Source: Thermoanaerobaculia bacterium (lineage in GTDB: Bacteria; Acidobacteriota; Thermoanaerobaculia; Multivoradales; Multivoraceae). From it: a stretch of 64,000 nucleotides of DNA. The DNA is taken from assembly GCA_022822365.1 (NCBI GenBank), contig JAJEBV010000008.1, forward strand, positions 169,524 through 233,523, given 5' to 3'. How positions within the stretch are numbered: position 1 is the stretch's first letter; every line of letters starts with the position of its first letter. The translations under genes and the position numbers were made by a program. This document shows positions 1 through 64,000 of this stretch, piece after piece. The notes beneath the pieces were generated by a model, which saw nothing but the letters and a program-made list of their open reading frames with translations, was not told the origin of the DNA and did no database searches.

Positions 1-855
1 GAGAATGTCGGTCGAGACGAGGGGGTCTTCCGAGTACTGGAGGATGCCAGCCAGATTCGACTCCGCCGCCGCCTCTGCCGCCGCGTTGACGGCCTCGGGA
101 GTCGGAGCGCCGCGCAGCCGGCAGGTCAGGTCGACGATCGAGCCGTCCGCCACCGGCACCCGCATCGCCATGCCGTCGAGCTTGCCGTTCAGGTGCGGAA
201 GCACCTTGCCGACGGCGCGCGCGGCGCCGGTCGTCGTCGGGATGATGTTGGCGGTCGCGGAGCGGCTGCGGCGCGGATCGCTGTGCGGCGAATCGACCAG
301 GCGCTGGCCATTCGTGTACGCGTGGACCGTCGTGATGAAGCCCTCCTCGAAACCGAAGGCGTCGTCCAGCGTCTTGGCGAGGGGCGCCAGGCAGTTCGTC
401 GTGCAGGAGGCGTTCGAGACGACCCGATGCTCCGGCCCGAGATCCCCGTCGTTGACTCCGAGCACGATCATGGCGTCGATCTCGTCCTTGGCGGGAACCG
501 TGAGGACCACGCGCGGAGCGCCCGCTTCGAGATGTAGCGCCACCTGGGCGCGCGTCCGGAACACGCCGGTCGATTCGACCGCGACATCGACGCCGAGGTC
601 GTTCCAGGGCAACCTGGACGGGTCCCGCTCCGCCGAGAGCCGGATTTCCCGGCCGCCGACCCGAAAGCCGTTCCCGGCAACCTCGACCGGTTGATCGAAG
701 ACGCCCTGCACCGTGTCGTAGCGCAGCAGATAGGCGAGGCGGTCCGCGTCGAACAGGTCGTTGATGCCGACGACCTCGACGTTCGGCCGGCCGGCGAGAA
801 TACGGAAGACGCTGCGGCCGATACGACCGAAGCCGTTGATCCCGACTCTGATCAT
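1..855 (-). CDS. gap: glyceraldehyde-3-phosphate dehydrogenase (type I); 3' end lies beyond the window start
   Basis: Minus-strand translation from ATG (revcomp of cat at 853-855) gives MIRVGINGFGRIGRSVFRILAGRPNVEVVGINDL. Revcomp of 361-420 gives VSNASCTTNCLAPLAKTLDD (catalytic Cys motif) and revcomp of 301-360 gives AFGFEEGFITTVHAYTNGQR (catalytic His motif). The start overlaps the stop of the upstream paralog (ATGA). The gene is absent from the ORF track because it runs off the window edge. Confidence 0.8.
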   Translation of the reverse strand, partial: MIRVGINGFGRIGRSVFRILAGRPNVEVVGINDLFDADRLAYLLRYDTVQGVFDQPVEVAGNGFRVGGREIRLSAERDPSRLPWNDLGVDVAVESTGVFRTRAQVALHLEAGAPRVVLTVPAKDEIDAMIVLGVNDGDLGPEHRVVSNASCTTNCLAPLAKTLDDAFGFEEGFITTVHAYTNGQRLVDSPHSDPRRSRSATANIIPTTTGAARAVGKVLPHLNGKLDGMAMRVPVADGSIVDLTCRLRGAPTPEAVNAAAEAAAESNLAGILQYSEDPLVSTDIL

Positions 856-1883
856 CAGGCCGCCCCCTTCGCGTCCGCCGCGCTATCGAGCACGGCCAGC
901 AGCTCCACGAGCCGGTGCAGGTAGCCCCAGCCGTTGTCGAACCAGGCGATCGTCTTGGACACGCGATCACCCAGAGTCATCGTCGCCTGGGAGTCGAAGA
1001 TGCAGGTCGCCCGGCTGCCCACGGTATCGGCGGAGACGATCGCCTCGCGCTCGAAGCGCAACCGACCGTTCCATTCGCCGTCGGCGGCAGCCGCCACCGC
1101 GTCGTTGACCGAGTCGACCGTCACCGGATCGCGGTGCCAGCAGACCAGGTCGACGACCGAACCGTTCGACACCGGCACGTCCATCGCCGACGCCGAGAGC
1201 TTGCCGTTCAACTCGGGCAGCACGGTCGCGAGTTCTTCGGCCGCTCCCGTCGCGGCGGGAATGATGTTCTCGCCCGCGGCCCGGCCCTTGCGAAGTTCCG
1301 GCGCCGGCACGTCGGCCAGCCTCGAACCCGCCCCATAGGCGCGAACCGAGCTGATGAACGCCTGTTCGACGCCAAAGGCCCCATCGAGGATGCGCAGCAA
1401 CGGCCCCGCGCAGTGCGCGGTGAACGAGCCGGCAGAGACGATGCGGTCCGACGGTTCGAGTTGATCCTCGTTCAGGCCGACGACGACCGTCCGGTCCAGT
1501 TCGCCGCCCGGCGGAGCGCAGAGCACGACACGCTCGGCGCCCGCCGCGAGATGCCCCTCGAGTTCGCTCCGCGTCGGCTGGCTGTCCCGGAAATCGACGA
1601 CCGTCGTGACACCCAGGTCGCCCCAGGGAGCCTCGCCCGCGCCCCCCGCAGGAACCACAGGCGCGCTGCAGCCGTTGATGCTCAGGCTGCCGTCGTCCAG
1701 AGCAACTTCGCCGTCGAAGCGCCACGGCAGGATCGAGAACTGCAGGAGATAGCGGAGCATCTCCGGGTCGGCGGTCTCGGCCACGGCCCCTATCTCGACT
1801 TCGGGCCGGTCCAGGGAAAGGCGAAACAGGCTCCGGCCAAGAAGTCCGAAGCCCTGGAGTCCAATGCGAGTCGTTGTCGTCAT
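855..1883 (-). CDS. divergent GAPDH-family dehydrogenase paralog; the GAPDH catalytic Cys is present but the catalytic His is replaced by Arg
   Basis: 342 aa. N-terminus RIGLQGFGLLGRSL corresponds to NGFGRIGR. SFTAHCAGPL corresponds to SCTTNCLAPL (Cys kept). SSVRAYG stands in place of TTVHAYT (His to Arg). The overall architecture is GAPDH-like and the gene sits in tandem with a canonical gap. Confidence 0.65.
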   Translation of the reverse strand: MTTTTRIGLQGFGLLGRSLFRLSLDRPEVEIGAVAETADPEMLRYLLQFSILPWRFDGEVALDDGSLSINGCSAPVVPAGGAGEAPWGDLGVTTVVDFRDSQPTRSELEGHLAAGAERVVLCAPPGGELDRTVVVGLNEDQLEPSDRIVSAGSFTAHCAGPLLRILDGAFGVEQAFISSVRAYGAGSRLADVPAPELRKGRAAGENIIPAATGAAEELATVLPELNGKLSASAMDVPVSNGSVVDLVCWHRDPVTVDSVNDAVAAAADGEWNGRLRFEREAIVSADTVGSRATCIFDSQATMTLGDRVSKTIAWFDNGWGYLHRLVELLAVLDSAADAKGAA

Positions 1884-1958
1884 TCGGGTCTGAGAGTAGT
1901 GAACGGGTGGGAAGAAGCGGTCAACAGGCGGGCGCAGGATAACCGACCAGGAGAGGCC

Positions 1959-3257
1959 TCAACTCACCCCCTGTGCGGAGGCCAGGATCTCCATCGTGTG
2001 GCGGACCGGAACCCCGCTGCCGAGGCGCCGCAGGTGACTCTCGATCTGGGTCAGGCAGCCGATGTTGCCGGTAGCGATCACGTCCGGTTCGCCTTCCAGC
2101 AACGTCTCCGCCTTGCGTCGTCCCAACCGGGCCGCGAGTTCGGGTTCCTCCAGGTTGTAGATCCCCGCCGAACCGCAGCAGATCTGCCAGTCGCGGGACT
2201 CGACCAGGGTCAGGTTGGGCACGCCGGCCAGCAGTCGCCGCGGCGCCGTCCGCTCTCGCTGGGCGTGAGCGAGGTGGCAGGCATCGTGGTAGACGACGCG
2301 CAGCGGCTCCGGTAGCGGCCGCGGTGCCCCGGTTTCGAGGGCGGCCAGGAAGGTGGACACGTCGCGCACCTTGGCGGCCAGGGCACGGGCGGCTTTCTCC
2401 TCGGACCGTCCCGCGAACAGGAGGCCGTACTCCTTCAGGCCCGAGCCGCAGCCCGCCGCGTTGGTCAGCACCGCGTCGACGTCCGCCAGCAAACCATCTG
2501 GACGGAAAATCCGGACCAGGGCGCCGGCCGATGCCCGGGCGCGCCGGGCATCGCCGGCGTGAAAGGCCAGGGAGCCGCAGCACGCTTCCTCCCCGGGAAC
2601 GACGACCTCGACGCCGCGACGGGTGAGCACCTCGATCGTCGCCTGGTGGATGCGCGGCGCCAGGACCTGCTGCGCGCAGCCGGCCAGGAGCGCAACCCGG
2701 GCGCGCCGCTCGCCCACCGCCGGAAACGTCCCGAACTGGACCTCGGCCCGGTCCGCGGACCGAGGCAGCAGGTCGAGCGGGGCGGTGAGCCGGGCTGGCA
2801 ACAGTGCGCGCAGCAACCCGCGGAGTGGCGTAGCCATGCGGCCCAGGCGCAGCATCCAGCGCAACCGGGAGGGGCTCGCCAGACTGTCCAGCATCAGACC
2901 ACGCCAGAAGCGGTCGAATCCCGAACGGCGACGGCTGCGCTCGGCGAGTTCGCGGAAGGGCATCAGCAGCTCGCCGTACTCGACGCCGGAAGGACAGGCG
3001 GTCACGCAGGACATGCAGCCGAGGCAGGGATCGATGTGCCCCAGCGCCTCTTCCAGGTCGAGGTTGCCCTCGAGCACCTCCTTCATCAGCACGATGCGGC
3101 CGCGCGGCGAGTCCATCTCCTCGCCGAGTTCGACGTAGGTCGGGCAGGCCGGCAGGCAGAAACCGCAGTGGACGCAGGCCGAAACCGCTTCCGCCATCGG
3201 TGCGGCCGCGGCGCCGATCTCCGTTCGCAGCGCGTCCAACTCGATCGCGTGCTGCAT
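1959..3257 (-). CDS. glcF: glycolate oxidase iron-sulfur subunit GlcF-like (Fe-S oxidoreductase with CCG domains)
   Basis: 432 aa. Two 4Fe-4S ferredoxin motifs (CVHCGFCLPACP, CLGCMSCVTACP) and cysteine-rich CCG motifs (CCGSLAFHAG, CCGSAGIYNL). Confidence 0.75.
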   Translation of the reverse strand: MQHAIELDALRTEIGAAAAPMAEAVSACVHCGFCLPACPTYVELGEEMDSPRGRIVLMKEVLEGNLDLEEALGHIDPCLGCMSCVTACPSGVEYGELLMPFRELAERSRRRSGFDRFWRGLMLDSLASPSRLRWMLRLGRMATPLRGLLRALLPARLTAPLDLLPRSADRAEVQFGTFPAVGERRARVALLAGCAQQVLAPRIHQATIEVLTRRGVEVVVPGEEACCGSLAFHAGDARRARASAGALVRIFRPDGLLADVDAVLTNAAGCGSGLKEYGLLFAGRSEEKAARALAAKVRDVSTFLAALETGAPRPLPEPLRVVYHDACHLAHAQRERTAPRRLLAGVPNLTLVESRDWQICCGSAGIYNLEEPELAARLGRRKAETLLEGEPDVIATGNIGCLTQIESHLRRLGSGVPVRHTMEILASAQGVS

Positions 3258-3295
3258 TGGCCGGAGCGTAGCGCAGCAGTGGAGTGCGGAATCAC

Positions 3296-3338
3296 GCCGC
3301 CTGCGGCGGCAGCGGGTCAGAGGACCCGCGCACCCAGA
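3296..3338. repeat. 43-nt double-hairpin repeat, copy A (variant)
   Basis: cgccgccTGcggcggcagcgggtcagaGgacccgcgcacccag. Two stem-loops (GCCGCC/GGCGGC and GCGGGTC/GACCCGC). Lies intergenic between aceB and glcF. Confidence 0.7.
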
Positions 3339-3364
3339 GGACGGCCCCGGTGGAGGGGAGCGCT

Positions 3365-4936
3365 CTAGATGTGCTGGTACGCCTGCAGGGTCAGGAACTC
3401 CTGGAACTCGGAGCCAAGCACCAGGTCGTCGAGCAGTTCCACCGCGAGGCCGTAGCGGCTGGCTTCGCGGCCGCCGAGCTGGCTCAGCTCTTCGTCACGC
3501 ACCTGCTCGTAGAGCTCCGCCGTGACCTGTTCGCCGTTGTCCATCCGCGCGTTGCGATGGACCCACTGCCAGAGCTGGGCGCGGGCGATCTCGGCGGTCG
3601 CCGCGTCCTCCATCAGGTTGTTGATTGCCGCCGCGCCGTTGCCGTTGAGCCAGGAGTTCATGTACTGAAGCCCCACCGAGACGTTGTTGCGCAGCCCCTG
3701 CTCGGTCAGCGAACCGCCGGGCACGTTCAGGTCGATCAGGCTGCGGGGCTCGATGGAGACGTCCTCGCGCAGCCGCTCCTTCTGGTTGGGGCGGCCTTCC
3801 ATCTTCGTGGAGAACACTTCCAGGGCGATCGGCACCAGGTCCGGATGGGCCACCCAACTGCCGTCGAAACCGTCGCCGGCCTCGCGCTCCTTGTCGGCGC
3901 GGACCGCCTTGAGCGCCGTCGCGTTGACTTCCGGGTCGCGCCGGCTGGGGATGAAGGCCGCCATGCCGCCGATCGCGTGCGCACCGCGACTGTGGCAGGT
4001 GCGGACCAGGAGCTCGGTGTAGGAGCGCATGAAGGGAACGGTCATCGTGATCTGGCCGCGGTCGGGCAGCACCAGGTCCTCGCGGAACGCGAACTTCTTG
4101 ATCGCGCTGAAGATGTAGTCCCAGCGGCCGGCGTTGAGCCCCGCCGAGTGGTCGCGCAGCTCGTAGAGGATCTCCTCCATCTCGAAGGCGGCCAGAATCG
4201 TCTCGATCAGCACCGTGGCGCGGACGCTGCCCTGCGGCACGCCGAGCGCATCCTGGGCGGCAACGAAGATGTCGTTCCAGAGCCGCGCCTCGTGACGGTT
4301 CTCCAGCTTCGGCAGATAGAAGTAGGGACCGCTGCCGCGGCCCAGCGCTTCCTTCGCGCTGTGGAAGAAGTAGAGGCCGAAGTCGAAGATGCCGGCCGAG
4401 ACAGGGCGGCCGTCGATCAGCGCGTTCTTCTCGATCAGGTGCCAGCCGCGCGGGCGCACCAGCAGGGTCGCGATCTCGTCCTTGAGGCGGTACTCCTTGC
4501 CGTTGCCGGGGTTCGTGAACTCCAACTGGCGCCGCACGGCGTCGTAGAGGTTCTGCTGGCCCTCGATCACGTTGCGCCAACTCGGACTGAGCGCGTCCTC
4601 GATGTCGGCCATGAAGACCTTCGCGCCGGAGTTCAGCGCGTTGATCATCATCTTGCGGTCGACGGGGCCGGTGATCTCGGCCCAGCGGCAGTTCAGATCC
4701 GCCGGCGTGGGCGCGACCTTCCAGTCGCCGTCCCGGACTTCCTGCGTCTCGGACGGGAACGTCGGATCCTCGCCGGCCTGGATGCGGGCGTGACGGTCGA
4801 CCCGGTCCTGGAGCAACTGAACCCGGCGTTCTTCGAACTGCCTGCAAAGGTCGCCCGCGAACTCGAGCGCCTCCGGGGTCAGAATGTGCTCCGCCGCCTC
4901 GAAGTCCCGCGGTCCGGTGATCTCGATCCCACTCAT
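3365..4936 (-). CDS. aceB: malate synthase A
   Basis: 523 aa. Full-length malate synthase A architecture; the ~523 aa length and conserved blocks (for example [12 protein letters not shown]) are consistent with AceB. Co-oriented with glcF in a glyoxylate-related context. Confidence 0.9.
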
Positions 4937-5156
4937 GCTGCCGTCTCCCCTAAGGGCCGGCCTGTCGCCGGCGTCTCGTTTCCCTTAACTGCTGCAACCT
5001 GCCCAACCAGGACGCGTAGACCTGTCTGGCGAAGCGGCGGCAGCTTAGCGGAAGCGCCGGCGCCTCCCTCGAATGCCGCCCGGCCAACCGGTGAACGTGA
5101 GACAATGCCGCGGCGCTGCTCGCCCCGGAGCGAGGCGCCCCGACCGGAGGTTCCCA

Positions 5157-8100
5157 ATGATCGTCACCCGTCAGTTCCAGCGCGCGACGCGATGCGGCGT
5201 CGCTCTGCTTGCGCTCGCGACCATTCCGACGGCGACCCTCGCCCAGGCCGGCGAGCCCACCAGACTCCTGCGATTCCCCGACCTCTCGGGCGATCGGGTC
5301 GCGTTCACGTACGCGGGCGACATCTGGCTCGCGCCTGCAGCCGGTGGCACGGCGACCCGCCTCACCTCGCACCCGGGTCTGGAGCTGTTCGCCAAGTTCT
5401 CGCCGGACGGCCAGTGGATCGCCTTCACCGGCCAGTACGACGGCGACGAACAGGTGTACGTCGTGCCGACCGCCGGCGGCGCGCCGCGACAACTGACCTA
5501 CTACCCGGCCGCCGGACCGCTGGCGCCGCGCTGGGGCTACGACTACCAGGTCTACGGCTGGTCCCCCGACGGCAAGTCCGTGCTGTTCCGGTCTCTCCGC
5601 GACGGCTGGGACCTCGGCGACACGAAGCTGTTCCTGGTCGACGTCTCCGGCGGCCTGCCGCGGGCGCTGCCGATGCCCGAGTCGGGCGGCGGCGATCTCT
5701 CGCCGGACGGCAAGCGCGTCGTCTACTCGCCGGTGACCCGGGACTTCCGGCACTGGAAGCGCTACGAGGGCGGCTGGGCGCAGGACCTCTGGATCCTCGA
5801 CATCGAGAGCCTGGAGTCGATCCAGGTCACGAACCACAAGCGCTCCGACCGCGACCCGATGTGGATCGGCGACACGATCTACTTCTCGTCCGACCGTGAC
5901 GGCACACTGAACCTCTACGCCTACGACACGGCCTCGGGCGACATCGAGCAGCTCACCGAAGAGGACCGCTGGGACGTCCGCTGGCCCAGCGCGGACAAGG
6001 TGAACGGGCGGATCGTCTACGAGAAAGCCGGCTCGCTCGAGATCTTCGACACCGCCTCCGGCAGCGCGAGCGCCGTCCCCGTGCACGTGCCGACGGACCA
6101 GCTCGCCCGCCGGCCGAGCCGGGTCTCGGCGTCGAACCGGGTCTCCGGCTACTCCCTCAGCCCGAAAGCCAAGCGCGCGGCCTTCTCCGCCCGCGGCGAC
6201 ATCTTCAGCGTGCCGGTCGAGCACGGACCGACCCGCAACCTGACCCACAGCTCGGGCGCCAACGACCGCGGCCCCGCCTGGTCGCCCGACGGCCGGCGGA
6301 TCGCCTTCACCTCCGATCGCAGCGGAGAAACCGAGATCTGGGTGGTGGACCAGGACGGCAGCGGCGAACCGGTGCAACTCACCGAGGGCAGCGTCGGCCG
6401 CCACTACAACAACCTGCTCTGGGCGCCAGACAGCGACCGCATCGCCTTCATCGACCAGCAGGGACGGCTGGGCATCGTCGACGCGAGCGATCGGAGCGGC
6501 GACGGCGCCGCGACCGGCCCGCGGGAGGTCATCGAGGTCGCCGACGACTCCCGGCCCTTCGGCACCAGCTACGACTGGTCGCCGAAAGGGGACTACCTGG
6601 CGGTCGAACTCGGCGACCCGAACGAGTTCGGCTCGATCCACCTGTTCGAGGTCGAGAGCCGGACGCTCACCCGCGTGACGTCCGAGATGTGGAATGACTT
6701 CTTCCCCGTCTTCGGCGCGGGCGGGGACTATCTCTTCTTCCTCTCCGACCGGCAGTTCCAGCCGCAGATCGGCAGCTTCGAGTACAACTACGCCGCGGAT
6801 CGCGAGACGTACATCTACGCGCTCGCCCTGCGCGAGGACACGGCGCATCCTTTCCCGCCGCGAAGCGACGAGGTCGAGATCGAGGAAGAAGAGGAAGACG
6901 GCGACGCGGAAGGCGAGGAGAACGGCGACGGCGGCAAGGAGCACGACAGCGACGACGACAGTGAAGACGACGAGGACGGGAAGGACGGCGACCGGATCGA
7001 CCTCGACGGCATCGCGGCGCGCGTGGCCCGCGTTCCGGTCGACGCCGACAACTACTTCGGCCTCGGCGCGGCCGAAGGCAAGCTGCTCTACGTGCGTGGC
7101 GGCGCCGGCTACCTGGGCCGCTCCTCCGACGTCCAGACCGAGGTCTTCTCCTACGACCTCGACAAGCGCGAGAGCAAGAGCCTGGCCAAGGGCATCGGCG
7201 GCCTGGTCCTCTCCGGCGACCGCAGGAAACTGCTGGTCAGCGAGCGCGGCAGCTACCGGCTCCTCGACGTTGGCGGCGGCGAGGCGAAGACCATCTCCCT
7301 CGCCGGCCTGACCGTCGACCGCGTGCCGGACGAGGAATGGGCCCAGATCTTCGACGAGGTCTGGCGGCGTTTCCGGGACTTCTTCTACGCCCCGAACATG
7401 CACGGCTACGATTGGGAGGCGCTGCGCGAGCAGTACCGCCCCCTGCTCGCGCACGTCGGCCATCGCAGCGACCTGAACTACCTGATGAGCGAGATGGTCG
7501 CCGAGCTGAACGTGTCCCACGCCTACGTCAGCGGCGGCGACTGGGAGGCGCCCGACCGGCCGCGCGCCGCCCTGCTCGGCGCCCGTTTCGAACTCGACGA
7601 GGATGCCGGCCGCTACCGGATCGCCCGCATCTTCGAGGGCCAGAACGAGGAGCCCCGCTACCGCTCGCCGCTGACCGAGATCGGCGTCGGCATCGACGCG
7701 GGCGACTACCTGTTCGCGATCCAGGGCCGCGAGCTGACGCCGGACACGAACCCCTTCCAGCTCCTGCGCGAGGCCGGGCGGGGACCCCTGGAGCTGACCG
7801 TCGGTTCGACCGCCGACCGCGGCGAGGCGAGGAACGTCCTCGTCGATCCAATCGCGAACGAGGACGCGCTGATCTATCTCGCCTGGACCGAACGCGCCCG
7901 CGGCATCGTCGAGGAGCTCGGCGGCGGCCGGATCGGCTACCTCCACATCCCCGACATGTCGGCGAGCGGCATCCGGGAGTGGATCAAGTGGTACTACGGC
8001 CAGGTCCGCAAGGACGCCATGGTCGTCGACGTCCGCTCGAACGGCGGTGGCAACGTGTCGCCGATGATCATCGAGCGGCTGCGGCGCGAGACGCTGATGC

Positions 8101-8534
8101 TCGACTTCGAGCGCAACCGCGACTCCGTCGACACCTCGCCCGGCGGCGTCTTCCACGGCCACCTCGTCTGCGTGATCGACGAGGACACCGCCTCGGACGG
8201 CGACCAGTTCGCGTACCAGTTCCGCCGAGCCGGGCTGGGACCGATCGTCGGCAAGCGGAGCTGGGGCGGCGTCGTCGGCATCTACGGCCGGGCGCCGCTC
8301 ATCGACGGCGGTTCCGTCAACGTGCCCGAGGCCGGCTCCGCCGACCCGGAGGGCAACTGGGTGATCGAGGGGTACGGCGTCGACCCGGACATCGAGGTCA
8401 CGAACCTGCCCCGGGACATTCTCGAAGGACGGGACCCGCAACTCGCGAAAGCCGTCGAGCTCCTGCTCGAGAAGCTCGACGAAGATCCTCGGACGCTTCC
8501 GGGAAGACCCGCCGACCCGATCAAGACCCCGTAA
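5157..8534 (+). CDS. tricorn protease homolog (beta-propeller plus S41 peptidase) with an internal acidic low-complexity insertion
   Basis: The track ORF 5073..8534 has an internal ATG at 5157 (MIVTRQFQ...). The signal peptide LLALATIPTATLAQA is followed by repeated PDG-x-IAF propeller blocks and a C-terminal S41 core (VVDVRSNGGGN). A Glu/Asp-rich insert lies at about 6865-7000. Confidence 0.85.
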   Translation: MIVTRQFQRATRCGVALLALATIPTATLAQAGEPTRLLRFPDLSGDRVAFTYAGDIWLAPAAGGTATRLTSHPGLELFAKFSPDGQWIAFTGQYDGDEQVYVVPTAGGAPRQLTYYPAAGPLAPRWGYDYQVYGWSPDGKSVLFRSLRDGWDLGDTKLFLVDVSGGLPRALPMPESGGGDLSPDGKRVVYSPVTRDFRHWKRYEGGWAQDLWILDIESLESIQVTNHKRSDRDPMWIGDTIYFSSDRDGTLNLYAYDTASGDIEQLTEEDRWDVRWPSADKVNGRIVYEKAGSLEIFDTASGSASAVPVHVPTDQLARRPSRVSASNRVSGYSLSPKAKRAAFSARGDIFSVPVEHGPTRNLTHSSGANDRGPAWSPDGRRIAFTSDRSGETEIWVVDQDGSGEPVQLTEGSVGRHYNNLLWAPDSDRIAFIDQQGRLGIVDASDRSGDGAATGPREVIEVADDSRPFGTSYDWSPKGDYLAVELGDPNEFGSIHLFEVESRTLTRVTSEMWNDFFPVFGAGGDYLFFLSDRQFQPQIGSFEYNYAADRETYIYALALREDTAHPFPPRSDEVEIEEEEEDGDAEGEENGDGGKEHDSDDDSEDDEDGKDGDRIDLDGIAARVARVPVDADNYFGLGAAEGKLLYVRGGAGYLGRSSDVQTEVFSYDLDKRESKSLAKGIGGLVLSGDRRKLLVSERGSYRLLDVGGGEAKTISLAGLTVDRVPDEEWAQIFDEVWRRFRDFFYAPNMHGYDWEALREQYRPLLAHVGHRSDLNYLMSEMVAELNVSHAYVSGGDWEAPDRPRAALLGARFELDEDAGRYRIARIFEGQNEEPRYRSPLTEIGVGIDAGDYLFAIQGRELTPDTNPFQLLREAGRGPLELTVGSTADRGEARNVLVDPIANEDALIYLAWTERARGIVEELGGGRIGYLHIPDMSASGIREWIKWYYGQVRKDAMVVDVRSNGGGNVSPMIIERLRRETLMLDFERNRDSVDTSPGGVFHGHLVCVIDEDTASDGDQFAYQFRRAGLGPIVGKRSWGGVVGIYGRAPLIDGGSVNVPEAGSADPEGNWVIEGYGVDPDIEVTNLPRDILEGRDPQLAKAVELLLEKLDEDPRTLPGRPADPIKTP

Positions 8535-8554
8535 CATCCACGAACGAAACGCCT

Positions 8555-8618
8555 CCGCCACTGGGTGCGCCGGCGCCCCCGCCGGCACCAGGCGCGATGC
8601 CGCGAAGCGGCGAGCCCG
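8555..8618. repeat. ~65-nt GC-rich repeat, intergenic copy
   Basis: ccactgggtgcgccggcgcccccgccggcaccaggcgcgatgccgcgaagcggcgagcccga. Lies between the tricorn stop and the PQQ-protein start. Contains the hairpin GCCGGCG-CCC-CGCCGGC. A second copy lies at 18825-18888 inside the MTase CDS. Confidence 0.7.
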
Positions 8619-8643
8619 AGCCAATCCCATTCAGGAGAATCCC

Positions 8644-10029
8644 GTGTCGAAAAGCCTCGAATACCTCCTCGCCGCGACCCTTGCAGCAGCGCCCGTAGCT
8701 GCCGCCGACTCGAACGAAGCCAACGACTGGCCCGGCTTCCGTGGCGCCGACGGCAGCGGCATCGCCCGTTCCGGTCCCGGCCCGGCGGCCGACCTCGACC
8801 TCGATCGCAACCTGCTCTGGAAGGCGAAGGTCGAGGGCCGCGGCCACTCCTCGCCCGTGGTCGCGGACGGCAGAGTGTTCCTGACTACGGCGATCGTGGG
8901 CGACGTCATTCCGGGCGCGGGACCGCCCGAGCACACCTTCGCGGGTCAGCCGTTCACGCATCCCCAGTCCGTCGACGGAAACCGCCATCACACGATGAGG
9001 GTGATCGCCCTGGACGCCGACCAGGGCGACCTGCTCTGGTCCCACACGGCCTACGCGGGCCGCGTCTTCGACGACCGCCACTCCGAATCGTCCTACGCCT
9101 CGCCCACGCCGGTCACCGACGGCGAGCGGGTCTACGCCTACTTCGGTTCCGAGGGCGTCTACGCCTACACGGTCGACGGGGAGCCGGTCTGGGAGCGCGA
9201 CATCGGCGACATCAAGACGGTCGGCCTCGGCGTCGGCACCTCGCCCGTGCTCCACGACGGCCTGCTGATCATCCTGGCCGACGAGGACAGCGGCGACGAC
9301 TCCTTCATCGTCGCGCTCGACGCGGCGACCGGCGAAGAGGTCTGGAAGCGCGACCGGCCGGTGCAGGCGAGCTGGGCGACACCCGTCCTCGCCGAACACG
9401 ATGGCCAGCAGCAACTGCTCACCAGCGGCAACGAACTGGTCATCGCCTACGACCCCGCCGACGGAAGCGAGCTCTGGCGTGCGAAAGGCCTGGAGAACAA
9501 CGCGATCCACATCCCGATGATCGTTGACGATCTGGCCGTCTTCACTTCCGGCTACCCGGCCAAGATCTCGTTCGCGATCCGGCTCGACAGTCGCGGAGAC
9601 CTGACAGGCAGCGACGACGCGCGGGTCTGGACCTACCGCAAGGGCACCGGCTACGTGCCCTCGAACCTCCTCTACGACGGCCTCCTCTACCTGACCAACG
9701 ACGGCGGCGTGATCACGTGCCTCGACGCGCGCACCGGCGAAGTCGTCTACGAGGGCGGCCGGCTGCCGATCCGCGGACGCTACTCCGCTTCCATGGTCGG
9801 CGGCGGCGGCCGCATCCTGATGGTCAACACCGACGGCGACGCGGCGCTCTTCCGCGCCGGCCGCGAGCACGAGGTGCTCGGTAGCTTCTCGGTCGGCGAG
9901 TCGGTCTGGGCGACTCCCGCCATCGCCGGGGACCGGCTCTACATCCGTGGACGGGAGCACCTGTTCGCGTTCGGACCCGCCTCTGGAGAGGGCGCCACGG
10001 CAACGGGGAGCGGCAGCGACGCGCTATGA
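8644..10029 (+). CDS. secreted PQQ-repeat beta-propeller protein (BamB-like fold)
   Basis: 461 aa, GTG start. Signal peptide LLAATLAAAPVAAA. Repeated propeller blades of the form GS-ELWR / D-G--LW. Confidence 0.6.
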   Translation: MSKSLEYLLAATLAAAPVAAADSNEANDWPGFRGADGSGIARSGPGPAADLDLDRNLLWKAKVEGRGHSSPVVADGRVFLTTAIVGDVIPGAGPPEHTFAGQPFTHPQSVDGNRHHTMRVIALDADQGDLLWSHTAYAGRVFDDRHSESSYASPTPVTDGERVYAYFGSEGVYAYTVDGEPVWERDIGDIKTVGLGVGTSPVLHDGLLIILADEDSGDDSFIVALDAATGEEVWKRDRPVQASWATPVLAEHDGQQQLLTSGNELVIAYDPADGSELWRAKGLENNAIHIPMIVDDLAVFTSGYPAKISFAIRLDSRGDLTGSDDARVWTYRKGTGYVPSNLLYDGLLYLTNDGGVITCLDARTGEVVYEGGRLPIRGRYSASMVGGGGRILMVNTDGDAALFRAGREHEVLGSFSVGESVWATPAIAGDRLYIRGREHLFAFGPASGEGATATGSGSDAL

Positions 10030-10043
10030 TCTGACGGCGCGAT

Positions 10044-12233
10044 GTGAGCCCTCCGCATCCCAGCACGGAGCCACGGTCGACGAGAAGCGCCGGGCGCGTC
10101 GCGGTCCTCCTGCCCTGCCTCAACGAGGAGGCGACGATCGGCAGCGTCGTGGGGCAGTTTCAGACGGCCCTGCCCGAAGCCTCCATCTACGTCTGCGATA
10201 ACGGTTCGGAGGACGGCACCGCCGAAGCCGCCCGCAGGGCCGGCGCCGAGGTCATCGTCGAGGAAGGGCGCGGCAAGGGCCGGGCCGTGCGCCGCCTGTT
10301 CCAGGAAGTCGACGCCGATGTCTACCTGATCGCCGACGGCGACGGCACCTACCACGCCGCCAGCGCCGAGCGTCTCGTTTCCACGCTGGCCGGCCGCTAC
10401 CTGGACATGGTCGTCGCGGTTCGCCGGAGCACGGAGCCCGGCGCCTACACGCCGATCCGCCGCCTCGGCAACCGCCTCTTCAGCCTGCTCGCCCGGTGGC
10501 GCTGCCACCGAGCCGTCCGGGACCTGCTCTCCGGTTACCGCGCTTTCTCCCGCCGGTATGTCGACGCCTTCCCGGCCCGCTCCGACGGCTTCGAGGTCGA
10601 GACCGAGATGACCCTGTTCGCCGCGTCGGCGGGAATGGCCTGGGACGAGATCGAGTGCCCCTACTTCGCGCGCCCGCCAGGGTCGCGAAGCAAACTGCAC
10701 GCCTTCCGGGACGGTCTCCGGATCCTCCAGACGCTCCTCTGGGCGCCCGCTGCGGCCGCGGGTGAGCAGCGCCTCGGCGCCTTGCGGGCCGCCGTCCTGG
10801 TGGCCGCGGTAACGGCCGTCGCCACGGCCTCCTTCCTCGGCCTCAACTGGCTCGCGGCGACCGCCGATCCGGAGCCCGTTGCCGACGCTCTCCGGGCCTC
10901 GTACGAGCACCCGGAACGCACTCTCGAGGACTCCGCCGAGCGCTTCAACGACTGCCTGCTGAGCCTGATGGCGCTCGACCGCGGCGGCACGCTCGTCGAA
11001 CGTACCGTCTCGCCCCGGCGCGTCTACCGCTACACCCGGCCCCAGCGCCCCTGCGACGCCCTCGAGCAGCGGCTGAGCCAGGGGGCGGTCGACGACTCCG
11101 ACTACCTGACCGTCTTCTACCACCAGTACTGGGCCGGCCAGCGGGTGATGCTGCAGGGGCTGCTGCCGCCGCTCGGCGTCGACGGCCTGAGGCGAACGCT
11201 GCGGGTGCTGACGTTCGGCCTGCTCGGGCTCGGGTTCTTCGGCGCGCTGGGACGCATCGTCCTTCTCTTCATCGGCCGCGAGCCCGAAAGCAAGGCGGCC
11301 GGAGGCCGGCCGGAAGGCCGGCGCACCGACAGGGCGGCGCCGCGCCAGAGCGCCGGCAACTCGAGGCGCTGGCGCGAGCACTTCTTCCAGGCGACTGCCC
11401 TCGCCGCCCTCTTCCTCAGCCTGTTCCTGTTCCTCGACCTGGACCGTCGCGCGGGGAGCTTCACCACCGGCGCCTCCAACGTCCTGACTCTCGCCCTGCT
11501 CGTGGCGGTGCCGGCGTTCGGGATCGCCAACTGGAAACCGGGACGCCAGGTCCTCCTCTTCGCCGGTTTCGGCGCCGCGATCGCCTACCACGAACTCCTC
11601 TTCGGCAGCGCCCTGATCGGCCTGGTCTGCGTGCTCCTCGCCCTCTCCACGGCGCCGCCCCCCGTCCACGCCACGGTCGCGGTCGCCCGGCACTGGTGGC
11701 CCGCCCTCTACCTGCGCTGCGGCGGCGCCTACGTCGGTTGCCTCTCCGCCGTCTTCCTGCTCCGCGTCGTCATCGCCGAGTTCGTGTTCAGGGAACCGGT
11801 GCTGTTCAAGTTCTGGGATCAGCTCACGCACCGGCTCTACGGAGCGCCCCGCAGTTCGATCCATCCCGATATCGACGTCTTCTACGCCTCCCGGCCGACC
11901 TTGGAGAGGTTCCTCGAACGGCTCGGAAACAACCTGGGCACCGTCGGCTTCGGCTCGACCGCGGTCGCCCTCATCCTGATCGGCGGCGCGGCACTGATCC
12001 TGATCGCCGCGACCGTCTTCGTCCTGAAGCAACGGCCTTCCCTGGAAGAACCCTGGCGCTGGCTCGGCGTTCTCGCCGCCGGCTGGTGCGTTCCCGCGTG
12101 GTACGTCGTCTTCTCTGCTCACTCGATGGCGCACGTACCGGTGGCGATCCGCCTGCTGGCGCTGCCCTACGCGGCGGCGGCGGTGCTCATCGTGGGCGTT
12201 GCGGTGTTCGGCCGGCGGACCGAGGTTGTTTGA
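10044..12233 (+). CDS. family-2 glycosyltransferase fused to a large polytopic membrane domain
   Basis: The N-terminus (VAVLLPCLNEE...YVCDNGSEDGT...IADGDGTY) is a GT-A/GT2 fold with a DXD motif. The C-terminal ~450 aa has many hydrophobic helices. Confidence 0.75.
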   Translation: MSPPHPSTEPRSTRSAGRVAVLLPCLNEEATIGSVVGQFQTALPEASIYVCDNGSEDGTAEAARRAGAEVIVEEGRGKGRAVRRLFQEVDADVYLIADGDGTYHAASAERLVSTLAGRYLDMVVAVRRSTEPGAYTPIRRLGNRLFSLLARWRCHRAVRDLLSGYRAFSRRYVDAFPARSDGFEVETEMTLFAASAGMAWDEIECPYFARPPGSRSKLHAFRDGLRILQTLLWAPAAAAGEQRLGALRAAVLVAAVTAVATASFLGLNWLAATADPEPVADALRASYEHPERTLEDSAERFNDCLLSLMALDRGGTLVERTVSPRRVYRYTRPQRPCDALEQRLSQGAVDDSDYLTVFYHQYWAGQRVMLQGLLPPLGVDGLRRTLRVLTFGLLGLGFFGALGRIVLLFIGREPESKAAGGRPEGRRTDRAAPRQSAGNSRRWREHFFQATALAALFLSLFLFLDLDRRAGSFTTGASNVLTLALLVAVPAFGIANWKPGRQVLLFAGFGAAIAYHELLFGSALIGLVCVLLALSTAPPPVHATVAVARHWWPALYLRCGGAYVGCLSAVFLLRVVIAEFVFREPVLFKFWDQLTHRLYGAPRSSIHPDIDVFYASRPTLERFLERLGNNLGTVGFGSTAVALILIGGAALILIAATVFVLKQRPSLEEPWRWLGVLAAGWCVPAWYVVFSAHSMAHVPVAIRLLALPYAAAAVLIVGVAVFGRRTEVV

Positions 12234-12350
12234 AATCTCGGAGCTACTCATCATGAGATTGCGGACTGGAGATTCAGAAATCTCGGAGCTAGTGATCTTG
12301 AAATCTCGGAGTACACTAACCGGAAATCTCGGAGTACAACTGAGACTTCG
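12231..12350. repeat. AT-rich cluster of four direct 12-mer repeats GAAATCTCGGAG, with degenerate and inverted partial copies, upstream of the ATPase gene
   Basis: Exact copies at 12232, 12277, 12300 and 12323 (spacings 45, 23, 23). Partial inverted copies occur (gagatt at about 12255 and 12270). Local GC about 45% against a ~70% background. The 11-mer CTTGAAATCTC (12297-12307) recurs inverted at 33913-33923. Confidence 0.7.
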
Positions 12351-12365
12351 GTTAGAGTCGTCGAG

Positions 12366-13520
12366 ATGATCGACCGGGCCGAGTACCTCAGGCGAATGGC
12401 AACCGCCACGAAGCGATCGCCGGTCACGTCCCTGCTCGGACCGCGCCAGTGCGGCAAGACCACCCTGGCCCGTGAGTTCGCTTCGACCCGCGCGGCAACC
12501 CTGTTCGACCTGGGATCGGAGGCGGACGTCCGCCGGCTCAGCAACCCCGAGCTGGTCCTGGGCGAGCTCGAAGGACTCGTCGTCCTGGACGAGATCCAGA
12601 TCATGCCCCGCCTCTTCCGCGTCCTCCGCGTCCTTGCCGACCGGCCGGACTCCCACACGCGTTTCCTGATCCTCGGCAGTGCGTCCCCGGAAATCGTGGG
12701 CGGCGCCGCGGAGTCGCTGGCCGGCCGGGTCGAGTTCATCGACATGACCGGCTTCGACCTGGCCGAGACCGGCGCAGCCGATCTGCGGAAACTCTGGCGG
12801 CGCGGCGGCTTTCCCCGCTCCTACCTTGCCTCTTCCGAAGCCGACAGCTCGCGTTGGCGCAGCGGGTTCCTCCGGACCTTCCTGCGAAGGGATCTCCCGC
12901 AACTCGGTATCGCGATTCCTCCCACAGCAATGCGGCGCTTCTGGACCACCCTGGCGCACTACCACGGCCAGATCTGGAACGCGGCCAAACTCGGCCGATC
13001 GATCGGCGTCTCGGACAAGACGGCTCGCCACTACCTCGACCTGCTGACCGGCGCCTTCATGGTCCGCCAACTCCAGCCCTGGTTCGAGAACACGGCCAAG
13101 CGCCAGGTCAAAGCGCCCAAGACCTACATCCGCGACACCGGCCTCCTGCATTCGCTACTCGGCATCGGCAAGGACCAAGAACTCCTGGGTCACGCCCGCG
13201 TCGGCGCGTCCTGGGAGGGCTTCGCCATCGAGCAGGTCTTGAGCGCCCTCGGCCAACCCGACGCCTGGTTCTGGGCCACCCACGGCGGCGGCGAAGTCGA
13301 CCTGATGGTCCTTGCGCGCGGCCTCCGCATCGGCTTCGAGATGAAGTTCAGCGAAGCGCCCAAGGTCACCACGTCGATACGCAACGCAGCCGAAACGCTG
13401 GCGCTCGACCACCTCTTCGTCGTCTGCCCCACGCGGCACACCTATCCGGTGACCGAGAAGATCACTGTGCTGTCGGCAGGCGACATTCCCGGCTTGCGCG
13501 ACCGGATCGAGGCTCTCTAA
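12366..13520 (+). CDS. AAA-superfamily ATPase, DUF4143/COG1373 family
   Basis: 384 aa. Walker A GPRQCGKTT, Walker B VVLDEIQ. The C-terminal region is typical of the 'ATPase (AAA+ superfamily)' DUF4143 proteins. Confidence 0.8.
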   Translation: MIDRAEYLRRMATATKRSPVTSLLGPRQCGKTTLAREFASTRAATLFDLGSEADVRRLSNPELVLGELEGLVVLDEIQIMPRLFRVLRVLADRPDSHTRFLILGSASPEIVGGAAESLAGRVEFIDMTGFDLAETGAADLRKLWRRGGFPRSYLASSEADSSRWRSGFLRTFLRRDLPQLGIAIPPTAMRRFWTTLAHYHGQIWNAAKLGRSIGVSDKTARHYLDLLTGAFMVRQLQPWFENTAKRQVKAPKTYIRDTGLLHSLLGIGKDQELLGHARVGASWEGFAIEQVLSALGQPDAWFWATHGGGEVDLMVLARGLRIGFEMKFSEAPKVTTSIRNAAETLALDHLFVVCPTRHTYPVTEKITVLSAGDIPGLRDRIEAL

Positions 13521-13596
13521 CAACGCACCTGCGCACACCGACTTCCCCACAGAGCAACGCGGCCACCTTGCGGGCTAGAATCGCGCCGATTAGACG

Positions 13597-13881
13597 ATGA
13601 CTCGACCAATCGAAGTCAAACCCCGCAACGGATTCAAGCTCTGGCTCCGCTTCTCGGACGGTGCCGAAGGCGTCGTTGACCTCTCCCGCCTTGCCGGCAG
13701 GGGCGTCTTCCGATACTGGGCCAACGCGGACGCCTTTGACACAGTTCGGGTGGCCGAGCACGGCGCCGTCGTGTGGGGCGATGACGTGGAGCTATGCCCC
13801 GACGCGTTGTACCTCAAGGTCACCGGCAAGGCCGTTGACGAAGTGATGCCCGGGGCCGCTCAGCTCCTGTGCAATGCATGA
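13597..13881 (+). CDS. DUF2442-family small protein
   Basis: 94 aa. The pattern IEVKPRNGFKLWLRFSDGAEGVVDLS matches the DUF2442 N-terminal signature. Confidence 0.55.
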   Translation: MTRPIEVKPRNGFKLWLRFSDGAEGVVDLSRLAGRGVFRYWANADAFDTVRVAEHGAVVWGDDVELCPDALYLKVTGKAVDEVMPGAAQLLCNA

Positions 13882-13945
13882 ACTTTGCCGCTCCTGAAGG
13901 CAGGCCCTGAGCCACGGCTGCGGAGCCAGTAGCGACAAACCGGTC

Positions 13946-16900
13946 ATGCAGCCGTCAGCACCGCCGTCCATCCCCCGGGTGGGCATGCTCGCCCGGGTCC
14001 GCAACCGCCGCGGCATCGTCGCTTCCGTCGAGCCATTCGACAACCCACACGGCGCTGACGCCGGCCGGCTGCATCTGGTCCAGGTCGAGTACAAGGACCA
14101 CGACTCTCCGCACAGCGAGCGTCTCCTCTGGGAACTCGAACCGGGGCGCAAGCTGCTCCCACCAAGCCAGCTGCCGCGGGTCCACGACACCTCGCCGATG
14201 CCGGCCGAGGACTTCGACGCCCTGGTCCGCGCCGCACGCTGGACAGCCCTCATGCCGTACCTCGATCCCGACGGCGCCGGCCCGCTCGACCGCCAGCCGG
14301 TGTCGAGCCCGCTGCACAGCGGCATCCGGGTAGAGGACTACCAGCTCGTCCCCCTGCTGCGCGCGCTGCAGATGCCGCGAGTGAACCTCCTCATCGCCGA
14401 CGATGTCGGACTCGGCAAGACCGTCGAAGCCGGGCTCATCCTCAAGGAGCTCCTGCTGCGCCGACGCATCCGCCGAGTGCTCGTCCTGGCGCCCGCGGCA
14501 CTGCGCATGCAGTGGCGCGAGGAGCTCGACACCAAGTTCGCCCTGCCGTTCGAGGTCGTCGACCGCGACCGGACCGAGCGCTTGCGCCGCGAACTCGGCA
14601 TCGACGCAAACCCCTGGCGCTCGTTCAGCCGCATCGTCGCCTCCTACCACTACCTGCGCCAGCCGGACATCCAGGAGCAGTTCCTGGCCGCCAGCCAGAC
14701 GCACGACGGGTCGCCCCGGCTTGCCTGGGACCTCCTGATCGTCGACGAATGCCACAACCTGATGCCCTCGCCCTTCGGCGACGACAGCGAGCTGTGCCAG
14801 ATGCTGCGGCGGATCGCACCCTGCTTCGAACACCGGCTGTTCCTCTCCGCCACGCCGCACAACGGCCACACCCGGTCGTTCACCGGTCTGCTGGAGATCC
14901 TCGACCCGGTGCGCGTCAGCCAGACCGACGAACTGACCAACCGCGCCCGGGCCCGCGTCGGCCAGTTGGTGGTCCGCCGCCTGAAACGCGAGCTGAACCA
15001 GGAGTCCGCCGCGCCCCGGTTCTGCACTCGCAACCCACCGGAACCTCTCCTTCTCCACCGGAGCCGGCGCGAACAAACCCTGTCCGAGGCCTTCCACGCC
15101 TTCCGCACGGCCGTCCGCGGCGCCATCGCGGCCGGCCAGGCCCGCGAACGGGCGGGGACCTTCGCGATCGAGATCCTGGGCAAGCGCCTCCTGTCCTGCC
15201 CGACCGCCTTCGCCGACTCCTGGTACCGCGCGCGCGACGGCTACGCCCGAGCCGAACGGGCCGCAAGAGCCGCGACCGACGCCGACGTGACGGCGGCGCA
15301 ACGCTCAGTCGAGCGCGAAACCTCGGACGACCGGGAGACCGAAGAGCGCACGGGAACCGCTGCCGGCGTCGTCGGCGCCTGGCTGCTCAACGTGGCGGAC
15401 TCGGTCGCCGCCGAGATGACGGCCATCGACAACGTCCTCGAAGCCCTCGGCTTCACGCCGGACGGTCCGCCGGCCATCGAGCAGACTCCCAGGGTCGACG
15501 CCCGCTTCGACGCCCTGTCGGACCTGATCGACCGGCTCCTGCTTCTCCCGGCCGCCACTGACTCGACGCCTGCCTTCCACGACGACGAACGCCTCGTCGT
15601 CTTCACCGAGTACAAGACGACCCTCGACTACCTCGAACGGCGCCTGCGAGAGCGCTACGACTCCCGCGTGCTGACTCTCTTCGGGTCCGGCGGCGCCGGC
15701 GGCATGGACGACACCGACCGCAACCGGGTCCGGGAGGCCTTCAACGACCAGGACTCCGAGGTGCGCATCCTGATCGCTACCGACGCCGCCTCCGAAGGCC
15801 TGAACCTGCACCGCAGCGCGCGCTACCTGTTGCACTACGACTGCCCCTGGAACCCCTCTCGCTTGGAGCAACGCAACGGCCGGCTCGACCGCTACGGCCA
15901 GGCTCGCGACGTGACGGTGCATCACTTCCTGAGCAACGACGACCCGGACCTCCGGTTCCTCGACCACGTGATCAAGAAGGCCGACGAGATCCGCGAAGAC
16001 CTGGGATCGGTGAACGAACTCTTCGATGTCGCCGCTCACCGCCGGCTGATCGAGGGCGAGGACCTGCGAAGGGTCCAGTTCGACCTGAACCACGGACTCG
16101 AACATGAAGTCGAACGGCTACGAAGCCAGGGAATCCCAGGCCTGACCGCTTTTTCCTCGCAGGAGCAACTCGGCGAGGCGGAACTGCTCCGCGTTCGCGG
16201 CGGCCGGGCACTGGCCGACGAGGATCCGGCCAAGCGCCTGGCCGCGCTGGCCACCGAGATCGACTTCGATGCCGCCGCGCTCCGGCTCACGCTCGAAGCT
16301 GCCATGGCCGCCACCGGCGGAGGCCGGCCGCAACTTCGCCACGCTCCGGCCGAAGACGACTTCTGGCGTCTCCTCCGCCCGGATCTCCCGGGCTGGCGCG
16401 ACACGATCGACGAGTCGGTACGGCAGCCGACCAAAGACGGTGTTCACGGCGGGACCCGGTCACTCGCCTTCGACCCCGACTCCCTGCTACGCCGGGTGGG
16501 CGGCCGCGGCGTGTTCTCCCCACGGCAAGAGGTCGCGCTGCTCCACCTGGCGCATCCGATGATCGAGCGCACGCTGCGCGTGCTCACGCAACACCGCCTG
16601 CCGGGCCCAAACGAAAAGGCGCGTTGGACAGTGCGGCGCGGCGGCGTACCCCACGGCGTCGACGCCCTGATCCTGCTCAGCCTGGAGGAACTCGCCGTCA
16701 ACGAACTCCGCGAGACCTTCCACCACTGGGTGCGGACAATCGCCTTTCCCGTTCAGGGAGGCGTTCTAGGCGAACGCGAGCGCCACGTCCCCGCCCGCAA
16801 CCTGGCCGCTTCCGCGCGTGCGGCCCGCACAGACGCCGGCAACGGATCACTTCCCGGCGACTTGTCCGCACCGACGCAAGCCGAGGAGGACCTTGCAAGA

Positions 16901-17347
16901 ACGATCTTCCTCGATGTCGAAGCCGACCTGGAAGCCGTCGTGACCCGCCACGCCGAAGGCCTGACCGAGTCGCTGCGCGAGCAGTTGCAAGTCGACGGCC
17001 AGGAAGCCCTGAAACGCGAAGACGAGCGCTACCGCAGCCGCCAGGGCGAAGTCTCCGAACTGATCGAGCAAACCCGCATCCAACGGCTGGAACGAGAGAT
17101 CGAGAAACTCCGCCGCGAGCAGCAGCAACGCCTCCTCTTCGATCAACGCCGCGACCTGGAGCGCATCGCCGGCTCCATCCAGGAGAAGCAACGCGAGATC
17201 GAGCATCGCCGGCGCCACTACGAAGACGCACGCGAGCAACTGGAACTCGAGCGCCGGCGGATCGTCGACCGACTCCTGCCGAGGCGCCACGCGCTCGCCG
17301 GGAAGGCGCAGGCCTTCCCCGTCGCCGTCGAGGTGCGGCTACCTTGA
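13946..17347 (+). CDS. SNF2-family helicase (DISARM DrmD-like)
   Basis: 1133 aa. SNF2 N-domain motifs (LIADDVGLGKT, DLLIVDECHNL, LFLSATPHNG) and a helicase C-domain (LIATDAASEGLNL, CPWNPSRLEQRNGRLDRYGQ). Coiled-coil C-terminus. Immediately upstream of an N6-adenine MTase. Confidence 0.8.
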   Translation: MQPSAPPSIPRVGMLARVRNRRGIVASVEPFDNPHGADAGRLHLVQVEYKDHDSPHSERLLWELEPGRKLLPPSQLPRVHDTSPMPAEDFDALVRAARWTALMPYLDPDGAGPLDRQPVSSPLHSGIRVEDYQLVPLLRALQMPRVNLLIADDVGLGKTVEAGLILKELLLRRRIRRVLVLAPAALRMQWREELDTKFALPFEVVDRDRTERLRRELGIDANPWRSFSRIVASYHYLRQPDIQEQFLAASQTHDGSPRLAWDLLIVDECHNLMPSPFGDDSELCQMLRRIAPCFEHRLFLSATPHNGHTRSFTGLLEILDPVRVSQTDELTNRARARVGQLVVRRLKRELNQESAAPRFCTRNPPEPLLLHRSRREQTLSEAFHAFRTAVRGAIAAGQARERAGTFAIEILGKRLLSCPTAFADSWYRARDGYARAERAARAATDADVTAAQRSVERETSDDRETEERTGTAAGVVGAWLLNVADSVAAEMTAIDNVLEALGFTPDGPPAIEQTPRVDARFDALSDLIDRLLLLPAATDSTPAFHDDERLVVFTEYKTTLDYLERRLRERYDSRVLTLFGSGGAGGMDDTDRNRVREAFNDQDSEVRILIATDAASEGLNLHRSARYLLHYDCPWNPSRLEQRNGRLDRYGQARDVTVHHFLSNDDPDLRFLDHVIKKADEIREDLGSVNELFDVAAHRRLIEGEDLRRVQFDLNHGLEHEVERLRSQGIPGLTAFSSQEQLGEAELLRVRGGRALADEDPAKRLAALATEIDFDAAALRLTLEAAMAATGGGRPQLRHAPAEDDFWRLLRPDLPGWRDTIDESVRQPTKDGVHGGTRSLAFDPDSLLRRVGGRGVFSPRQEVALLHLAHPMIERTLRVLTQHRLPGPNEKARWTVRRGGVPHGVDALILLSLEELAVNELRETFHHWVRTIAFPVQGGVLGERERHVPARNLAASARAARTDAGNGSLPGDLSAPTQAEEDLARTIFLDVEADLEAVVTRHAEGLTESLREQLQVDGQEALKREDERYRSRQGEVSELIEQTRIQRLEREIEKLRREQQQRLLFDQRRDLERIAGSIQEKQREIEHRRRHYEDAREQLELERRRIVDRLLPRRHALAGKAQAFPVAVEVRLP

Positions 17348-20300
17348 GCCTCCAGGGCTGGAACGATCTGCGCCACGGCGGCCTGCTGCTCGACGCGCAA
17401 CGCCAAAGCGAAATCGCCGCCTCCACCCGTGCCCGCGTCCTCGATCCGTGGCTGGAGAGCGAGGCCCGCCGGCGGGCCGACCTGCTCCGCGACCCTGGCG
17501 CCGCCAACGCCGGCGAACGCACCGAGTTCGTCAGCTTCGTGCTGGAGAGCCTGTGCGGCTTCGAACCGGACGACCTGGGCAGCCGCTGGCTGCGCGGCAG
17601 CCGCATCCCAGCGGAATGGAGCCGTCGCGCCCTGACCGGCGAAAGCGTCCGCCCAAACCACCTATGGCTGGGGCCGAAGGGAGCCGTCCTCCCCGTCTTC
17701 GTCACCGGCGACAGGCAGGTCGGCATCGGCCGCGGCCGGCGCGAAACGAGCCGCGCCCTCGGTTGGCTGCGCGCCGGCAACGAACGGCTCGCCCTGCTCA
17801 CCAACGGCCGCCAGTGGCGGCTTCTCTTCGCCGGCCTCGACTTCGACGCCTGGTGCCAGTGGGACGCCGACCTCTGGTTCGCCGAGGGGGCTCCCACGCC
17901 GGCCCTGAACGCGCTGCTCACGCTGATCCAACCGGAGCTCTGGACACCCGAGGAAGAAGGCGCCGACCCGCCCCTGCTGCGCGCGGTCCGCGACAGCCGC
18001 AAGGGCCAGTCCGAACTCTCCGAGGCACTCGGCGAACGTGTGCGCGAGGCGGTCGAACGCCTGATCCAGGGCCACGGCGAAGCCCTGAAGCAAGAGTGCG
18101 CGACCGTGGACAAGGCCGACATCTACCGCGCCGCCTGCCGCGTCGTCATGCGCCTGGTGGTCATCCTCTTCGCCGAAGCGCGGGGACTGCTGCCGCGGAA
18201 CGACGCCGTCTACCACGACAGCTACGGCCTGGGCGGCCTGCACGAATCGCTGCGGCGCCGGGCGGCGGCCGGACGCTCGCAAACCCAGAGCTACGGGGCC
18301 TGGCCGCGGCTGCTGGCGCTGTTCAAGCTGGTCCGCAAGGGCTCACACCACCCCGACCTTGCCGTTCCCGCCTACGGCGGCGACCTGTTCGCACCCGGAT
18401 CGCCTACAGCCGACGACCGCCTTTCGCGCGCTCTGGCCGTCTTCGAGACCGCGTGTCTCGACGGCGAACTCCTCTCCGACGCCGAAGTCCACGAGATGCT
18501 GGAGCGTCTCACCCGGACCCGCATCCGCATCCGCCAGGGCAAGACCAGCCGCCTCGTAGCGGCGTCCGTCGACTTCTCCGATCTCTCGACCGAGTACATC
18601 GGCGTCCTCTACGAGGGTCTGCTCGACTACGAACTCAAGACGGCGCCGAGCGACGACTCGATCATCTTCCTTGCCGTCGGCGAGCAGCCGGCGCTGCCCC
18701 TGTCACGACTGGAAGAAATGGACGACAAGGCCCTCCGCAGCCTCTTCGCCGCGATGAAGAAGGCGTCCAGCCCCGACGCCGACGAGGATTCAGCGCCCAC
18801 CGACTCCGCATCCGACGACGCTCCCCCACTGGGTGCGCCGGCGCCCCCGCCGGCATCGGGCGCGACGCCGCGAAGCGGCGAGCCCGAACCCACCGAAGAC
18901 CCCCGCCAGACCATCCGCACCCACGCCGAAGCCTGGGCCCGCCACGCCGCCCTCACTGCCGGCCTCGTGAAGAAACCACCGAAGTCCCAAGCAACCCTCC
19001 TCTCCTCCCACGAAGACGAACTCCGCAAACGCGCCGCCCAACTCGTCAACCGCGTCGTCCTGCCCAACGAGTGGTACCTCGTGCGCTGGGGCGGCACCCG
19101 CAAGGGCTCCGGCAGCTTCTACACACGGCCCGGCCTCACCGTGCCCACCGTGCAACGCACTCTTCGCCCGCTGGCCTACGACCCGCCGCTCGATGACGAC
19201 GGCAAACCCGACCGCGATGCCCCACCCGCGGACTGGACTCCTAGGCGTCCCGAGGACATCCTGAGCCTGAAGGTCTGCGACCCGGCCTGCGGCTCCGGCA
19301 GCTTCCCGCTGGCCGCACTCCGCTTCCTCACCGACGCGCTCTACGCCTCCGTCCGGCACCACCGCCGCATCGAAGACCGGGACGACCGCTCCCTCGTCCG
19401 CCTGCTCGGCCTGGACGACTCCGGGGAGACCGAGGCCGATGCCGTCGAGCGACCGGGCGACGAACTCATCCCCTGCCCACCCGACGCCGACGACTTCGAG
19501 CCGCGGCTGCGCGCCGTTCTGCGGCGCTACGTAGTCGAACGCTGCATCTACGGTGTCGACGTCGACCCGCTGGCCGTTTCCCTCTGCCAGCTCTCCCTGT
19601 GGATCGAGACGATGGACCGGGACCTCCCCTTCTCCTTCCTCGACCACAAGATCCGCTGCGGCAACTCGCTCATCGGCGCCTGGTTCGACCAGTTCCAGCA
19701 CTACCCCGCGATGGCCTGGAAGAACCGCGAAGCCGGCGACAAGAACCATTCCAACGGCGTCCACTACGAGAAGGGCGCCCAGACCAAGGCGATAAAGGAG
19801 TGGGTCAAGAACGAACTGACCCCCGACCTGCGGCACACCCTGGAGGGCCGCACCCTCTTCCACGAAGACCTGCTCGAACAGGCGGCCGCCGCCCACGGCG
19901 CCGCCCTCGAAGGCCTGGAACGCATGCACCGGCTCCCCATCCGGGACTCCGCCGCCCGTGCCCGCCTCTACCGCGAGGAACTGACCGGTTCCGACGAGTG
20001 GCGCTCGCTCAAGAACGCGATGGACCTCTGGTGCGCCTGCTGGTTCTGGCCCGCCGACGAACTGGACCGCGCTCCCCTGCCCACCACGTTCACCGACCCC
20101 GGGCCCGAGACGCGCGCCGTAGCCGAACGCATCGCAGCCGCGATGCGCTTCTTCCACTGGGAACTGGAGTTCCCGGATGTGTTCCGGGAAGAGGGAGCGG
20201 GCTTCGACGCGATGCTGGGCAACCCACCATGGGACATCGCCAAACCGAAGTCGCAGGAGTTCTTCTCCAGCATCGATCCGCTCTACCGCTCCTACGGCAA

Positions 20301-22683
20301 GCAGGAAGCCCTGCGCCGGCAGAACGGCTACTTCGACGAGGACCAGGAGATCGAGCGCGACTGGCTCGCCTACAACGCCCGCTTCCGCGCCCAATCGAAC
20401 TTCGCAGCTCGTGCGGCCTCTCCCTTCGGCGATCCCGCGGAGAACGACCAGAGCGAACGGCGCTTTTACCTTGGCAAGGGCAATCTCAGTCTGCACGACA
20501 GTTGGCGCGAGACACGAGGTCGCTCACGCTGCTACGCCGACACCGACCACTCTTTCAGACACCAGGGGTCGGCTGACCTGAACCTGTACAAGCTGTTCCT
20601 AGAGCAGGCTCATGCGCTGCTCGCCATCGGAGGGCGGCTCGGCTTCCTCGTCCCGTCGGGCCTGTACTCCGACAAGGGCACCGGCCCTCTGCGGGACCTG
20701 TTCCTAGAACGGTGCCGATGGGAGTGGCTCTTCGGCTTCGAGAACCGAGCCAAGCTGTTCCCTATCGACAGCAGGTTCAAGTTCAACTCGGTGATCGTCC
20801 AGAAAGACAGCCAGACCCACGTCATCCGTACCGTCTTCATGCGCCGCGACCTGACCGATTGGGAAGAGGCCGAGGAGTTCGCCGTCCCCTACAGCCTCGA
20901 TCAGGTCAACCGATTCAGCCCGAAGAGCCGCGCGATCTTGGAGATCGAGTCACAACGTGACCTCGAAGTCCTCGAGAAGATCTACGCCAACTCGGTACTC
21001 CTCGGCGACGGCGGCCCCAACGGCTGGGGCATCGGCTACGCCACCGAGTTTCATATGACGAACGATTCGAAGCTCTTCCCGCCCCGCCCCCGGTGGGAAG
21101 CGAAGGGTTACCGCCCCGACGAGTACAGCCGCTGGCTCCTCGGCAACTGGCATCCGATCGACGAACTGTGGTCCGAACTCGGCGTCGGTCCCGATAATCC
21201 CGAGCCCGCTGCGATCGAAGTCGAAGACTGGCTGTACGAGCCCGACGCCAGCCCGGAGCGCCGCCAAGCTGAGCGCAGCTTCATCCATGGCCATTTCCTC
21301 GCACCCGGCGATGTCGAAGCCACCGGGTGGGAACTGCGGTGCGCCCAACCGCCCTACGACCGCCTGCCCGTGCCAAGAGTCGCCATTCCCGAGGGCATCG
21401 TCCTGTCGAGAGAAACCGACGCATGGATCCACGAGACCGAGATCGAGGACACGGCCCTTCCGCTGTACGAAGGCCGGATGATCGGCCAGTTCGACTTCAG
21501 CGAGAAGGGCTGGGTCAGCGGTAAGGGAAGAAGTGCCGTCTGGCGCGAGATTCCGTGGGAGCAGAAGCAGATCGAACCCCAGTACCTGATGGCGCAGAGC
21601 GCGTACGTCTCATCCGGGAAGTCGGTTTTGCGACCAAAGATCGCCTACATGCGAGTCAGTTCCTCGACAAACTCCAGGTCCACGATCGCTACGTATCTCG
21701 GCAGCCACCCCGCCGGGGACAGCGTCTTCTACTTCGTGCCCTGTGACGATGACCCGGAGGTTGCCACAGTCATCGCCTCTATCTTCTCGACGCTGGCGTT
21801 CGACTTCGTCATTCGCGCACGCCTCAGCGGCTTGAACATGAGCGAGTTCGTCATGGTGGACGCGGCCCTTCCGCCACGTCTCGGAAGCCTCACGCAAGCC
21901 ATGCTAGGGCCCGCCATAGCCCTTTGCCTCACCGGCCCCTCGTCAGCCGTGGAGCGCCTCCGCCTAGCGGCAGCCGACGGGTCTTCCCGTGCTTCCCGGC
22001 TCAAATCGCTGGCGGCCCTCACGCCGGCCGCACGGCTCGAGAGGATCTCGGCACTAGACGCGATAGTCGCAGCTTCCTTTGGCCTACGAACAGGCGACCT
22101 GAACTACGTGCTCAGGGGCTGCGACGAGATAGAGCCGGAGGGTCTGGCGCCGAAGGGCTTCTGGCGAGTCGACAAGGACAAACCGCCGGAACTCCGCCAC
22201 ACGGTCCTGGCCCAGATCGCCTTCACCGACCTTCAGCGCCACATCGAGTCCGCCGCCGGCGACCGCGAAGCCGGAATTCTGGCTTTCATGTCACAGAACC
22301 AGGGCGAAGGCTGGCACCTCCCCGAGACCCTCCGCCTCGCCGACTACAACCTCGGCCACGACGACCGCGCCCAAGAGCACCAGCGGGTAGCCACCGAACT
22401 CGGTCCTCGCTTCTACGATTGGCAGCTCGCCCAGACGCCTGAAGAAGCCTGGGCCGAAACCCACCTCCACGCCCGCAACCTCTTGGGCGAACACGCCTAC
22501 CGCAGACTTCGAGCCGAAATCGAGCAAAGGCCTCCAGAGCACACTCCCGCCACCACCGCCCCGACCTTCTCCGAGATCGCCGAAGAGCGCCACCGTTGGG
22601 ACTACTGGGTCAACCGGACGGCAGAGCCCACCTCGAAGCCCTCGAAATCAGTAAACACGGACCAGACTGACCTCTTCGACTGA
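17344..22683 (+). CDS. large N6-adenine DNA methyltransferase (PglX/DrmMI-like, gamma-class)
   Basis: TTG start overlapping the drmD-like stop (cTTGA). About 1779 aa. SAM motif I LKVCDPACGSGSFPLAAL (about 19272-19305) and catalytic motif IV GNPPWD (about 20221-20232). The track ORF 16624.. is extended upstream by read-through of the previous gene in another frame. Contains an in-frame copy of a ~65-nt repeat at 18825-18888. Confidence 0.8.
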   Translation: MSLQGWNDLRHGGLLLDAQRQSEIAASTRARVLDPWLESEARRRADLLRDPGAANAGERTEFVSFVLESLCGFEPDDLGSRWLRGSRIPAEWSRRALTGESVRPNHLWLGPKGAVLPVFVTGDRQVGIGRGRRETSRALGWLRAGNERLALLTNGRQWRLLFAGLDFDAWCQWDADLWFAEGAPTPALNALLTLIQPELWTPEEEGADPPLLRAVRDSRKGQSELSEALGERVREAVERLIQGHGEALKQECATVDKADIYRAACRVVMRLVVILFAEARGLLPRNDAVYHDSYGLGGLHESLRRRAAAGRSQTQSYGAWPRLLALFKLVRKGSHHPDLAVPAYGGDLFAPGSPTADDRLSRALAVFETACLDGELLSDAEVHEMLERLTRTRIRIRQGKTSRLVAASVDFSDLSTEYIGVLYEGLLDYELKTAPSDDSIIFLAVGEQPALPLSRLEEMDDKALRSLFAAMKKASSPDADEDSAPTDSASDDAPPLGAPAPPPASGATPRSGEPEPTEDPRQTIRTHAEAWARHAALTAGLVKKPPKSQATLLSSHEDELRKRAAQLVNRVVLPNEWYLVRWGGTRKGSGSFYTRPGLTVPTVQRTLRPLAYDPPLDDDGKPDRDAPPADWTPRRPEDILSLKVCDPACGSGSFPLAALRFLTDALYASVRHHRRIEDRDDRSLVRLLGLDDSGETEADAVERPGDELIPCPPDADDFEPRLRAVLRRYVVERCIYGVDVDPLAVSLCQLSLWIETMDRDLPFSFLDHKIRCGNSLIGAWFDQFQHYPAMAWKNREAGDKNHSNGVHYEKGAQTKAIKEWVKNELTPDLRHTLEGRTLFHEDLLEQAAAAHGAALEGLERMHRLPIRDSAARARLYREELTGSDEWRSLKNAMDLWCACWFWPADELDRAPLPTTFTDPGPETRAVAERIAAAMRFFHWELEFPDVFREEGAGFDAMLGNPPWDIAKPKSQEFFSSIDPLYRSYGKQEALRRQNGYFDEDQEIERDWLAYNARFRAQSNFAARAASPFGDPAENDQSERRFYLGKGNLSLHDSWRETRGRSRCYADTDHSFRHQGSADLNLYKLFLEQAHALLAIGGRLGFLVPSGLYSDKGTGPLRDLFLERCRWEWLFGFENRAKLFPIDSRFKFNSVIVQKDSQTHVIRTVFMRRDLTDWEEAEEFAVPYSLDQVNRFSPKSRAILEIESQRDLEVLEKIYANSVLLGDGGPNGWGIGYATEFHMTNDSKLFPPRPRWEAKGYRPDEYSRWLLGNWHPIDELWSELGVGPDNPEPAAIEVEDWLYEPDASPERRQAERSFIHGHFLAPGDVEATGWELRCAQPPYDRLPVPRVAIPEGIVLSRETDAWIHETEIEDTALPLYEGRMIGQFDFSEKGWVSGKGRSAVWREIPWEQKQIEPQYLMAQSAYVSSGKSVLRPKIAYMRVSSSTNSRSTIATYLGSHPAGDSVFYFVPCDDDPEVATVIASIFSTLAFDFVIRARLSGLNMSEFVMVDAALPPRLGSLTQAMLGPAIALCLTGPSSAVERLRLAAADGSSRASRLKSLAALTPAARLERISALDAIVAASFGLRTGDLNYVLRGCDEIEPEGLAPKGFWRVDKDKPPELRHTVLAQIAFTDLQRHIESAAGDREAGILAFMSQNQGEGWHLPETLRLADYNLGHDDRAQEHQRVATELGPRFYDWQLAQTPEEAWAETHLHARNLLGEHAYRRLRAEIEQRPPEHTPATTAPTFSEIAEERHRWDYWVNRTAEPTSKPSKSVNTDQTDLFD

Positions 22684-22799
22684 CAATCGGCCCCGAGGTC
22701 CAATCGAGTCGGCCCAATGTGCGCCGAAGACTCGCCCCCCGACGACCACCATCCTCCACGCCCCAACCCACACTAACTAGCAGCTAGAACCACCGAAGA

Positions 22800-23846
22800 A
22801 TGGCCGGACTCCCGCGAATCGTCAAGGACCAGCTAGAGCAGGCGAAAGGCGCGTGCCTCGCCGCCGTCGAGACCTACAACAGGCCCGGCGTGGCCTTTCG
22901 GACACGGACATTCACCGTTCTCATGGCGATTGCGTGGACGTCGCTGTTCCATGCGATCTTCTACCGTCGCGCCCGAAAGCCCTGGTACGTGCGAAGCGGC
23001 GCCGGCCGCGGCATCCGGTATGAGAAGGTAGACGGGGAACCGAAGCACTGGGAGCTGAGCGAATGCACGCGCCAGTTCTATGGCGGCCACAACCCTCCAC
23101 AACGCAAGAACCTCGAGTTCATGGTGCTTCTCCGGAACAAGATCGAGCACCGCCACCACCCCGAACTCGATCTCGCGCTGTACGGTGAATGCCAAGCGTG
23201 GCTGATGAATTTCGAGGAACTTCTCGTAGCCGAGTTTGGGGCCGCCCAAGCACTCGCCGGACATCTTGATCTCGCCCTGCAGTTCTCGGCCTTTCGGCCC
23301 GAAGGACAGCAAGAGGCGATCCGGCGCCTGAACTCATCCGCAGCCAAAGACCTCCTAAGCTTCATTCAGAGCTACCGCGCCGGTCTCCCGGCAGATGTTC
23401 TAGAGAGTTCCTCGTACTCCGTCAGAGTCTTCCTGCTCCCCAAGCTCGCCGTCCGGGACAACGCAGCCGACCTCGCCGTGGAGTTCGTGCCGTACGACCC
23501 CACGAACCCCGAAGAGATGAAGCGGTTGAAGCGAGTCACAGCGATGATCAAGGAGAAGCTGACACCCGTTGCAAGTGCCGGCCTCATGAGACCGTCAGAA
23601 GTCGTCGCTCGCATTCAGGAACACCTACCCGACTTCTCCATCCACACGCACACGCAAGCCTGGAGGACCTACAACGTCCGGCCGCCGACCGGTGCCAACA
23701 GCCCAGCTTCGACTCGGCCCGAGTTCTGCATCTACGACGAGTTAGCTCAAGGTTATGGCTACACGGAAGCTTGGGTGAAGTTCCTCCTCCGGAAACTCAG
23801 TGACACGGCTGAGTTCGACCGAGTGATGAGCTGGAAGCCCAGCTAG
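22800..23846 (+). CDS. hypothetical protein (defence-island accessory; no motif recognised)
   Basis: 348 aa ORF with an ATG start and a protein-like, non-Arg-biased composition. Positioned immediately after the MTase. Confidence 0.5.
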   Translation: MAGLPRIVKDQLEQAKGACLAAVETYNRPGVAFRTRTFTVLMAIAWTSLFHAIFYRRARKPWYVRSGAGRGIRYEKVDGEPKHWELSECTRQFYGGHNPPQRKNLEFMVLLRNKIEHRHHPELDLALYGECQAWLMNFEELLVAEFGAAQALAGHLDLALQFSAFRPEGQQEAIRRLNSSAAKDLLSFIQSYRAGLPADVLESSSYSVRVFLLPKLAVRDNAADLAVEFVPYDPTNPEEMKRLKRVTAMIKEKLTPVASAGLMRPSEVVARIQEHLPDFSIHTHTQAWRTYNVRPPTGANSPASTRPEFCIYDELAQGYGYTEAWVKFLLRKLSDTAEFDRVMSWKPS

Positions 23847-23972
23847 CTAACCACGCGACGGAGGACAGGAGATGGCGAAAATGCACTGTGGCGGTGGGAG
23901 CAGGGGAGGAGGACGGAAGACGGTATCCGCGACGCCGAGACGCAGGCACGCAGATTCCACCGCGCTCCCGGC

Positions 23973-24830
23973 TCAAGGTCTCGGCATTCGCCACCCGAAC
24001 AGCTCTCGCCACGTCTCAACCGCCGCCCTCAGCTTGCCCTCGTACTCGAGCTGCAGCGCCTCTTCACTGATCGCCAACCACCCGCGCGCGATGTCGGCGA
24101 GTTCTCTGCGACGTCCTTGTCCTATCCCAGCGTTCACACTTGGGCCTAAGCCCACCGGATCGGGCCAGTCGTCTGTTATCCGGTCCGCGATCGAAGCCAT
24201 GTAGAACCGGATCTCATGGCGGTACTCGCCAAACGGCTCCGTCACAAGGTCCAGGGCCATGACCTCGAGGAGAAACGCGGGCTCGATGGGGTCTCCTGCC
24301 TCGCGGTTGATTCCCTTCACCATCTTCACGAAGGGCACGAACTTCTCGTCGCACTCCTTATTCTTCGCGGTCACGAGCGCGTGCTGCTCCCGCGGATCCG
24401 TGGCCATCCACGCCGACCCGCTAGGCATCCAGTAGCCTCCTCCGCGTCGCGGGAACACCGGAGCGACCTCGTAAGACGCAACGTCTTCCTCGCCATAGTT
24501 GATCGTGACGACGTTGTCGTCGGCGGCCAGGTCCGGCCACCGCGTCGCCAGCAGGTCGCGCAACGCGAGCACCGCCGCCGTGCCCGTACCTTCGGCCAAG
24601 TCCGCCTGCGGTCCCTCCGGGTCAACGACGACAAAGATGTCCACGTCCTTCAACCTCTTCGTTTTCGTGTGCCGCCTGTAGCTGCCGGTCAGGAAGTCGT
24701 CCACTAGTTGCCACGATGCCCCGATGTGGTCACGCACCAACTCGTGCCGGGTTTGGGCCTGTCGACTCTCGGTCCTGGTGATCTCAAGATTCGACTTCAG
24801 GTTGTCGAAAGCGTCATCGACGTAGCTCAT
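23973..24830 (-). CDS. cGAS/DncV-like nucleotidyltransferase (CD-NTase, SMODS domain)
   Basis: An ATG at 24830 gives MSYVDD (the track starts at GTG 24839). Pol-beta NTase motif GSYRRHTKTKRLKDVDIFVVV (GS...DxD) and a third acidic residue in SYEVAPVF. Last gene of a four-gene coupled operon with a Trip13-like ATPase. Confidence 0.7.
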   Translation of the reverse strand: MSYVDDAFDNLKSNLEITRTESRQAQTRHELVRDHIGASWQLVDDFLTGSYRRHTKTKRLKDVDIFVVVDPEGPQADLAEGTGTAAVLALRDLLATRWPDLAADDNVVTINYGEEDVASYEVAPVFPRRGGGYWMPSGSAWMATDPREQHALVTAKNKECDEKFVPFVKMVKGINREAGDPIEPAFLLEVMALDLVTEPFGEYRHEIRFYMASIADRITDDWPDPVGLGPSVNAGIGQGRRRELADIARGWLAISEEALQLEYEGKLRAAVETWRELFGWRMPRP

Positions 24831-24839
24831 TCTCTTCAC

Positions 24840-25349
24840 CTACTTTCGGTAGTAGGTCATTCCGGCGCTTGCGTGTGGTCCGGCCGCTAGTGTGCCGAAG
24901 CTCACCGAGCGCATGCCGGCAACGGAGGTTCTCGTTCCCGGCGACCATCCTGGCTGGGGCGAATGGGGTCCGTTGAAGCTGCAGAAGAGGCGGTACGTGG
25001 TTCCACCGGGAACTCGCTCGAACTTCGCCATGAACTGCGCCAGCGCGGCGCGGTCCGCCGTGAATTTCCGATCTCCCACCCCGGTGAAGGTGTATGACAC
25101 GGGGAATTCGAAGATCGGGCTCACCGTTCCGCTTGGTTGGTGGCATTCGAGTGCGACGCGCTCAAGCGAACCTTCTTCGATCCAGTTTGAGATGGCCGCT
25201 TGATCCCTTGGCCAGTACGCGAACAGGCGCGTGGGGTCGATTCCCAGCGTCCCCAGAATGTCGGCTATCGAGCCCATGATGACGTCCGCCAAGTGAGTAG
25301 CCGTATGGGTACGCGTGTAGGTGGTGACCGAGGTCCTGGACGACGTCAT
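24840..25349 (-). CDS. small protein (169 aa), candidate HORMA-domain partner (by size and context only)
   Basis: Internal ATG at 25349 (MTSSRTSVTTY...) overlaps the stop of the upstream gene (ATGA). Lies between the Trip13-like and CD-NTase genes. Confidence 0.45.
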   Translation of the reverse strand: MTSSRTSVTTYTRTHTATHLADVIMGSIADILGTLGIDPTRLFAYWPRDQAAISNWIEEGSLERVALECHQPSGTVSPIFEFPVSYTFTGVGDRKFTADRAALAQFMAKFERVPGGTTYRLFCSFNGPHSPQPGWSPGTRTSVAGMRSVSFGTLAAGPHASAGMTYYRK

Positions 25350-25837
25350 GACTTCATTCTCAGCCTGCGGAGGGCGTCCATGTCGATGGCTGAACGGGAA
25401 GCTCGTTCCGTCTTGGCCGTGGGTGCCGTCTTCGGCGGCGCGTCGACAGATAGGTGCGCCGAGCGCTTGGCCGCGCTGGACACACTGTTGTCGAGCGCTC
25501 CGGGCAAAGGCACATGAAGTACCCACGCGGGCGTGGCACTCCCGCCGCCGGGCACAGGGTTGAGATTCTCCTTGACGGCGAGCGCCGCATCCGCAGTGAC
25601 GACTCTAATCGTCAGATGCAGCCCGACGTCGCAAAGAACCAAGCCGTCCGACTCCAGGTGTCCGCCCGCGATGAGGGCGGGGCCCAGACCCTCTAGCGCT
25701 GTCAGCTCGCGCTCTACGCTTCCGGCCGCAACGTTGGGGCTCCGCTCAAGCGTCGTAGCGATGAGCGTCGTGACCACGTTCCACGCTTCGGCGGCGCTTC
25801 GAACGGGGGAAGCGGCGATTGTCCTTTGTCGCTCCAT
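25346..25837 (-). CDS. small protein (163 aa), candidate HORMA-domain partner (by size and context only)
   Basis: ATG at 25837 (MERQRTIAAS...) lies 1 nt after the Trip13-like stop. Its stop overlaps the next start. Confidence 0.45.
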   Translation of the reverse strand: MERQRTIAASPVRSAAEAWNVVTTLIATTLERSPNVAAGSVERELTALEGLGPALIAGGHLESDGLVLCDVGLHLTIRVVTADAALAVKENLNPVPGGGSATPAWVLHVPLPGALDNSVSSAAKRSAHLSVDAPPKTAPTAKTERASRSAIDMDALRRLRMKS

Positions 25838-25838
25838 T

Positions 25839-26759
25839 TCAGCCCTCCGAACCTCCCTGACTGATACCGCCGTCCTCCATGACCCGCGAGGCCGCCGCGA
25901 GCAGGTCGTCGATCGTCGTACTTCCCGGGTCGAGCACCGTCTCGTCCCGGCCGAGCATCGCCTCCAGAATCGTCTTCCGGACCCGCCGGCCGTCCGCTCC
26001 CGCCAAGCGTCCCGCGACCTCTTCGAGCTGCTCGTCGCAAGCAAGTTCGCCGAGACACGCGTAAGCCGGCGCCATCGACCGAAGAGCGGACCTCAGGATC
26101 GCGACGATTCCCGCAGAATCCGGCACCGGGACGTGAATTTGCACGTCCACCCGCGACAAGAAGGCCTCGTCCAGGACGCCGACGAAGTTGCTCGTTGCCA
26201 CGAAGACCAGATTGGGGAACGCCGTCGTATTCGCGTCGAGCGCCGCCAACACGGCGTCCGTCGCTCGGTGCACGTCTGCCGGATTCGCCGCCAGCGACGC
26301 CTCGCTCCTCGCGACGGCCATCGACTCGATCTCGTCAAGGAGAACGACCGTAGGCACACCGTCGTCGGCAAGGCTCGGCACGTACTCCGCGAGCAACTGC
26401 GTTACAGCGCTCTGGCTCTCCCCATGCTCGGCGCTCATGAGACCGTGGGGATTGACCTCGACCAGCCGCGCTTGACGCTTCGGGGTGATCTTCGCCAGTT
26501 CATGGGCCAGACCACGTGCCAATGTCGTCTTACCTGTTCCCGGGGGGCCGTGTAGCAGGACGAGCCCATGCAGCGCCGTCGTCTCGAAGGGCAGTTCGCG
26601 ACGTAGGCGGAGATTCAACGCCGTGGCTCGGAGCAGACGGTCCTTCACCGAAGCATCAACTACAATCGAGTCCCACAGGCCCGCGTAGGCTGGATCCGGC
26701 ATCTCGCGAACAGCGCGCACGGACTCGGCCGCTTGACTGGGTGCGTTTTCGCTTCGCAT
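25839..26759 (-). CDS. Trip13/Pch2-like AAA+ ATPase
   Basis: ATG at 26759 (MRSENAPS...). Matches Trip13 blocks: LWDSIVVDASVKDRLL, LLHGPPGTGKTTLARGLA, EVNPHGLMSAEHGESQSAV, VLLDEIESMAVAR, NLVFVATSNFVGVLDEAFLSRVD. Confidence 0.85.
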   Translation of the reverse strand: MRSENAPSQAAESVRAVREMPDPAYAGLWDSIVVDASVKDRLLRATALNLRLRRELPFETTALHGLVLLHGPPGTGKTTLARGLAHELAKITPKRQARLVEVNPHGLMSAEHGESQSAVTQLLAEYVPSLADDGVPTVVLLDEIESMAVARSEASLAANPADVHRATDAVLAALDANTTAFPNLVFVATSNFVGVLDEAFLSRVDVQIHVPVPDSAGIVAILRSALRSMAPAYACLGELACDEQLEEVAGRLAGADGRRVRKTILEAMLGRDETVLDPGSTTIDDLLAAASRVMEDGGISQGGSEG

Positions 26760-26831
26760 GACTGCAACTCTACTTCGCAACAGGCGCGACCGCAACCCTC
26801 GAATCCGGCGACTCGAACATTCCCGTGCGGC

Positions 26832-27263
26832 ATGACCATGGTCGATCCCGGTTCCCCTAAGCCAACCGCGGCCCGGCCCTCGGCGAGACCCGCTCCCAAC
26901 CGCCGACGAGATCGCCCTCAGGTGGGCAGCGTTCTCCGCCGAGCCCGCCTGCACCACGACCTCTCGCTACGCGAGGTGGAACGCCGCATCGGCCGGTCCA
27001 ACGCGTATTTGTCCCAGGTGGAGCGCGGCCTGATCAAGCAGCCCGACCCGATCGTTCTCCTGGAACTGGCCGAACTCTACGGCCTGAACTTCGAGACCCT
27101 CGCGGCCTGGGCGAACTGGGTTTCCGCCGACCCGAACCCTTCGGGCGCGCAACCGCGTGACTCAACCGCCGTTCTCGTCCGGCAGGTCATGGAACTCGAC
27201 GCCGCCGAAAGGGCGACGGTTCTCCGCTTCGTCGACTCCATCCTGCGCAAGCGGCGGACGTAG
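26832..27263 (+). CDS. XRE-family helix-turn-helix transcriptional regulator
   Basis: ATG at 26832 (MTMVDPGS...). HTH LSLREVERRIGRSNAYLSQVERG. Divergent from the Trip13-like operon with a 72-bp intergenic region. Confidence 0.7.
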   Translation: MTMVDPGSPKPTAARPSARPAPNRRRDRPQVGSVLRRARLHHDLSLREVERRIGRSNAYLSQVERGLIKQPDPIVLLELAELYGLNFETLAAWANWVSADPNPSGAQPRDSTAVLVRQVMELDAAERATVLRFVDSILRKRRT

Positions 27264-27400
27264 GCACCCCTTCCCTCATGCCTGCACGCGCCAGACCGCT
27301 CCAAGGTCTGCACTCGCAACGCTGCTAGCCGCGCGCCCTCTCCCTCTAGCTTGACCGCGGCCCCCACGCTCGCACCTGTCCAGACACGATCCCCTCCGGT

Positions 27401-28246
27401 TCAACCTCGCTCTGCGGCCTCGTACACCGGCTTCCTCAACTTGAAGAACCACTCCGGCACCATCGGGCTAAGCCGCCGATGTTCGAAGAGGCGGGCCTGC
27501 ACGAGCCGGACGTCGCAAAGTGTCTGACTACCAGACTGCGCCCCAGCCCGTGACAGGAAGCGATGCAGCTTCTCCATGCGGATCCTTGCCGCAGATTGAG
27601 CAGTAACCGCCAATACCACCCACGCGACAAGCCTGAGACACGCCGCCACCAAGAGAACCACGTCCAGCAGTGAAGCCTCTGCAAGCACCGCCCCCAGAAG
27701 GACCGTCACCACCGACGCACCTACCAACGACTTGACGACCCAGATCCACTCCCTGCGTAATCGCTCCTCCCAGCGACAGCTAGCCCTCTGGCAGTGCAAC
27801 TGCGCCGCCACCGGCTCCGCGGGAATGGCTTCCGCTCGATACCAGTCAACCAGATCCTCCGGCGAGTCCCTTCGCGCGCTCCCTTTTCTCGCCAGCTCCT
27901 TCACTCTGTCATCCGTGGGCTGCTCCACACCGCTGTGAGCCGACCAAGGTAGGTCAAGGACGAAACAGTCAAACGCCTCCTGGATCGTCGCAGCTTCCTC
28001 CTTCATCCGGTCCCCCCACCGAGCCAGAAGCGGCTGGTCCACGAACCAAAGCAAGACAACGATGACGGTCGCTGCGTGACTGTCCGACCCCGCCTCCCTG
28101 GTCAAGCCCCAGAGCGCTACAACCGCAACGGCCACCACGCCCCCGAGCCGCACGCCCTCTACCTTCTTGACCTGCCGGTACAGCCAACGCAGCGCCGCCA
28201 GCCTTTCCAGTGACCGCTGGCTGTTCTGCCGCTCCCGAATGCTCAC
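27401..28246 (-). CDS. predicted multi-pass membrane protein (candidate effector)
   Basis: 281 aa, GTG start. Hydrophobic helices (GVVAVAVVALWGL, ATVIVVLLWFV, LVGASVVTVLLGAVLAEASLLDVVLLVAACLRLVAWVVLAV). No enzymatic motif recognised. Confidence 0.5.
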   Translation of the reverse strand: MSIRERQNSQRSLERLAALRWLYRQVKKVEGVRLGGVVAVAVVALWGLTREAGSDSHAATVIVVLLWFVDQPLLARWGDRMKEEAATIQEAFDCFVLDLPWSAHSGVEQPTDDRVKELARKGSARRDSPEDLVDWYRAEAIPAEPVAAQLHCQRASCRWEERLRREWIWVVKSLVGASVVTVLLGAVLAEASLLDVVLLVAACLRLVAWVVLAVTAQSAARIRMEKLHRFLSRAGAQSGSQTLCDVRLVQARLFEHRRLSPMVPEWFFKLRKPVYEAAERG

Positions 28247-28836
28247 CCGCTTCTACCCTCCTCCATCGAATCCTACTCAGCGGGCCTATAGACGAAGTGC
28301 TTAACCGGCGTTCAACGCTCGGGATCCCCGATCTTCTCAGCCGCCGGCACCATCGCATGCTCCACGAAGGCGGTTCCGGCGTCAGAATAGGCGATCAGCA
28401 CGCCGTCCTGTACCACCATCCCCACGGTCGGCATCTGCACGAGAGCCCGCCGCCGTCAATCGGCCCCACCTCCGCCCGTGAGCTCGTCAAAGGCCTGGAG
28501 GACGCGGGCATCCTGATCACCGGCAAGTAGTTCGCTTTCCGGCGTGGGACGGCCGGCCTATGGAGCCGCCCTACGTCCTGGTGTGCCTGTAACGACCGCC
28601 GCCGCACTTGGAGGAGGCAGTGCCGCGGGAGAACGGACCGTTCACACGCGGCTTAGCTCGAACCGCTACGTGGGTACCGCCTGGGCGCTCGAGAGATCTG
28701 CTGGTCCGCGAGTGCGGCACCCGGCCCAAGCCCCGTGTTCATGCCGACTCCGCTCCGTGCGTAGCGCACCAGCGGCACGCCGACGGCCGAAGCTCGTACA
28801 CTGAGCAGCCCCTAGACTGGGCCGGCGCTTCCTCTC

Positions 28837-29349
28837 ATGCTGAAACACTCCACGACCATACGCGACGTGAGCCGTGCGCTTCCAACGCTCGTGCCCTCGG
28901 ACCCCGGTCTTGCCGTGCCTCTCTCGGCCGACCGGCTTGATGCCCACACGAAAGAGCTACGCCACCACTACGACGACCTCTTCCCGGTTATCGATCGCGC
29001 AGGCCACACGCTCGCGGGGGCGATCAAGATGCTCGACCCCGGGGAGAGCCCCGATCCCGGTGGTGAAGGCGTCGCTGCTCTCGAACAGAGCGAGGCCTAC
29101 TTCAAGCACCGTCGAGAGCAGCTCCTGCACCTGCGCAACGCCTTCGTTGAGATCGGCGCTTCGCCTTCGCACGAGATCTTCGAAGCGCTCGACCGCCTCG
29201 ACGAGCTGTACATGTGGATCGTCGTGACGATGCAGGAGGCACGCTGGGACGTCTTGATCTTCAAGGGACTCAAGGCCGGGGCCGCATCCCCAAGGGAGCG
29301 CTCCTTCACGTCCTCAGCCGCGTGGCTGGCGTCGCTTCCCGGCCGTTGA
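28837..29349 (+). CDS. hypothetical protein
   Basis: 170 aa ORF with an ATG start, non-repetitive composition and no recognised motif. Confidence 0.35.
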   Translation: MLKHSTTIRDVSRALPTLVPSDPGLAVPLSADRLDAHTKELRHHYDDLFPVIDRAGHTLAGAIKMLDPGESPDPGGEGVAALEQSEAYFKHRREQLLHLRNAFVEIGASPSHEIFEALDRLDELYMWIVVTMQEARWDVLIFKGLKAGAASPRERSFTSSAAWLASLPGR

Positions 29350-29389
29350 CCTACGCCGTCACGCAGGCAAGGGGATCGGGTCGGGCCAG

Positions 29390-29725
29390 CTACCTGATCA
29401 GCGCGCGGCGCGCGCCGAACGCCTCTTTCGCCCTTGCAGCCCGGTGTTCTTCGTACAGCGCAGGATCAGGGTCGACCTCCACCATCTCGCCGTTCTCGAC
29501 GACCAGTACCTTCGTGCCGTGCACATGCGCGTCCCAGTGCGCGCGGCGCACCGCCCGCTCCATCGCCGCGGGCGCTGCCTGCATGTCGGGATCGTCGAGC
29601 TTCGACACGGGAAGTCGTTCGGACTCGTCCGCCACCGGGGTTTCTACCTCCTCGTGAGAGTCTACGAGATCCGGGTTCACCCGGCCGGCGTTATAGTCGA
29701 GAAGCTGAGGCTGGGAGCCGGTCAT
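29390..29725 (-). CDS. hypothetical small acidic protein
   Basis: Internal ATG of the track ORF 29390..29968 gives a ~111 aa acidic product. Divergent from the multiubiquitin gene with a 55-bp gap. Confidence 0.3.
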   Translation of the reverse strand: MTGSQPQLLDYNAGRVNPDLVDSHEEVETPVADESERLPVSKLDDPDMQAAPAAMERAVRRAHWDAHVHGTKVLVVENGEMVEVDPDPALYEEHRAARAKEAFGARRALIR

Positions 29726-29780
29726 CTGACCACCGCCTGGCCTCTCGGCGAGAGGAACTGGAGGTCTCCTGAGGGGCAGC

Positions 29781-30236
29781 ATGATCCACTTCACCATCAA
29801 CGGACAGGAGTTCGAGTCTCCGCAGAAACGCGTCTCCGTCGAGTGGCTCCTGAAGTTGATCGGCTGGAGCCCGAAGGACGCCCAGCTCGTGCGTGAGGTC
29901 ACGGGCGAGACGTGGTCCGACCCGTCCGCTGAGGTCGAGTTGCGCGAGGGGGACAAGTTCGAGGCCAAGCCGCGTCGGGGCCCGCTGCCTCCGGAGTCAA
30001 AGATCCACTACAAGGTGAACGGAGAGCCGCAGGTCACAACGAAGACGCCGATGATCCTCGAGGAAATCCTGCGCCGCGCGGGCGCCGACGCCGCCATCGA
30101 CCTCAACCAACTGGGGAGCTACTACCTCGACAACGTGGGTACGGGCGCCAGGTACGAGAACCTCGACGACGAAGTGCCGATCGTCGACGGCGACGAATTC
30201 GTGGCCCTCTACGCCGGACCGACGCCCGTCGCCTGA
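29781..30236 (+). CDS. multiubiquitin-like protein (two tandem beta-grasp/Ubl repeats)
   Basis: 151 aa. Two ~70-aa repeats each start with IH(F/Y)x(I/V)NG and end with (D/E)GDxF (IHFTINGQEF...EGDKFE; IHYKVNGEPQ...DGDEFVALYAG). First gene of an E2/E1/JAB operon. Confidence 0.6.
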   Translation: MIHFTINGQEFESPQKRVSVEWLLKLIGWSPKDAQLVREVTGETWSDPSAEVELREGDKFEAKPRRGPLPPESKIHYKVNGEPQVTTKTPMILEEILRRAGADAAIDLNQLGSYYLDNVGTGARYENLDDEVPIVDGDEFVALYAGPTPVA

Positions 30237-30240
30237 CGCA

Positions 30241-30621
30241 GTGCTCGAGACCATCGCCCGAGAGTTGCGGGAACTCGATGTCGAGGCCCGCGTCGTGCAT
30301 TCGTGGAACGGAATGGGGGGCGGCGGCGTCGTTTTCCCGCTCCGTGCGCCAAGCGGCCGCTTCAAGGGGAAGACACTGCAGCTTGGCCTGAGCTTTCAGG
30401 AGGATGCCTACCCTGAGTACCCGCCGCACTTCGTCCACTTTCGGCAAGCGGAGATCGAGGGCACGCACTTCACGATGCACTCGAAGCACGAGTTCGAAGG
30501 CGCCGAATGGTGGGCCTTCAGCTTCCCTCCGAGCGACTTCTGGGACCGTCTGGCGCCATCGGAGAAGAACATGCGGACCTACGTCCGGCGCCATCTCTAT
30601 CGCGTCCTGGAGCAATTGTGA
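30241..30621 (+). CDS. E2/UEV-like protein (UBC fold without a catalytic Cys)
   Basis: 126 aa, GTG start 5 nt after the previous stop. GKTLQLGLSFQEDAYPEYPPHFVHF mirrors the E2 core (FPxDYPFKPPKVxF), but the protein contains no cysteine. Confidence 0.5.
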   Translation: MLETIARELRELDVEARVVHSWNGMGGGGVVFPLRAPSGRFKGKTLQLGLSFQEDAYPEYPPHFVHFRQAEIEGTHFTMHSKHEFEGAEWWAFSFPPSDFWDRLAPSEKNMRTYVRRHLYRVLEQL

Positions 30622-32075
30622 CCTTCGAGGCGGCGTTCGTCGAGTCCACTCACGATGCAGCTTGCCGCCACCTGCTGGCGCATCTGCGCTCGGGCAGACG
30701 GCAGGAAGATCTCTGCTTCGCGCTGTGGCGGCCAAGTACCGGCGCCAGTCGGACGACCGCCCTGATTTCGGAGCTCGTCTTGCCGGAGGAAGGCGAGCGC
30801 ACCCTGCACGGCGGCGCGAGCTTCCAGCCGAACTTCCTGTCACGCGCCCTTCGCCTCGCCTGCGACCAGAACGCAGGTCTGGCCTTCCTGCACAGCCATC
30901 CGGTACCCGGCTGGCAGGGCATGAGTAGTGCGGATGTGAAGGCCGAACGGGACCGCATCGGCGGGCCGGCCCGAGCCACTGGTCTTCCGCTCGTAGGCCT
31001 CACGCTCGGAACGGACGAATCGTGGAGCGCCCGTTTCTGGAACTGGGAAGGCGGCGAGCTCGAGCGAACGTGGTGCCCGAAGGTGAGGGTCATCGGTCGT
31101 CGCCTGCGTCTGACCTGGAACGACGAACTGGTGCCGCCGCCCCGGCGGCGAGCGGTCCTCCGGCGCACGACAGACACTTGGGGCTGCGCGCGCCAATCAG
31201 ACCTGGCTCGGCTGCGGATAGGAGTCGTGGGTCTCGGGAGCGTCGGGTGCCTCGTTGCGGAGACACTCGCCCGCATCGGCGTCGAGAACATCGTTCTCGT
31301 GGACGCGGACCAAGTGAAGCGCCACAACCTGGACCGTCTCCTGTACGCTGGCGAGGACGACATCGGCCGCCTCAAAGTCGAACTCGCAGCCGAGAATCTG
31401 CGCCGGTCGGCGACGGCCGCGAACTTCACCGTCGAGTCCCACGTCGGCTGGCTCCAGCAGAGCGACTGCTATCGCGCCGCGCTGGACTGCGACGTCCTGT
31501 TCTCCTGTGTGGACCGACCTCTTCCAAAGGACCTTGTGAACCACATCGCCTACGCCCACTGCGTCCCCGTCGTGTTCGGCGGCGTCTTCGTCGACACGAA
31601 GCGGGACAGCACACTCGGCCAAGCGACCTGGAGCGTGGTCCGTGCCGGGCCCGAGCGCCGCTGCCTGCGATGCGACGGGCAGTACACGACCTCGGACGTC
31701 GCCATGGAGCGCGACGGCTCCCTGGACGACCCGAACTACATCGCCAGACTCACCGGCGGCAGACCTACGAACCAGAACGTGTTCCCGTTCAGCGCCAACC
31801 TCGCCAGTCTCATGACGCTCGAGATGATTCGAATGGTCGTGGGCGACACATGGTGGCCCCAGAATGCCGGCAAGCTGGACTACAGCTTCGTGCCGAACGT
31901 GCTTCGCACGGAAGACAGCCGCTGCCGCGAGTACTGTGAGGTGGCGAACCGGACGGCGCTGGGAGATCACATCGCCTATCCGTTCCTCGAAGCGGCGGCG
32001 CCCTCCGCCAACCTCGGGCGGATGGCTCGACTGCGAAGCTGGCTTCGGAAACTGGTAGGCGGGAGGGCCCCATGA
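30618..32075 (+). CDS. JAB/JAMM deubiquitinase-like domain fused to an E1-like (ThiF/MoeB) adenylyltransferase
   Basis: GTG start overlapping the E2-like stop (GTGA). JAMM motif LAFLHSHPVPGWQGMSSAD (HxHx7Sx2D). E1 Rossmann IGVVGLGSVGCLVAETLARIGV...VDADQVKRHNLDRLL. Cys-rich region CLRCDG. Confidence 0.8.
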   Translation: MTFEAAFVESTHDAACRHLLAHLRSGRRQEDLCFALWRPSTGASRTTALISELVLPEEGERTLHGGASFQPNFLSRALRLACDQNAGLAFLHSHPVPGWQGMSSADVKAERDRIGGPARATGLPLVGLTLGTDESWSARFWNWEGGELERTWCPKVRVIGRRLRLTWNDELVPPPRRRAVLRRTTDTWGCARQSDLARLRIGVVGLGSVGCLVAETLARIGVENIVLVDADQVKRHNLDRLLYAGEDDIGRLKVELAAENLRRSATAANFTVESHVGWLQQSDCYRAALDCDVLFSCVDRPLPKDLVNHIAYAHCVPVVFGGVFVDTKRDSTLGQATWSVVRAGPERRCLRCDGQYTTSDVAMERDGSLDDPNYIARLTGGRPTNQNVFPFSANLASLMTLEMIRMVVGDTWWPQNAGKLDYSFVPNVLRTEDSRCREYCEVANRTALGDHIAYPFLEAAAPSANLGRMARLRSWLRKLVGGRAP

Positions 32076-33340
32076 GCGCCATCACGAGTCTCGCTCTGAC
32101 GGACGTGCGCTGCTTCGAGGGTACTCAGCGTGTCGGACTGCCCCGCATCGCGGTGGTGGTGGGAGAGAACAGCGCAGGGAAGTCGACCTTCCTGGGCTGC
32201 CTTCGCGGCATGGCCAAACTGGCGAGTCTCGACGACCTGGACGACGAGAACCACTTCGATCAGCCGCCGTTCAACATGGGGCCGTTCAGCACGATCGCCC
32301 GCTCCGGCGCGGTAACCTTCGCGCTGGAAGCGACATTCGAGGGCCACAGCTACGAACGCGTGCGCGTCGTCTACGACGAAGGTCCCGACGGCGAACCCCG
32401 CGAGCGGGAGCTGGAATTCGTGCTCAGTACGAAGGGGCCCGACGCACTTGCCTTCGGCATCACGCGGATCGACCCGTCAGACGATGAACACAGGGAGACG
32501 TGGCGAGTCGCCGGACCGGGTTTCGAGTTCGACTTCGAACAGTCGTCGGTTTCCTACCGGCAGTTCAGCACTTGGCTCTCGCGCTCCGTCCGTCGGGGCA
32601 ACCTCCCGCACGACGGCGATCCGACCTTGAGGCGAAAGCGAACCGGCGACGTGACGCCGGAAGCGGATCGGGCGTTCACCCGCTTCGTGAACTTCTTCCG
32701 GGAAAGCCCTCGCGTTCCGCCGCCCGACCAGAAGCTCCTGGTTGTCGCCAACAACCCGGTCGGTTGGCCGCGCGACCGCTCGTTCGCCACAAACCCGTTC
32801 GGCCGGGCGATGGACGAGCCGAGGCTCTCCGAGATTCGGAAACTGGGTAGTGAACTCGGCCTCTTCGGCGACTTGGAGATTCGGCGCGGACCCGCTGGCG
32901 AGTACGAGGTGTGGGCCGACGCCTCCGGCGAGAGCCGCAACCTCGTCGACGTCGGCTTCGGCATTCAGAGCGCGCTGCCAATGCTCCATGCCATCGTTTC
33001 TGCGACGAAGGGGGCCACGCTCCTCCTGCAACAGCCCGAGGCTCATCTGCACCCAAGAACGCAGGCTGCGCTGGTGCGCGTGATCGTGTCGCGCGGTAGT
33101 CGGCTCCTGGTCGAGACGCATAGCGACCACGTTCCGGACTGGTTCCGTATCGCCGCGATGTCGGGGCAGGTGGATCCGCAAGACGTGGGGATCGCCTACT
33201 TCCACCGCAGTGACAACGGCGCCTCCACGACCCTGCACGACATTCGGCTTGACGATCAAGCGAATCTGGACGATCCACCGCGCGGTTTCCGGGACTTCTT
33301 CGTCGACGAGACCGAGCGACTTCTCGGCTTCCGCCGGTAG
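32072..33340 (+). CDS. ABC-type (AAA_15/AAA_21, OLD/SMC-like) ATPase
   Basis: ATG overlapping the previous stop (ATGA). Walker A GENSAGKST, Walker B/D-loop LLLQQPEAHLHP. Confidence 0.75.
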   Translation: MSAITSLALTDVRCFEGTQRVGLPRIAVVVGENSAGKSTFLGCLRGMAKLASLDDLDDENHFDQPPFNMGPFSTIARSGAVTFALEATFEGHSYERVRVVYDEGPDGEPRERELEFVLSTKGPDALAFGITRIDPSDDEHRETWRVAGPGFEFDFEQSSVSYRQFSTWLSRSVRRGNLPHDGDPTLRRKRTGDVTPEADRAFTRFVNFFRESPRVPPPDQKLLVVANNPVGWPRDRSFATNPFGRAMDEPRLSEIRKLGSELGLFGDLEIRRGPAGEYEVWADASGESRNLVDVGFGIQSALPMLHAIVSATKGATLLLQQPEAHLHPRTQAALVRVIVSRGSRLLVETHSDHVPDWFRIAAMSGQVDPQDVGIAYFHRSDNGASTTLHDIRLDDQANLDDPPRGFRDFFVDETERLLGFRR

Positions 33341-33349
33341 GGCTGGGAC

Positions 33350-33844
33350 GTGTGTACTCGGGTAGTGCTGGACGCAAGTGCGTTCGACGTCGTCAACGAG
33401 GAATCGCCGGCGTCGGCCGGCGTGCAGCTCCGACATTGGATAGCCGAAGGGCATGGGCGGGTTGCGTACTCCACCTACGATCGTTGCGGGAAGCAACTCA
33501 AGTGGGACGACAAGGTCTGGGCACTCGTTCGCCGCTACAGCCAGAGCGGCCTGGCGAATCGAGTAGCTGACCAAGATGTTCAACGGGAAGAAGAACGGCT
33601 GCGACCCGTCGTGACACGCTCCGGGGAGAACGACAGGCAAATGCTCGCCCTCGCGGCCGCCTCTGATGCGAGGGTGATGGTCGTCAAAGATGGGAACCTG
33701 ACGAAGGACTTTGAGGACGTGGCGATCCTGCCGAAGGTGCCGGGCTATCGGCGTCGGGCCTTCCCGAAGGAGCTTCCGAGCCCGGCACGCAACGACTTCC
33801 TCCACAGGCGTCGCTGCTCACGGCGGCTGTCCTCACGTTCCTGA
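33350..33844 (+). CDS. small protein with a PIN-like signature (tentative)
   Basis: GTG start 10 nt after the ATPase stop. The N-terminal VVLDASAF and the later SGENDRQMLALAAASDARVMVVKDG resemble PIN acidic-residue blocks. Weak call. Confidence 0.35.
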   Translation: MCTRVVLDASAFDVVNEESPASAGVQLRHWIAEGHGRVAYSTYDRCGKQLKWDDKVWALVRRYSQSGLANRVADQDVQREEERLRPVVTRSGENDRQMLALAAASDARVMVVKDGNLTKDFEDVAILPKVPGYRRRAFPKELPSPARNDFLHRRRCSRRLSSRS

Positions 33845-33888
33845 GGCGACGGTGGACGGATCGACCAGCGTCCGGGAGTGCCACTACG

Positions 33889-33923
33889 CTTGAAAATCCA
33901 GCAGTCACCGCCGAGATTTCAAG
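33889..33923. promoter_or_regulatory. inverted repeat CTTGAAAATCC-N13-GAGATTTCAAG upstream of the giant helicase gene
   Basis: The half-site matches the 11-mer CTTGAAATCTC found in the 12.2-kb direct-repeat cluster. Located about 80 bp upstream of the 34004 start. Confidence 0.55.
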
Positions 33924-34003
33924 CGCGATGACCCGCGCCTCGGCGTCGCTTAGAACGCACGCCTCAAGGCTCAGAGCCCACAAGCGTTAGCCTTGCCGGC
34001 TCC

Positions 34004-37000
34004 ATGGCCCTGAACCCGGTCGTCTTCACGGAGAAGGTCCTCCAGAGCTTTCTCCGCTACCAGTTGCGGGCCTATCCGTTCGCGGATCCGCGCCTGCACG
34101 GGCAGATGCGGGAACTGCTTTCGCTCGACGAAGCGCGGCAGTCGCCGCTGCTGCAGGGACCGTTCGTCAGCCTCTCGCGGCCCTTCCGCGGCGGCGCGGC
34201 TGTGGCGGATCTGGCGGATGAGGGCCTGCTCCACCCTCACCTGGAGCAACGGATCCCGAACGACATCAAGGAGCTCTACCGGCACCAGGAGAAGGCGATC
34301 CGCGCGATCGTCGGGGGGCGCTCGACGCTCGTTTCGACCGGCACCGGCTCCGGCAAGACGGAGTGCTTCCTCTACCCGATCGTCAGTCGCTGCCTGCGGC
34401 TGCGGGACGAGGGTGCGGCGGCCGGCATCAGCGCCGTGATCGTCTATCCGATGAACGCGCTGGCCGAGGATCAGTTGATGCGGCTGCGCTCGCTGCTGGC
34501 GGGCACGGGCGTTTCGTTCGGGATGTACGTCGGCAAGACGCCGGAGAGAGAAGGCGACGTGGTCGGCGTCAGGCTTCCTCCGGGATCTTCCCAGGCGGAC
34601 TACGAGGCGCAGCTAGAAGCGACGAGGAAGGCCAAGAGCGGCGAGAGCGTGTTCCCGGCCGAGGAGGCCTGCTCGCGGGAGGCGATGCGTTCGGCCGGCG
34701 AGCAACCGCGCATCCTGCTCACGAACGTGAAGCAACTGGAACTGCTTCTCACCCGCCAGCGGGACGCCGAGCTGTTCCACGGCGCCCGGCTCGACTACCT
34801 CGTGTTCGACGAGGCTCACACGTTCACCGGAGCGATGGGCGCCGAGACCGCGTGCCTCGTCCGCCGTTTACGGGCCTTCTGCGGGCGACAGGCCGCGGAC
34901 ACGGTCTGCGTCGCCACCTCGGCGACGATCGTCGACCGCGAGCGGCCGGAGGCGGCTCGCGCCTTCGCGTCACGGTTCTTCGGCGTGCCGGAGGAGTCCG
35001 TCGAGACGGTCGCGGAGGACTACGAGGAAGAGGTCTGGAGCGACGAGAGATGGCTGCCAGCGGCAGCGCCGCACGGAGACACCGCCGAGATCCTGGCTGA
35101 CTGCGTGGCGGCGGTCGAGGATGACGTGGAAGGGCCGGGAGACGCTGTCCGCCGCTCTTACCGGGCGCTTGCCGGCCGGGATCTGGACGGTGACAGTGAG
35201 CCCTGGCCCGAAGCGCTCTACGGAGCCCTGGCGCGGAGCGAGATCGTCTATCGCCTGAACGAGGCGCTACACGAGCCGCGGCCGCTCCACGAACTGCCGC
35301 CGAAGCTCGCGGAAGCCATCGGCCGGGGGATCACTGAAGCCGAGATCCTGGCCTGGCTGACCCTGGCCGCCGCGGCTCGAAGGGATGGCCGGCCTCTACT
35401 GCGGCCGGTGGTCCACGGCTTCGTGCGCGGGATTCCCGGCGCGGTCGTCTCCTTTCCGGGCGAGACGGACCAGCCTCGGCTCTGGCTGGCCGCGGAGGAC
35501 GAGATCGAGCACGGCGGGACGGCGCCGGCCGAGGGGACCGAACCGTCAGGCGAAGCGCGGTCGGCGCGTCTGCCCGTGCTCACCTGCACGACCTGCGGCC
35601 AGCACTACTATGAGGCCCATCTCGAGGACTTCTCGTTCACCGGCAAACGCCCGGGTGGCGGCGAGCCGCATGGGGACGGCGTCGTCTGGCGAAAGCTCGA
35701 CGAGGCCCGGGAGGGCAAGCGAGTGCTCCTGGTGGATCGCCTGATCGGCGGCGACGAGCACGACGCAGAGGACGAAGGCGGCCCGGCCCAGGAACGACGC
35801 AACGGCAACAGTGAGGCCGCGAGCGTCCTCGAACGGCGAACCGCTCCGGTTCACCTCTGCCGGTACTGCGGCGCGGCGCATGAACGACCGGGCGGGAACT
35901 GCCTCGCCTGCGGCGCGCCCGGCCCGAGAATCCGCCTTCACGCCGTCCGCCAGAAGAAGGACAGGCCCGGCGTCCTGACGAGCTGCCTCTCGTGCAACGC
36001 GCTGGGCGGCCGGGGCGGAGGCGGCCACTACCGCGAACCGGCGCGGCCCGTCCGCGCCAGCAACGCCGCCGACGTGCACGTTCTGGCTCAGGACATGGTC
36101 CAACAATCGGAGCGGAGGCGGCTGCTCGTGTTCTGCGACAACCGGCAAGACGCTGCGTTCCAGGCCGGCTGGATGAAGGACCACGCCCGCCGGTTCCGGC
36201 TGCGGTCGTTGATGGCCGACGGGCTCAAGGATGGGCACAGGTCGGTGGGCGACCTGACGTGGTTCCTGGAAGACGCGCTGGAGGAGGACGAGGCGCTCTC
36301 TCGCGCGTTGATCCCGGAGGTCTGGGTCGTGGCCCGCAAGGAGGCTGTCGGCCAACGCCACCGCGAGGAACGGCGGAAGTTCCTGCGCATGCAGGTGCTG
36401 CGCGAGATCTCGGAGTCCGCCCGGCAACCCCTGGGGCTCGAACCCTGGGGCCGGATGAAGGTCGACTACGCCGGTCTGGACGCCTCGCTGCCGTGGATCC
36501 AGGATCAGGCGAACCGGCTCGGCCTGCCGCCGGAATCGATGCGCGAAGGGGTCGCCGCAGCACTCGACTACGTTAGGCGGCAGAAGGTCCTCCACGACGC
36601 GGAGTACAAGACGTTCACCAAGAACTGGCTCGCCGGCGACCTGGAGATCCAGCAGGGCTATCTCCGGCGGACTGGCGGGCCAAAGGGCGTCAAGTTGAAA
36701 CGCGGCCCCGGCGACGATCGCGGCCGCGTCCTGCAATGGTTGAGTGAGGGCGGCCAGACCACGATGAGGCAGATGGCCGTGAAGTGGGGCGCCGAGCCGG
36801 AACAGGCGGAGGAGCTGCTGCGGAGCCTGTTCGAGATGTTGGTAGAGCGCGGCCTGCTGCAATCGGTGCAACTCCTGGGCGCACACAGAAACCCGATGCC
36901 GAACGCCAGCGGCGTGTACCAGGTCGACGCCGACCGAATCGAGCTGTCGCCCCACCGCGGCGTCTACCGCTGCCGCAGTTGCCGCGCCCGCACGGTCCGC

Positions 37001-40000
37001 CGGACGCCGCACGACCGCTGCCCGGCCTGGCGGTGCAACGGCACGCTGGAGTGGCTGCGCGAAGACCCGGACGACTACGACCTGCAGCTCCTGGACGGCG
37101 GCTACTCCATGCTGCGCCCGGAGGAGCACACCGCGATGGTTCCGAACCGGGAGCGGGAACGGCTGGAGAACCTGTTCAAGAGCCAGAGCGACGCGGTGAA
37201 CTGCTTCGTCTGCACCGCCACGCTTGAGCTCGGGGTCGACATCGGCGCTCTCGACGCCGTGCTGATGCGCAACGTACCGCCCCTGCCCGCCAACTACTGG
37301 CAGCGAGCCGGCCGCGCCGGCCGACGCCATCGGATGGCCGTTGATCTGACGTACTGCCGGCCCGTGTCTCACGACCGCGCCTACTTCGCCCAGCCCGAGA
37401 AGCTGCTGGCCGGGCGGGTCGACCCGCCGGCCTTCAACCTGAGCAACGACGTGATGGTCCGCAAGCACGTCAACGCTTCCGTTCTGACCGGGTTGCAGCG
37501 GCTCAGTCGGGAGAACGGTGCCGCGCCGGGCAGACTTCCCGCGGCTGAACGGGAGGAGATCGGAGCGGCGCTCGAACGCTGCCTGCCGCGCCGCGTGTCG
37601 GCCTGGCTGTTCGAGGGCGACACCGTGCGTACCGCGCCGTTCGATTTCGGGCCCCTCGCCGAGGTGATCCGGCGGCACCGGCGTACGCTTCTCGCCGAAG
37701 CCGAAGACGCCTTCGCCCAGGGTTGGCCGGCAGCGGACGCCGAGGCGGCTACGCGCGACGTGCTGGGCCGCTGCGTCGACTCCTTCACCGCCGGCCTGAA
37801 AGAAGCCGAACGCTCTCTGCGGCGCCGGCTGGAGTGGGCGCTCGCCCAGATGGAGAGGCTGAACGCGACCCGCCGACCGCGCGGCACGCTCGACCCGGAG
37901 GACAAGGCTCTGTTCCGCCGTTGCGAACAGCTCGTAGAGCGGCTCAAGGGACTTGCGCGCACGAACCGCCGCGACGCCCAGGGGCACTACGACGCGAACA
38001 CGTTCAACGTGTTGGCGGCGCAGGGCTTTCTTCCCGGCTACGGGCTCGAGACCGGGTCCGTCCAGGCGATCGCGGAAGTGCCGGTCTGGCACTCCGGGGC
38101 GCTCGCCTTCAACCTGCCCCGGCCGACCGGCATCGCGCTGCGCGAGTACGTCCCGGGCAACCTGATCTACGCCAACGGGCACCGTTTCGTGGCCAGGAGG
38201 TTCCTGCGCGGTACAGGCGAAGACCGGGAGGAGATGCCCGCGTTCGAGGTCTCGACCGAGCACCAGGCGGTGCGGCAGTGCGACGCCGGCGCTCCGGCAT
38301 CGACGATCGGCGGCGGAACGCTCAGCACGCTCGCGGTCTGCGACGTGGACCTGGCCCATCGGTCCCAGATCTCGGACGACGAGGACTACCGCTTTCAGAT
38401 GGCGGTTGCCGTCCACGGCGTCGAACGCGACGGGCACCGCGGCGGCCGCGCCTTCCAATGGGGCGAGCAGGATGCGTTGCTACGTCACGGCGTCGAACTG
38501 CGACTGGTCAATGTGGGTTCGTCGTCCGCGATCGGCGACGGTTCCGGGCTCGGCTACCCGGTATGTACGGTCTGCGGCCAGAGTGTCTCGCCGCTGTCCT
38601 CCGAGCGCCAGCAGACCGAGTTCACCAAGAGCCACCTGGAGCGGTGCGGGCGCCCGGTGGATCGGATCGGCTTCCACGCTGACGTCACTGCCGATGTCCT
38701 CTCCCTGCCGAGCCTGCCGGAGCCAGCGACCGCCTACAGCGTGCTGGAGGCACTGCGGTTCGGTGCCGCCGGGGTGCTGGACATGCACCTGGACGATTTA
38801 CAGGTCCTGGTCGTGGGCCAGGTCGACCGTCCCGAAGTAAACGCGCTGCTGTGGGACCCGATGCCCGGCGGTTCGGGCCTGCTCGATCAACTCGTCGAGC
38901 GCTTCGACGAAGTCGCCGAGGCCGCGGAAGCCACTGTCGGCGGTTGCGCGTCCGGCTGCGACCACTCGTGCATCGACTGCCTCCAGACCTTCCGAAACGG
39001 CTACTACCACAGCCATCTCAGCCGAAAGACAGCGCTGGAGTGCCTGCGCCAATGGGGGCGCGAACTGGCGCTTTCGCACCCCATTCCCGCTGCCACGCCA
39101 GCCGGTGGCGAGCCCACCGCGCAGCCCGTGAACGAGGCCGAACGCCGCCTCAGGCACCTGCTGACAGCAGCGGGCTTCGCCGAAGGCGTGCGGGGAGAAC
39201 AGATCAACCTCGGCCCGGGCCTGGGCACGACGACGCCCGACGTCATCTACCCGGGCCATGGCGGCATGCCCGATGTCTGCGTCTACCTCGACGGCCTGAG
39301 CGAGCACCTGCACGGGAATCCCCGGACCGCCGAGCGGGACCGGGAGATCCGGTACTGGTTGCGACAGCAGGGCTACGAGGTGGTCGAGATCACCGTGACG
39401 GACCTTGATGACGCCGGAGCGATGGCACGCCACTTCGTGCGGCTCGCGATGTACCTGGGCGCCGAGGAGGTGCGGAAGGCTGTCAGCGTCGGCGGTGCGT
39501 GGTTTGAAGAGGCGGCACCGGCAGGGCCAGCCGCTGCGGCTCCGCCGCCGGAGGAAACTCAGCCAAGCCGGGCCGCCGTACTCCGATTCGTCGAGCCGAC
39601 CCCGGAGAACCGCTACCGAAGCTGCGTGCCGTTTCTGGAAGACCTCGAAGCCGCAGCGGGCAACTTCGGCGACCCTCACGGCGCCTTAGGCGAGATTGGG
39701 GATTCCGGAACCCCTTGGATCGAGGTCGACTTCGGGCGCCAGCCAACGCCCGACATGTTCGCGGCCAGAGTGGCTGGAAGGTCGATGGAGCCACGTATCC
39801 CAGACGGTTCCGTCTGCCTGTTCCGCAGAGGCGTCGCCGGGAGCCGAACTGGCCGCATCGTGTTGGCCCGGCTACGGGACGCCGTCGACCCGGAAACCGG
39901 CGAGCGCTTCACCGTGAAGCGCTATCGAAGCGAGAAGCGGACGGCAGCCGATGGGCCTTGGCGCCATGTCCGGATCACGTTAGAACCGCTGAACCCCGAG

Positions 40001-40117
40001 TTCGCACCCATCGAGCTAGTCGCAGAAAACGACCAAGGTTCGGATGCGATCAACATCCTGGCCGAGTTCGTCGACGTGCTTCACACGGACACTCGGCGCG
40101 AGTCGATGAGGAGCTGA
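34004..40117 (+). CDS. giant multidomain protein: DEAH-box helicase (DrmA-like), Zn ribbons, DUF1998 (DrmB-like), DUF559-like endonuclease and a C-terminal LexA-type S24 peptidase
   Basis: 2037 aa. Walker A TGTGSGKTE (about 34340), DEAH LVFDEAHTF (about 34805), motif VI QRAGRAGRR (about 37300). CxxC pairs CTTCGQ and CRYCGA...CLACGA. DUF1998-like Cys cluster CTVCGQ...CASGCDHSCIDCLQTF (about 38540-39010). DUF559-like AERRLRHLL...VCVYLDGLSEH...YEVVEI (about 39138-39415). S24 domain RVAGRSMEP...GRIVLARL...FTVKRY...LEPLNPEFAPIELV (about 39700-40114) preceded by AAAG (about 39650). Confidence 0.85.
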   Translation: MALNPVVFTEKVLQSFLRYQLRAYPFADPRLHGQMRELLSLDEARQSPLLQGPFVSLSRPFRGGAAVADLADEGLLHPHLEQRIPNDIKELYRHQEKAIRAIVGGRSTLVSTGTGSGKTECFLYPIVSRCLRLRDEGAAAGISAVIVYPMNALAEDQLMRLRSLLAGTGVSFGMYVGKTPEREGDVVGVRLPPGSSQADYEAQLEATRKAKSGESVFPAEEACSREAMRSAGEQPRILLTNVKQLELLLTRQRDAELFHGARLDYLVFDEAHTFTGAMGAETACLVRRLRAFCGRQAADTVCVATSATIVDRERPEAARAFASRFFGVPEESVETVAEDYEEEVWSDERWLPAAAPHGDTAEILADCVAAVEDDVEGPGDAVRRSYRALAGRDLDGDSEPWPEALYGALARSEIVYRLNEALHEPRPLHELPPKLAEAIGRGITEAEILAWLTLAAAARRDGRPLLRPVVHGFVRGIPGAVVSFPGETDQPRLWLAAEDEIEHGGTAPAEGTEPSGEARSARLPVLTCTTCGQHYYEAHLEDFSFTGKRPGGGEPHGDGVVWRKLDEAREGKRVLLVDRLIGGDEHDAEDEGGPAQERRNGNSEAASVLERRTAPVHLCRYCGAAHERPGGNCLACGAPGPRIRLHAVRQKKDRPGVLTSCLSCNALGGRGGGGHYREPARPVRASNAADVHVLAQDMVQQSERRRLLVFCDNRQDAAFQAGWMKDHARRFRLRSLMADGLKDGHRSVGDLTWFLEDALEEDEALSRALIPEVWVVARKEAVGQRHREERRKFLRMQVLREISESARQPLGLEPWGRMKVDYAGLDASLPWIQDQANRLGLPPESMREGVAAALDYVRRQKVLHDAEYKTFTKNWLAGDLEIQQGYLRRTGGPKGVKLKRGPGDDRGRVLQWLSEGGQTTMRQMAVKWGAEPEQAEELLRSLFEMLVERGLLQSVQLLGAHRNPMPNASGVYQVDADRIELSPHRGVYRCRSCRARTVRRTPHDRCPAWRCNGTLEWLREDPDDYDLQLLDGGYSMLRPEEHTAMVPNRERERLENLFKSQSDAVNCFVCTATLELGVDIGALDAVLMRNVPPLPANYWQRAGRAGRRHRMAVDLTYCRPVSHDRAYFAQPEKLLAGRVDPPAFNLSNDVMVRKHVNASVLTGLQRLSRENGAAPGRLPAAEREEIGAALERCLPRRVSAWLFEGDTVRTAPFDFGPLAEVIRRHRRTLLAEAEDAFAQGWPAADAEAATRDVLGRCVDSFTAGLKEAERSLRRRLEWALAQMERLNATRRPRGTLDPEDKALFRRCEQLVERLKGLARTNRRDAQGHYDANTFNVLAAQGFLPGYGLETGSVQAIAEVPVWHSGALAFNLPRPTGIALREYVPGNLIYANGHRFVARRFLRGTGEDREEMPAFEVSTEHQAVRQCDAGAPASTIGGGTLSTLAVCDVDLAHRSQISDDEDYRFQMAVAVHGVERDGHRGGRAFQWGEQDALLRHGVELRLVNVGSSSAIGDGSGLGYPVCTVCGQSVSPLSSERQQTEFTKSHLERCGRPVDRIGFHADVTADVLSLPSLPEPATAYSVLEALRFGAAGVLDMHLDDLQVLVVGQVDRPEVNALLWDPMPGGSGLLDQLVERFDEVAEAAEATVGGCASGCDHSCIDCLQTFRNGYYHSHLSRKTALECLRQWGRELALSHPIPAATPAGGEPTAQPVNEAERRLRHLLTAAGFAEGVRGEQINLGPGLGTTTPDVIYPGHGGMPDVCVYLDGLSEHLHGNPRTAERDREIRYWLRQQGYEVVEITVTDLDDAGAMARHFVRLAMYLGAEEVRKAVSVGGAWFEEAAPAGPAAAAPPPEETQPSRAAVLRFVEPTPENRYRSCVPFLEDLEAAAGNFGDPHGALGEIGDSGTPWIEVDFGRQPTPDMFAARVAGRSMEPRIPDGSVCLFRRGVAGSRTGRIVLARLRDAVDPETGERFTVKRYRSEKRTAADGPWRHVRITLEPLNPEFAPIELVAENDQGSDAINILAEFVDVLHTDTRRESMRS

Positions 40118-40119
40118 GA

Positions 40120-41007
40120 ATGACCTCAGAGTTGGGAGAACTCGTAACGGCGGACCTGCGAAAGGCGTGGTCGCACGAAGCACACGACTTCACGCCCTGG
40201 CTCGCCGAGAACCTGGACCGCCTGTCGGCCGTGATCGGCCTTGATCTGGACCTTGAGGGATGCGAAGTCCAGGTGGGACCGTACCGTGCGGACATCGTGG
40301 CCAATGATCCATCGGATGGCACTCGGGTGCTCATCGAGAACCAACTCGAGGACGCGAACCTCCAGCATCTAGGCCAGGTCCTGGCCTATCTGGCCGGCTT
40401 GGAGGCGAAGGTGGTTGTCTGGATCGCCAAGGAGTTCGACCAACAGCACCGGTCAGCCATCCGGTGGCTGAACGACCACACCGATGATCCGTTCGCCTTC
40501 TTCGCAGTGCGCGTCCGTGTCGTCCAGATTGGGGAGTCACCACTAGCGCCTGTGTTCGAGGTGCTGGAACGCCCGAACGAGTGGGACCGGAGAGTGCACG
40601 ACGACGTCCGGACCGGGGAACTCAGCGAACTCGGCCAGTTCAGGCGTGACTTCTGGAACCACGTCGCCTCGAAGCACCCCACTGAGGTTCGACCGAACTA
40701 CGCCGCTAGTTCCGTTCGTCACGACGTTGAGGCAACCGACCTGGCGGTCACACAGTTCGTTGCTCGCCACGAAGTCGGCGTCTTCCTGGTCGGCAAGCGT
40801 GGGGAACGCGACAAGGAGGTACTAGCAAGAGTCAAGCCCTACCGAAAGGCCCTTCAGGAGAAGCTCGGCGCCAAGCCGACGGACAAGTGGGGAACGAGCG
40901 TTCTGGCGATGGACACGCGCGATCCAACTAACTGGGATCGAGCCGCAGAGTGGCTCCACGATCAGCGGAAGAAGTACGAGAAGGTGCTACGCGACGTCAG
41001 TGATTGA
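40120..41007 (+). CDS. PD-(D/E)xK nuclease-like protein (NucS/RecB-like fold)
   Basis: ATG 3 nt after the giant gene's stop. 295 aa. YRADIVANDPSDGTRVLIENQLE resembles a D...E-x-K/Q restriction-endonuclease-like core. Lower local GC. Confidence 0.5.
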   Translation: MTSELGELVTADLRKAWSHEAHDFTPWLAENLDRLSAVIGLDLDLEGCEVQVGPYRADIVANDPSDGTRVLIENQLEDANLQHLGQVLAYLAGLEAKVVVWIAKEFDQQHRSAIRWLNDHTDDPFAFFAVRVRVVQIGESPLAPVFEVLERPNEWDRRVHDDVRTGELSELGQFRRDFWNHVASKHPTEVRPNYAASSVRHDVEATDLAVTQFVARHEVGVFLVGKRGERDKEVLARVKPYRKALQEKLGAKPTDKWGTSVLAMDTRDPTNWDRAAEWLHDQRKKYEKVLRDVSD

Positions 41008-41028
41008 GCAACCAGTCTCTCGGACGGT

Positions 41029-41394
41029 TCAAGACGCTCCTGACGAAGATGGCCAGGACACCCGAACGCGCTCTCCTCGTATCGTGATCATCGCTCGCGC
41101 CTCCAGAGCTGGGCGTTGCCGCTCAAGCACCTCACTCATCAAGGCGATACGCCTCTCCGCCGGTGTGTCCGGAAGGCGCACTAGGCCCGCATGAGGCACT
41201 GCCTGTACGAAGACGAGTTCACCGAAGTCGGTATCGATCGTAACCAGAATTCGATCGTCTTCAGCGGCAAGCTCCAGCAGCGCACGGTCGCCTGGGTCGG
41301 TCCCAAGCTCCCGTGACTCGACCACATCGTGTCCTTCCTGCCGCAGCCAATCGGCCAACCGGCGACCGGCGCACCGGTCGATGAGGAACCGCAC
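41029..41394 (-). CDS. DUF5615-family PIN-like toxin candidate
   Basis: 121 aa. MRFLIDRCAG...ILVTIDTDFGELV is typical of DUF5615. The start overlaps the stop of an upstream DUF433 gene. Confidence 0.55.
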   Translation of the reverse strand: MRFLIDRCAGRRLADWLRQEGHDVVESRELGTDPGDRALLELAAEDDRILVTIDTDFGELVFVQAVPHAGLVRLPDTPAERRIALMSEVLERQRPALEARAMITIRGERVRVSWPSSSGAS

Positions 41395-41639
41395 TATTCG
41401 CCAACAGTCACGGCGGACAGCGTGTCGCGGGCGATGACCGCGTGGGCGTATGCGGCGCAGGCCCGAACATCGTCCGCTTCCAGACCGGGGTAGTCCTCCA
41501 GGATGGCTTCTTCGGTCACACCCTGCGCCAGCAGGCCGAGGATGAGTTCGACGGAGATCCGCATGTCACGGATGATCGGCTTGCCTCCGAAGACGTCCGG
41601 GCGGGCAGTGATGCGGGCGAGGAGTTCTGTGTTCGTCAT
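41394..41639 (-). CDS. DUF433-family antitoxin candidate
   Basis: Internal ATG at 41639 (MTNTELLARITARPDVFGGKPIIRDMRISVELILGLLAQGVTEEAILEDYPGLEADDV) matches the DUF433 signature. Confidence 0.6.
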   Translation of the reverse strand: MTNTELLARITARPDVFGGKPIIRDMRISVELILGLLAQGVTEEAILEDYPGLEADDVRACAAYAHAVIARDTLSAVTVGE

Positions 41640-41718
41640 GCTCGGGCTCCTCAGGTGGGCAGACTCGTAGCCTACGCTCCGGCCCCCCGGTCGTCCAACT
41701 CCAGAGGCGACTGGTAAC

Positions 41719-44382
41719 TTGGCTCCTATGCCACCAAACCGACGCGCGTTCGCTGTGCTGAGCGGTCTCGCTCTGCTTCTCCTCTCAGCGGGCGCCACGG
41801 TCGCCCAGACACCGTCGAAGCCCAACATCATCGTCATCCTCGCCGACGACCTCGGCGTCGAGACCCTGGGCGTCTACGGCGGCACGTCCTACGAGACGCC
41901 GGAGCTCGACCGGGTCGCCGCGGAGGGGATGCGGTTCGAGAACGGGCACTCGCAGCCGCTGTGCACGCCGACCCGGGTCAAGCTGATGACGGGGCTGCAC
42001 AACCACCGGAACTACCGGGAGTTCATGGAACTTGATCCGGCCGACGTCACGTTCGCCCACGTGCTGGCGCAGGCCGGCTACCGGACGGTGATCTCGGGCA
42101 AGTGGCAGTTGACGAACAACCTCTACGTGGTCCACGAGGGGGCCTCGCCGCAGCAGGCGGGCTTCGACGAGCACCGGCTCTGGCAACTCCGGCGGGAGGG
42201 TCGCGGATCGCGCTACTGGGGACCGACCCTGGTCACGAACGACCGGAAGGAGACCTGGGGTGAAGACATCTTCGGGCCCGATCTGACGAACGACTTCGTG
42301 CTCGAGGCGATCGACGAACACGCTGCGGCGGATCCGGCGACCCGCAAGCCGCTCTTCGTCTACTACCCGATGGCGCTTCCCCACGATCCGTTCGTGACGA
42401 CGCCGCACCATCCGGACGCGGAGTCGAACCAGGAGCGGTTCGCGGCGATGGTGGCCTACATGGACCACCTGGTGGGGCGGGTGCGGGCGAAGCTCGTCGA
42501 GCACGAGCTGGACCGAGACACGCTGCTCCTGTTCATCGGCGACAACGGCACCTCGACCCGGATCACGTCGGTCCGCGACGGCCGGGAGGTCCCCGGAGGC
42601 AAGGGGCGGTCGCTCCAGACCGGCAGCCACGTGCCCTACCTCGCCTGGTGGCCGGGGACGATCCCCGGCGGCCAGGTGAACGAGACCCTGGTCGATGTCG
42701 GCGACGTGTTTCCAACCCTGGTCGAGGCGGCCGGCGCCGGCCTGCCTCCGGGCCTCGACCTGGACGGCGAGAGCCTGCTGCCGATGCTGAAGGGCGGTGC
42801 GCCGCTGGAACGGGACGCCCTGTTCATCCACTACGAGTCACGCTGGTACGCCGGCCCTCCGGCGCGCTATGCCTTCGACGAGCGCTTCAAGCGCTACGAC
42901 GACGGTCGGCTGTTCGACCTCCTCGCCGACCCGAACGAGCAATCGCCGCTCGGCGCCGCGAGCCTCGCGCCGGAAGACGCCGCCCGCGTCGACGCGATCG
43001 ACGCCCTGCTCGCCTCCAAGCCCGGAGCGATCCGCACCGCCGGCGCCTGGAGGCCCCCGACACCCGCCGTCAACCGCTGGACGCCGCCCGCCCACCGGCC
43101 GAACATCCTCCTCTTCATCGCCGACGACATGACGTACAGCGACGCCGGCGCCCTGGGCAACCCCCAAGTCCACACCCCGAACCTCGACCGCCTGGCCGAG
43201 CAGGGAACGACCTTCACCCACATGTACACCGCCACCGCGATGTGCTCGCCCACCCGGCACATGCTCTACACCGGCCAGTACCCGGTGCGAAGCGGCGCCT
43301 ACCCGAACCACGCCAAGGCGAATCCCGGCACGAAGAGCGTCGTCCACTACCTGAGCGGCCTCGGCTACCGGGTCGGCCTGGCCGGCAAGTCCCACGTGGC
43401 GCCCGAGGAGGTCTACCCGTTCGAGAAGGTCGCGGGACGCGACCTCGACCCGGGCCGGATCGGCGAGTTCGTCGGCCGCGATCCGGAGCAGCCCTTCGCG
43501 CTGATCGTCGCCTCGACCGAGCCCCACCAGCCCTGGAGCAAGGGCGATCCGTCACGCTACGACGCGGCGTCGCTCAAGCTGCCGCCCTACTTCGTCGACA
43601 CGCCGGAGACGCGCGAGGCGTTGACCCGCTACTACGCCGAGATCACCTTCATGGACGGCCAACTCGGCCAAGTCCTCGACCTGCTCCGGGAGCACGCCGC
43701 GCACGAGAACACGCTGACCATGTTCTACAGCGAGCAGGGGATCAGCGGCCCCTTGGCCAAATGGACGCTGTACGAAGCGGGCATCCGCACCTCGCTCGTG
43801 GCCCGCTGGTCCCGCAGGATTCCGGCCGGGCGGACGTCAGCCGCGCTGCTCCAGATCAACGACCTTCTGCCGACCTGGATCGAGGCCGCCGGTGGCGCCG
43901 TGCCGCCCGAGATCGAGGGCGAGAGCATGCTCGACCTGCTGCTCGAGCCCGGCCCGAAGCACCGCGACGTCGTCTACGGCATTCAGACGACGACCGGCAT
44001 CATCGCGAACCTGGCGCCCTATCCGATCCGGTCGATCCGCGACGAGCGCTACAAGCTGATCTGGAACATCGCCCACGAGAACCGCTTCACGAACCTGGTC
44101 ACGCAGGAGAACCGCGACGGCTTCTACTTCTCGTGGCGCGACGCCGGGGAAACGGATCCGGCTGCCCAGGCGCTCTACGAGCGCTACCAGCATCGGCCGG
44201 AGTTCGAGTTCTTCGATCTGGAGGCGGATCCGCATGAGATGACGAACCTGGCGGACACACCGCAGCACCAGGAGCGGCTCGCTTCGCTGCACAAGCAGTT
44301 GCGCGCATGGATGGAAGATCAGGGCGATCTCGGGCTGGAAACCGAGATCGAAGCCCCGGAGCACCAGTCGCGGCCGCGCTAG
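41719..44382 (+). CDS. tandem-domain arylsulfatase (two complete sulfatase domains)
   Basis: 887 aa with a signal peptide. Domain 1 has PNIIVILADDLG and the formylglycine motif CTPTR. Domain 2 has PNILLFIADDMT and CSPTR. Confidence 0.85.
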   Translation: MAPMPPNRRAFAVLSGLALLLLSAGATVAQTPSKPNIIVILADDLGVETLGVYGGTSYETPELDRVAAEGMRFENGHSQPLCTPTRVKLMTGLHNHRNYREFMELDPADVTFAHVLAQAGYRTVISGKWQLTNNLYVVHEGASPQQAGFDEHRLWQLRREGRGSRYWGPTLVTNDRKETWGEDIFGPDLTNDFVLEAIDEHAAADPATRKPLFVYYPMALPHDPFVTTPHHPDAESNQERFAAMVAYMDHLVGRVRAKLVEHELDRDTLLLFIGDNGTSTRITSVRDGREVPGGKGRSLQTGSHVPYLAWWPGTIPGGQVNETLVDVGDVFPTLVEAAGAGLPPGLDLDGESLLPMLKGGAPLERDALFIHYESRWYAGPPARYAFDERFKRYDDGRLFDLLADPNEQSPLGAASLAPEDAARVDAIDALLASKPGAIRTAGAWRPPTPAVNRWTPPAHRPNILLFIADDMTYSDAGALGNPQVHTPNLDRLAEQGTTFTHMYTATAMCSPTRHMLYTGQYPVRSGAYPNHAKANPGTKSVVHYLSGLGYRVGLAGKSHVAPEEVYPFEKVAGRDLDPGRIGEFVGRDPEQPFALIVASTEPHQPWSKGDPSRYDAASLKLPPYFVDTPETREALTRYYAEITFMDGQLGQVLDLLREHAAHENTLTMFYSEQGISGPLAKWTLYEAGIRTSLVARWSRRIPAGRTSAALLQINDLLPTWIEAAGGAVPPEIEGESMLDLLLEPGPKHRDVVYGIQTTTGIIANLAPYPIRSIRDERYKLIWNIAHENRFTNLVTQENRDGFYFSWRDAGETDPAAQALYERYQHRPEFEFFDLEADPHEMTNLADTPQHQERLASLHKQLRAWMEDQGDLGLETEIEAPEHQSRPR

Positions 44383-45368
44383 CGGTCGCCCCCCGCAGGC
44401 GGCGGATAGTACGTCTCCCCAACCGTGCGGCCACCGTTGCCGTTCGGTCGCTCCAGTCGACCTGACAGTGCCTGCCGCGCCAGCTGGTTCGCAGCGATCA
44501 GTGAAACGACCGCCAGGCCGCCGATGTAGTCGGCCAGCGCCTTCAGGTCGCCGCCATCGGCCAGTTCCAGCGCGTTGATGTAAGCCGTCTTCTCCTGCGC
44601 CGTGATCACCGGCGGCGGCAACGAGCGCTTCAGGTACGCCCAGGCCATCAGGAGCCGGGACACCCTGCCGTTGCCGTCCTGAAACGGATGACAGCACACG
44701 AAGCGGTGGTGTAGCCAGGCGGCCTCCGCGTTGACGGGATAGCCGCCTGTGCCCACAAGCTCATACTCGGCAAAGAAACGGTCCATCTCGGGTTGCACCT
44801 GCTCGGGCGGGCAGTACTCGTGAACCCGGCCGTCGGCGCGTCTTGGGTTGTTGGGCTGGATCTTCCACTGGCCCCTGGTCCTGAACGGAACGGCCACCCG
44901 GCGGCCCTCCAGGTCCACGCCGGCAACCGTCTCCTGGTGGCGGGTCAACAGTTGATGCCAGCTCTTGACCATGTGCTCCGAAAGCGCGCGTCCGCTCGCG
45001 ACATCTTCGAACACCATGTCGTAGGCGGCTTCCTGGTCCTCGAGCAAGCCGCGGATCGTGTCGTCGCCAAGCGCCTCGACCGTGTGTGCGCCTGCCACGC
45101 CCGCAAAGCCCTCCGCCACCAACTGCTCGGTGACCCCGTGACGCATCGTGTAGAGACCCTCGATCTGCCCGGTCTCGACAGCGAATGCCCGAACGCGCTC
45201 CCGGAGCCAGGCCTGCATGAAGCGCTCCTTGGCGGCATCACGCTTGAGCTCAGCCAGGTGCCGTGCCCAGGCCGTCTCCTGTTCCACCTGTCCGGGCAAC
45301 GCCCACGACTCGGCACCTTCGGGCATTCCCTCGAGGGGCGTCCAGCGCCACGGCTCATCGGCGGTCAT
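44379..45368 (-). CDS. Fic/DOC family protein
   Basis: 329 aa. Fic motif HPFQDGNGRVSRLLM. Confidence 0.85.
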   Translation of the reverse strand: MTADEPWRWTPLEGMPEGAESWALPGQVEQETAWARHLAELKRDAAKERFMQAWLRERVRAFAVETGQIEGLYTMRHGVTEQLVAEGFAGVAGAHTVEALGDDTIRGLLEDQEAAYDMVFEDVASGRALSEHMVKSWHQLLTRHQETVAGVDLEGRRVAVPFRTRGQWKIQPNNPRRADGRVHEYCPPEQVQPEMDRFFAEYELVGTGGYPVNAEAAWLHHRFVCCHPFQDGNGRVSRLLMAWAYLKRSLPPPVITAQEKTAYINALELADGGDLKALADYIGGLAVVSLIAANQLARQALSGRLERPNGNGGRTVGETYYPPPAGGDR

Positions 45369-45392
45369 CGCCTGATTGTAGTGACGCTCCCG

Positions 45393-47266
45393 CTACGCTG
45401 CCGTCTCCTGTTGCGCGTACTGCAACTGGTACAGGCGCCAGTAGACGCCGCGGAGCTCCAGGAGTTCGTCGTGGGTGCCGTGCTCGCAGATGGCGCCGTG
45501 GTGAAAGACGTAGATGCGGTCGACGTCCTTGATCGTCGACAGGCGGTGGGCGACGACGATCGAGGTCTTGCCTTCCATCAGGTGGCGGAGGGCGTCCTGG
45601 ATCAGGGCCTCGGTTTCGGTGTCGACGCTGGAGGTCGCTTCGTCGAGCAGCAGGAGCTGCGGTTCGCGGGCCAGGGCGCGGGCGAAGGAGAGCAACTGCC
45701 GCTGGCCGGTCGAGAAGTTCACGCCGCGCTCGCTGACCTTGTGCGCCCAGCCGTTCGGCAGGCGCTCGATCAGGTCGTCGACGTGGGTGGCGCGCGCCGC
45801 CTCGTCCACTACCTCCTCGGCGACGTCGCGGCCCAGGACGATGTTGTAGCGGAGGTCCCCGTCGAACAGGAAGACGTCCTGGAGCACGAACGCCATCCGC
45901 CGGCGCAACTCCGGTTTCGGGATGTCCCGGATGTCCCTGCCGTCGACCCGGATCGATCCTTCCTGCAGCTCGTAGAGGCGCGCCAGCAGCTTGAGCGTCG
46001 TCGTCTTCCCGGAGCCCGTGTGGCCGACGATCGCGACCCGTTCGCCGGGTCTGACCCGGAACGAGACGTCGCGCAGCACCGTCTCCGCGCCGTAGGCGAA
46101 GGTCACGCCCTCGAACTCCACCTCGCAGCCAGCCGCCGGCACTCCCGACTCCGCCGCGGCGACCGCTGCTGCGGCCGCCGATTCGACCCTGCCCTCCGGT
46201 TCCCGCGGCTCGTCCAGCAACTGGAACACGCGCTCGGCACTCGCCATGGACGACTGCATCACGGAGTACTTCGCCGACAGGTCCATCAGCGGCCGGAAGA
46301 ACCGGCTCATGTAGTCGGAGAACACGTAGATCGTGCCCAGCGTGATGCCGCCCAGTCCCATCATCTGCGCGCCGTACCAGAAGATGAGCGCCCGGGTCAG
46401 GTTCGTCGCCAGATCGACGGTCGAGAACAGCAGCGCGTCGTAGCGGATCGAGCGCAGCCAGGAATCCCGGTGAGAGGCGTTCTCCCGACTGAAGTCCTCG
46501 AAGTTGCGCCGTTCGCGGGCGAACAACTGGACCACCTTCATGCCGGAGATCGTCTCCTGCAGGTGGGCGTTGAGTCGCGCGATCTTGACCCGCACCTCCC
46601 GGTAGGCCTCCCGCACCTTGTAGCGGAAGATCGCCGCCGCGATGCCCAGGACCGGCACCAGGGCCAGGGCCGCCAGCGCCAGCCGCGGGTCGATCGCGAA
46701 CAGCATGGTGAGAATGACGACCATGACGAACACGTCCGCCACCATCGCGATGACACCCGCCGAGAACATCTCGGCAAGGTGCTCCAGGTCGTTCGTGAGC
46801 CGCGTCACGAGGCGGCCGACCGGGTAGCGGTCGAAGAAGCGCATCGGCAGCCGCTGGACGTGATCGAACAGCGTCCTGCGGACGTCCCGGACCGTGCGCT
46901 GGCCGAGCGAGATCATCGTGAAGGCCCGCAGCCAGTCCATGATCAACGTGACGATCGAGATGGCGAACACCAGCCCGAACATCCAGGCCAGGGACCCGAG
47001 TCCCAGGCGGGGCGCGACGAAGGGCGCCATCCACCCCACCTCCGTCGTCGCCTCTCCCTCGGTCAGGTAGTTCAGCGCGGCGCCGACGACCAGGGCCGGC
47101 ATGAGTTCGAGGACGGCGCGCGGCGGAATCAGGGCGAAGTTCAGCCCGATCCAGCCGCGATACGGCCGCATGAACGGCCAGAGCCGCTTGATCAAGTCCG
47201 TGTCGTAGACCTTGCCGAGGTCACGCTCGCGGCCGAGCTGGGCAGCCTCGCTCCGCTCCTCGCTCA
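45393..47266 (-). CDS. ABC exporter, fused permease/ATPase (MsbA-like), heterodimer half
   Basis: GTG start at about 47266 (VSEERSEA...). TM domain followed by an NBD with GHTGSGKTT, LSGGQRQ and LLLDEATS. Confidence 0.85.
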
Positions 47267-49201
47267 CGACGGCTCCCCCAGGGGCAACCGCTGCTGACCC
47301 GCAACGGCCGGGGCAGGGACGCCGGCGGCCGGCTCCGGCACCGCCGCACCGCCGTCGCCAAGGTCGAGTTCCGACAACAGCTCCTGGCGATGGTGCAGGC
47401 GGGCATAGAAGCCGCCCAGCTCGACGAGCTCGCGGTGGGTCCCACGCTCGCTGATCCGGCCGTTCTCGAGCACGACGATCTGGTCCGCGTGCCGCACGGC
47501 CGAGATCCGGTGCGCCACGATGAAGCACGTGCGGCCGCGCCGCCGACCCTCGAGGTCGCCCAGGATCGCCTCTTCGGTGCCGTGGTCGACGCTCGAGAGA
47601 GAGTCGTCCAGGATGAGGATCGACGGGCGCAGGATCATCGCCCGCGCCAGGGCGACGCGCTGGCGCTGGCCACCCGACAGGGTGACCCCCCGCTCGCCGA
47701 CGACGGTGTCGAAGCCGTCCTCGAACTCCTCGATCTCCCGCTCGACCTGGGCCCGGGCGGCCGCCCGCCTCACCTCCTCGAGGTGAACGTCCGGCACGCC
47801 GTAGCGGATGTTCTCGGCCACCGAAATGGAGAACAGGAAGCTGTCCTGCGGCACCATCGCGATGCTCGAGCGGAGCAGATGGACCGGCATCCGGTTGAGA
47901 TCCACGCCGTCGATCAGGATCGCGTCGTCGTCGACCTCAAGGAGTCGCGGCACCAGGCTGACGAGGGTCGTCTTGCCGGAGCCGACCGGTCCCACGATGC
48001 CGACCGTGCTGCCGGCCTCCACGGTCAGATCGACGCCCTTGAGCGCCGGCACGTAGCTGCCCGGATAGGTGAACGTGAGGTTGCGGAACTCGACGCGCCC
48101 CCTGATCTCCGAAACCGCGGCGACATCCTCGCGATCGCGGATCGACGGCACGATGTCCAGAACGGATCCCAGCCGCTCCAGCGCCGCGAGGCCGCGCTGG
48201 GTGATCGACACGACGAAGCCCAGCATCATCGTCGGGAACGTGAGCATGCCGATCAGGCCCCAGAACAGCCACAGGTCCTCGGTGCCGAGCTGACCCGCCT
48301 GCACCCGCTGCCCGCCCAACCACAGCACGACGGCAGCCGACAGGGCCGGCACCAGGCCGACGCTGGCGAACATCGTCGTCTGCATGACCCCGACCCTCAT
48401 CATCCGCCGGAAGAGCTCCTGGTTCTGGTCCTCGAAGCGGTCCCGCTCCAGGTCGGACAGGTCGTAGGCCTTCACGACCAGCGCGCCCGACGCGTTCTCC
48501 TGCACGACCGTGGAGACCTTGCCCAGCTGCTCCTGGCCGGCCAGATTGGCCTGGAACATGTAGCGGCTGTAGTGGCGCGTGATCAGGACGAAGAGCGGGA
48601 AGGGCCCCAGCGCCCAGAGAGTCAGCGTCGCGTCCACCGGCAGCAGAACGATCAGCGCGCCCGCGAACAGCACCGGCGTCTGCAGCAGGTTCAGGAGTCC
48701 CATCCCCAGGAACATCCGGATGCTGTTGATGTCGTTCACGGCCCGCGACATGAGGTCGCCGGTGCGGTGAGCGAGGTAGAAGGACTGCGGCAGGCTCTGG
48801 AGATGGACGAAGTAGTCGTTGCGGATCCGGTACTCGATCTGCCGGCCGATGTTGAACATGACGATGCGCGAGAAGAGCCGCGCCAGAGCCAGGCAGACCG
48901 AGGCGACGACCAGCCAGAGGATCGCCCGCCCGACCACGTCCGGGGCGTTCTCGAAGGCGGCGACGATGTCCCGGATGGATAGCGGGATGAGCTGAAAGAA
49001 GGCCGCGTAGAGGAGCGTGAGTATCCCGCCCAGGACGTAGGCGCCGGGGGCGAGCCGCATGTACGCGAACAGGCGGGCAAGCGGCTTCTGGCTTCCTGCC
49101 GACCCACCGTCCATGGCGGGGGGACCATAACAACGCACCTCCCCCGATCGCCTCGCGGCTGGGGTAGGCTGCCGCAGCTTTCCCCAAGCTCCGTACGCCA
49201 T
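47264..49201 (-). CDS. ABC exporter, fused permease/ATPase, heterodimer half
   Basis: 645 aa. TM domain followed by an NBD with GPVGSGKTT, LSGGQRQRV and LILDDSLS. Confidence 0.85.
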   Translation of the reverse strand: MAYGAWGKLRQPTPAARRSGEVRCYGPPAMDGGSAGSQKPLARLFAYMRLAPGAYVLGGILTLLYAAFFQLIPLSIRDIVAAFENAPDVVGRAILWLVVASVCLALARLFSRIVMFNIGRQIEYRIRNDYFVHLQSLPQSFYLAHRTGDLMSRAVNDINSIRMFLGMGLLNLLQTPVLFAGALIVLLPVDATLTLWALGPFPLFVLITRHYSRYMFQANLAGQEQLGKVSTVVQENASGALVVKAYDLSDLERDRFEDQNQELFRRMMRVGVMQTTMFASVGLVPALSAAVVLWLGGQRVQAGQLGTEDLWLFWGLIGMLTFPTMMLGFVVSITQRGLAALERLGSVLDIVPSIRDREDVAAVSEIRGRVEFRNLTFTYPGSYVPALKGVDLTVEAGSTVGIVGPVGSGKTTLVSLVPRLLEVDDDAILIDGVDLNRMPVHLLRSSIAMVPQDSFLFSISVAENIRYGVPDVHLEEVRRAAARAQVEREIEEFEDGFDTVVGERGVTLSGGQRQRVALARAMILRPSILILDDSLSSVDHGTEEAILGDLEGRRRGRTCFIVAHRISAVRHADQIVVLENGRISERGTHRELVELGGFYARLHHRQELLSELDLGDGGAAVPEPAAGVPAPAVAGQQRLPLGEPS

Positions 49202-49203
49202 TC

Positions 49204-49812
49204 ATGAAGCTCCACTGGTTCGTCTTCCTCACGCTGATCGGCATGTGCTTGGCGGTCGGCGCGGCGTTCGTCGCGCCAACGGAGGTCGTCGTACAGGACG
49301 GCGCGACCGAGCAGGTCGTGAGCAGCAGCGGCTTTCAGCACGACCGCTTCTCCACGATGCGCCAGGGCGGTCCTGGCGCCGAGCGCCACGCCACGACGCT
49401 CTGGATCGGCTGGGCCTTCGTCATCTTCCAGGTGCTCTTCTTCGGCGGCTGCCTGGCGATGGGCATGGAGCGCCGGGGCGCCGAAGGCCCGTCACTGGGG
49501 CCCGCCCGCGGTCCGCTCCTCTACGCCACGTTGATTCTGGCGGCGATCTTCACCGCGCTCGTCTTCTCGTACCAGCGCTACGCCACCGCGGACACGCACA
49601 CCCTGTTCCTCGGCTTCCCCAGGCCGACGGCGTGGGTCTTCTACGCGGTCTGGCCCTTCCCGGTGTACCTCATGTTCGTCTACATGCGGATCTTCGACCG
49701 CTGGTTCTTCACCGAAGAGGACGAACGCAAGGTCGCGGAGCTCGCCGCGGCCCAGCGGCAGCGGGAGCTTGAAGCCGGCGGCAGCGACGCGGCCCGGGCG
49801 GGAGGCGGCTGA
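49204..49812 (+). CDS. DUF4212-family small membrane subunit of a sodium:solute symporter
   Basis: 202 aa hydrophobic protein immediately upstream of, and overlapping, an SSS-family transporter. This pairing is known. Confidence 0.55.
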   Translation: MKLHWFVFLTLIGMCLAVGAAFVAPTEVVVQDGATEQVVSSSGFQHDRFSTMRQGGPGAERHATTLWIGWAFVIFQVLFFGGCLAMGMERRGAEGPSLGPARGPLLYATLILAAIFTALVFSYQRYATADTHTLFLGFPRPTAWVFYAVWPFPVYLMFVYMRIFDRWFFTEEDERKVAELAAAQRQRELEAGGSDAARAGGG

Positions 49813-51299
49813 TGGAGGAGAGTCGCAACGCGGTCGTCCTGACCTGCCTGCTCATCTACTTCGCGCTGTGCATCGGCGTCGGCGTCTGGGCGCTCAGGCG
49901 CACGAAGTCGTCCCAGGACTTCTTCATGGCTGGCCGCGAACTCGGCATCATCGTCACCGCGTTCGCCCTCTTCTCGAGCACGCTCTCCGGGTTCGGCTTC
50001 GTCGGCGGCCCCGGACTCGTCTACAGCCAGGGCATGACGTCGGTGTGGATGATCGTCTGCGGCACGGTGGCGAGCTGCTTCACGTTCTTCCTCGTGGCGA
50101 AGCGGCTGCGCATCTTCTCCGAGGTCTACCAGACGGTCTCGCTGCCCGACACGGTGGCGCTCCGCTACCAGAGCGAGGTCACCCGCTTCCTCACAGCGGT
50201 GGCGATCATCCTCGGCGTCGTCGGCTACCTGGCGGCGCAGATCATGGCGATGGCGGTCGTGCTGCAGGAGATCCTGAACAGCGTCGACGGCATGCCCCAT
50301 GTGAGCCTGGGCGCCTCGATGGCGATCTCCGTCGCCGTCCTCGTCTTCTACTGCGTGACCGGCGGCATCATCGCCGGCGTCTACACCGACGTCGTCCAGG
50401 GCGCCGTGATGGCGGTGGCCGGTGTGCTGGTCGTGATCGCGGCCGTCAACGCGGTCGACGGCGGCCTCGCCGGCGGCGCAATGACCCTGGTGAACGACGA
50501 TCCGGAGGCGATCGGCCCCTGGGGCACCCTGGGCATCATGGGGGCGCTGTCGTACTACTTCCTGTTCGTGGCCGGCGCCTGCGGACAGCCGCACATCGTC
50601 ACGAAGTTGATGATGAACAAGAAGATCCGCCAGTTCAAGCAGATCTTCCTCGTCAGCGCGATCGCCGGCGTTCTCGCGGCGCTGCTGTGGATCGCGATCG
50701 GTTTCGCGATGCGGGCTCTGGTCGTGGCGGGCGACCACCCCGAACTCGGCCAGCCTGACGACGCGGCCTACGCCTTCCTGCAGGCGTACGCGCATCCGAT
50801 CCTGGCCGGCATCGTCTTCGCCGCCCTCTTCGCGGCGATCATGTCGACCGCCGACGGTTTCCTGAACATCGGCGCGGCGGCGATCATCCATGACATTCCC
50901 AAGGCGATCACCGGCAAGCCGCTCAAGAAGGAGCTGTTCTGGGCGCGCACGGCGACGCTCGCCCTGGCCGTTGGCGCGGCGCTCTTCGTGAGTCTCTCCA
51001 AGGAGGACCTGGTCGCCCTGCTCGGCACCTTCGGCTGGGGGACGTTCGCAGCGGCGCTCGTGCCCACCGTGGCGATCGGCTTCAACTGGAAACGGGCGAC
51101 CGCGCTCGCGGCGAACGTCGCGATCATCTCCAGCCTGGCGGTCAACTTCTTCATCGAGATCAGGGAGATCCAGGTACCCCACGGCATCCACGGCGGCGCC
51201 ATCTCGCTGCTGCTGTCGCTGACGCTCTTCTTCGGCATCTCCCTGCTGTCGAAACCGAAACCGCTGCCAGACGAGATCGACGCGATCATCGACCTGTAG
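49812..51299 (+). CDS. sodium:solute symporter family transporter
   Basis: 495 aa with about 13 TM helices. SSF N-terminal region (QDFFMAGRELG). Confidence 0.8.
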   Translation: MEESRNAVVLTCLLIYFALCIGVGVWALRRTKSSQDFFMAGRELGIIVTAFALFSSTLSGFGFVGGPGLVYSQGMTSVWMIVCGTVASCFTFFLVAKRLRIFSEVYQTVSLPDTVALRYQSEVTRFLTAVAIILGVVGYLAAQIMAMAVVLQEILNSVDGMPHVSLGASMAISVAVLVFYCVTGGIIAGVYTDVVQGAVMAVAGVLVVIAAVNAVDGGLAGGAMTLVNDDPEAIGPWGTLGIMGALSYYFLFVAGACGQPHIVTKLMMNKKIRQFKQIFLVSAIAGVLAALLWIAIGFAMRALVVAGDHPELGQPDDAAYAFLQAYAHPILAGIVFAALFAAIMSTADGFLNIGAAAIIHDIPKAITGKPLKKELFWARTATLALAVGAALFVSLSKEDLVALLGTFGWGTFAAALVPTVAIGFNWKRATALAANVAIISSLAVNFFIEIREIQVPHGIHGGAISLLLSLTLFFGISLLSKPKPLPDEIDAIIDL

Positions 51300-52243
51300 T
51301 GACCGTCTCCCCCGATTTCCAACGCCCCGACGCCGCCGTAGAACCCCGCTTCCCGGACGTCGACGCGGTCATCGCCGCACTCCGCGCCGAGGACTACATC
51401 GCGGAGCGCGACCTCGCCACCGCGATCTACCTGTCGCTGCGCATGGGCAAGCCGATCTTCCTGGAGGGCGAGCCCGGCGTCGGCAAGACGGAGGTCGCCA
51501 AGGCCCTCTCACGCTGCCTGGGCTCCGAGCTGATCCGGCTCCAGTGCTACGAGGGCCTCGACGTCTCGACCGCCGTCTACGAGTGGAACTACCGCCGGCA
51601 ACTGCTCCACCTGCGCGGGCTCGAGGCGACGGGCGGCGGCGACGCCCGCACCGCGGTCGACGACGTGTTCTCCGCCGACTTCCTGCTCGAGCGGCCCCTG
51701 CTGCGAGCGGTCCGCCAGAGCCGCAGGGGCGAGGCCCCGCCCGTGCTGCTGATCGACGAACTGGACCGGGCCGACGAGGAGTTCGAGGCCTACCTGCTCG
51801 AAATCCTGGCCGACTTCCAGATCACGATCCCGGAGATCGGCACCGTCGCCGCCGAGACGCCGCCGGTCGCCGTCGTGACGTCCAACCGCACCCGCGAAGT
51901 CCACGACGCGCTGAAGCGCCGCTGCCTCTACCACTGGATCGACTTCCCGGACTACGAGAAGGAAGTCCAGATCGTCCTCCGCCGCGTCCCCGAGGCGCCC
52001 GAGCACTTCGCCGCCGAGATCGTCCGCCTGGTCCAGGCGCTCCGCGAGGAGGATCTCTTCAAGCATCCAGGCGTCGCCGAGACCCTCGACTGGACGAACG
52101 CCCTGATCGCCCTCGACCAGGAAACGCTCTCCGACGCCATCCTGCGCGACACGCTGGGCGTGCTACTCAAGTACCAGGACGACCTCGACAAGATCGACGA
52201 CGAGGCGGTGCGCCGGCTGTTGCGGAAGAGCCAGTCAGAGTAG
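51299..52243 (+). CDS. MoxR-family AAA+ ATPase
   Basis: 314 aa. FLEGEPGVGKTEVAKAL, LLIDELDRA. MoxR/CoxD-like. Confidence 0.85.
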   Translation: MTVSPDFQRPDAAVEPRFPDVDAVIAALRAEDYIAERDLATAIYLSLRMGKPIFLEGEPGVGKTEVAKALSRCLGSELIRLQCYEGLDVSTAVYEWNYRRQLLHLRGLEATGGGDARTAVDDVFSADFLLERPLLRAVRQSRRGEAPPVLLIDELDRADEEFEAYLLEILADFQITIPEIGTVAAETPPVAVVTSNRTREVHDALKRRCLYHWIDFPDYEKEVQIVLRRVPEAPEHFAAEIVRLVQALREEDLFKHPGVAETLDWTNALIALDQETLSDAILRDTLGVLLKYQDDLDKIDDEAVRRLLRKSQSE

Positions 52244-52266
52244 CGGGCACGCCAGAGAGCAAGGAC

Positions 52267-53169
52267 TCAAGGAGTGAGCGTCCGGGCTACTCGGATACCG
52301 TTGTTGCGGAAACGGTTGCCGGCGCTGTACCTGTAGCGGTTCGCGGAGCGGAGGAACCTCGGATAGCCGTACCAGGAACTGCCGCGCAAGACGCGACGGG
52401 AACAATCGCCCGACTGCCAGGCGCTCCCGTCCGAGGGCGCACCCCCGTAGCTACCATTCCAGCAGTCCTGCACCCACTCGAACACGTTCCCGTGCATGTC
52501 GTGAAGACCCAACCCGTTCGCGTCAAACGAACCCACGGGAGCCGTCCCTTCCCAATCCCACCGGCTCCCGCAACCACTGCAGTTCGCGCGACCCGAACCG
52601 ATCTCGTTCCCCCAACTGTAAGCCGTCGACGTACCAGCGCGAGCCGCATACTCCCACTCCGATTCGCTCAGCAAACGGTACTCCGCTCCCGTCTCGGTAG
52701 ACAACCAACTCACGTACTCCTGAGCGTCATCCCAGGACACGTTCACCACCGGACGATTGCCGCGACCCCAGCCCTCATCGTCCGGACGATGACTGCAACC
52801 GCCGGCCGACACGCAAGCCTCCCACTGCGCGAACGTCACCTCGTGCTTCGACACCGCGAAAGCCTGCGGGATCGTCACCTCGTGCACCGGCAGCTCGGCG
52901 TCCCCGCAGCGCACACCCGACACGCAACCCATACGAAAACCGCCCGCCGGAATCACCACCATCTCCGGACCGTTCCCACCCGAACGCAGCGCGTCATGGA
53001 ACGTCTCGCCCGATACGCCCCGACCGCTGCCGGCGGAAGCCGCCGCAGCCCCGGTTTCCGCCGCATCGATCTGCCTGTCCGGGGGCAACTGCGCGGCGGC
53101 GGGAGTCGACGTACACAACACAGCGAATGCCAGGGCGGCAGTCGGAAGTCGCAGGGGCCTCTCGGTCAT
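52267..53169 (-). CDS. formylglycine-generating enzyme (SUMF1/FGE-sulfatase) family protein, secreted
   Basis: 300 aa with a signal peptide. FGE-sulfatase blocks (RGGSW..., RSANRYRYSAGNRFRNNGIRVARTL). Confidence 0.8.
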   Translation of the reverse strand: MTERPLRLPTAALAFAVLCTSTPAAAQLPPDRQIDAAETGAAAASAGSGRGVSGETFHDALRSGGNGPEMVVIPAGGFRMGCVSGVRCGDAELPVHEVTIPQAFAVSKHEVTFAQWEACVSAGGCSHRPDDEGWGRGNRPVVNVSWDDAQEYVSWLSTETGAEYRLLSESEWEYAARAGTSTAYSWGNEIGSGRANCSGCGSRWDWEGTAPVGSFDANGLGLHDMHGNVFEWVQDCWNGSYGGAPSDGSAWQSGDCSRRVLRGSSWYGYPRFLRSANRYRYSAGNRFRNNGIRVARTLTP

Positions 53170-53224
53170 CTCGCTCTCCTTGGGATGGCGGGTGGCGCGA
53201 CTCTACTAGCCACCCCCTCGGCGC

Positions 53225-54430
53225 TTGGACCGGCCCTCGGCGACGATGACTGAGACGGCCGCGGCTGTGACGCGCGGCCACCTGCTGCGCAACATCGTCC
53301 TCTTCGGCCGCCTGCTGCGGGTCGGCAGCCTCGACGTCACGCCGACCCAGCTCCGCGACTGGGTGGCCGCGCTCGAACTGGTCGACCTCGCCCGCAAGCG
53401 GGACGTGAAGGCGGCGGCCCAAGCCGTCCTCGTCAGCCGGCGCCGCGACCTGCCCTGGTTCAACAAGGCGTTCGAGCTGTTCTGGCAGGCCCGCGACCCG
53501 CGGGAGCTCGAACAACTCGAACTCGGACTGATGATCCAGCGCCGGACCGAGCGGACAAAGCGAGCGGCGATCCAGAAGCTGGCGCTGAACGACAGCGACG
53601 GGGGCGATGAGCGCGAGGACGACCGGGACCGTACCGCCCGCGCCCAGCTCTACAGCGCCCGCGAAGCGTTGCGCCAGAAGGACTTCGCCGAACTCGAAGG
53701 CGACGAACTGGACGACATCAAGCGCCTGATGGCCACGATGCGTTGGGAGCTCGAGACCCGCCGTACCCGGCGGCTCCGGCCGGACCGCCACGGCCACCGC
53801 CTCGACCTGCGCCGGACGCTGCGCCGCAGCCTGACCCAGGGCGGGGAAATGGTCGACCTGGTCCACCGGGGCCGCAAGCACCGGCGGCGACCGCTGGTCC
53901 TGCTCTGCGACATCTCGGGCTCCATGGAGCCCTACTCGCGGCTGCTGCTCCACTTCATCTACGCCGTCTCACACCCACGGTCCGCCGACCCGGGCGTGTC
54001 GCGAGTCGAGGCATTCGCGTTCGGCACCCGGCTGACCCGTCTGACCCAGGAGCTGGCCGAACGCGACGTCGACCGGGCGCTACAGGCAGCCGCCCATCGC
54101 ATCGAGGACTGGGGCGGCGGCACCCGCACCGGCGACGCCCTGCGCGAGTTCAACTTCACCTGGAGCCGCCGCCTGCTCGGTCAGGGCGCCGCCGTCCTGA
54201 TCATCAGCGACGGCTGGGACCGCGGCGACATCGGCCTGCTCGGCCACGAGATGGAACGCATCCACCGGAGTTGTCATCGCCTGATCTGGCTCAATCCACT
54301 GCTGGGTTCGCCGGACTACCAGCCGCTGACCCGCGGCATCGTGGCCGCGCTCCCGCATGTCGACGACTTTCTGCCGGTCCACAACCTGGCGAGCCTGGAG
54401 CAGTTGGGGGACTTGCTGGCCGCGATGTAG
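53225..54430 (+). CDS. VWA-domain protein (CoxE-like) partner of MoxR
   Basis: 401 aa. VWA MIDAS region LVLLCDISGSM. Confidence 0.8.
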   Translation: MDRPSATMTETAAAVTRGHLLRNIVLFGRLLRVGSLDVTPTQLRDWVAALELVDLARKRDVKAAAQAVLVSRRRDLPWFNKAFELFWQARDPRELEQLELGLMIQRRTERTKRAAIQKLALNDSDGGDEREDDRDRTARAQLYSAREALRQKDFAELEGDELDDIKRLMATMRWELETRRTRRLRPDRHGHRLDLRRTLRRSLTQGGEMVDLVHRGRKHRRRPLVLLCDISGSMEPYSRLLLHFIYAVSHPRSADPGVSRVEAFAFGTRLTRLTQELAERDVDRALQAAAHRIEDWGGGTRTGDALREFNFTWSRRLLGQGAAVLIISDGWDRGDIGLLGHEMERIHRSCHRLIWLNPLLGSPDYQPLTRGIVAALPHVDDFLPVHNLASLEQLGDLLAAM

Positions 54431-54473
54431 CGCCGCCTTCGGCGGCAGCGGGTCAGAAGACCCGCGCACCCAG
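54431..54473. repeat. 43-nt double-hairpin repeat, copy B
   Basis: cgccgccttcggcggcagcgggtcagaagacccgcgcacccag. Lies between convergent VWA and nucleoside hydrolase genes. Identical to copy C. Confidence 0.75.
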
Positions 54474-54486
54474 CGGATCCAGCGGA

Positions 54487-55610
54487 CTACCGCCGGAGGT
54501 TCTGCTCCAGAAAGCGCGTCATCATCCGCTCGATGAACGCGGCGTCGTCGATCTCCAGCGCGACCGTCGACGCCGGCTCGGCCCCGGGTTCGAACAGGGT
54601 CATGCTGCGCTCGTCGACGGTGACGCGGCCATGTTCGAGGCCGAACAGGTCGGGCCACAGCAGGTAGCCGACGGCGACGGCGTCGAAGAGGCGCGGCGTG
54701 GTCTGGTTCCGCCCCTCGTTCCGCCACAGGGAGTAGAGCGCGGTGACCGCGTCGGTCAGCGGCGTGCCGCGCATGTGCAGGTGGAGTCGCCGGTCGGCGT
54801 CGAGGCGGACGTGATCCGTCACGTCGAGCGGGATGTAGACCACGTCCGTGCCTCCGGCCTGCACCGCAGCGTCGAAGATGCGCGACGAGGCGGCGTCCGC
54901 GAGGACGTTCCACTCGCGCTGCGGGTCGCCGCCGTCGTAGCCCGAGCGGATGGAGCCGTACATCGAGACGACCCGCTTCGCGTTCTTCAGCACGTCCGGG
55001 TCGAGTTCCAGCGCGTCGGCGATGTTCGTCACCGGGCCGACGGTGAGCAGCGTGATCTCGCCTGGACTGGCTGCCAGGGTCTCGACGATGAACTCGGCCG
55101 CCGGCTGCGCCCGCGGCTGCACCTCGTCGAAACCGCGCGCCCAGTGGAACTGCCGGTTGTACGGCGCCTCGGCGAACTGCTCGTGGGGGTTGCCGTCACG
55201 CAGCGTGACCAGGGGCGTCTCTCGGCCGACGTGGACGGGGACGTCATCGAACCCCGTCTCCCAGAGCATGCGGAGCGCCAGGGGCGCGCGGTCCGGCGTG
55301 CGCGCATGACCGACGGTGATGCCGACAAGCTCGATCTCGGGGCTCGCGAGAAGCAGAGCCAGAGCGTAGGCGTCGTCGATGTCCGAGCCGATGTCGCAGT
55401 CGAAGAGGACCTTCTGGGGCTCGGCTGGGGTGGGTTGCGCGGCAGCGGGCGCCATGGAAACGAGGAGGGCGAGGAGGAGAAGAGCCGGAGCCGGCCAGAG
55501 GCCGGCGCGTTCTTGACGCCGCCTTCGGCGGCAGCGGGTCAGAAGACCCGCGCACCCAGTGGCCAACGCCGCAACAAGTTGCCTCCCGAGACCGTCCGTT
55601 TCCTTCGTCA
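54487..55610 (-). CDS. inosine-uridine-preferring nucleoside hydrolase family protein, secreted
   Basis: Start ATG at 55610 (MVMTKET...) with the SD GGAGAGGAG upstream. Signal h-region LLLLALLVSMAPAAA. IUNH aspartate cluster DCDIGSDIDDAYAL. The N-region encodes a copy of the 43-nt double-hairpin repeat. Confidence 0.75.
55517..55559. repeat. 43-nt double-hairpin repeat, copy C (inside the 5' coding region of the nucleoside hydrolase gene)
   Basis: Identical to copy B. Its reverse complement is in frame with the hydrolase ORF and encodes GCAGLLTRCRRRRRQERAG in the signal-peptide n-region. Confidence 0.7.
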
Positions 55611-55672
55611 TCACCATGCTCCTCTCCTCGCTTCCATGCCTTTCGACGCCGAGGGCGTAGTATTCCGCGTTC

Positions 55673-56596
55673 ATGCCCGACTCGCGACTCCGACGGTTCG
55701 TTCGCGATCCCCTGTTCGTGTTCCTGGTGATCGGGGTCGGGGTGTTCGCGCTCGACCGCATGGCCGGCGGGGTCTTCGACGCGGAAGGCCGAACGATCGT
55801 CGTCAACCGGGCGCAGGTGATCCGTCTGGCCGATCTCTGGAGCGCGCAGATCGGCCGGCTGCCGACCGTGGCGGAACTCGACTCCCTGGTTGACGACCAC
55901 GTCCGGGAGGAGATCCTGGTGCGAGAGGCGGCCCGCATGGGTCTCGACCAGGACGACACGATCGTCCGCCGGCGCCTGGCCCAGAAGATGTCCTTCCTGA
56001 TCGAGGACACGGCGGTCGCGGACGCGGTGCCGGACGCCGAGCTTGAGCAGTACTTCGAGGAGAACGCGGAGCGCTACGGGGAACCGCGGCGCTTCACGCT
56101 CCGCCACGTCTACGTCAGCCCCGATCGCCGCGGCAGCGACGAGGAAGCGGCCAGGGCGGCTTCCGACATTCTCGATCAGCTCCGCGCCGAGGGCAACGAC
56201 GCCGCCCCCGAGAACACGCTCTGGCGGCGACTCGGTGATCCCTTCATGCTGCGCCGCGAGTACGGACGCCGCACCGCCGAGGACCTGGCCGAACTGTTCG
56301 GCGGCGCCTTCGTCGACGGACTGGAGACACTGCCGATCGGCGAGTGGGCGGGACCGGTCGAGTCCGCCTACGGCTACCACGTCGTTCGGCTCTCCGTCCG
56401 CACGGAAGCGCAGCCGGCGGTGCTCGAGGACGTGCGCCGGCGCGTGCTGGACGACGCCCAGCGCGACGCTCGCGACGCCGCGAACCGGGCCGCGCACGAG
56501 CAACTGCGCGAGCGCTACCGGATCGTGGTCGAGGAGATCGACTTCCTCTCCGAACTGGAAGGCGGCGGCGTGGGCGAGGCCGGAGCCGAGCCCTGA
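55673..56596 (+). CDS. parvulin-type peptidyl-prolyl cis-trans isomerase (SurA/PpiD-like), membrane-anchored
   Basis: 307 aa. N-terminal TM. Parvulin core FGGAFVDGLETLPIGEWAGPVESAYGYHVVRL. Confidence 0.6.
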   Translation: MPDSRLRRFVRDPLFVFLVIGVGVFALDRMAGGVFDAEGRTIVVNRAQVIRLADLWSAQIGRLPTVAELDSLVDDHVREEILVREAARMGLDQDDTIVRRRLAQKMSFLIEDTAVADAVPDAELEQYFEENAERYGEPRRFTLRHVYVSPDRRGSDEEAARAASDILDQLRAEGNDAAPENTLWRRLGDPFMLRREYGRRTAEDLAELFGGAFVDGLETLPIGEWAGPVESAYGYHVVRLSVRTEAQPAVLEDVRRRVLDDAQRDARDAANRAAHEQLRERYRIVVEEIDFLSELEGGGVGEAGAEP

Positions 56597-56599
56597 GCC

Positions 56600-57618
56600 G
56601 CCCCCTCGGCCACCTGCTCCCGGCGGTAGCGACTCTCGCCGGGTTGTTCGTAGCGGCGATCCCCGCGGAGGCCCACGAGGTCCGCCCCGGCTACTTCGAA
56701 CTGAACGAGTCGGAGCCCGGAACCTTCGAGGTCTTCTGGAAGCAGCCGCGCCGCGGCGCGCTCCTGCTCGTGCTCGATCCGTTACTGCCCGAACACTGCA
56801 CCGAGACCGCCCGGCACCCGCCTGAGCACCTGGCCGGCGCCCTGGTCGAACGCTGGACCGTGGAGTGCGAGGCGGCGGACGGCGACCCGGACCGCATGTT
56901 CCACGGCGAGACCTTCGGCATCGACGGTCTGGAACGCACCCTGACGGACGTCCTGCTCCGGATCAGCTTCGCCAACGGCGACAGCCTCACCCAGTTGCTC
57001 CGGCCGGAAGAGCCCTCGGTCACCGTGGACCGGGAGGCCGCCGGCAACGCCTGGCCCTACTTCCGACTCGGCGTCGAGCACCTGGTGTTCGGCTTCGACC
57101 ACATCCTGTTCGTCATCGGCCTGCTCTTCTACGTCCGCGACCCCTGGCGCCTGGTCGGCGTGATCACGTCGTTCACTCTCGCCCACAGCATCACGCTGGC
57201 TCTTTCGTCCCTGGACGTGGTCAAGCTCTCACCCGCGCCGGTCGAGGCGGTGATCGCCCTGTCCATCCTGTTCCTGGCGGTCGAACTGCTGCGTCCCGAG
57301 GATCAGCGATCGCCGATCACGACGAAGAGCCCGTGGCTCATCGCCTTCGCCTTCGGCCTGCTGCACGGCTTCGGCTTCGCCGGCGCCCTGGCCGAGATCG
57401 GCCTGCCGCAACGGGCGATCGCGATGGCGCTCTTCCTGTTCAACGTGGGCGTCGAGGTCGGGCAGCTCCTCGTCGTCGCGGTGGTGCTTTCCCTGCTGGC
57501 CCTGGTCAAGCGAGTCGGCATCGTCGTGCCGGAGCTCATCGTGCGGGCGCCGATCTACGCCACCGGGATCATCGCGGCGTTCTGGTTCGTGGAGCGGATG
57601 GGCCGGATCGTCGTCTAG
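56600..57618 (+). CDS. HupE/UreJ-family metal-transport membrane protein
   Basis: The start codon is uncertain (no ATG near; possible TTG). Predicted mature N-terminal His after AEA. HupE motifs VFGFDHILFVIG and GLLHGFGFAGAL. Six TM helices. Confidence 0.6.
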
Positions 57619-57675
57619 AACCGGGCGCTAAGATGACGCTTCCGTCAACACCGCAGCGACAGTGAAGGGAGCCCC

Positions 57676-59247
57676 ATGGCGAAGGCAGGCGACGACGACC
57701 GGAAGGGCGACAACGGCAAGCCGAAGGGCCTCATCAACCGCTTCCTGACCGCCATCGAGGTCGTCGGCAACAAGCTGCCGGACCCGGCGATCCTGTTCCT
57801 GCTGCTGCTGTTCCTGACCTGGATCGCTTCGGCGCTGCTGGCGCCGGTCCAGCTCGCGGACATCCACCCGGTCACCGGCGAACCGGTCCGCATCCAGAAC
57901 CAGCTCACCGGCGAGGCACTGGCGACGTTCATGGCGCGGCTGGTGACGACGTTCACCGGGTTCGCTCCGCTGGGCGTGGTGCTCGTCGCGCTGCTCGGCG
58001 TCGGCGTGGCGGAGAAGACGGGATTCATCAACACGGGCCTGCGGCTGATCCTCGGCTTCACGCCGAAGAGTCTGCTGACCCCGATGCTGATCCTCGCGTC
58101 GATCGTCAGCCACACGGCGGCGGACGCCGGTTACGTCCTCGTCATCCCGCTAGGCGGGGTCATCTTCTATGCCGCCGGACGGCATCCGCTCGCGGGCATC
58201 GCGGCCGCCTTCGCCGGCGTGTCGGGCGGCTTCTCGGCCAACTTCATCCCCTCGGGCATCGATCCGCTACTGCAGGGCTTCACCCAGTCCGCGGCCCAGA
58301 TCCTCGATCCCGAAGTCCTGGTCAACCCGCTCTGCAACTGGCTCTTCACGAGTCTGTCCTCGGTCCTCATCGTCGGCGTCGGCTGGTACCTGACGGATCG
58401 CGTCATCGAACCACGGCTGCGCAGCACGGAGATCGACGGCGATCCGGAGGACATGCCGACGATGGAGCAACCGAGCCGCCGAGACCGCCTCGGCTTCCTC
58501 GCCGGCACGGGTTCCATCGTCCTCGGCCTGGTCGTCCTCTTCGCCTGGGCGTGGCCGGCGTCGTCGGCACTGCGCAGCCCGGACGGAGAGCTCACCGCCT
58601 TCACGGCGCCGCTGATGCAGATGATGGTGCCGCTCATCTTCGTCTTCTTCCTGATCCCGGGCGTCGTCCACGGCTACGTCGCCGGCACAGTGAAGACGCA
58701 CCGGGACATCGTCGACGGCATGAGCGACGCGATGCGCACGATGGCCTACTACCTGGTGATGGCCTTCTTCGCCGCCCAGTTCATCGCCGCCTTCAGCAGC
58801 TCGAACGTCGGCCTGCTGATCGCGTTGAAGGGCGCGAACTTCCTCCGCGACCTCGGGCTGCCGGCGCAGGCGACCGTGGTCGGCATCATCCTGCTGTCGG
58901 CGGTCGTCAACCTGTTCGTCGGCTCGGCCTCCGCCAAGTGGGCGGTGCTCTCCGTCATCTTCGTGCCGATGTTGATGGACCTCGGCATCTCGCCCGAACT
59001 GACGCAGGCCGCCTACCGCGTCGGCGACAGCGTGACGAACATCGTCACGCCGCTCATGCCCTACTTCCCGCTGGTCGTCGTGTTCTGCCAGCGCTACACG
59101 AAGAACGCCGGCATCGGCACCGTCCTGTCGCTGATGATCCCGTACGCCGTCACGCTGCTCATCACCTGGACGATCTTCCTGATCGGCTACTGGCTGCTGG
59201 GCATCCCGCTCGGCCTCCAGGCGGGCTACACGTATCCCGCGGCCTGA
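57676..59247 (+). CDS. AbgT-family transporter (p-aminobenzoyl-glutamate/MtrF-like)
   Basis: 523 aa polytopic protein. AbgT N-terminal region INRFLTAIEVVGNKLPDP. Confidence 0.85.
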   Translation: MAKAGDDDRKGDNGKPKGLINRFLTAIEVVGNKLPDPAILFLLLLFLTWIASALLAPVQLADIHPVTGEPVRIQNQLTGEALATFMARLVTTFTGFAPLGVVLVALLGVGVAEKTGFINTGLRLILGFTPKSLLTPMLILASIVSHTAADAGYVLVIPLGGVIFYAAGRHPLAGIAAAFAGVSGGFSANFIPSGIDPLLQGFTQSAAQILDPEVLVNPLCNWLFTSLSSVLIVGVGWYLTDRVIEPRLRSTEIDGDPEDMPTMEQPSRRDRLGFLAGTGSIVLGLVVLFAWAWPASSALRSPDGELTAFTAPLMQMMVPLIFVFFLIPGVVHGYVAGTVKTHRDIVDGMSDAMRTMAYYLVMAFFAAQFIAAFSSSNVGLLIALKGANFLRDLGLPAQATVVGIILLSAVVNLFVGSASAKWAVLSVIFVPMLMDLGISPELTQAAYRVGDSVTNIVTPLMPYFPLVVVFCQRYTKNAGIGTVLSLMIPYAVTLLITWTIFLIGYWLLGIPLGLQAGYTYPAA

Positions 59248-59254
59248 TCGCGCA

Positions 59255-59752
59255 ATGAAGACACCGTCGACACTCCCGGCGCTGGCCCTGTTTCTCCTGC
59301 TGGCCACCGCGTTCGCGCCGGCCGCCGGAGCGCAGCCGACCCGGCCCGTCTACCCGGTCTACGAGGGCTACGTGCCGAACGACGACGGCACCGCGGTCCT
59401 CGTCTTCGGCTACTTCAACCACAACTCGGTCGCGGTCGAGATCCCTGCGGGAGAAGAGAACGGCTTCGATCCCGGACCGGCCGATCGCGGCCAGCCGACC
59501 GTTTTCGAACCGGGCCGCCAGCGCAACGTCTGCCTGATCGTCCTGCCGGCCGACCACGAGGGCAACCTGCGCTGGTCGGTTACGGTGGCCGGGAACACGC
59601 AGAGGACGACGGAACGGGGCGGAATCGATACGCTCTACCTGATCGAGAACATCTCCATGGCCTACCGTCTGGCAAGGCGCGTCGACACCGCCACCGCCGA
59701 GCGCGGCGTCTGCGTCGAGCCGGAGCCGGCCACGACCGGGAGCGAACGATGA
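59255..59752 (+). CDS. secreted hypothetical protein
   Basis: 165 aa with a signal peptide LALFLLLATAFAPAAGA. Overlaps the next gene's start. Confidence 0.45.
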   Translation: MKTPSTLPALALFLLLATAFAPAAGAQPTRPVYPVYEGYVPNDDGTAVLVFGYFNHNSVAVEIPAGEENGFDPGPADRGQPTVFEPGRQRNVCLIVLPADHEGNLRWSVTVAGNTQRTTERGGIDTLYLIENISMAYRLARRVDTATAERGVCVEPEPATTGSER

Positions 59753-61119
59753 AGAACGCACTCCCCCTGTTGACTCCGGCAGCGATCCTGGCACTCGCGT
59801 TCCTTGCCGCTCCGGCTGCCCCGCCGGCCGCAGCGGCCGACGCGGACACGCCGACGTTCAGCCGCGACATCGCGCCGATCTTCCAGCGCTCGTGCCAGCG
59901 CTGCCACCGGCCCGAGACCGCCGCGCCGATGTCTCTGATCACCTACGAGCAGATCCGGCCCTGGGCACGGTCCATCCAGCGCCGCGTCGAGTCCCGGCAG
60001 ATGCCGCCCTGGCACATCGACCGGACGATCGGCGTCTACGAGCCGGACCCGAGCCTCAGCGACGAGGAGATCGCCCTGGTGACGGCCTGGGTCGATGGCG
60101 GCGCTCCGCGCGGCAACCCCGCCGACCTGCCGCCGTCGATCGAGTGGCCGGACGGCGACGCCTGGGAGTACGGCGAGCCCGACCTCGTTGTCGAGATGCA
60201 GGAGGACATGGTGGTGCCGGCCGAGGGCCCCGACCTGTTCGTCAACTTCATCGCGGACACGGGTCTCACCGAAGATCGCTACATCCGCTGGATCGAGGTC
60301 AAGCCGAGCAAGGCCGGCAGGCCGACCGTCCACCACACGATGGTCTATGCCATCCAGGACGACGCGGAGTACGTCGGCGAGGACTTCTTCGAGCGCGACG
60401 ACGACCCGAACCGTCGCGACGCCGACGGCAACCCGGTCGGCTCGCTCCTCATCGAGTACGCGGTCGGCAACACCGGCGACATCTACGCCGAGAACACCGG
60501 CAAGCTGCTGATGGCCGGCGCCAAAATCCGTTTCAGCGGCCACTACCACTCGCTCGGCGAGGAGATCCGCGACCGCCAGCGGGTCGGCTTCGGCTTCTAC
60601 CCCAAGGGCGTCGTGCCGAAGCACCGGATCGTCTCCACCCGGCTCTTCGCCGGCCTGCCAAGCAACCGCGGCTGGCGCAACAACGAGCTCTCCATCCCGC
60701 CCGGCGCCGACAACGTCCGCCACGACGGCTACCGCGTCCTCGACCGGCCGATCCAGTTGATCAGCTTCCAGGCCCACATGCACTACCGCGGCAAGGGGAT
60801 GGAACTCGAGGCGATCCATCCCGACGGCCGCCGCGAACTGCTGACCCGGATTCAGAACTACGACTTCAACTGGCAGATCGCCTATCCCTACAAGCACCCG
60901 CCGGTTTTCCCCGCCGGCACTGTCCTGCACGTGACCTCCTACCACGACAACTCGGAGAACAACCCCTACAACCCCGACCCGACCGCCTGGGTCGGCTGGG
61001 GCAACCGCACCGTCGACGACATGGCGATCGGCTGGACGAACTTCGTGTTCCTGTCGGAAGAGGACTACGAGGAGCACACGGCGGCCGGCGCCGCGACGGG
61101 GGCCGGCGCGGGCGACTAG
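59749..61119 (+). CDS. c-type cytochrome domain protein (PSCyt1/planctomycete cytochrome C-like N-terminus)
   Basis: Signal peptide. FSRDIAPIFQRSCQRCH contains a CxxCH haem-binding motif in the PSCyt1 arrangement. Confidence 0.55.
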   Translation: MKNALPLLTPAAILALAFLAAPAAPPAAAADADTPTFSRDIAPIFQRSCQRCHRPETAAPMSLITYEQIRPWARSIQRRVESRQMPPWHIDRTIGVYEPDPSLSDEEIALVTAWVDGGAPRGNPADLPPSIEWPDGDAWEYGEPDLVVEMQEDMVVPAEGPDLFVNFIADTGLTEDRYIRWIEVKPSKAGRPTVHHTMVYAIQDDAEYVGEDFFERDDDPNRRDADGNPVGSLLIEYAVGNTGDIYAENTGKLLMAGAKIRFSGHYHSLGEEIRDRQRVGFGFYPKGVVPKHRIVSTRLFAGLPSNRGWRNNELSIPPGADNVRHDGYRVLDRPIQLISFQAHMHYRGKGMELEAIHPDGRRELLTRIQNYDFNWQIAYPYKHPPVFPAGTVLHVTSYHDNSENNPYNPDPTAWVGWGNRTVDDMAIGWTNFVFLSEEDYEEHTAAGAATGAGAGD

Positions 61120-61223
61120 GCAAGGCCACCCGAGCCGCTACCCTGAACCCGCACGCCCGGTATCCGGCCCGCTTATCTCTCACCAAGAGACGCTGAACTG
61201 CCGCCGTCTCGCTGCCGCCGGCG

Positions 61224-61988
61224 CTACTTCCAGGTCACCGCCATGGCGAAGAAGTGGTCGAAGACTTCCCGGTTGGGGTGGTTCGCGTCGTTGTTCTCGG
61301 GACTGCGGATGTAGAAGTCGAGTTGCTGGGCAGCGGGGTTCACTGCTCCCGCGGGGCCTTCGGCCGGCTCGAGCTGCACCTGGAGCGTTTCTCGGTCGCG
61401 CATTCCCTGCGTCACCATGAAGTGGATCTGATACTCGCTGTACAGCTCCTCGCCGTCCAGCGTGGCGCGGCCGTAGCCCCAGCCGGCGATGTACAGCAAG
61501 CTCTTGGGCCAGTTCGAGTCGCCGCAGCCGGCATCGCCGTGTTCGAACAGGTAGGCCGCGATGCCGCCGTCCTGGCACGGCGAGAACTCGTGGAAGCGGT
61601 CGAGTTCGACGACGTAGTCGCCTTCCGAAAGCTGCAACTCGGCCCGGAAGGTCCCCGTGTTCGCGATCTCGTCGACGTCGATCAGGATCTCCCCTGCGAC
61701 CGGCGCCACGTTGCTCGCGTCGTCGCCCATGTGGTCCCAGGGCGACTCGTCGTCCAGCCGGCCGACCTGGTGCACGTCGCTGCCCACGATGACGAAGCGG
61801 CCGTCGTACAACTCGTGCTGCTCCGGCTCGTAGAGGCCCATGCCGGTGCCCGGCTGGTTGCGGGCGGTGACCGGCGCCGGCTCGGGCTCGGACTCGGCGG
61901 TCCCGTCGCCGATGCGTACGGCACAGCCGGCCAGCAGCAGAAGCATGGCCACGGACAACGTCATGCTCGATCGGTACACCCTCATCAC
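61224..61988 (-). CDS. putative lipoprotein, hypothetical
   Basis: 254 aa. Lipobox LLLLAGC near the N-terminus. Confidence 0.5.
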   Translation of the reverse strand: MMRVYRSSMTLSVAMLLLLAGCAVRIGDGTAESEPEPAPVTARNQPGTGMGLYEPEQHELYDGRFVIVGSDVHQVGRLDDESPWDHMGDDASNVAPVAGEILIDVDEIANTGTFRAELQLSEGDYVVELDRFHEFSPCQDGGIAAYLFEHGDAGCGDSNWPKSLLYIAGWGYGRATLDGEELYSEYQIHFMVTQGMRDRETLQVQLEPAEGPAGAVNPAAQQLDFYIRSPENNDANHPNREVFDHFFAMAVTWK

Positions 61989-62060
61989 TCCACCTCCTCC
62001 GAACCACTATAGCCACGCGACAAGGCGTGGGAAGTCGTCGGCGGGGGCTAGAATGCCCTC

Positions 62061-62375
62061 GTGCTGGACATCCTCTCCGACGTGGACCGCTGGCGCGCGG
62101 ACGGCCAACGCGTGGCCGTCGCCACCGTGATTCGCACCGTCGGCTCATCGCCCCGGCCCCTCGGCTCGAAGATGGCCGTGTCCGGCGACGGCGGCATCGC
62201 CGGTTCGGTCAGCGGCGGCTGCATCGAGGGCGCGGTGATCGAGGAGGCGCAGTCGGTGCTCGAGGACGGTCGCCCCAAGCGGCTCAGCTACGGCATCTCG
62301 GACGAGCTTGCGTGGTCCGTCGGCCTGACCTGCGGCGGCGAGGTCGAGGTGCTGGTCGAACGCATCGACGGCTGA
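62061..62375 (+). CDS. XdhC/CoxI-family N-terminal domain protein
   Basis: 104 aa. WRADGQRVAVATVIRTVGSSPR...GSVSGGCIEG matches the XdhC_CoxI domain. Confidence 0.6.
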   Translation: MLDILSDVDRWRADGQRVAVATVIRTVGSSPRPLGSKMAVSGDGGIAGSVSGGCIEGAVIEEAQSVLEDGRPKRLSYGISDELAWSVGLTCGGEVEVLVERIDG

Positions 62376-62391
62376 GGTCGGGGACCTGCCC

Positions 62392-63115
62392 GATGGGTTT
62401 CGATTCCCTCCGCCGGTCCCTGCTCGCGGGCGAGCGGGTGGTCGCCTTCACCCGCGCCGACGGTGACGAACTCGGGGCGCGCATGCTCGTGTGGCCGGAC
62501 GGCCGAACAGAAGGCACCCTCCGCGAGCAGGAACTCGACGGAACGGCCCTGGCCATCGCCTCGGCGGAGACCCTGCCGGCCACGGGTCTGCGCGAGATCG
62601 AGGGCGTCGAGGTGTTCGTCGAGACCTTCGAGCCGCTGCCCCAGTTGTTCGTCGTCGGCGCCGTCCACGTCGCGATCCACCTCGTCCACTTCGCGCGGCA
62701 GCTCGGCTTTCGCACCGTCGTCGTCGACGCCCGCTCGGCCTTTGCCACCGCCGAGCGCTTCCCCCACGCCGACGAGCTCGTCGTCGAGTGGCCGGCGGAC
62801 TACCTGGCCCGCGTGCCGCTCCACGCCAACACCTACTGCGTCTTCCTCACGCACGACGAGAAGCTGGACAACCCGGCGCTCCAGGTCGCTCTCGAGGCCG
62901 GGGTCCGCTACGTCGGCGCCCTGGGCTCCTCGCGAACGCACGCGAAGCGGGTCGCGGCGCTTCGCGAAGGCGGCCTGGGGCAGGAGCTGATTGACCGGAT
63001 CCACGCGCCGATCGGCCTCGACCTCGGCGGCCGCAGGCCCGAGGAGATCGCGATGGCGATCGCCGCCGAACTCGTCGCGGTGCGCAACGGCAGGCAGGCT
63101 GCCGGCAAGGGATGA
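62392..63115 (+). CDS. XdhC Rossmann-like C-terminal domain protein
   Basis: ATG 17 nt after the previous stop but in a different frame. VGAVHVAIHLVHFARQLGFRTVVVD...HDEKLDNPALQVAL...ALGSSRT matches the XdhC C-domain. Confidence 0.7.
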
Positions 63116-63723
63116 CCGGCCCCGTCTCCGGCGTCGTCCTCGCCGCCGGGCTCTCGACCCGGTTCGAAACCAGCCCGGACAAGCCGAAGCAGCTCTACCG
63201 GATCGGCGGCGAGAGCCTGGTCCGCCGAACCTGCCGGGCGGCGCTTGCGTCCGCTCTCGGGGAGGTGATTCTCGTCACCGGCCACGCGGCCGAGAGTGTG
63301 CGGTCGGAGGTCGCCGACCTCGACCTGCGGGCGGTCCACAACCCGTCCTACGCCGACGGCCAGAGCGCATCGGTGCGTTGCGGCCTGGCCGCCGTCGGGG
63401 ACGACGTCGAGGGCACCATGTTCCTGCCGATCGACCAACCCGGTCTCGACGCGGCCGTCATCGACCGGCTGCTCGGTGCGTTCGACGGCCCCGACTCGAT
63501 CGTCGTGCCGACGTTCCGGGGGCGCCGCGGCGCCCCGGTCACCTTCGGCCGCGCCTGGTTTGCCCACCTGGACGGCCTCCGAGGCGACGAGGGCGCGCGT
63601 CCCCTGCTCCGCGAACTGGCCGCTCACGTCGAGGAACTGGAACTCGACTCGGAACTGCCGCTGGTCGACATCGACACGGAGCCCGAGGCCCGGTCGTGGA
63701 ACGAAAGGCACGGCACGCCGTGA
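63112..63723 (+). CDS. mocA: molybdenum cofactor cytidylyltransferase (MocA-like NTP transferase)
   Basis: 203 aa. GVVLAAGLSTRF N-terminal nucleotide-binding motif. Downstream of xdhC. Confidence 0.7.
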   Translation: MTGPVSGVVLAAGLSTRFETSPDKPKQLYRIGGESLVRRTCRAALASALGEVILVTGHAAESVRSEVADLDLRAVHNPSYADGQSASVRCGLAAVGDDVEGTMFLPIDQPGLDAAVIDRLLGAFDGPDSIVVPTFRGRRGAPVTFGRAWFAHLDGLRGDEGARPLLRELAAHVEELELDSELPLVDIDTEPEARSWNERHGTP

Positions 63724-64000
63724 CGCCGCTCGACCGACCCCTGCGGCTGGTGCCGCGCGTCCGGAACTACGACTGGGGCACGCTCGACTTCATCCCCTGT
63801 CTCTGCGGCCGCGAACCCACCGGCAGTCCGGAAGCCGAGCTCTGGTTCGGGGGCCACCCGGACGCACCGGCCGATGTCGTCCTCGGGTCCGGCGAAGCCG
63901 GCTCGATTCCTCTTGACCGATTGATCGCGGAGCGGCGGGTCGACGTGCTCGGCCGCGGCGCCGACCTCCCCTTCCTGACCAAGATCCTCTCCGCCGGCAG
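63720..64000 (+). CDS. manA: mannose-6-phosphate isomerase class I, 5' portion (runs off the window)
   Basis: N-terminus VRNYDWGT...ELWFGGHPDAP matches the ManA N-terminal signature (NYAWG...ELWMGAHP). Confidence 0.6.
   Translation, partial: MTPLDRPLRLVPRVRNYDWGTLDFIPCLCGREPTGSPEAELWFGGHPDAPADVVLGSGEAGSIPLDRLIAERRVDVLGRGADLPFLTKILSAG

What the first reader, a model, noticed from the sequence alone, without database searches (positions are those of the whole stretch)
32072..33844. An ABC-type ATPase and a PIN-like protein are translationally coupled to the Ubl-E2-E1 operon
The ATPase ATG overlaps the JAB-E1 stop (ATGA), and the 164-aa downstream ORF starts 10 nt after the ATPase stop. Together they form a five-gene unit. 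AAA_15/21 ABC ATPases are effector or sensor components in several defence systems (PARIS AriA, Gabija-like, OLD). Here such an ATPase, with a small putative PIN nuclease, is wired to a ubiquitin-like conjugation cascade, an arrangement I cannot match to a described system. It could be the effector arm regulated by Ubl conjugation.
Basis: inference. Interest (0 to 1): 0.7.

Follow-up and report, generated by a model that had tools for sequence, protein, structure and literature searches.

The report
Ubiquitin-like operon wired to ATPase–PIN nuclease
A five-gene bacterial cassette joins a cysteine-free ubiquitin-like tagging machine to an ATPase and a PIN nuclease; the combination is conserved across at least five phyla, was not found in the literature searched, and may finally give this tagging pathway an identifiable output.

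Summary
ATPase 32072-33340 overlaps the JAB-E1 stop (ATGA). The 164-aa ORF starts at GTG 33350, 9 nt after the ATPase stop.

The three upstream genes form a Bub/6E.1-like conjugation module. They encode a two-domain Ubl ending in TPVA, a Cys-free E2-like protein and a JAB-E1 whose best solved relative is Citrobacter BubCD. The BubE (DUF6527) protease is absent.

All five genes recur in the same order, with conserved tight junctions, in about 20 loci from at least five phyla. Flanks are unrelated, and pairwise divergences of four of the genes (Ubl not tested) correlate at r 0.92-0.97.

ATPase+PIN also exists widely as a free two-gene module. More distant JAB-E1 operons carry other genes in that 3' position.

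My best reading is a single defence cassette with ATPase-PIN as its effector arm. That function is inferred, not shown. I found no description of this combination.

The parts
29781..30236 (+). Ubiquitin-like protein, 151 aa, two beta-grasp repeats, ending in the invariant motif G-x-TPVA-stop
   Evidence: GC3 frame. Weak Pfam Multi_ubiq hit, E 0.006, below the cut-off. Orthologues sit in the same position in 5-gene loci. The C-terminus TPVA is invariant. Three loci carry a 5-aa tail and L020 is a Ubl-E2 fusion.
30241..30621 (+). E2-like protein, 126 aa, with no cysteine; invariant YPxYPPHF, Ser94 and PPSDFWD
   Evidence: GC3 frame. Alignment A2. Weak profile match to Rad6/UBC2 around YP..PP, E 0.4. 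Family members weakly hit Pfam Prok-E2_E and occur as Ubl-E2 fusions. The class was described by Iyer 2006 as an inactive E2/RWD-like domain.
30618..32075 (+). JAB/JAMM peptidase fused to an E1 (ThiF) adenylating domain, 485 aa; start GTG overlaps the E2 stop
   Evidence: Pfam ThiF E 2e-32. JAMM residues E30, H92, H94, S103 and D106 are invariant. Best solved relative is Citrobacter BubCD: E 4.8e-16 with the single sequence, 2.2e-22 with the profile, spanning both domains.
32072..33340 (+). ABC-type ATPase, 422 aa (AAA_15/AAA_21; NsnB-like); Walker A GENSAGKST; atypical Walker B LLLQQPE; GxG signature; ETHSDH H-loop
   Evidence: Pfam. PADLOC NsnB E 4.7e-39. Profile hits to PtuA, OLD and AriA. 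AF2 pLDDT 89. Foldseek top hits are SMC/Rad50 heads and PtuA. Motif table.
33350..33844 (+). PIN-domain protein, 164 aa; D8, D95, D114 and D120 present; Gln49 where the family has Glu, with Asp44 co-varying

Best explanation
Genes 29781-33844 form one self-contained, horizontally mobile five-gene cassette in a defence island.

The first three genes are a Bub-type (class 6E.1-like) ubiquitin-like conjugation machine:
- a two-domain Ubl that is made already mature, ending in Ala;
- a cysteine-free E2-like protein;
- a JAB-E1 fusion homologous to BubCD.
The usual fourth gene, the BubE/DUF6527 protease, is absent.

The last two genes are an NsnB-like ABC ATPase and a PIN nuclease. This pair also exists on its own in many genomes. 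By analogy with Menshen NsnB-NsnC, PARIS AriA-AriB and Septu PtuA-PtuB, it most likely works as an ATPase-gated toxic nuclease.

Proposed mechanism (inferred):
1. The ATPase oligomer holds the PIN nuclease in check.
2. Ubl conjugation by E1 and E2, reversed by the JAB domain, couples infection sensing to release or activation of the nuclease. The target could be the ATPase/PIN complex or a phage protein that the ATPase recognises.
3. The nuclease then cleaves RNA and aborts infection.

Shown: gene content, folds, conserved order, tight junctions and co-evolution.
Inferred: defence function, effector role, direction of control and RNA as substrate.
For: 1. Conserved unit.
- An ATPase-seeded scan of GTDB genomes found the order Ubl-E2-JAB/E1-ATPase-PIN in L001, L002, L004-L012 and L020. 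L014 (no Ubl hit) and L018 (split ATPase, no PIN hit) carry the cassette in part.
- These records are titled Acidobacteriota classes, Gemmatimonadota, Alpha- and Gammaproteobacteria, Binatia and Latescibacterota.
- An independent E1-seeded metagenome scan found the full five-gene order in L081, L082 and L084-L087; L083 runs off the contig end within the ATPase.
- A protein look-up found it again in L168.

2. Only these five genes are shared. Flanks differ between loci.

3. Junctions are conserved.

4. Pairwise identity matrices of E2, E1, ATPase and PIN correlate at r 0.92-0.97 (Mantel 0 of 2000 permutations). Ubl-linked ATPases form one clade in an NJ tree. This points to a single capture followed by transfer as a block.

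5. The ATPase-PIN pair is an autonomous module. 49 of 66 E1-less ATPase loci have the PIN gene immediately downstream and share no other neighbour.

6. Identities.
- JAB-E1 is closest to BubCD.
- The E2 family weakly hits Prok-E2_E.
- The ATPase hits NsnB, PtuA, OLD and AriA.
- The small protein has a PIN fold.

7. Precedent. NsnB is predicted to clamp the PIN-like domain of NsnC through its C-terminal tail (PMC12065111).

8. In sister JAB-E1 operons the 3' position holds other effector-like genes: a PycTM protein in L124, a 3-TM protein in L097/L098 and an NTase-like protein in L102.

9. Defence-island context. A type III CBASS lies upstream, and a DruE-like helicase, an Eco57I-like enzyme and Fic are nearby.
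Against: - No experiment or interaction prediction links the Ubl module to the ATPase or PIN.
- Co-transcription and co-inheritance are also what two independent systems fused into one mobile unit would show.
- Canonical Bub operons have not been shown to protect against phage.
- The window's own PIN copy has Gln49 instead of the catalytic Glu, so its activity is not assured.
- The ATPase Walker B is QQ rather than DE in the whole family, so ATP hydrolysis may be weak or absent.
- The survey of the 3' slot in sister clades was partial. Many of those loci show no convincing downstream gene.
- Three ATPases inside the Ubl-linked clade (L003, L013, L015) lack an adjacent E1.
Confidence: 0.5

Rival explanations
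1. Two independent systems are fused into one transcription unit: a BubE-less Bub-like conjugation system and a stand-alone ATPase-PIN system (defence or toxin-antitoxin-like). They travel together but do not talk to each other. The ATPase-PIN pair may simply stabilise the cassette or add a second layer of defence.
For: ATPase-PIN is clearly autonomous elsewhere: 49 of 66 loci have no conserved partner. JAB-E1 operons at 44-53% identity exist without it. Defence systems often cluster and co-transfer, and this window is a defence island.
Against: The stop/start overlap between E1 and ATPase is kept through deep divergence, down to about 51% E1 identity and 35% ATPase identity between cassette copies. 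No close E1 homologue (above about 55% identity) was found without the pair. Ubl-linked ATPases form a single clade. The divergences of E2, E1, ATPase and PIN are tightly correlated across hosts of different phyla.
Confidence: 0.22
2. The polarity is reversed. The ATPase-PIN pair is the sensor or regulator and Ubl conjugation is the output, as in Bil, where the Ubl is attached to a phage structural protein. The ATPase would recognise a phage component and recruit or license E2 and Ubl. The PIN protein could act as an RNA-binding or adaptor subunit rather than a killer nuclease.
For: Bil systems defend by conjugating a Ubl to phage tail proteins, as cited. ABC ATPases of PARIS and Septu are sensors. 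The window PIN has Gln at the catalytic Glu position. In Menshen the PIN-like domain is catalytically inactive and is proposed to bind RNA.
Against: Across the family the acidic residues D8, D95, D114 and D120 are invariant. E49 is invariant in 78 of 78 distant members. Where it is Gln, Asp44 appears in 27 of 28 cases. This pattern suggests selection to keep an active site, not decay.
Confidence: 0.15
3. The cassette is not antiviral. It is a stress-response or RNA quality-control pathway in which Ubl tagging and an RNase act on host substrates.
Against: Distribution is patchy and horizontally transferred, with unrelated flanks. The cassette sits between CBASS and a DruE-like gene here, and AIPR and Eco57I-like genes are nearby in L168. 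The closest ATPase relatives are all defence-system ATPases.
Confidence: 0.08

Closest known systems
Type I Bub operon (class 6E.1 / DUF6527; Ye et al. 2024, bioRxiv 10.1101/2024.11.21.623953; Iyer et al. 2006, Table 1 row 6e)
   Same: A multi-beta-grasp Ubl, a cysteine-free E2-like protein and a JAB-E1 fusion occur in the same order. The JAB-E1 is the best PDB match to Citrobacter BubCD across both domains. The E2 family weakly hits Prok-E2_E. Ubl-E2 fusions occur in relatives (L020; P0242-P0260). A stand-alone E2 between Ubl and JAB-E1 was already noted in 2006.
   Different: No BubE/DUF6527 gene is present. None of the five products hits it, and the C-x3-C...H-x2-C signature is absent from all 18 five-gene loci searched. 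An ATPase and a PIN protein occupy the 3' end instead. Ubl and E2 are separate genes in the window. The Ubl ends in Ala, not Gly. The E2 is too diverged to hit BubB by HMMER. JAB-E1 is only remotely similar to BubCD.
Menshen (NsnABC; Li et al. 2025, PMC12065111)
   Same: The ATPase's best defence-library hit is NsnB (E 4.7e-39), and the match runs to the C-terminal end of the profile. It shares the GxG motif in place of SGG and a non-canonical Walker B. The next gene encodes a PIN-fold protein, as the N-terminal domain of NsnC is.
   Different: There is no NsnA (ParB/DUF262) gene in any locus. The PIN protein is a stand-alone domain that keeps its catalytic acids. NsnC is instead an inactive PIN fused to a C-terminal nuclease. 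A Ubl conjugation module sits where NsnA would be.
ABC-ATPase plus nuclease defence pairs: PARIS (AriA-AriB), Septu and retron Ec78 (PtuA-PtuB), Gabija (GajA), OLD
   Same: An ABC ATPase of the OLD-ABC/PtuA type is immediately followed by a small nuclease. There are sequence and fold hits to PtuA, OLD and AriA.
   Different: The nuclease is PIN rather than Toprim or HNH. The ATPase has a QQ Walker B and a beta-rich insert instead of a coiled coil. The pair is embedded in a Ubl operon.
Type II CBASS Cap2/Cap3 (an E1-E2 and a JAB controlling an effector pathway)
   Same: It is an operon in which E1/E2-type conjugation and a JAB peptidase are hard-wired to a separate killing module. The E1 domain hits PADLOC E1-E2 (Cap2) profiles.
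   Different: CBASS has no free Ubl; the CD-NTase itself is conjugated. Cap2 uses catalytic cysteines. The effector is activated by a nucleotide signal. No CD-NTase belongs to this cassette. The CBASS next door is type III and on the other strand.
VapC-type PIN toxins
   Different: There is no VapB-type antitoxin gene; the partner is an ABC ATPase. The protein has extra conserved features: an N-terminal Met-Cys and a C-terminal R..FL..R.C tail. It is not detected by Pfam PIN on its own sequence.

Membership tests
Type I Bub / 6E.1 operon | JAB/JAMM peptidase fused N-terminally to an E1 adenylating domain, homologous to BubCD | tested here: met
   The JAMM motif E30/H92/H94/S103/D106 and the ThiF domain are invariant. 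The best PDB hit is BubCD, E 4.8e-16 (single sequence) and 2.2e-22 (profile), covering both domains.
Type I Bub / 6E.1 operon | E2-like protein without a catalytic Cys (Ser/His/Asp active site), of the Prok-E2_E type | tested here: inconclusive
   The 126-aa protein has no Cys at all. Ser94, His63/His118 and Asp99/Asp102 are invariant, and His80-Ser81 are near-invariant. Only weak links exist: Rad6 at E 0.4, and relatives hitting Prok-E2_E at E 0.002-0.08, below the cut-off. There was no HMMER hit to BubB. The fold was not modelled.
Type I Bub / 6E.1 operon | E1 lacking a crossover-loop catalytic Cys and using a conserved Tyr | tested here: inconclusive
   Between the CxxC (C349/C352) and the following conserved block there is no Cys. 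Y356, S359, S368 and Y374 are invariant. The HMMER alignment to BubCD stops before Y370, so equivalence could not be established.
Type I Bub / 6E.1 operon | [quoted passage not shown] | tested here: not met
   In the window the Ubl is a separate gene ending ...TPVA-stop (Ala), 4 nt before the E2 gene. The fusion exists only in L020 and some remote relatives. The Multi_ubiq hit is weak (E 0.006).
Type I Bub / 6E.1 operon | BubE (DUF6527) serine protease gene in the operon | tested here: not met
   No Pfam hit to DUF6527 was found for any cassette product or neighbour scanned. The metal-binding signature C-x3-C-x35-38-H-x2-C of Iyer 2006 is absent from the window and from all 17 other five-gene loci searched.
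Menshen (NsnABC) | NsnA: ParB/DUF262 plus ParBDB sensor gene upstream of the ATPase | tested here: not met
   Only the five cassette genes are conserved around Ubl-linked ATPases. No conserved third gene accompanies the stand-alone ATPase-PIN pairs.
Menshen (NsnABC) | NsnB: AAA_15-type ABC ATPase with a C-terminal helical tail (DUF3696) | tested here: inconclusive
   PADLOC NsnB E 4.7e-39, with the best stretch covering residues 285-418 against profile positions 208-343 of 345. The AF2 model ends in a helix at 406-417. Pfam DUF3696 itself was not detected at E up to 0.01.
Menshen (NsnABC) | NsnC: N-terminal inactive PIN plus a C-terminal nuclease or toxin domain | tested here: not met
   p164 is a single PIN domain with a short tail. 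It retains the acidic residues. It gave no PADLOC NsnC hit at E up to 1.
PIN-domain nucleases (VapC-like) | PIN alpha/beta/alpha fold | tested here: met
PIN-domain nucleases (VapC-like) | Four conserved acidic active-site residues (D-E-D-D) | tested here: inconclusive
   D8, D95 and D114 (plus D120) are invariant in 121 of 121 sequences. The Glu (position 49) is invariant in distant members, but it is Gln in the window and in 28 of 43 close relatives, where Asp44 co-occurs in 27 of 28. Spatial clustering could not be checked because no coordinates were available.
PIN-domain nucleases (VapC-like) | Nuclease activity | not testable with these tools
   This needs biochemistry.

The most novel reading that the evidence does not exclude
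This is a previously undescribed class of bacterial ubiquitin-like system. In it a cysteine-free, oxyester-type Bub-like E1/E2/Ubl cascade switches an ABC-ATPase-gated PIN RNase on or off. That would make it the first Bub-type pathway with an identifiable effector and probably an identifiable conjugation target (the ATPase-PIN complex or its phage ligand). It uses a Ubl whose reactive C-terminus is alanine.
Probability: 0.35. Interest if true: 0.8.

Novelty: new variant of a known kind. Interest (0 to 1): 0.66.

Why it matters
Bub/6E operons are biochemically proven conjugation pathways, but their targets and biological role are still unknown. As of 2026 no phage protection had been demonstrated for them.

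The published catalogue was seeded on DUF6527, so BubE-less relatives such as this one were not collected.

A conserved variant in which the conjugation genes are welded to a recognisable nuclease module offers a concrete read-out (toxicity, RNA cleavage). It also offers obvious candidate substrates for conjugation. This makes the question of what bacterial Ubl tagging does in this family directly testable.

The work also defines a large free-standing ATPase-PIN two-gene family: 2874 PIN-side hits, with no match at E up to 0.01 to any PADLOC 2.0 model for the eight full-length members tested. This family may be a defence system in its own right.

Tried and rejected
- DUF6527/BubE in or near the cassette: no Pfam hits and no signature motif.
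- Menshen membership: no NsnA, and the PIN protein is not NsnC-like.
There is no Toprim signal. 13 of 61 relatives hit DUF4411 only weakly, against 47 of 61 for PIN.
- The HD_4 hit of p164 (E 0.057) was dismissed as noise.
- Read-through ATPase-PIN fusion, suggested by the shared frame and single TAG: rejected, because spacer lengths in other loci break the frame.
- Direct Pfam, NCBIfam and PADLOC searches of p164 and the E2 found nothing.
- PDB sequence searches with the E2 sequence or profile, and with the PIN profile, gave no useful hit.
- A promoter and terminator scan and a repeat search of 28200-34200 gave nothing above shuffled expectation and no internal plus-strand terminator.
- Viral contigs hold no copy of the cassette.
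- p170 (28837-29349) as a sixth gene: it is shared only with the closest relatives L081 and L001, and in L001 it lies 5.7 kb away.
- Literature searches for a described Ubl-ATPase-PIN system found none.
- A structure prediction for the E2 was not attempted.
Full report
**1. What is in the sequence**

The window is high-GC (about 65-70%). A GC3 frame plot and translations resolve a compact plus-strand operon:
- Ubl, 29781-30236 (151 aa).
- E2-like, 30241-30621 (126 aa, GTG start, 4 nt after the Ubl stop).
- JAB-E1, 30618-32075 (485 aa). Its real start is GTG 30618, overlapping the E2 stop as GTGA, not the upstream ATG 30507.
- ATPase, 32072-33340 (422 aa, ATG overlapping the E1 stop as ATGA).
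- A 164-aa ORF, 33350-33844 (GTG start, 9 nt after the ATPase TAG).

The two last ORFs share a frame and are separated by one stop codon. In relatives the spacer is 8-19 nt and frequently out of frame, so read-through fusion is not a conserved feature.

**2. The ATPase**

- Pfam gives AAA_21 (2.8e-16) and AAA_15 (3.6e-11).
- In PADLOC the best hit by far is Menshen NsnB (4.7e-39). It is followed by the candidate systems PDC-M55A and HEC-03B, then AriA and GajA.
- A family profile hits PtuA, an OLD-family enzyme, retron ATPases and AriA among solved structures.
- An AF2 model (pLDDT 89.1) matches SMC and Rad50 heads and PtuA of Septu and retron Ec78 by Foldseek.
- Walker A (GENSAGKST), a GxG motif in place of the SGG signature, and the ETHSDH H-loop are conserved.
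- Walker B reads LLLQQPE. Gln-Gln stands where ABC ATPases have Asp-Glu, throughout the family.
- Li et al. describe similar departures in NsnB: EN for DE and GxG for SGG (PMC12065111).
- Whether the enzyme hydrolyses ATP or only binds it is open.

**3. The 164-aa protein is a PIN domain**

- Its own sequence hits nothing in Pfam, NCBIfam or PADLOC.
- It has 42 close homologues.
- A profile including diverged locus-derived copies retrieves 2874 proteins. Many carry a precomputed PF01850 hit or the NCBI name "PIN domain-containing protein".
- 47 of 61 sampled members hit Pfam PIN, with best E 9.8e-9.
- The AF2 model is confident (pLDDT 90.9, pTM 0.86).
- D8, D95, D114 and D120 are invariant in 121 of 121 sequences.
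- The classical Glu (position 49) is invariant in distant members. It is Gln in the window and in 28 of 43 close relatives.
- Gln49 co-occurs with Asp44 (27 of 28) and Glu49 with Gly44 (14 of 15).
- I read this covariation as relocation of the acid rather than decay. That is an inference.
- An N-terminal Met-Cys and a C-terminal R..FL..R.C tail are also conserved.

**4. The upstream three genes are Bub/6E.1-like**

- The JAB-E1 fusion has invariant JAMM residues and a complete ThiF domain with CxxC...CxxxC.
- Its best solved relative is Citrobacter BubCD, across both domains (E 4.8e-16 and 2.2e-22).
- The E2-like protein has no cysteine. It has invariant YPxYPPHF, Ser94 and PPSDFWD.
- It matches Rad6 only weakly.
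- Its family is small: 50 clusters at 50% identity among 1.8 billion proteins. It includes C-terminal fusions to Ubl domains, and some members weakly hit Prok-E2_E and Multi_ubiq.
- This architecture is row 6e of Iyer et al. 2006: polyUbl, inactive E2/RWD-like domain and JAB-E1, plus a metal-binding protein Y. That paper also notes a stand-alone E2 variant (PMC1779556).
- Ye et al. renamed the class Type I Bub and showed that it conjugates through Tyr and Ser oxyesters. Protein Y (DUF6527, BubE) is a serine protease.
- Here BubE is missing. There is no Pfam hit and no C-x3-C...H-x2-C signature in the window or in 17 other five-gene loci.
- The Ubl ends in an invariant ...G-x-TPVA. In most loci the stop codon follows the Ala directly. 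Three loci have 5-aa tails, and L020 has a Ubl-E2 fusion. The reactive C-terminus thus appears to be Ala rather than Gly.

**5. Is the five-gene unit real?**

Forward test:
- A scan of one genome per GTDB species with the ATPase profile gave 80 loci.
- The full order Ubl-E2-JAB/E1-ATPase-PIN is seen in L001, L002, L004-L012 and L020. L014 lacks a detectable Ubl hit. L018 has a split ATPase and no PIN hit.
- The record titles name Thermoanaerobaculia, Bryobacterales, Vicinamibacterales, Ca. Marinacidobacterales, Ca. Palauibacter, Paracoccaceae, Pseudomonadales, Gammaproteobacteria, Binatia and Latescibacterota.
- L003, L013 and L015 are the exceptions among the closer ATPases. They have no adjacent E1.

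Reverse test:
- A metagenome scan with the JAB-E1 profile gave 80 loci.
- Those at 58-75% identity (L081-L087) carry the ATPase. All but the contig-truncated L083 also carry the PIN gene.
- Those at 44-53% identity (L088-L160) do not.

Further support:
- A protein look-up added L168.
- Around the cassette only the five genes are shared.
- Junctions are conserved.
- Pairwise identity matrices of E2, E1, ATPase and PIN correlate at r 0.92-0.97, Mantel 0 of 2000.
- In an NJ tree the Ubl-linked ATPases form one clade. L003, L013 and L015 are nested within it, which I read as secondary loss or rearrangement.

The cassette therefore arose once and moves as a block.

**6. The ATPase-PIN pair is also autonomous**

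- Of 66 ATPase loci without an E1, 49 have a PIN homologue of about 150 aa starting within a few nt of the ATPase stop. No other neighbour is conserved.
- In particular there is no ParB/DUF262 gene, so these are not Menshen.
- PADLOC 2.0 has no model matching the PIN partner. The only trace is a faint HEC-03A hit, E 0.01, for one partial copy.

**7. What sits 3' of JAB-E1 in sister operons**

The answer is heterogeneous:
- a PycTM protein (L124);
- a 3-TM protein (L097/L098);
- an NTase-like protein (L102);
- a SEC-C protein (L105);
- Beta_protein (L144);
- often nothing convincing.

HTH and HTH+M78 (CapH/CapP-like) regulators occur nearby. The DUF6527 signature is absent from 68 of 73 of these loci. 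This partial survey is compatible with a variable effector slot but does not prove it.

**8. Context**

The cassette lies in a defence island:
- On the minus strand upstream is a type III CBASS: SMODS 23973-24839, HORMA 24840-25526, a Trip13-like AAA 25839-26957 and the S_4TM effector 27401-28246.
- Further upstream are an SNF2 helicase, a 2019-aa Eco57I-like protein and DUF3644.
- Downstream is a 2037-aa DruE-like helicase with a C-terminal S24 peptidase (34004-40117).
- Beyond that is a Fic protein.

No viral contig carries the cassette.

**9. Mechanism**

Shown: gene identities, folds, conserved order and junctions, co-evolution and island context.

Inferred by analogy: the ATPase oligomer clamps or gates the PIN nuclease. 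The analogues are Menshen (NsnB is predicted to clamp the PIN-like domain of NsnC), PARIS and Septu.

Because the pair works alone elsewhere, the ATPase probably has its own ligand sensing. In this clade the Bub-like machine has lost BubE. The JAB domain is intact and, since the Ubl is made mature, is free to act as a deconjugase. The ATPase-PIN pair has been gained.

The most economical reading is that Ubl conjugation and JAB deconjugation set the threshold for, or trigger, nuclease release. The target could be the ATPase/PIN complex or the ligand it recognises.

I give the integrated-cassette reading with ATPase-PIN as the effector arm about 0.5. The rivals are:
- two independent co-travelling systems, 0.22;
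- reversed polarity, with ATPase-PIN as sensor and Ubl tagging as output, 0.15;
- a non-antiviral stress pathway, 0.08.

**10. Novelty**

- Full-text searches found no description of a Ubl/E1/E2/JAB operon joined to an ABC ATPase and a PIN protein.
- The Bub papers do not mention an ATPase.
- The Menshen paper does not mention ubiquitin.
- The Bub catalogue was seeded on DUF6527, which explains the omission.

All modules are known kinds, so I rate this a new variant of a known kind. Interest is fairly high because it gives a handle on the unknown function of Bub-type pathways.

Noticed in passing
window 23973-28246 (minus strand): A complete-looking type III CBASS lies directly upstream: SMODS CD-NTase (23973-24839), bacterial HORMA (24840-25526), a Trip13-like AAA ATPase (25839-26957) and an S_4TM effector (27401-28246).
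   Followed up: partly
window 34004-40117; also L001 12095-18727, L081 9349-end, L168 7823-end, L020 1-2484 (minus strand): A 2037-aa DruE-like helicase (PADLOC DruE3, 1.4e-112) carries an MrfA Zn-binding domain and a C-terminal S24 (LexA-like) peptidase. No DruH was seen. It follows the cassette in the four closest relatives (46-390 nt downstream). It also lies within 8 kb, in the opposite orientation, in the much more distant L020. Possible linkage to the cassette was not resolved.
   Followed up: partly
window 30225-30236 and orthologues: The Ubl C-terminus is an invariant G-x-TPVA, and the stop codon follows the Ala directly in most loci. The residue to be adenylated would therefore be Ala, not the Gly reported for BubA. 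L005, L006 and L011 carry 5-residue tails, and L020 is a Ubl-E2 fusion that would need JAB processing.
   Followed up: partly
window 33479-33496 (PIN residues 44-49): There is covariation in the PIN active-site region. Gln49 pairs with Asp44 (27 of 28) and Glu49 with Gly44 (14 of 15) among the 43 closest relatives. Glu49 is invariant in 78 distant members. This suggests a relocated catalytic acid.
   Followed up: partly
window 33026-33040 (ATPase residues 319-323) and all 80+ family members: The Walker B motif is LLQQPE, with Gln-Gln instead of Asp-Glu, in the whole ATPase family, both stand-alone and Ubl-linked. This raises the question of whether these proteins hydrolyse ATP at all.
   Followed up: partly
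window about 29390-29600 (minus strand), between p170 and the Ubl gene: A small minus-strand ORF (...MQAAPAAMERAVRRAHWDAHVHGTKVLVVENGEMVEVDPDPALYEE...) is conserved at 85% amino-acid identity with L081 and has no stops. The overlapping plus-strand frame has stops in L081. It has no Pfam hit. It could be a divergently transcribed small regulator.
   Followed up: partly
window 28837-29349: A 170-aa ORF of unknown function (no family hit) is shared only with L081 (64%) and L001 (46%, 5.7 kb from the cassette). It is not part of the conserved unit.
   Followed up: partly
L072 4853-11688: Three ATPase copies lie in tandem in one Rhodothermales MAG; the second and third are each followed by a PIN homologue.
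   Followed up: no
L001-L080 record titles; L081-L095 contig names: Both the cassette and the free ATPase-PIN module come overwhelmingly from MAGs of lineages that I know as marine-sponge symbionts: Poribacteria, Entotheonella, Ca. Palauibacter, Latescibacterota, Binatia, Dehalococcoidia and Caldilineaceae. The ecological enrichment was not tested.
   Followed up: no
L124 7457-8074; L097/L098 6480-6895; L102 2923-3522; L144 7581-8645: Sister JAB-E1 operons (44-50% identity) carry different genes just 3' of E1: a PycTM-domain membrane protein, a 3-TM protein, an NTase-like protein and a Beta_protein. HTH and HTH+Peptidase_M78 (CapH/CapP-like) regulators are nearby in several.
   Followed up: partly
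window 13946-23846 and 41719-45368: Other island content: an SNF2-family helicase (13946-17347), which overlaps the listed start of a 2019-aa Eco57I-like methylase/restriction protein (16624-22683); DUF3644 (22800-23846); a large sulfatase (41719-44382); and a Fic/DOC protein (44379-45368, minus strand).
   Followed up: no

Follow-up and report, generated by a model that had tools for sequence, protein, structure and literature searches.

A palindrome in an acidobacterial defence island is probably a stranded DUF4143-type operator and not the control element of the helicase gene behind it

The closest described counterparts of the repeats and the palindrome reported here are autoregulatory operators. 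As in such operators, the motif lies at −45 to −15 of the promoters of DUF4143 genes in Acidobacteriota, and in Proteobacteria it abuts the ATG, with its half-sites forming an inverted repeat of fixed spacing. The presumed binder, however, would be no classical small repressor but an AAA_14 ATPase with a predicted PD-(D/E)XK-type domain, this being the superfamily to which PMC3424549 assigns the DUF4143 domain; moreover, the half-sites are found as arrays of 4–7 direct repeats in Acidobacteriota and one Bacilli genome, and the palindrome considered here has no cognate gene downstream. Systems governed by the BrxR/CapW WYL-domain family (PMC9122601) or by RptR (PMC12255303) have in common with the present locus a cis element heading defence-island genes and the notion of one factor set over several systems. 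They differ in that no WYL-domain or RptR-like gene was identified beside either the palindrome or the array (in those ORFs of the island to which the Pfam scans were applied, no WYL domain came up), in that the motif tracks DUF4143 genes, also outside islands, as on rhizobial and roseobacter plasmids, and in that a linkage between palindrome and helicase is absent across genomes. Iterons, DnaA-box clusters and similar direct repeats bound by an oligomerising initiator-type ATPase resemble our arrays, which have 4–7 direct repeats of a 12-nt unit, about two helical turns apart, with a P-loop ATPase gene adjacent; our arrays, however, have neither an origin context nor a Rep gene, and they are chromosomal and fixed behind a housekeeping glycosyltransferase gene, with a promoter following. 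LexA/SOS boxes come to mind through the C-terminal S24 domain of the helicase, the palindrome being upstream of a gene that encodes such a peptidase domain, but its arms (CTTGAAA...TTTCAAG) match the DUF4143-associated motif instead, and neither a LexA-type gene nor an N-terminal LexA DNA-binding domain is involved.

The DNA analysed was a single stretch of 64,000 nucleotides from a member of the Thermoanaerobaculia, referred to below as the window. It is most closely related to Candidatus Multivorans and to further Thermoanaerobaculia, Acidobacteriota. Between a glycosyltransferase gene (10044–12233) and a sulfatase gene (ATG at 41728), about 29.5 kb of lower GC content (12200–41730) form a defence island. 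In related Thermoanaerobaculia the same two flanking genes enclose anything from 138 nt (locus L057) to tens of kilobases, and this great variety of contents within constant borders makes the locus a chromosomal defence hot spot. The features on which the following paragraphs draw are listed here by their coordinates in the window.

12232–12334, + strand: direct-repeat array, with exact GAAATCTCGGAG units at 12232, 12277, 12300 and 12323
12342–12358, + strand: inverted partial unit GAGACTTC (12342–12349), then a −10-like box, TAGAGT (12353–12358)
12366–13520, + strand: DUF4143 ATPase gene (Pfam AAA_14 and DUF4143; PADLOC PDC-S01)
13597–13881: DUF2442-like gene of 94 codons, situated after the DUF4143 gene and before DrmD and preceded by a separate TAGAAT box
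13946–17347: DrmD
up to 22683: DrmMI / type IIG enzyme
22800–23846: DUF3644 (PDC-S19)
23973–28246, − strand: type III CBASS
29781–32075: multiubiquitin/E1 pair
32072–33844: NsnB-like ATPase and a gene for a 164-aa protein
33884–33936, + strand: palindrome module of 53 nt
33887–33925, no strand: palindrome with perfect 9-nt outer arms and extended 18-nt arms
33888–33905, + strand: left arm, GCTTGAAAATCCAGCAGT, a weaker unit-like half-site (8/12)
33907–33924, − strand: right arm, reading GCTTGAAATCTCGGCGGT, an inverted array unit (11/12 against GAAATCTCGGAG)
33988–33993, + strand: −10-like box, TAGCCT, 10 nt before the helicase ATG, within a block common to all helicase orthologues
34004–40117, + strand: giant helicase gene (DEAD, Helicase_C, MZB/DUF1998, C-terminal Peptidase_S24; best PADLOC matches to DruE models)
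40114–41007: PDC-S11
41715–41730, + strand: sulfatase promoter-proximal block (TAACTT, 7 nt, ATG at 41728)

The stretch 13946–22683 encodes DrmD and DrmMI, components of class 1 DISARM, with genes for DrmA, DrmB and DrmC not adjacent, and its large methyltransferase also gave very strong type IIG restriction-modification matches. The DUF2442-like gene follows directly after the array in several relatives. In Candidatus Multivorans OZ253534.1, a duplicated 3′ end of the glycosyltransferase gene together with two array units (L012, 3938–4030) was found inside the island, between the helicase gene and a PDC-S11 homologue; the native junction (L011) is about 13 kb away, and the duplication is evidence that the array junction has taken part in recombination. 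The ends of Tn7-like or other transposons were considered for the 22-bp repeated units at the island edge and were rejected because the island ORFs scanned included no transposase or integrase and because even the empty locus still has the array.

The array starts at the very end of the glycosyltransferase gene, its first unit overlapping the stop codon, and keeps a period of 22–23 bp, with a degenerate unit in phase at 12255–12266. The −35 region of the DUF4143 promoter lies between the last full unit and the inverted partial one, and the TAGAGT box lies only 7 nt before the DUF4143 ATG (12366), suggesting that the transcript is leaderless; a factor bound at this −35 region would be expected to occlude RNA polymerase. 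The layout of inverted partial unit and −10 box is repeated in L005, L006, L009 and L056, and arrays in front of DUF4143 genes have a TANNNT box 6–9 nt before the start codon, with the last and the inverted units on either side of the −35 region. When one genome per species was scanned for two adjacent units, 54 loci were obtained, about 27 of them from Acidobacteriota. The acidobacterial loci have 2–7 units at a 22–23 bp period beginning at the glycosyltransferase stop, whatever gene follows: most often this is a DUF4143 gene (L004–L006, L024, L049–L051, L054), but it may be DrmD directly (L010, L019, L029, L041, L058), the DUF2442-like gene (L011, L028, L033, L038) or, where the island is all but empty, its sulfatase side (L013, L018, L053, L057), and in L009 and L052 a DUF4143 gene with an array of its own is found upstream of the glycosyltransferase gene. 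Judged by this comparison, the array at 12.2 kb is a real and conserved element. An exact look-up of the DUF4143 protein of the window found none on record, and a scan of viral contigs for relatives of it found none.

The palindrome, CGCTTGAAAATCC-N13-GAGATTTCAAGCG, is present as the initial annotation had described it, some 80 bp upstream of the start at 34004. Its end lies 78 nt before the helicase ATG and its centre about 98 nt upstream, and 62 nt separate the end (33925) from the TAGCCT box. The perfect outer arms are CGCTTGAAA (33887–33895) and TTTCAAGCG (33917–33925); between CTTGAAAATCC (33889–33899) and GAGATTTCAAG (33913–33923) there is a gap of 13 nt. The extended arms (33888–33905 and 33907–33924) form 13 Watson–Crick pairs and one G–T pair out of 18. 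The reverse complement of the right arm, CTTGAAATCTC, had been noted as identical to 12297–12307; this is exact, and the identity runs on to 13 nt (CTTGAAATCTCGG).

Motifs of the same kind were found in front of DUF4143 genes in other phyla, with a half-site of roughly TTG(A/C)AAAT(C/T)(C/T)CGG. In a Bacilli genome (L046), whose DUF4143 protein is 25% identical to ours, four TTCAAATCTCGGAG units recur every 22 bp, with TATAAT behind them. A gammaproteobacterial homologue (L070) is preceded by GTGAAAATTCGGA-N7-TCCGAATTTTCAC and then TTAGAAT, another homologue by GAATATTCGGA-N7-TCCGAGTGTTC, and one from Runella by CATTGAAAA...ATTTCAATG; the same half-site stands upstream of the DUF4143 gene of L074, and in six plasmid homologues from Alphaproteobacteria and Acidithiobacillus CCTTGCAAAT...ATTTGCAAGG abuts the ATG. 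From 18 half-sites of palindromes upstream of DUF4143 genes, none from Acidobacteriota, a matrix was built by hand alignment and run over the 128,000 positions of the window. Unit 3 of the array and the right arm of the palindrome took ranks 1 and 2, unit 1 and the left arm ranks 4 and 5, and not one of 500 column-permuted control matrices placed four of its top five at array units or palindrome arms. The geometry also agrees, the CGG ends facing inward across about 9 nt: CCAG-N9-CCGAG in the window, CGG-N9-CCG in L057 and L051, and TCGG-N9-CCGA in L070 and L074, so that the inner CGG–CCG spacing is 9 nt in all five, and within the array of L006 it is N8. A profile HMM trained on eight palindromes that precede proteobacterial and Thermus DUF4143 genes missed the palindrome when the window was searched, which places its similarity to the operators of other phyla at the level of the half-site only. 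The pattern CTTGMAA-N19–21-TTKCAAG matches the window and a Bosea plasmid (L079) only and, having been devised after the data were seen, was not counted as proof. On these cross-phylum comparisons, the word shared by palindrome and array is no coincidence, and the two belong to one motif family. In one respect the palindrome departs from the family: it does not lie immediately upstream of a DUF4143 gene start, since the helicase gene follows it in two cases (the window and L001) and the sulfatase gene in the other two (L051 and L057). With no DUF4143 gene directly downstream, it was classed as an orphan copy.

The DUF4143 gene is the one neighbour that the motif keeps from phylum to phylum, which makes autoregulation by the product of this gene the most economical reading. 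That one factor serves both the array and the palindrome, as first proposed, is therefore plausible, the DUF4143 protein being the simplest candidate. In PMC4406477, a Thermus DUF4143 gene annotated with helix-turn-helix (HTH) motifs is reported to be induced 6.6-fold in the presence of plasmid DNA. In our DUF4143 protein, an HTH-like stretch at about residues 200–235 gave sub-threshold matches to HTH_11 and FaeA (E ∼0.15); the structure model has a mean pLDDT of 60 and falls below 50 at residues 128–259, where the HTH is suspected, and sequence searches of the PDB with this protein returned P-loop matches only. Many Acidobacteriota have 2–4 perfect units with no DUF4143 gene beside them, and these would require either a DUF4143 gene at a distant site of the same genome or a different factor.

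The idea that all ATCTCGGAG arrays of the genome collection lie beside DUF4143 genes was considered and rejected, as outside Acidobacteriota only that of L046 does; for those of Alloprevotella, Psychrobacillus and others, no DUF4143 gene was found within 8 kb. Non-coding arrays of the same core, AAATCTCGGAG, with a period of 20–22 bp and different spacers, were seen in Bacteroidota, Bacillota and Pyrinomonadaceae, among them six in a single genome, that of Alloprevotella sp. oral taxon 473 (L007, L022, L023, L036, L045, L060), two in Psychrobacillus (L014, L026), and L039, L030, L032 and L044; none of these 8-kb loci showed a DUF4143 gene.

Three relatives (L057, L051 and L001) have a homologue of the palindrome. 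With the window this makes four copies, all from close relatives, and their conservation may thus reflect a short divergence time and not selection. In the empty island of L057 the glycosyltransferase stop is followed by two units, 50 nt, GCTTGAAGATGCGGCGGT-G-ACCGCCGAGATTTCAAGC, 24 nt, TAACTT, 7 nt and the sulfatase ATG. In L051 the order is glycosyltransferase, array, DUF4143, toxin gene, palindrome, sulfatase. In both, the sulfatase promoter-proximal block comes directly after the palindrome module, which lies 24–28 nt upstream of the sulfatase −10 box, and homology with the window at this point is restricted to the module itself (33884–33936). In L001 the palindrome precedes the helicase gene, and its left arm has changed to GCTCGAGAATCC with no compensating change. 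The right arm is the same in the window, L001 and L057 and carries one change in L051, decay being confined to the left arm; the better palindromes are the sulfatase-adjacent copies, with 15 Watson–Crick pairs and one G–T of 18 in L051 and 14 and two in L057, against 13 and one in the window and 11 and two in L001. Directly after the palindrome, L001 (9738–9760) and L051 (3405–3425) read ATGATG(A/G)CCCGC, and DUF4143 genes begin ATGATCGACC directly after their operators. The match of ATGATG(A/G)CC to these gene starts may point to the vestigial start of a lost DUF4143 gene in L001 and L051, in a similarity too short for proof. A metagenome scan with the right arm plus GATG gave three matches, all set aside as chance, each standing without a left arm and without related genes.

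Taken together, the palindrome is probably an orphan, partly decayed inverted-repeat operator of the DUF4143 type that is part of the glycosyltransferase–sulfatase hot spot of Candidatus Multivorans and relatives and was stranded by cassette insertions, and the helicase gene is probably not its target. In the minimal locus about 50 bp separate the GAAATCTCGGAG array from the palindrome, which the sulfatase promoter closely follows; the simplest history would be that array and palindrome were once neighbours in such an uninterrupted locus. Cassettes now amounting to 21.6 kb (DUF4143, DUF2442, DrmD/DrmMI, CBASS, E1/multiubiquitin and the NsnB-like pair) would have come in between array and palindrome, and a further 7.8 kb (helicase, PDC-S11 and a probable toxin–antitoxin pair) between palindrome and sulfatase; insertions on both sides would have left the palindrome 78 nt upstream of the helicase gene. 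The DUF4143 protein would repress its own gene by binding at the promoter, the −35 region of which would be covered by the last unit together with the inverted partial one. Through its intact right arm, the orphan palindrome may still bind the factor, and the helicase would be expressed from its own TAGCCT promoter, for which the palindrome would not be required.

The helicase itself is a protein of 2037 aa with no DruH-like partner adjacent. Its family gives more than 2,800 database matches at E ≤ 1e-20; the best 120 of these are 60–92% identical, come from at least two phyla by source names and nearly all carry the S24 domain, a fusion that is absent from the YprA-family survey of PMC12458937. 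In the block at 33978–34003, L001–L003 and L064–L069 have GGTAGCCTTGCC or GTTAGCCTTGCC 6–7 nt before the ATG. The TAGCCT box fits the TANNNT −10 box, leaving a leader that is very short or absent. Two further genes look leaderless, as only 7 nt separate the ATG from TAGAGT in the DUF4143 gene and from TAACTT in the sulfatase gene. Within the helicase coding sequence (36401–36420, + strand) there is a near-perfect array unit, CGCGAGATCTCGGAGTCCGC, scoring 17.2 bits, a score reached in 4% of random 64-kb sequences.

The initial annotation had gone further and proposed a working operator, at which one factor would co-regulate the DUF4143 ATPase and the helicase–S24 gene in an inducible defence circuit. 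The motif is indeed shared and specific, the module precedes the helicase in both the window and L001, and the right arm is unaltered in these two. However, when the orthologues with 86–92% identical proteins were collected (seven other distinct neighbourhoods comprising eleven loci, some of them near-identical), only one neighbourhood, that of L001, had the palindrome, with its left arm broken, and it was wholly absent from the other six (ten loci: L002, L003, L064–L066, L067/L068, L069). Upstream, all the orthologues agree over no more than some 26 nt in front of the ATG, a block that contains TAGCCT: homology with L069 ends at 33852 and starts again at 33978, and with L002, L003, L064 and L067 it begins at 33979–33984. 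The palindrome thus neither overlaps nor adjoins the predicted promoter, its centre being well upstream. In addition, it is exactly the helicase-adjacent copies in which the left arm has decayed, and the same module fronts the sulfatase gene in L051 and L057, a finding that does not fit with its being a regulatory element of the helicase. Of the original proposal, then, the common binder survives as plausible, whereas control of the helicase gene by the palindrome is unlikely on these alignments, and the complete circuit strikes us as improbable.

Another reading is that the palindrome works as a nucleic-acid hairpin, a stem-loop that terminates, attenuates or stabilises read-through RNA between cassettes. 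Folding is strong for the copies of L051 (−25.1 kcal/mol) and L057 (−21.4 kcal/mol), whose z-scores are close to −4.8, but those of the window and L001 fold weakly (z-scores −2.6 and −1.5). At arm position 8 pairing is kept as A–T in the window, G–T in L057 and G–C in L051, although symmetric changes would be predicted equally for a site bound by a dimer. No U tract follows the stem on either strand; the base of the stem is AT-rich and is followed by GCGATGAC, and a scan of 33300–34300 for intrinsic (Rho-independent) terminators returned none. The Rfam 15 covariance models gave no match at E up to 1 in 33600–34100 on either strand. A scan for sigma-70-type promoters, with −35 and −10 hexamers 16–18 nt apart, likewise returned no site; at the palindrome, TTGAAA, 17 nt and GAGATT fail, GAGATT not having the T at the first position of the TANNNT box. 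The array, too, speaks against the hairpin, since its copies of this half-site are direct repeats and unable to pair, and we consider a role of this kind distinctly improbable.

It might also be supposed that the palindrome is unselected intergenic DNA and that its likeness to an array unit is biologically meaningless. The recurrence of the 11-mer had been called unlikely by chance, a claim that holds for an AT-rich word specified beforehand: CTTGAAATCTC is exact at 12297–12307 (+) and 33913–33923 (−), with a one-mismatch copy at 12229, and these three matches at up to one mismatch compare with 0.43 expected in the window, three being reached in none of 100 shuffles, while for the 13-nt identity between the right arm and unit 3 of the 12.2-kb cluster 0.00 were expected. 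It does not hold once selection after looking is counted, as 14 of the 149 11-mers of the palindrome's intergenic region recur elsewhere in the window, and 99.95% of simulated intergenic regions share an 11-mer and 52% a 13-mer with the rest of it. With a matrix built from 81 acidobacterial units of other genomes, the right arm scored 12.6 bits (rank 6 of 128,000 positions) and the left arm 1.8 bits (rank 19), and a score of 12.6 bits arises in 27% of random 64-kb sequences. K-mer recurrence from this region being the rule, the window alone does not show the match to be meaningful, and the verdict therefore rests on the comparison with other genomes. There, the module is homologous in four genomes and stands beside the array in an empty locus, both arms are among the top five by the matrix from other phyla, as in none of its permuted controls, and the CGG-N9-CCG geometry agrees with that of L070 and L074. 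Against these, a meaningless resemblance is very improbable.

Least probable of all, in our view, is that the units and the palindrome are sites at which the DUF4143 ATPase, with its predicted PD-(D/E)XK nuclease-type domain, acts on DNA and promotes the gain, loss or shuffling of defence cassettes at this hot spot. Such a reading would fit three observations, namely that the array always bounds the variable region on its left, that the palindrome occupies an internal junction where the genes on either side change from genome to genome, and that the junction of glycosyltransferase end and array is duplicated inside the L012 island, but it is weakened by the finding of no further palindrome copies at the other cassette junctions of the window.

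For the helicase, the reading of the palindrome as a stranded DUF4143-type operator is deflationary: the palindrome would be an inherited piece of the insertion site and no evidence of a regulated helicase–S24 circuit. For the Thermoanaerobaculia, palindrome and array provide a sequence marker of the defence-island hot spot. The literature searched on DUF4143 contains no description of such repeats, and within that literature the cis-elements associated with DUF4143, as palindromes in Proteobacteria and as arrays of 22-bp period in Acidobacteriota and one Bacilli genome, make up a family not described before. The DUF4143 ATPases are a widespread family of unassigned function, listed by PADLOC as the candidate defence gene PDC-S01, and the half-site offers a testable handle on them: whether they bind their own promoters and whether they may be sensor–regulators.

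Follow-up and report, generated by a model that had tools for sequence, protein, structure and literature searches.

How restriction-type defence spares its host when repair or recombination makes unmodified DNA is an old question. So far the mechanism has been worked out for just a handful of type I enzymes, which are known to lose HsdR by proteolysis after DNA damage (restriction alleviation; PMC4231737, PMC12707154), ClpXP being the protease. Among recently defined defence systems, ARMADA type I (Bell et al. 2025, bioRxiv, PMC12458937) is the one most like the locus described here. Its ArmC shares with our protein the helicase core, the MZB/DUF1998 module and the Vsr-type nuclease, and both are accompanied by a SNF2 helicase of the BrxHII kind and by a PglX-like methyltransferase. 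However, that paper places Vsr as the C-terminal domain of ArmC (representative WP_108720193.1), and its text, figure legends and domain table make no mention of an S24, LexA or peptidase domain. The experimentally active ArmC of E. coli ARMADA II also has no S24 among its listed domains (Bell et al. 2025, PMC12458937).

We analyzed a 64,000-nucleotide stretch of a Thermoanaerobaculia genome (the window), in which a 2037-residue ArmC carries a LexA-type module at its C-terminus. The features of the locus are summarized in Table 1.

Table 1. Features of the armC locus. Positions are nucleotides of the window; residue numbers refer to ArmC.
Feature	Position (nt)	Strand	Description and basis
armA	13946..17347	+	BrxHII/RapA-like SNF2 helicase, 1133 aa; Pfam SNF2-rel_dom, Helicase_C
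armB	17344..22683	+	PglX/type IIG-like N6-adenine methyltransferase; Pfam Eco57I; PADLOC REase_MTase_IIG, DrmMI
Cargo defence genes	22800..33844		About 11 kb between armB and armC; Pfam, PADLOC, GC
armC	34004..40117	+	2037-aa YprA-family helicase-nuclease with C-terminal S24 module; ORF, Pfam, PADLOC
RecA1 helicase lobe	34280..34819	+	Pfam DEAD, E 1.6e-21
Walker A GTGSGKT	34340..34360	+	Residues 113-119, in RecA1 lobe
DEAH motif	34808..34819	+	Residues 269-272, in RecA1 lobe
RecA2 (Helicase C-terminal) lobe	37136..37327	+	Pfam Helicase_C, E 7.2e-11
MZB domain (MrfA Zn-binding, ex-DUF1998)	38747..38983	+	PF09369, 31.8 bits (cut-off 24.2)
Vsr/DUF559-type PD-(D/E)xK nuclease	39137..39508	+	About residues 1712-1835
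Low-complexity Ala/Pro linker, nuclease to S24	39506..39577	+	Residues 1835-1858; length variable
S24 (LexA/UmuD/cI-type) module and cleavage-site region	39578..40084	+	Residues 1859-2027
Predicted scissile bond Ala1885-Gly1886	39656..39661	+	Within L-E-A-A-A/G-N-F-G
Ser1927, predicted catalytic	39782..39784	+	G-R-S-M-E-P; aligned to cI Ser149
Lys1972, predicted general base	39917..39919	+	F-T-V-K-R-Y; conservation among homologues

Judged by its sequence, the gene encodes the ArmC of an ARMADA type I system, with armA and armB as partners; a defence role is predicted for type I. Bell et al. 2025 (Table S1) label as 'ARMADA Type I helicase' two homologues with full-length identities of 63% (MFA5786294.1) and 61% (MBN2437725.1), and it is through these two labels, hence indirectly, that the protein is placed in the ARMADA type I branch of the YprA phylogeny. 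The architecture agrees: a YprA-family helicase with fused MZB/DUF1998 (Pfam DEAD, Helicase_C and MZB; match to the MrfA/YprA structure 6znp, E 1.2e-27) is followed, after the DUF1998 module, by a Vsr-type nuclease. The helicase motifs are kept in the homologue set (GSGKT in 134/141, DE[AC]H in 141/141), and D1746, D1763, H1770, D1779 and E1795 of the nuclease are invariant. Of the BrxA-like insertion behind RecA1 and the Zn-binding beta-barrel within RecA2 that are expected of a type I ArmC, the sequence shows only CxxC pairs, at about residues 527-665.

A first-pass annotation of this DNA had named the same domains, namely a DEAH helicase, a DUF1998 Cys cluster, a DUF559-like nuclease and S24, and Pfam and fold searches bear these calls out, the second as Zn-binding MZB/DUF1998 and the third as a nuclease of the Vsr/DUF559 type. 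Its framing of the protein as DISARM DrmA/DrmB had to be given up. The best PADLOC match is DruE-like (DruE3, E 1.4e-112) and the best solved structure is DruE (9tu7, E 1.5e-49), whereas DrmA models cover only the helicase C-lobe (residues 1048-1136, E 1e-12); moreover, DUF1998 is fused to the helicase and is not a separate DrmB. The neighbouring genes scanned with Pfam and PADLOC include no PLD nuclease (DrmC). Druantia type III was similarly rejected, the nuclease being of the Vsr type and not PLD, and PADLOC found no match to DruH among the neighbouring genes that it scanned.

The TTG start codon of armB overlaps the stop codon of armA, for which the PADLOC matches were DrmD (E 1e-190) and BrxHII. 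In the window the two partner genes lie 11 kb upstream of armC. In many relatives armB is directly upstream, and armA precedes armB-armC in related loci. The window and most relatives that bear S24 follow the order armA-armB-(cargo)-armC, whereas Bell et al. give ArmC-first as usual for type I. The intervening cargo comprises a DUF3644 gene, a type III CBASS (SMODS, HORMA, AAA/Trip13-like and S_4TM), a ThiF/E1-like gene, and an AAA_21 ATPase with a 164-aa partner; its GC content is 0.61-0.66 as against 0.68-0.72. The same slot carries different cargo in three other loci. The cargo defines the architecture of the locus and lies outside the putative S24 switch.

The last roughly 180 residues of ArmC, reached through a flexible linker, are a complete LexA-type S24 module that is catalytically competent as far as its sequence can tell. 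PF00717 matched the entire protein with 37.2 bits and its last 237 residues with 42.7 bits (E 5.2e-11), the cut-off being 23.3. The module has the LexA-type beta fold, with structural matches to LexA, cI and UmuD', including RecA-bound LexA; 8gms, 8gmt and 8s7g are among the PDB entries matched. The reading of this C-terminus as S24 is thereby confirmed. We evaluated conservation in 144 homologues and in 82 species genomes whose S24 domains are 38-88% identical to that of the window. Near-invariant in both sets are the Ser/Lys dyad, G-x-S-M-x-P and [A/V/I]-A-A-G-x-[F/W]. Ser1927 is kept in 143/144 homologues and 82/82 loci; Lys1972 is kept in 143/144 and 81/82, the remaining locus being truncated. 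The intact dyad that had been proposed is thus found throughout the family. The Ala-Gly pair, proposed to sit where LexA and cI cleave themselves, does align with A111-G112 of lambda cI, 41 residues before Ser1927, and is present in 81/82 loci; in the homologue alignment, A1884 is kept in 142/144, A1885 in 144/144 and G1886 in 140/144. One divergent lineage has Cys-Gly instead, which is the UmuD-type scissile pair. The structure model puts the predicted scissile site in a loop of low confidence that follows a beta-strand, a setting like that of the cleavage-site region of LexA.

Between nuclease and S24, linker residues 1843-1853 are absent from most homologues, and pLDDT falls below 50 at model residues 153-166. 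The two-domain model of Vsr and S24 gave a pTM of 0.56 with domain pLDDT above 90. Together with the disordered, variable-length linker, this value offers no sign of a plug fixed on the nuclease, although the S24 domain might dock on the helicase instead.

Far from being peculiar to this locus, the fusion forms a large conserved family, found in thousands of proteins and in at least 452 species genomes. Cultured hosts include Pseudomonas aestuarii, Marinobacter aromaticivorans and Alcaligenes aquatilis. The first-pass annotation knew of no described DrmA/DrmB-S24 fusion, and we likewise found no description of the helicase-S24 fusion in the searchable literature, although automatic annotations already give members LexA/S24 names (for example, 'YprA.../SOS-response transcriptional repressor LexA'). 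Type I HsdR subunits end in copies of the module that are about 50-55% identical, PF00717 being carried by 119 of the best 120 HsdR relatives, and so do Eco57I/N6_Mtase plus Type_ISP_C (type ISP-like methyltransferase) proteins. In crude neighbour-joining trees, the HsdR and type ISP-like copies nest within the diversity of the ArmC-borne modules, and a long branch separates the subfamily as a whole from E. coli LexA. Each of the three hosts is an ATP-dependent motor nuclease, or a fusion with one, and is partnered with a methyltransferase. The module occupies the C-terminus in every case, although the nuclease is N-terminal in HsdR and adjacent to the module in ArmC; this constant position is what a C-terminal degron exposed by cleavage requires. 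ArmC representatives that lack S24 stop right after Vsr. Since these end at the nuclease and no S24 is listed for the active ARMADA II ArmC, the module is best regarded as an add-on regulator and not part of the catalytic machinery.

Our best explanation, which we hold tentatively and at slightly less than an even chance, is that self-cleavage stimulated by RecA filaments inactivates ArmC, a form of restriction alleviation encoded in cis. Each of its elements is inferred, from self-cleavage and its triggering by RecA to the degron and the inactivation. In the manner known from LexA, cI and UmuD, RecA-ssDNA filaments arising during DNA damage or recombinational repair would prompt the S24 module to cut its own chain between Ala1885 and Gly1886. 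The cut would detach the S24 core of roughly 150 residues and leave the helicase-nuclease with a new C-terminus of the form ...L-x-[A/V/I]-A-A, similar to those of the ssrA tag and of the N-terminal fragment of LexA; Leu occupies the predicted -5 position in 142/144 homologues, with Ala-Ala at -2/-1. Strong ClpXP degrons are marked by a terminal Ala-Ala with an upstream Leu (PMC10862746), and latent ClpX signals are exposed by LexA cleavage (PMC10584840). Proteases of the ClpXP type would then clear the cleaved enzyme, so that the chromosome would be protected when repair or recombination yields unmethylated self sites or RecA-coated ssDNA that are otherwise open to attack by the enzyme. Because the presumed degron residues are also needed for cleavage, their conservation cannot separate the two roles. 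Furthermore, alleviation of EcoKI targets individual translocating complexes and is not driven by SOS signalling in general (PMC4231737), which makes the analogy with it one of function and not of mechanism. An SOS-triggered off-switch could also be exploited by DNA-damaging phages, which speaks against this direction.

The structural and conservation data that point to a competent self-cleaving module would also fit a switch of opposite sign, in which the tethered S24 domain auto-inhibits ArmC, or holds it in an inactive oligomer, until RecA-ssDNA on replication or recombination intermediates of the phage triggers cleavage and releases active enzyme. UmuD is indeed activated by cleavage, cleavage of cI and LexA starts a response, and related DruE enzymes are reported to engage ssDNA-containing phage replication intermediates on which RecA filaments could form. 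We nevertheless consider activation unlikely, if deserving of some weight. ArmC, HsdR and type ISP enzymes without S24 are complete and need no release step; adjacency to the nuclease is not conserved, given its N-terminal position in HsdR; the long, disordered and variable linker and the pTM of 0.56 give no confident fixed orientation of Vsr and S24; and coupling to SOS would unleash the nuclease in ordinary DNA damage. A RecA-ssDNA-triggered switch, as first proposed for this protein, is plausible, but the activating direction proposed with it is not favoured. Because HsdR of type I systems and type ISP-like proteins bear the same module, the off direction is at least as strongly indicated, and it is the one that we favour.

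Some S24 proteins cleave without RecA, and some never cleave, which also tells against the favoured model. In another reading, the module would serve mainly for dimerization or as an adaptor docking on RecA filaments, with self-cleavage absent or irrelevant. To our knowledge, the S24 C-terminal domains of all characterized members dimerize, translocating restriction enzymes often need two motors for cutting, and the RecA filament groove is bound by LexA and UmuD (8gms, 8gmt, 8s7g). Dimerization or scaffolding alone would not need the dyad and scissile site, however, and Ser, Lys and A-G (or C-G) are kept in essentially every member, across phyla and three host families, which makes a non-proteolytic role rather improbable. 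It is more doubtful still that the module cuts a phage or locus protein with an A-G site in trans, or cleaves itself as signal-free maturation. UmuD cleaves intermolecularly within dimers and extra small genes often lie next to armC, but the AAG site in cis is the only universally conserved candidate substrate, and the neighbouring genes differ between loci and so supply no conserved partner. Finally, the single-sequence Pfam score (37-43 bits) is modest, as a chance resemblance or a decayed, functionless remnant would have it; that reading, to which we leave practically no probability, is refuted by a score above the gathering threshold, strong fold matches and strong purifying selection on the whole module in thousands of proteins.

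We judge it evenly balanced whether a mobile S24 subfamily has been repeatedly recruited to the C-termini of ArmC, HsdR and type ISP/IIG-like enzymes as a RecA-filament-sensing switch that ties restriction to the state of DNA damage. If so, restriction alleviation (or activation) would be encoded in cis, which is undescribed for any restriction or defence system, and a LexA-like domain in the motor-nuclease subunit would offer a simple, directly testable answer to the question of self-protection, and one that covers three enzyme families together. The ARMADA systems would gain a further level of regulation, and RecA filaments, as the SOS signal, would act beyond transcription factors and UmuD on defence enzymes too. 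Should the switch activate instead, it would represent a new mode of infection sensing. In either direction, the conserved Ser, Lys and Ala-Gly are clean targets for mutation.

Compared with known systems, the locus resembles DISARM in having a distantly related YprA-family helicase with DUF1998 and neighbours similar to DrmD and DrmMI. DruE of Druantia type III belongs to the same YprA lineage but has PLD nuclease domains and a DruH partner, whereas ArmC has a Vsr-type nuclease and is accompanied by ArmA and ArmB; the S24 profile matched no solved YprA-family chain. The module has the fold of LexA, lambda cI and UmuD, together with their Ser-Lys dyad and a predicted scissile Ala-Gly bond (Cys-Gly in one lineage) in a strand-loop region about 40 residues before the Ser, and the predicted new C-terminus is LexA-like (...A-A). 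Unlike these proteins, it is attached to a helicase-nuclease of roughly 1850 residues in place of an HTH domain or the short UmuD arm, it has a conserved N-terminal extension, L-R-x-V-x-P...R-Y-x-x-C-V-P-L, and its Gly-to-Ser spacing is 41 as opposed to 34 in LexA. The likeness to ClpXP-dependent alleviation of EcoKI lies in proteolytic control of a motor-nuclease subunit, HsdR, of a methylation-dependent restriction system at times when DNA damage or recombination leaves self DNA exposed (PMC4231737, PMC12707154), and in some type I enzymes the S24 module occurs on HsdR itself. In EcoKI, translocating complexes are attacked in trans by the protease through an unidentified degron, and there is no autoprotease domain, whereas the proteolysis proposed for ArmC would begin in cis.

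The helicase-nuclease that the first-pass annotation assigned to a DISARM-like system is, as judged by its sequence, ArmC of an ARMADA type I system and a component of neither DISARM nor Druantia III. ARMADA is defined by three components: ArmC, a helicase of the YprA family that ends in a Vsr nuclease; ArmA, a BrxHII/RapA-like helicase; and ArmB, a PglX-like methyltransferase (PMC12458937). The assignment is based on the presence of all three components in the window and on two proteins, MFA5786294.1 (P0144) and MBN2437725.1 (P0209), that are 63% and 61% identical, respectively, to the window's ArmC over its full length and that appear under 'ARMADA Type I helicase' in Table S1 of the defining study (PMC12458937). 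Both of these proteins carry PF00717. The nearest solved structures to ArmC were 9tu7, a 2108-residue DEAD/DEAH helicase (E 1.5e-49), and 6znp (MrfA/YprA). The closest PADLOC model was DruE-like (E 1.4e-112), and the DISARM DrmA models matched the helicase C-lobe only (E 1e-12). Druantia III was ruled out despite the top PADLOC score: the nuclease is of the Vsr type, not PLD, and no DruH was found among the scanned neighbours. DISARM was likewise ruled out, since the DrmA models match weakly and over part of the protein only, DUF1998 is fused rather than encoded separately, and a scan of the neighbours revealed no PLD gene. The nearest genomes, compared over the Vsr-S24 region, were Acidobacteriota MAGs: Thermoanaerobaculia at 90% identity and Candidatus Multivorans at 87%. 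By exact look-up, neither the window's ArmC nor the database protein P0060 had an identical entry.

Features of the ARMADA locus and of related S24-bearing proteins (nucleotide positions are those of the window unless prefixed by a locus, in which case they are local to it; P-numbers are database proteins)
Feature	Position or identifier	Strand	Remarks
armA, SNF2 helicase	13946-17347		PADLOC DrmD and BrxHII
armB, type IIG/PglX-like methyltransferase	17344-22683		TTG start overlaps upstream stop codon
DUF3644 gene	22800-23846		
Type III CBASS, SMODS	23973-24839	-	
Type III CBASS, bacterial HORMA (bacHORMA_2)	24840-25526	-	
Type III CBASS, AAA/Trip13-like	25839-26957	-	
HTH ORF	26733-27263		
Type III CBASS, S_4TM	27401-28246	-	
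Weak Multi_ubiquitin match	29781-30236		Neighbour of ThiF/E1-like gene
ThiF/E1-like gene	30507-32075		
AAA_21/NsnB-like ATPase	32072-33340		
164-aa partner of AAA_21 ATPase	33350-33844		
ArmC ORF, 2037 residues	34004-40117	+	Translation and codon-position GC
DEAD/DEAH helicase core of ArmC	residues 93-180		Pfam, E 1.6e-21
Helicase_C of ArmC	residues 1045-1108		Pfam
MZB (MrfA Zn-binding, formerly DUF1998) of ArmC	residues 1582-1660		Pfam
Peptidase_S24 of ArmC	residues 1889-2007		Pfam
121-aa ORF	41029-41394	-	
DUF433 protein	41394-41837	-	Abuts 121-aa ORF
Sulfatase gene	41719-44382		DUF433 pair between armC and sulfatase
Fic/DOC protein	44379-45368	-	
Type_ISP_C proteins ending in S24 module	P0387, P0389, P0405, P0412, P0420, P0421, P0422		~50% identity
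HsdR-S24 subunits	L083:6935-10486; L084:6839-10624		HSDR_N, SWI2_SNF2, T1R_D3-like, Peptidase_S24

The codon-position GC pattern of the armC ORF resembles that of genuine genes of the window (68% GC), and its helicase motifs are intact: Walker A, GTGSGKT, at residue 113 and DEAH at residue 269. The MZB domain lies within residues 1500-1700, where the first-pass annotation had expected DUF1998. The S24 tail is likewise real, as had been proposed: with the whole protein as query, Peptidase_S24 scored 37.2 bits, and with the last 237 residues it scored 42.7 bits (E 5.2e-11). Both values exceed the curated Pfam cut-off of 23.3 bits. A single-sequence phmmer search of these 237 residues against the PDB returned no match. 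A profile of 23 S24 modules yielded weak E-values (0.007-0.02) to cI and LexA; in its alignment, the Ala-Gly pair coincided with the scissile bond of lambda cI (HVQA|GMF), and the serine with cI Ser149.

The C-terminal region (residues 1691-2037) was modelled with AlphaFold2 using an alignment of 62 homologous sequences. The model (mean pLDDT 81.9) comprises two well-folded domains (pLDDT > 90) joined by a disordered linker, with no confident packing of Vsr against S24 (pTM 0.56). Using Foldseek, the S24 domain matched the LexA, cI and UmuD' set at probability 1.0. The isolated Vsr region gave no significant match in Pfam, so the Vsr call was taken from the fold search. The predicted scissile site falls within a loop of low confidence (model residues 194-202) directly after a beta-strand (184-193); the cleavage-site region of LexA is likewise a strand followed by a loop.

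The putative catalytic and scissile residues are conserved. Among 144 aligned full-length homologues (61-92% identity), Ser1927 and Lys1972 were each kept in 143, in keeping with the dyad noticed at first pass, and Gly1925, Met1928 and Pro1930 in all 144; the Ala-Ala-Gly at 1884-1886 was kept in 142, 144 and 140, respectively. Of 82 genome loci, one set at species level with S24 domains 38-88% identical to that of the window, 81-82 contained the motif series [A/V/I]-A-A-G-x-[F/W] ... G-x-S-M-x-P ... K. The site in P0423, an 1878-aa protein of a divergent ArmC-like lineage, is A-A-C|G rather than Ala-Gly. The scissile pair of UmuD is Cys-Gly, and the P0423 site is thus of the UmuD type. Such conservation is what purifying selection on an enzyme and on its in-cis substrate leaves behind; it does not bear the signature of a scaffold or of a chance match.

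When 8000 candidates from a full-length ArmC search were scored, 2904 proteins reached E <= 1e-10. Of the top 120, nearly all carry DEAD, Helicase_C, MZB and Peptidase_S24, and the motifs were present in five of the six top-120 proteins lacking a precomputed PF00717. In a scan of one genome per species, the Vsr-S24 region occurred in at least 452 genomes, spanning Acidobacteriota, Actinomycetota, Chloroflexota, Spirochaetia, Planctomycetota, Gemmatimonadota, Cyanobacteria, Verrucomicrobiota, Myxococcota and Pseudomonadota. Three cultured strains carry it: Pseudomonas aestuarii, Alcaligenes aquatilis and Marinobacter aromaticivorans. In P. aestuarii SA3-5 and M. aromaticivorans D15-8P, armC is at L070:4991-10942 and L073:5042-10987, respectively. 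Searching plasmids with the S24 module (tblastn) gave a single match, on a Halomonas replicon, where the ORF is unannotated and appears disrupted. Among representatives at 50% identity, many ArmC-like proteins of ~1760-1825 residues stop right after Vsr, without S24. In a crude neighbour-joining tree of ArmC from which the S24 region was left out, the main S24-bearing clade was monophyletic and nested among S24-less ArmC. Because two S24-bearing representatives, P0423 and P0294, fell outside this clade, the tree suggests that ArmC lineages acquired the module more than once.

An earlier homologue search using the C-terminal 437 aa returned gene fragments only. Many database entries for the family are fragments of 245-760 aa, some from long-read assemblies with broken genes. 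Since one of them, P0064 (L001:7175-12190), is part of a broken gene in a long-read assembly, stand-alone 'DUF1998-S24' entries need checking before any is taken for a genuinely split gene.

In many relatives, armB directly adjoins armC (e.g., loci L020, L025, L030 and L070-L074). In the window, the two are separated by an insert of ~11 kb (22800-33844) with a GC content of 0.61-0.66 versus 0.68-0.72. The slot holds an AAA_21 gene and a 163-aa gene in L002 (L002:8032-9992), a RES-domain gene in L003, and AbiJ/ApeA/nSTAND3/Zeta genes in L004, a close relative that has the downstream sulfatase in common with the window. Because the cargo differs between these four loci, the armB-armC junction inside the ARMADA operon is a hot spot at which other defence genes insert. 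In L002, as in the window, the AAA_21 ATPase is followed by a ~163-aa protein with no Pfam match just before armC, and weaker AAA_21 matches (29-41% identity) lie upstream of armC in L015, L062 and L066. The ATPase and its small partner may be a two-gene accessory or independent system. Downstream of armC, the DUF433 protein and the 121-aa ORF may constitute a toxin-antitoxin pair.

The representative search also returned proteins matching the S24 module alone, N-terminal extension included, at ~50% identity. Type_ISP_C was found in seven of ten such proteins scanned, together with Eco57I in five and N6_Mtase in two; these seven are predicted to be type ISP/IIG-like enzymes or fragments thereof. 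In P0420 and P0417, a further domain of ~195 aa follows the S24 module. The module also ends type I HsdR subunits, where it is 52-55% identical to that of ArmC and retains the AAG site, the Ser and the Lys. An HsdR-S24 query retrieved a large family of ~1180-residue proteins, with PF00717 in 119 of the best 120 (P0427-P0546), from Myxococcota, Planctomycetota, Gemmatimonadota and Gammaproteobacteria. At L084:2773-6846, upstream of HsdR-S24, are genes for an AAA_21 ATPase, a DarT ADP-ribosyltransferase and a Macro-domain (DarG-like) protein; L084 is another locus in which defence or toxin-antitoxin cargo adjoins a restriction gene. A crude tree built from S24 modules showed the copies on HsdR and ISP proteins intermixed with each other and nested within the ArmC-borne diversity, far from E. 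coli LexA. This nesting makes the module look like a mobile C-terminal accessory dedicated to ATP-dependent restriction enzymes with a methyltransferase partner.

The ARMADA study lists BrxA-like, Zn-barrel, MarR-like and Vsr domains for type I ArmC; its section on additional domains mentions no S24 domain, and the terms S24, LexA, UmuD, peptidase and protease are absent from its text, legends and supplementary tables (PMC12458937). Searchable full texts on helicase/DUF1998-S24, HsdR-S24 or restriction-S24 fusions, and later ARMADA, ArmC or YprA papers, yielded nothing relevant, and no description of HsdR-S24 was found. The novelty suggested at first pass thus holds for the searchable literature, yet automatic annotation already shows the fusion: members are called 'ATP-dependent helicase YprA (DUF1998 family)/SOS-response transcriptional repressor LexA' at JGI, and the NCBI label for fragments is 'S24 family peptidase'. 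What is new is the undescribed regulatory module on a type I ArmC, and it has wider implications for restriction enzymes of type I and of the type ISP-like kind.

With its conserved fold, dyad and scissile site, the module looks competent; it appears flexibly tethered in the model and is always C-terminal on its host enzymes. As relatives without S24 exist, the basic enzymes can do without it. A self-cleavage switch, as first proposed for a DISARM system, is plausible for ARMADA: the module would cut its own chain between Ala1885 and Gly1886, most likely triggered by RecA-ssDNA filaments by analogy with LexA, cI and UmuD. A purely structural role is unlikely because the catalytic residues are conserved.

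The direction of the switch is uncertain. Activation of the enzyme by cleavage, the initial proposal, is viable and carries about half the weight of an off-switch. By analogy, inactivation is favoured because all three host families share the liability of attacking self DNA that is unmodified once damage has been repaired or recombination has taken place, the new end would be degron-like, C-terminal placement is invariant, and Vsr and S24 are not confidently packed. After the cut, ArmC would end in L-x-[A/V/I]-A-A, and this exposed C-terminus would act as a ClpXP-type degron. The module is C-terminal both where the nuclease is N-terminal (HsdR) and where it is adjacent (ArmC), which would suit a degron at the C-terminus more than a module that plugs the active site. 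Leu occupies position -5 of the predicted new C-terminus in 142 of 144 homologues, and Ala-Ala is essentially always present. The N-terminal fragment of LexA reportedly ends in VAA, a finding attributed to Neher et al. 2003. In strong ClpXP degrons, the terminal Ala-Ala is critical and an upstream Leu favours recognition (PMC10862746), and LexA cleavage exposes latent ClpX signals (PMC10584840). In type I enzymes, the problem of self-attack is solved by proteolysis of HsdR, that is, by restriction alleviation (PMC4231737, PMC12707154).

Follow-up and report, generated by a model that had tools for sequence, protein, structure and literature searches.

Repeat copies in the window and anatomy of the repeat unit

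The window, that is, the whole stretch of 64,000 nt that was analysed, contains a nucleoside hydrolase gene (PF01156; 54487..55617, minus strand), which starts at the ATG at 55617 or the ATG at 55611, with the SD sequence GAGGAGAGGAG ahead of it. The hydrolase gene is convergent with a VWA/CoxE gene (53225-54430, with its stop at 54430). A sequence search of the window located the 43-mer CGCCGCCTTCGGCGGCAGCGGGTCAGAAGACCCGCGCACCCAG at 54431-54473, between these two genes, and again at 55517-55559, within the hydrolase gene; both copies are exact, as the first-pass annotation had stated. A third copy with two mismatches is found at 3295-3337, one position away from the interval 3296-3338 given in that annotation, which had correctly described the two loop changes (TTC>TGC and AGAA>AGAG) and the intact stems. 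Dinucleotide shuffles lead one to expect 0.00 matches to the 43-mer at up to three mismatches, compared with the three copies observed. The two consecutive stem-loops that had been proposed were recovered in a fold prediction, in which both strands of the 43-mer form two adjacent stem-loops, whether folded as RNA or DNA (z = -2.2 to -3.2). The restriction of the changes to loops had also been put forward as an argument for structural constraint; two substitutions in three copies are, however, too thin a basis for it.

The natural reading of the element is the minus strand of the window, and what appears as a 'tail', GCGCACCCAG, is the reverse complement of a head, CTGGGTGCGC. The basic unit consists of this invariant 10-nt head and a first hairpin, HP1, with a 7-bp stem and a 4-nt loop, which are followed by optional and interchangeable hairpins. 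Rather than being a unit of its own, the 43-mer comprises the head, HP1 and one kind of second hairpin (HP2), and it had been written in the reverse of the natural orientation. Copy A1 (3295..3340, minus strand) reads CCT, head CTGGGTGCGC, HP1 (GCGGGTC CTCT GACCCGC) and HP2 (GCCGCC GCA GGCGGC). It is located between two minus-strand ORFs, 24 nt past the stop of the malate-synthase ORF (3365-4936) and 37 nt ahead of the start of ORF 1959-3257, and is in sense orientation to both. Copy A2 (54431..54476, minus strand), again composed of head, HP1 and HP2, starts right after the TAG of the convergent VWA/CoxE gene; its other end is 10 nt from the hydrolase stop, and it occupies most of the 56-nt gap between the two genes. 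The earlier description of these two copies as intergenic is therefore accurate. Copy A3 (55483..55563, minus strand) is an insert of 81 nt, or 27 codons, that lies in frame within the signal peptide of the hydrolase and encodes ATGCAGLLTRCRRRRRQERAGLWPAPA; the 43-mer within it reads ...LLTRCRRRRRQERAGLW... in the hydrolase frame. On the minus strand, A3 consists of the head (55550-55559), HP1 (55534-55551), HP2 (55518-55532), a spacer of ~10 nt and a third hairpin, HP3 (55490-55507), with the sequence CGCCGGCC TCT GGCCGGC.

A repeat search of the window additionally revealed a sister subfamily, B, which has only the 10-mer CTGGGTGCGC in common with the A copies. Copy B1 (8553..8622, plus strand; head at 8561-8570) is intergenic and lies upstream of a gene starting at 8644, and copy B2 (18821..18890, plus strand), which is 93% identical to B1, is located in frame (PPLGAPAPPPASGATPRSGEPEP) in a large ORF for an Eco57I-like type IIG restriction-modification protein. 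The exact 10-mer occurs five times in the window and is confined to the five elements A1, A2, A3, B1 and B2. In A copies, HP1 has the form GCGGGTC-NNNN-GACCCGC and the next hairpin, the 'alpha' arm, the form GCCGCC-GAA-GGCGGC; in B copies, HP1 (GCCGGCG-CCCC-CGCCGGC) is followed by a linker and then by the 'beta' arm, GCCGC-GAAG-CGGCG. A palindromic third hairpin is often present in units of the family. The head is preceded by CCG or by A, and head and HP1 together measure 26-30 nt.

HP1 varies in sequence and is conserved in structure. In 186 of 222 heads, all 7 bp of its stem are formed; the stem exists in at least eight variants, and 176 of 178 pattern matches are complementary at the three pairs that the search pattern had left free, for which ~20% would be expected by chance. 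In an alignment of 32 unbiased heads, 92.4% of the HP1 cells are paired, compared with 74.4% in shuffles and 29-54% in slid controls, and there are 41 double-change cells versus 16 in shuffles, with none of 500 shuffles reaching the observed value; a larger alignment derived from a covariance model agrees with this result. HP2, in turn, is nearly invariant and its structure is hardly probed, with a single pair showing a CG-to-GC change in six sequences.

Abundance, turnover and genomic location

The census that the first-pass annotation had suggested was made on sampled loci beyond the window. Hydrolase homologs with 76-95% identity were found on long metagenomic contigs, from which eight syntenic loci were retrieved; these were selected via the hydrolase protein and not via the repeat. 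The window and the eight loci together contain 37 heads in 210 kb, and the density in sampled loci is ~1 head per 6-8 kb. With a covariance model for the alpha unit (49 nt) that relies on sequence only, 169 matches, of which ~67 are full-length, were obtained in 0.91 Mb. At least 120 stretches were found in a metagenome scan, and at least 112 in a scan of species-representative genomes for the head and a loosely specified HP1; among the matches listed for the latter, nearly all belong to MAGs from sponges that bear the label Thermoanaerobaculia, 'Candidatus Multivorans', Holophagales or Acidobacteria. A complete Alphaproteobacterium chromosome (L083) contains two copies in tandem that look genuine; among the matches inspected, this is the sole such case outside the Acidobacteriota. 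Four further matches from outside this phylum (L014, L061, L065 and L082) were discarded as chance-like, being single, located in coding sequence and equipped with unpaired 'stems', and L113 was excluded uninspected. High copy number, extragenic bias and covariation of the first hairpin all support the earlier suggestion of a REP-like, structure-constrained element. We consider it probable that the 43-mer is part of a REP-like, multi-copy, non-coding family of sponge-associated Acidobacteriota, which has spread as non-autonomous mobile DNA and of which one copy, A3, has been kept in frame in a signal peptide.

Units are arranged as singles, as tandem arrays with a period of 34-40 nt and as inverted dimers, and in one case the head is triplicated; a bare head without a hairpin is rare. 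Most copies are single. Among 234 heads, there are 14 convergent pairs, i.e. inverted dimers, of 133-175 nt, whose head and HP1 form perfect terminal inverted repeats of 26-29 bp and whose two arms differ internally. For the dimer at locus L001, the predicted fold is a terminal stem of 29 bp that encloses three internal hairpins (-73.7 kcal/mol, z = -9.8). This dimer also illustrates the turnover of the elements at orthologous sites: the window is ~94% identical to the loci L001 and L008, and the spacer between the hydrolase and VWA genes contains the 46-nt copy A2 in the window, the inverted dimer of 142 nt in L001 and, in L008, a single unit of the B type that is oriented like A2. Compared with L001, the window lacks 124 nt that are bounded by the 12-nt direct repeat CGCCGCCYTCGG, and because of this A2 is most simply explained as a deletion derivative of an inverted dimer.

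Dimers with perfect terminal inverted repeats, and a copy that resembles the half left behind by a deletion between direct repeats, would also suit a conventional MITE, that is, an internally deleted IS whose terminal inverted repeats are formed by head and HP1, which is moved by a DDE transposase and whose decayed halves are the singles. The dimers share their size, terminal inverted repeats, long hairpins and gene-adjacent location with bacterial MITEs such as Correia/NEMIS, RUP, ERIC and Nezha. However, the target-site duplication that marks a MITE was not seen at any of the 13 dimers inspected, whose flanks only extend the palindrome (ccg...cgg, caca...tgtg). In addition, only ~12% of the heads are in dimers, the unit is a tag-plus-hairpin module that is also found alone and in tandem arrays, and neither a transposase nor a longer element or parent IS with the same ends was seen in 1.8 Mb. 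A MITE origin is thus unlikely.

The elements are strongly biased towards extragenic positions and towards the 3' ends of genes. According to crude GC3-based gene calls, 78% of the 234 heads are intergenic, compared with ~13% of the sequence; convergent gaps contain 69 heads, tandem gaps 76 and divergent gaps 16, even though the latter account for ~30% of the intergenic length. In tandem-gene contexts, 49 heads share the strand of the genes and 27 are antisense to them. The gene families that recur next to the elements are TPR, PQQ-dehydrogenase, ABC, SDR and others of a housekeeping nature. With respect to local GC skew, no strand bias of the heads was detected (148:147); a bias of this kind might be expected from a Y1 transposase that targets the lagging strand.

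The enrichment in convergent gaps, the depletion in divergent, promoter-containing gaps, the strand preference in tandem contexts and the compensatory changes that preserve the hairpin would also be in line with hairpins that are not mobile and are selected by the host for a function in cis, as would the sense orientation of the copies at the 5' ends of secreted-protein genes that are described below. Such RNA or DNA hairpins could act as 3'-end stabilisers or terminators, as 5' modulators of translation or as sites for a head-binding nucleoid or uptake protein. Several observations make this explanation quite improbable. No T-run follows the hairpins; it is missing after both intergenic copies A1 and A2, and scans of 3100-3500 and 54300-55750 revealed no terminator-like site, which speaks against the terminator that had been considered in the first-pass annotation. 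The known RNA motif considered there finds no counterpart either, with 0 Rfam matches in the window at gathering score, no family at E up to 10 and Pseudomon-groES as the best sub-threshold hit (27.9 bits compared with a cut-off of 50). Furthermore, the content of orthologous sites varies between genomes that are 94% identical, some copies lie in frame within coding sequence and, unlike in an uptake sequence, the head rarely occurs without its hairpin. A role in cis would, moreover, go together with a mobile origin, as it does for classical REPs. A promoter scan at the copies found nothing.

Relation to described repeats and the candidate mobiliser

REP-type repeats are best known from Proteobacteria. 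The family described here is REP/REPIN-like, because it is present in high copy number, extragenic and enriched in convergent gaps and because it includes some inverted dimers. As in the REP/REPIN-RAYT systems of Enterobacteria, Pseudomonas and Stenotrophomonas (PMC3116915, PMC3337134, PMC3733652), a short conserved tag adjoins an imperfect palindrome of ~20-40 nt; hundreds of copies, a number here extrapolated from the sampled loci, are located mainly between convergent or co-directional genes; singles, clusters and inverted dimers that fold into long hairpins occur side by side; related genomes differ from each other; and occasional copies are intragenic. The agreement with REPs thus covers size, copy number, location and hairpins, but not the tag. 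The described REP superfamilies are defined by GTAG and CGTC tags (PMC3733652), whereas the tag of the present family is the 10-mer CTGGGTGCGC, and neither GTAG nor CGTC is found at the ends of the elements on either strand. The family also differs in its interchangeable second and third hairpins, in the excess of singles over doublets and in its host, the sponge Acidobacteriota (Thermoanaerobaculia), and no repeat-flanked RAYT gene was found in the DNA sampled here (1.83 Mb, ~1-2% of the genomes).

RAYT-like 'TIRYT' genes include an Acidobacteria-specific group (Di Nocera et al. 2013, PMC3733652), and the phylum is known to encode RAYT-like Y1 transposases. The TIR repeats that were reported together with TIRYT genes resemble the present family in being inverted-repeat modules of moderate to high copy number, which include double palindromes and occur as singles, dimers or groups; however, the TIR motif GGGGWSAS does not match the head (PMC3733652). 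In full-text literature searches, no description of such repeats was found for sponge symbionts or for Acidobacteriota beyond these TIR families, and the repeat family is apparently new to the literature. It marks uncultured sponge-symbiont Acidobacteriota as hosts of a dense repeat family with a tag outside both described superfamilies, and it provides a handle for strain typing and for the diagnosis of assembly errors in these MAGs.

Within genomes, the elements probably spread as mobile DNA of a non-autonomous kind. The agent would most likely be an HUH/Y1 single-strand transposase of the RAYT/TIRYT type that recognises the head and the hairpin, and it is proposed because the elements combine a tag with a hairpin of conserved structure and variable sequence and show no target duplications. 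HUH/Y1 enzymes of the RAYT/IS200 type recognise tag-adjacent hairpins on single-stranded DNA. Once inserted, the copies would be reshaped by deletion and gene conversion. A1 and A2 are ordinary members of the family and would place stable hairpins into 3' or intercistronic RNA.

The search for the mobiliser covered 1.83 Mb around ~490 heads, corresponding to ~1-2% of the genomes concerned. An HMM for RAYT/TIRYT proteins, built from 16 sequences in the supplement of PMC3733652, yielded nothing at E<10 in 1.07 Mb and nothing at E<1 in a further 0.76 Mb, and phmmer searches with E. coli RayT and IS200 TnpA gave no match. When an acidobacterial TIRYT profile was used in a database protein search, only proteins of soil Acidobacteriaceae were retrieved. 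Transposases are likewise absent from the recurrent neighbours of the elements in the sampled element-bearing loci and from the window ORFs that were scanned, i.e. ten ORFs examined individually (13.9-30.6 kb) and, elsewhere, the 25 most frequent of 83 Pfam families. ORFs between inverted heads that are 350-1600 bp apart were considered as candidate REPtrons and turned out to encode peptide deformylase, a DsbA-like protein and similar proteins.

Copies in coding sequences and at signal peptides

Orthologs of the hydrolase exist with and without the insert. Insert-free orthologs possess a plain signal peptide, for example MTKRTDGFGASLAAVLLTLLLAPMAPAPAQP, and insert-bearing orthologs contain ...TGCAG..CRRRR..RAGLxPAP... 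between the MTK.TDG.G start and the hydrophobic core. The first-pass annotation had placed a copy in frame in the n-region of the hydrolase signal peptide, and the orthologs back this placement; it was also right in supposing that some of them are insert-free, but the insert, which it described as 13 codons for the 43-nt repeat, measures 27 codons, or 81 nt, in a DNA alignment of orthologs and includes head, HP1, HP2, the spacer of ~10 nt and the third hairpin. The h-region of the signal peptide, LWPAPALLLLALLVSMAPAAA|QP, lies downstream of the insert. Between species, HP1 at this site changes on both arms (GGGTC/GACCC, CGGCG/CGCCG and CGGCC/GGTCG). The distance from the ATG to KVLF, a motif of the catalytic domain, varies among the ten insert-bearing loci and amounts to 198, 198, 279, 225, 210, 252 and 213 nt in the seven that were measured; nevertheless, a conserved SD and ATG are in frame with the catalytic domain in 10 of 10 loci, the frame at the remaining two or three of them (L241 and L243 among them) having been judged by eye. 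As far as can be read from the orthologous sequences, the insert is conserved in frame across species.

Most likely, A3 is translated and gives the n-region an Arg-rich extension, because in the window the stretch from the insert to Met55 (55455) is free of ATG, GTG and TTG and because Met55 is absent from the closest relatives, P0001 and P0002. It had already been considered that the three copies might be the only ones and that the hydrolase might start downstream; the family is, however, abundant, and the orthologs keep the upstream SD and ATG in frame. A downstream start, at Met55 or at a non-canonical codon, would turn A3 into a 5'-UTR element. The crude GC3-based gene caller favoured 55455, the ortholog P0018 is annotated from a downstream GTG, and a second frame of the GC-rich DNA is open too (frame 2 lacks stops). 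This possibility is nevertheless very unlikely, given that the SD, the ATG and the N-terminal MTK.TDG.G are common to insert-free and insert-bearing orthologs, that at least seven different insert lengths are all multiples of three (~1/729 by chance), that the upstream ATG of P0018 is in frame too, and that a start at Met55 would remove the h-region although insert-free orthologs have a canonical signal peptide. Since both P0010 and P0018 are annotated from downstream starts, the family also serves as a warning that the starts of genes adjoining the elements are often mis-called. A repeat at the protein level can be rejected as the cause of A3, as copies of this DNA occur in non-coding positions as well, and those in other genes are read in three different frames.

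Taking A3 as a translated, mobile copy, it would have landed in the hydrolase signal peptide and extended its n-region by 27 Arg-rich residues, which a Sec-type signal peptide could tolerate, and selection would have retained it in frame across species; translation and secretion of the extended protein are themselves deduced from sequence. In a neighbour-joining tree of the mature hydrolase domain, insert-bearing and insert-free alleles are interspersed, which fits repeated gain, loss or recombination alike; the tree is too weakly resolved to tell these apart. With a 27-codon insert that is kept in some species and absent in others, the hydrolase offers a natural experiment on the tolerance of a signal-peptide n-region towards foreign sequence.

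Other coding copies suggest that the association with signal peptides may not be confined to the hydrolase. A total of 289 intact elements were screened using home-made GC3-supported ORF calls and a simple hydrophobicity rule, according to which the element had to lie within 45 codons of an in-frame start and a strongly hydrophobic 12-mer had to follow within 45 residues after the element. At the 5' edges of genes, 42 elements are in sense and 29 in antisense orientation, and a hydrophobic, signal-like core follows the element in 22 of the 42 sense cases versus 3 of the 29 antisense cases (Fisher p = 3e-4). In 18 non-duplicate sense cases, which represent ~14 independent genes and include ankyrin-repeat, TPR and lipoprotein-like proteins, there is no canonical start between the element and the hydrophobic core. 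In ~14 secreted-protein genes besides the hydrolase, a sense-oriented element thus seems to lie immediately ahead of the hydrophobic signal core. Three reading frames are used in coding copies, one of which (..WVRR..) has a GTG within the head.

A more far-reaching reading, which we put forward as rather doubtful, would be that the elements constitute an undescribed tag-plus-hairpin superfamily, with a 10-nt tag that is neither GTAG nor CGTC, which spread into the Acidobacteriota symbionts of sponges and possibly also into an Alphaproteobacterium living alongside them, and whose sense copies have repeatedly been absorbed into, or even build, the Arg-rich n-regions of signal peptides in the nucleoside hydrolase, ankyrin-repeat proteins, TPR proteins and lipoproteins, the head even giving the GTG start in one frame. 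If this were true, mobile DNA would repeatedly supply sequence for secretion signals and perhaps also 5' mRNA structures by which the expression of secreted proteins is tuned. Should the association with signal peptides hold genome-wide, it would represent an unusual case of selfish DNA recruited into protein-targeting sequences. The family is of interest mainly because it occupies signal-peptide n-regions in a conserved and possibly recurrent manner.

Rickettsia palindromic elements (RPEs) are ~100-150 bp long, carry a CGTC tag and are restricted to Rickettsia. They resemble the present family, by analogy and not by membership, in their in-frame persistence in apparently functional genes, for which A3 and B2 are the examples here. 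In contrast to RPEs, the in-frame copies of the present family are found in the n-region of a signal peptide and in a disordered linker, and insertion ahead of h-regions appears to recur. The site of B2 is a hypervariable acidic linker, in which the element is present only in the nearest orthologs (P0151, P0214 and locus L068).

Sense-oriented elements and hydrophobic cores

In the sampled element-bearing loci, mostly from sponge-MAG Acidobacteriota, elements that lie in sense orientation at the 5' edge of a gene directly precede hydrophobic signal-peptide-like cores in unrelated secreted proteins, among them ankyrin-repeat, TPR and lipoprotein-like types (loci L011, L031, L058, L080, L088, L092, L095/L099, L100, L129, L170, L176, L180 and L207). 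A hydrophobic core follows 22 of the 42 sense elements, whereas it follows 3 of the 29 antisense ones, and there is usually no start codon between the sense element and the core. For P0010 (locus L004) and P0018 (locus L241), two orthologs of the nucleoside hydrolase encoded in the window, the public gene calls begin downstream of a conserved SD and ATG; start-codon prediction seems to be misled by elements close to 5' ends.

A sister subfamily in the window

Two copies of a second subfamily, at 8553-8622 and 18821-18890, possess the 10-nt head common to the REP-like family, but their hairpins are different. The first is intergenic, and the second lies in frame in the disordered acidic linker of an Eco57I-like type IIG restriction-modification ORF of around 1,800 to 2,000 amino acids (17344-22683). 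This ORF is part of a region of lower GC3 (13946-34000), which looks like a defence island and also encodes an SNF2/ResIII helicase (13946-17347), a DUF3644 protein (22800-23846), a CBASS-like pair consisting of a SMODS nucleotidyltransferase (23973-24839) and an S_4TM effector (27401-28246), an AAA ATPase and an HTH regulator.

Multiplied heads and units

On the minus strand of L004 (11296-11352), a 9-nt head is present in tandem triplicate, CTGGGTGCG x3, while L071 (1916-2064) and L109 (4026-4100) each contain an array of three head-plus-hairpin units with a period of 34-40 nt. In an Alphaproteobacteria MAG (L083:57-200, chromosome OZ241745.1), from a phylum other than Acidobacteriota, CTGGGTGCGC occurs in two tandem copies with a 117-nt period; directly after each copy stands a perfect 7-bp hairpin whose loop is TCCT or TCCC. 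The tag-plus-hairpin module could therefore be shared across phyla.

Other features of the window

An AT-richer direct repeat at 12232-12333, GAAATCTCGGAG..., is present in three to four copies and has no relation to the REP-like family. It lies in the 132-nt gap between a gene end at 12233 and a gene start at 12366, where it may serve as an operator or as a regulatory array. Gene content differs from that of the 94%-identical locus L001 at 52239-53256 and 61119-61223: an FGE-sulfatase gene (52267-53169) is found in the window but not in L001, and the 105-nt gap at 61119-61223 corresponds to around 1.2 kb of additional coding DNA in L001.
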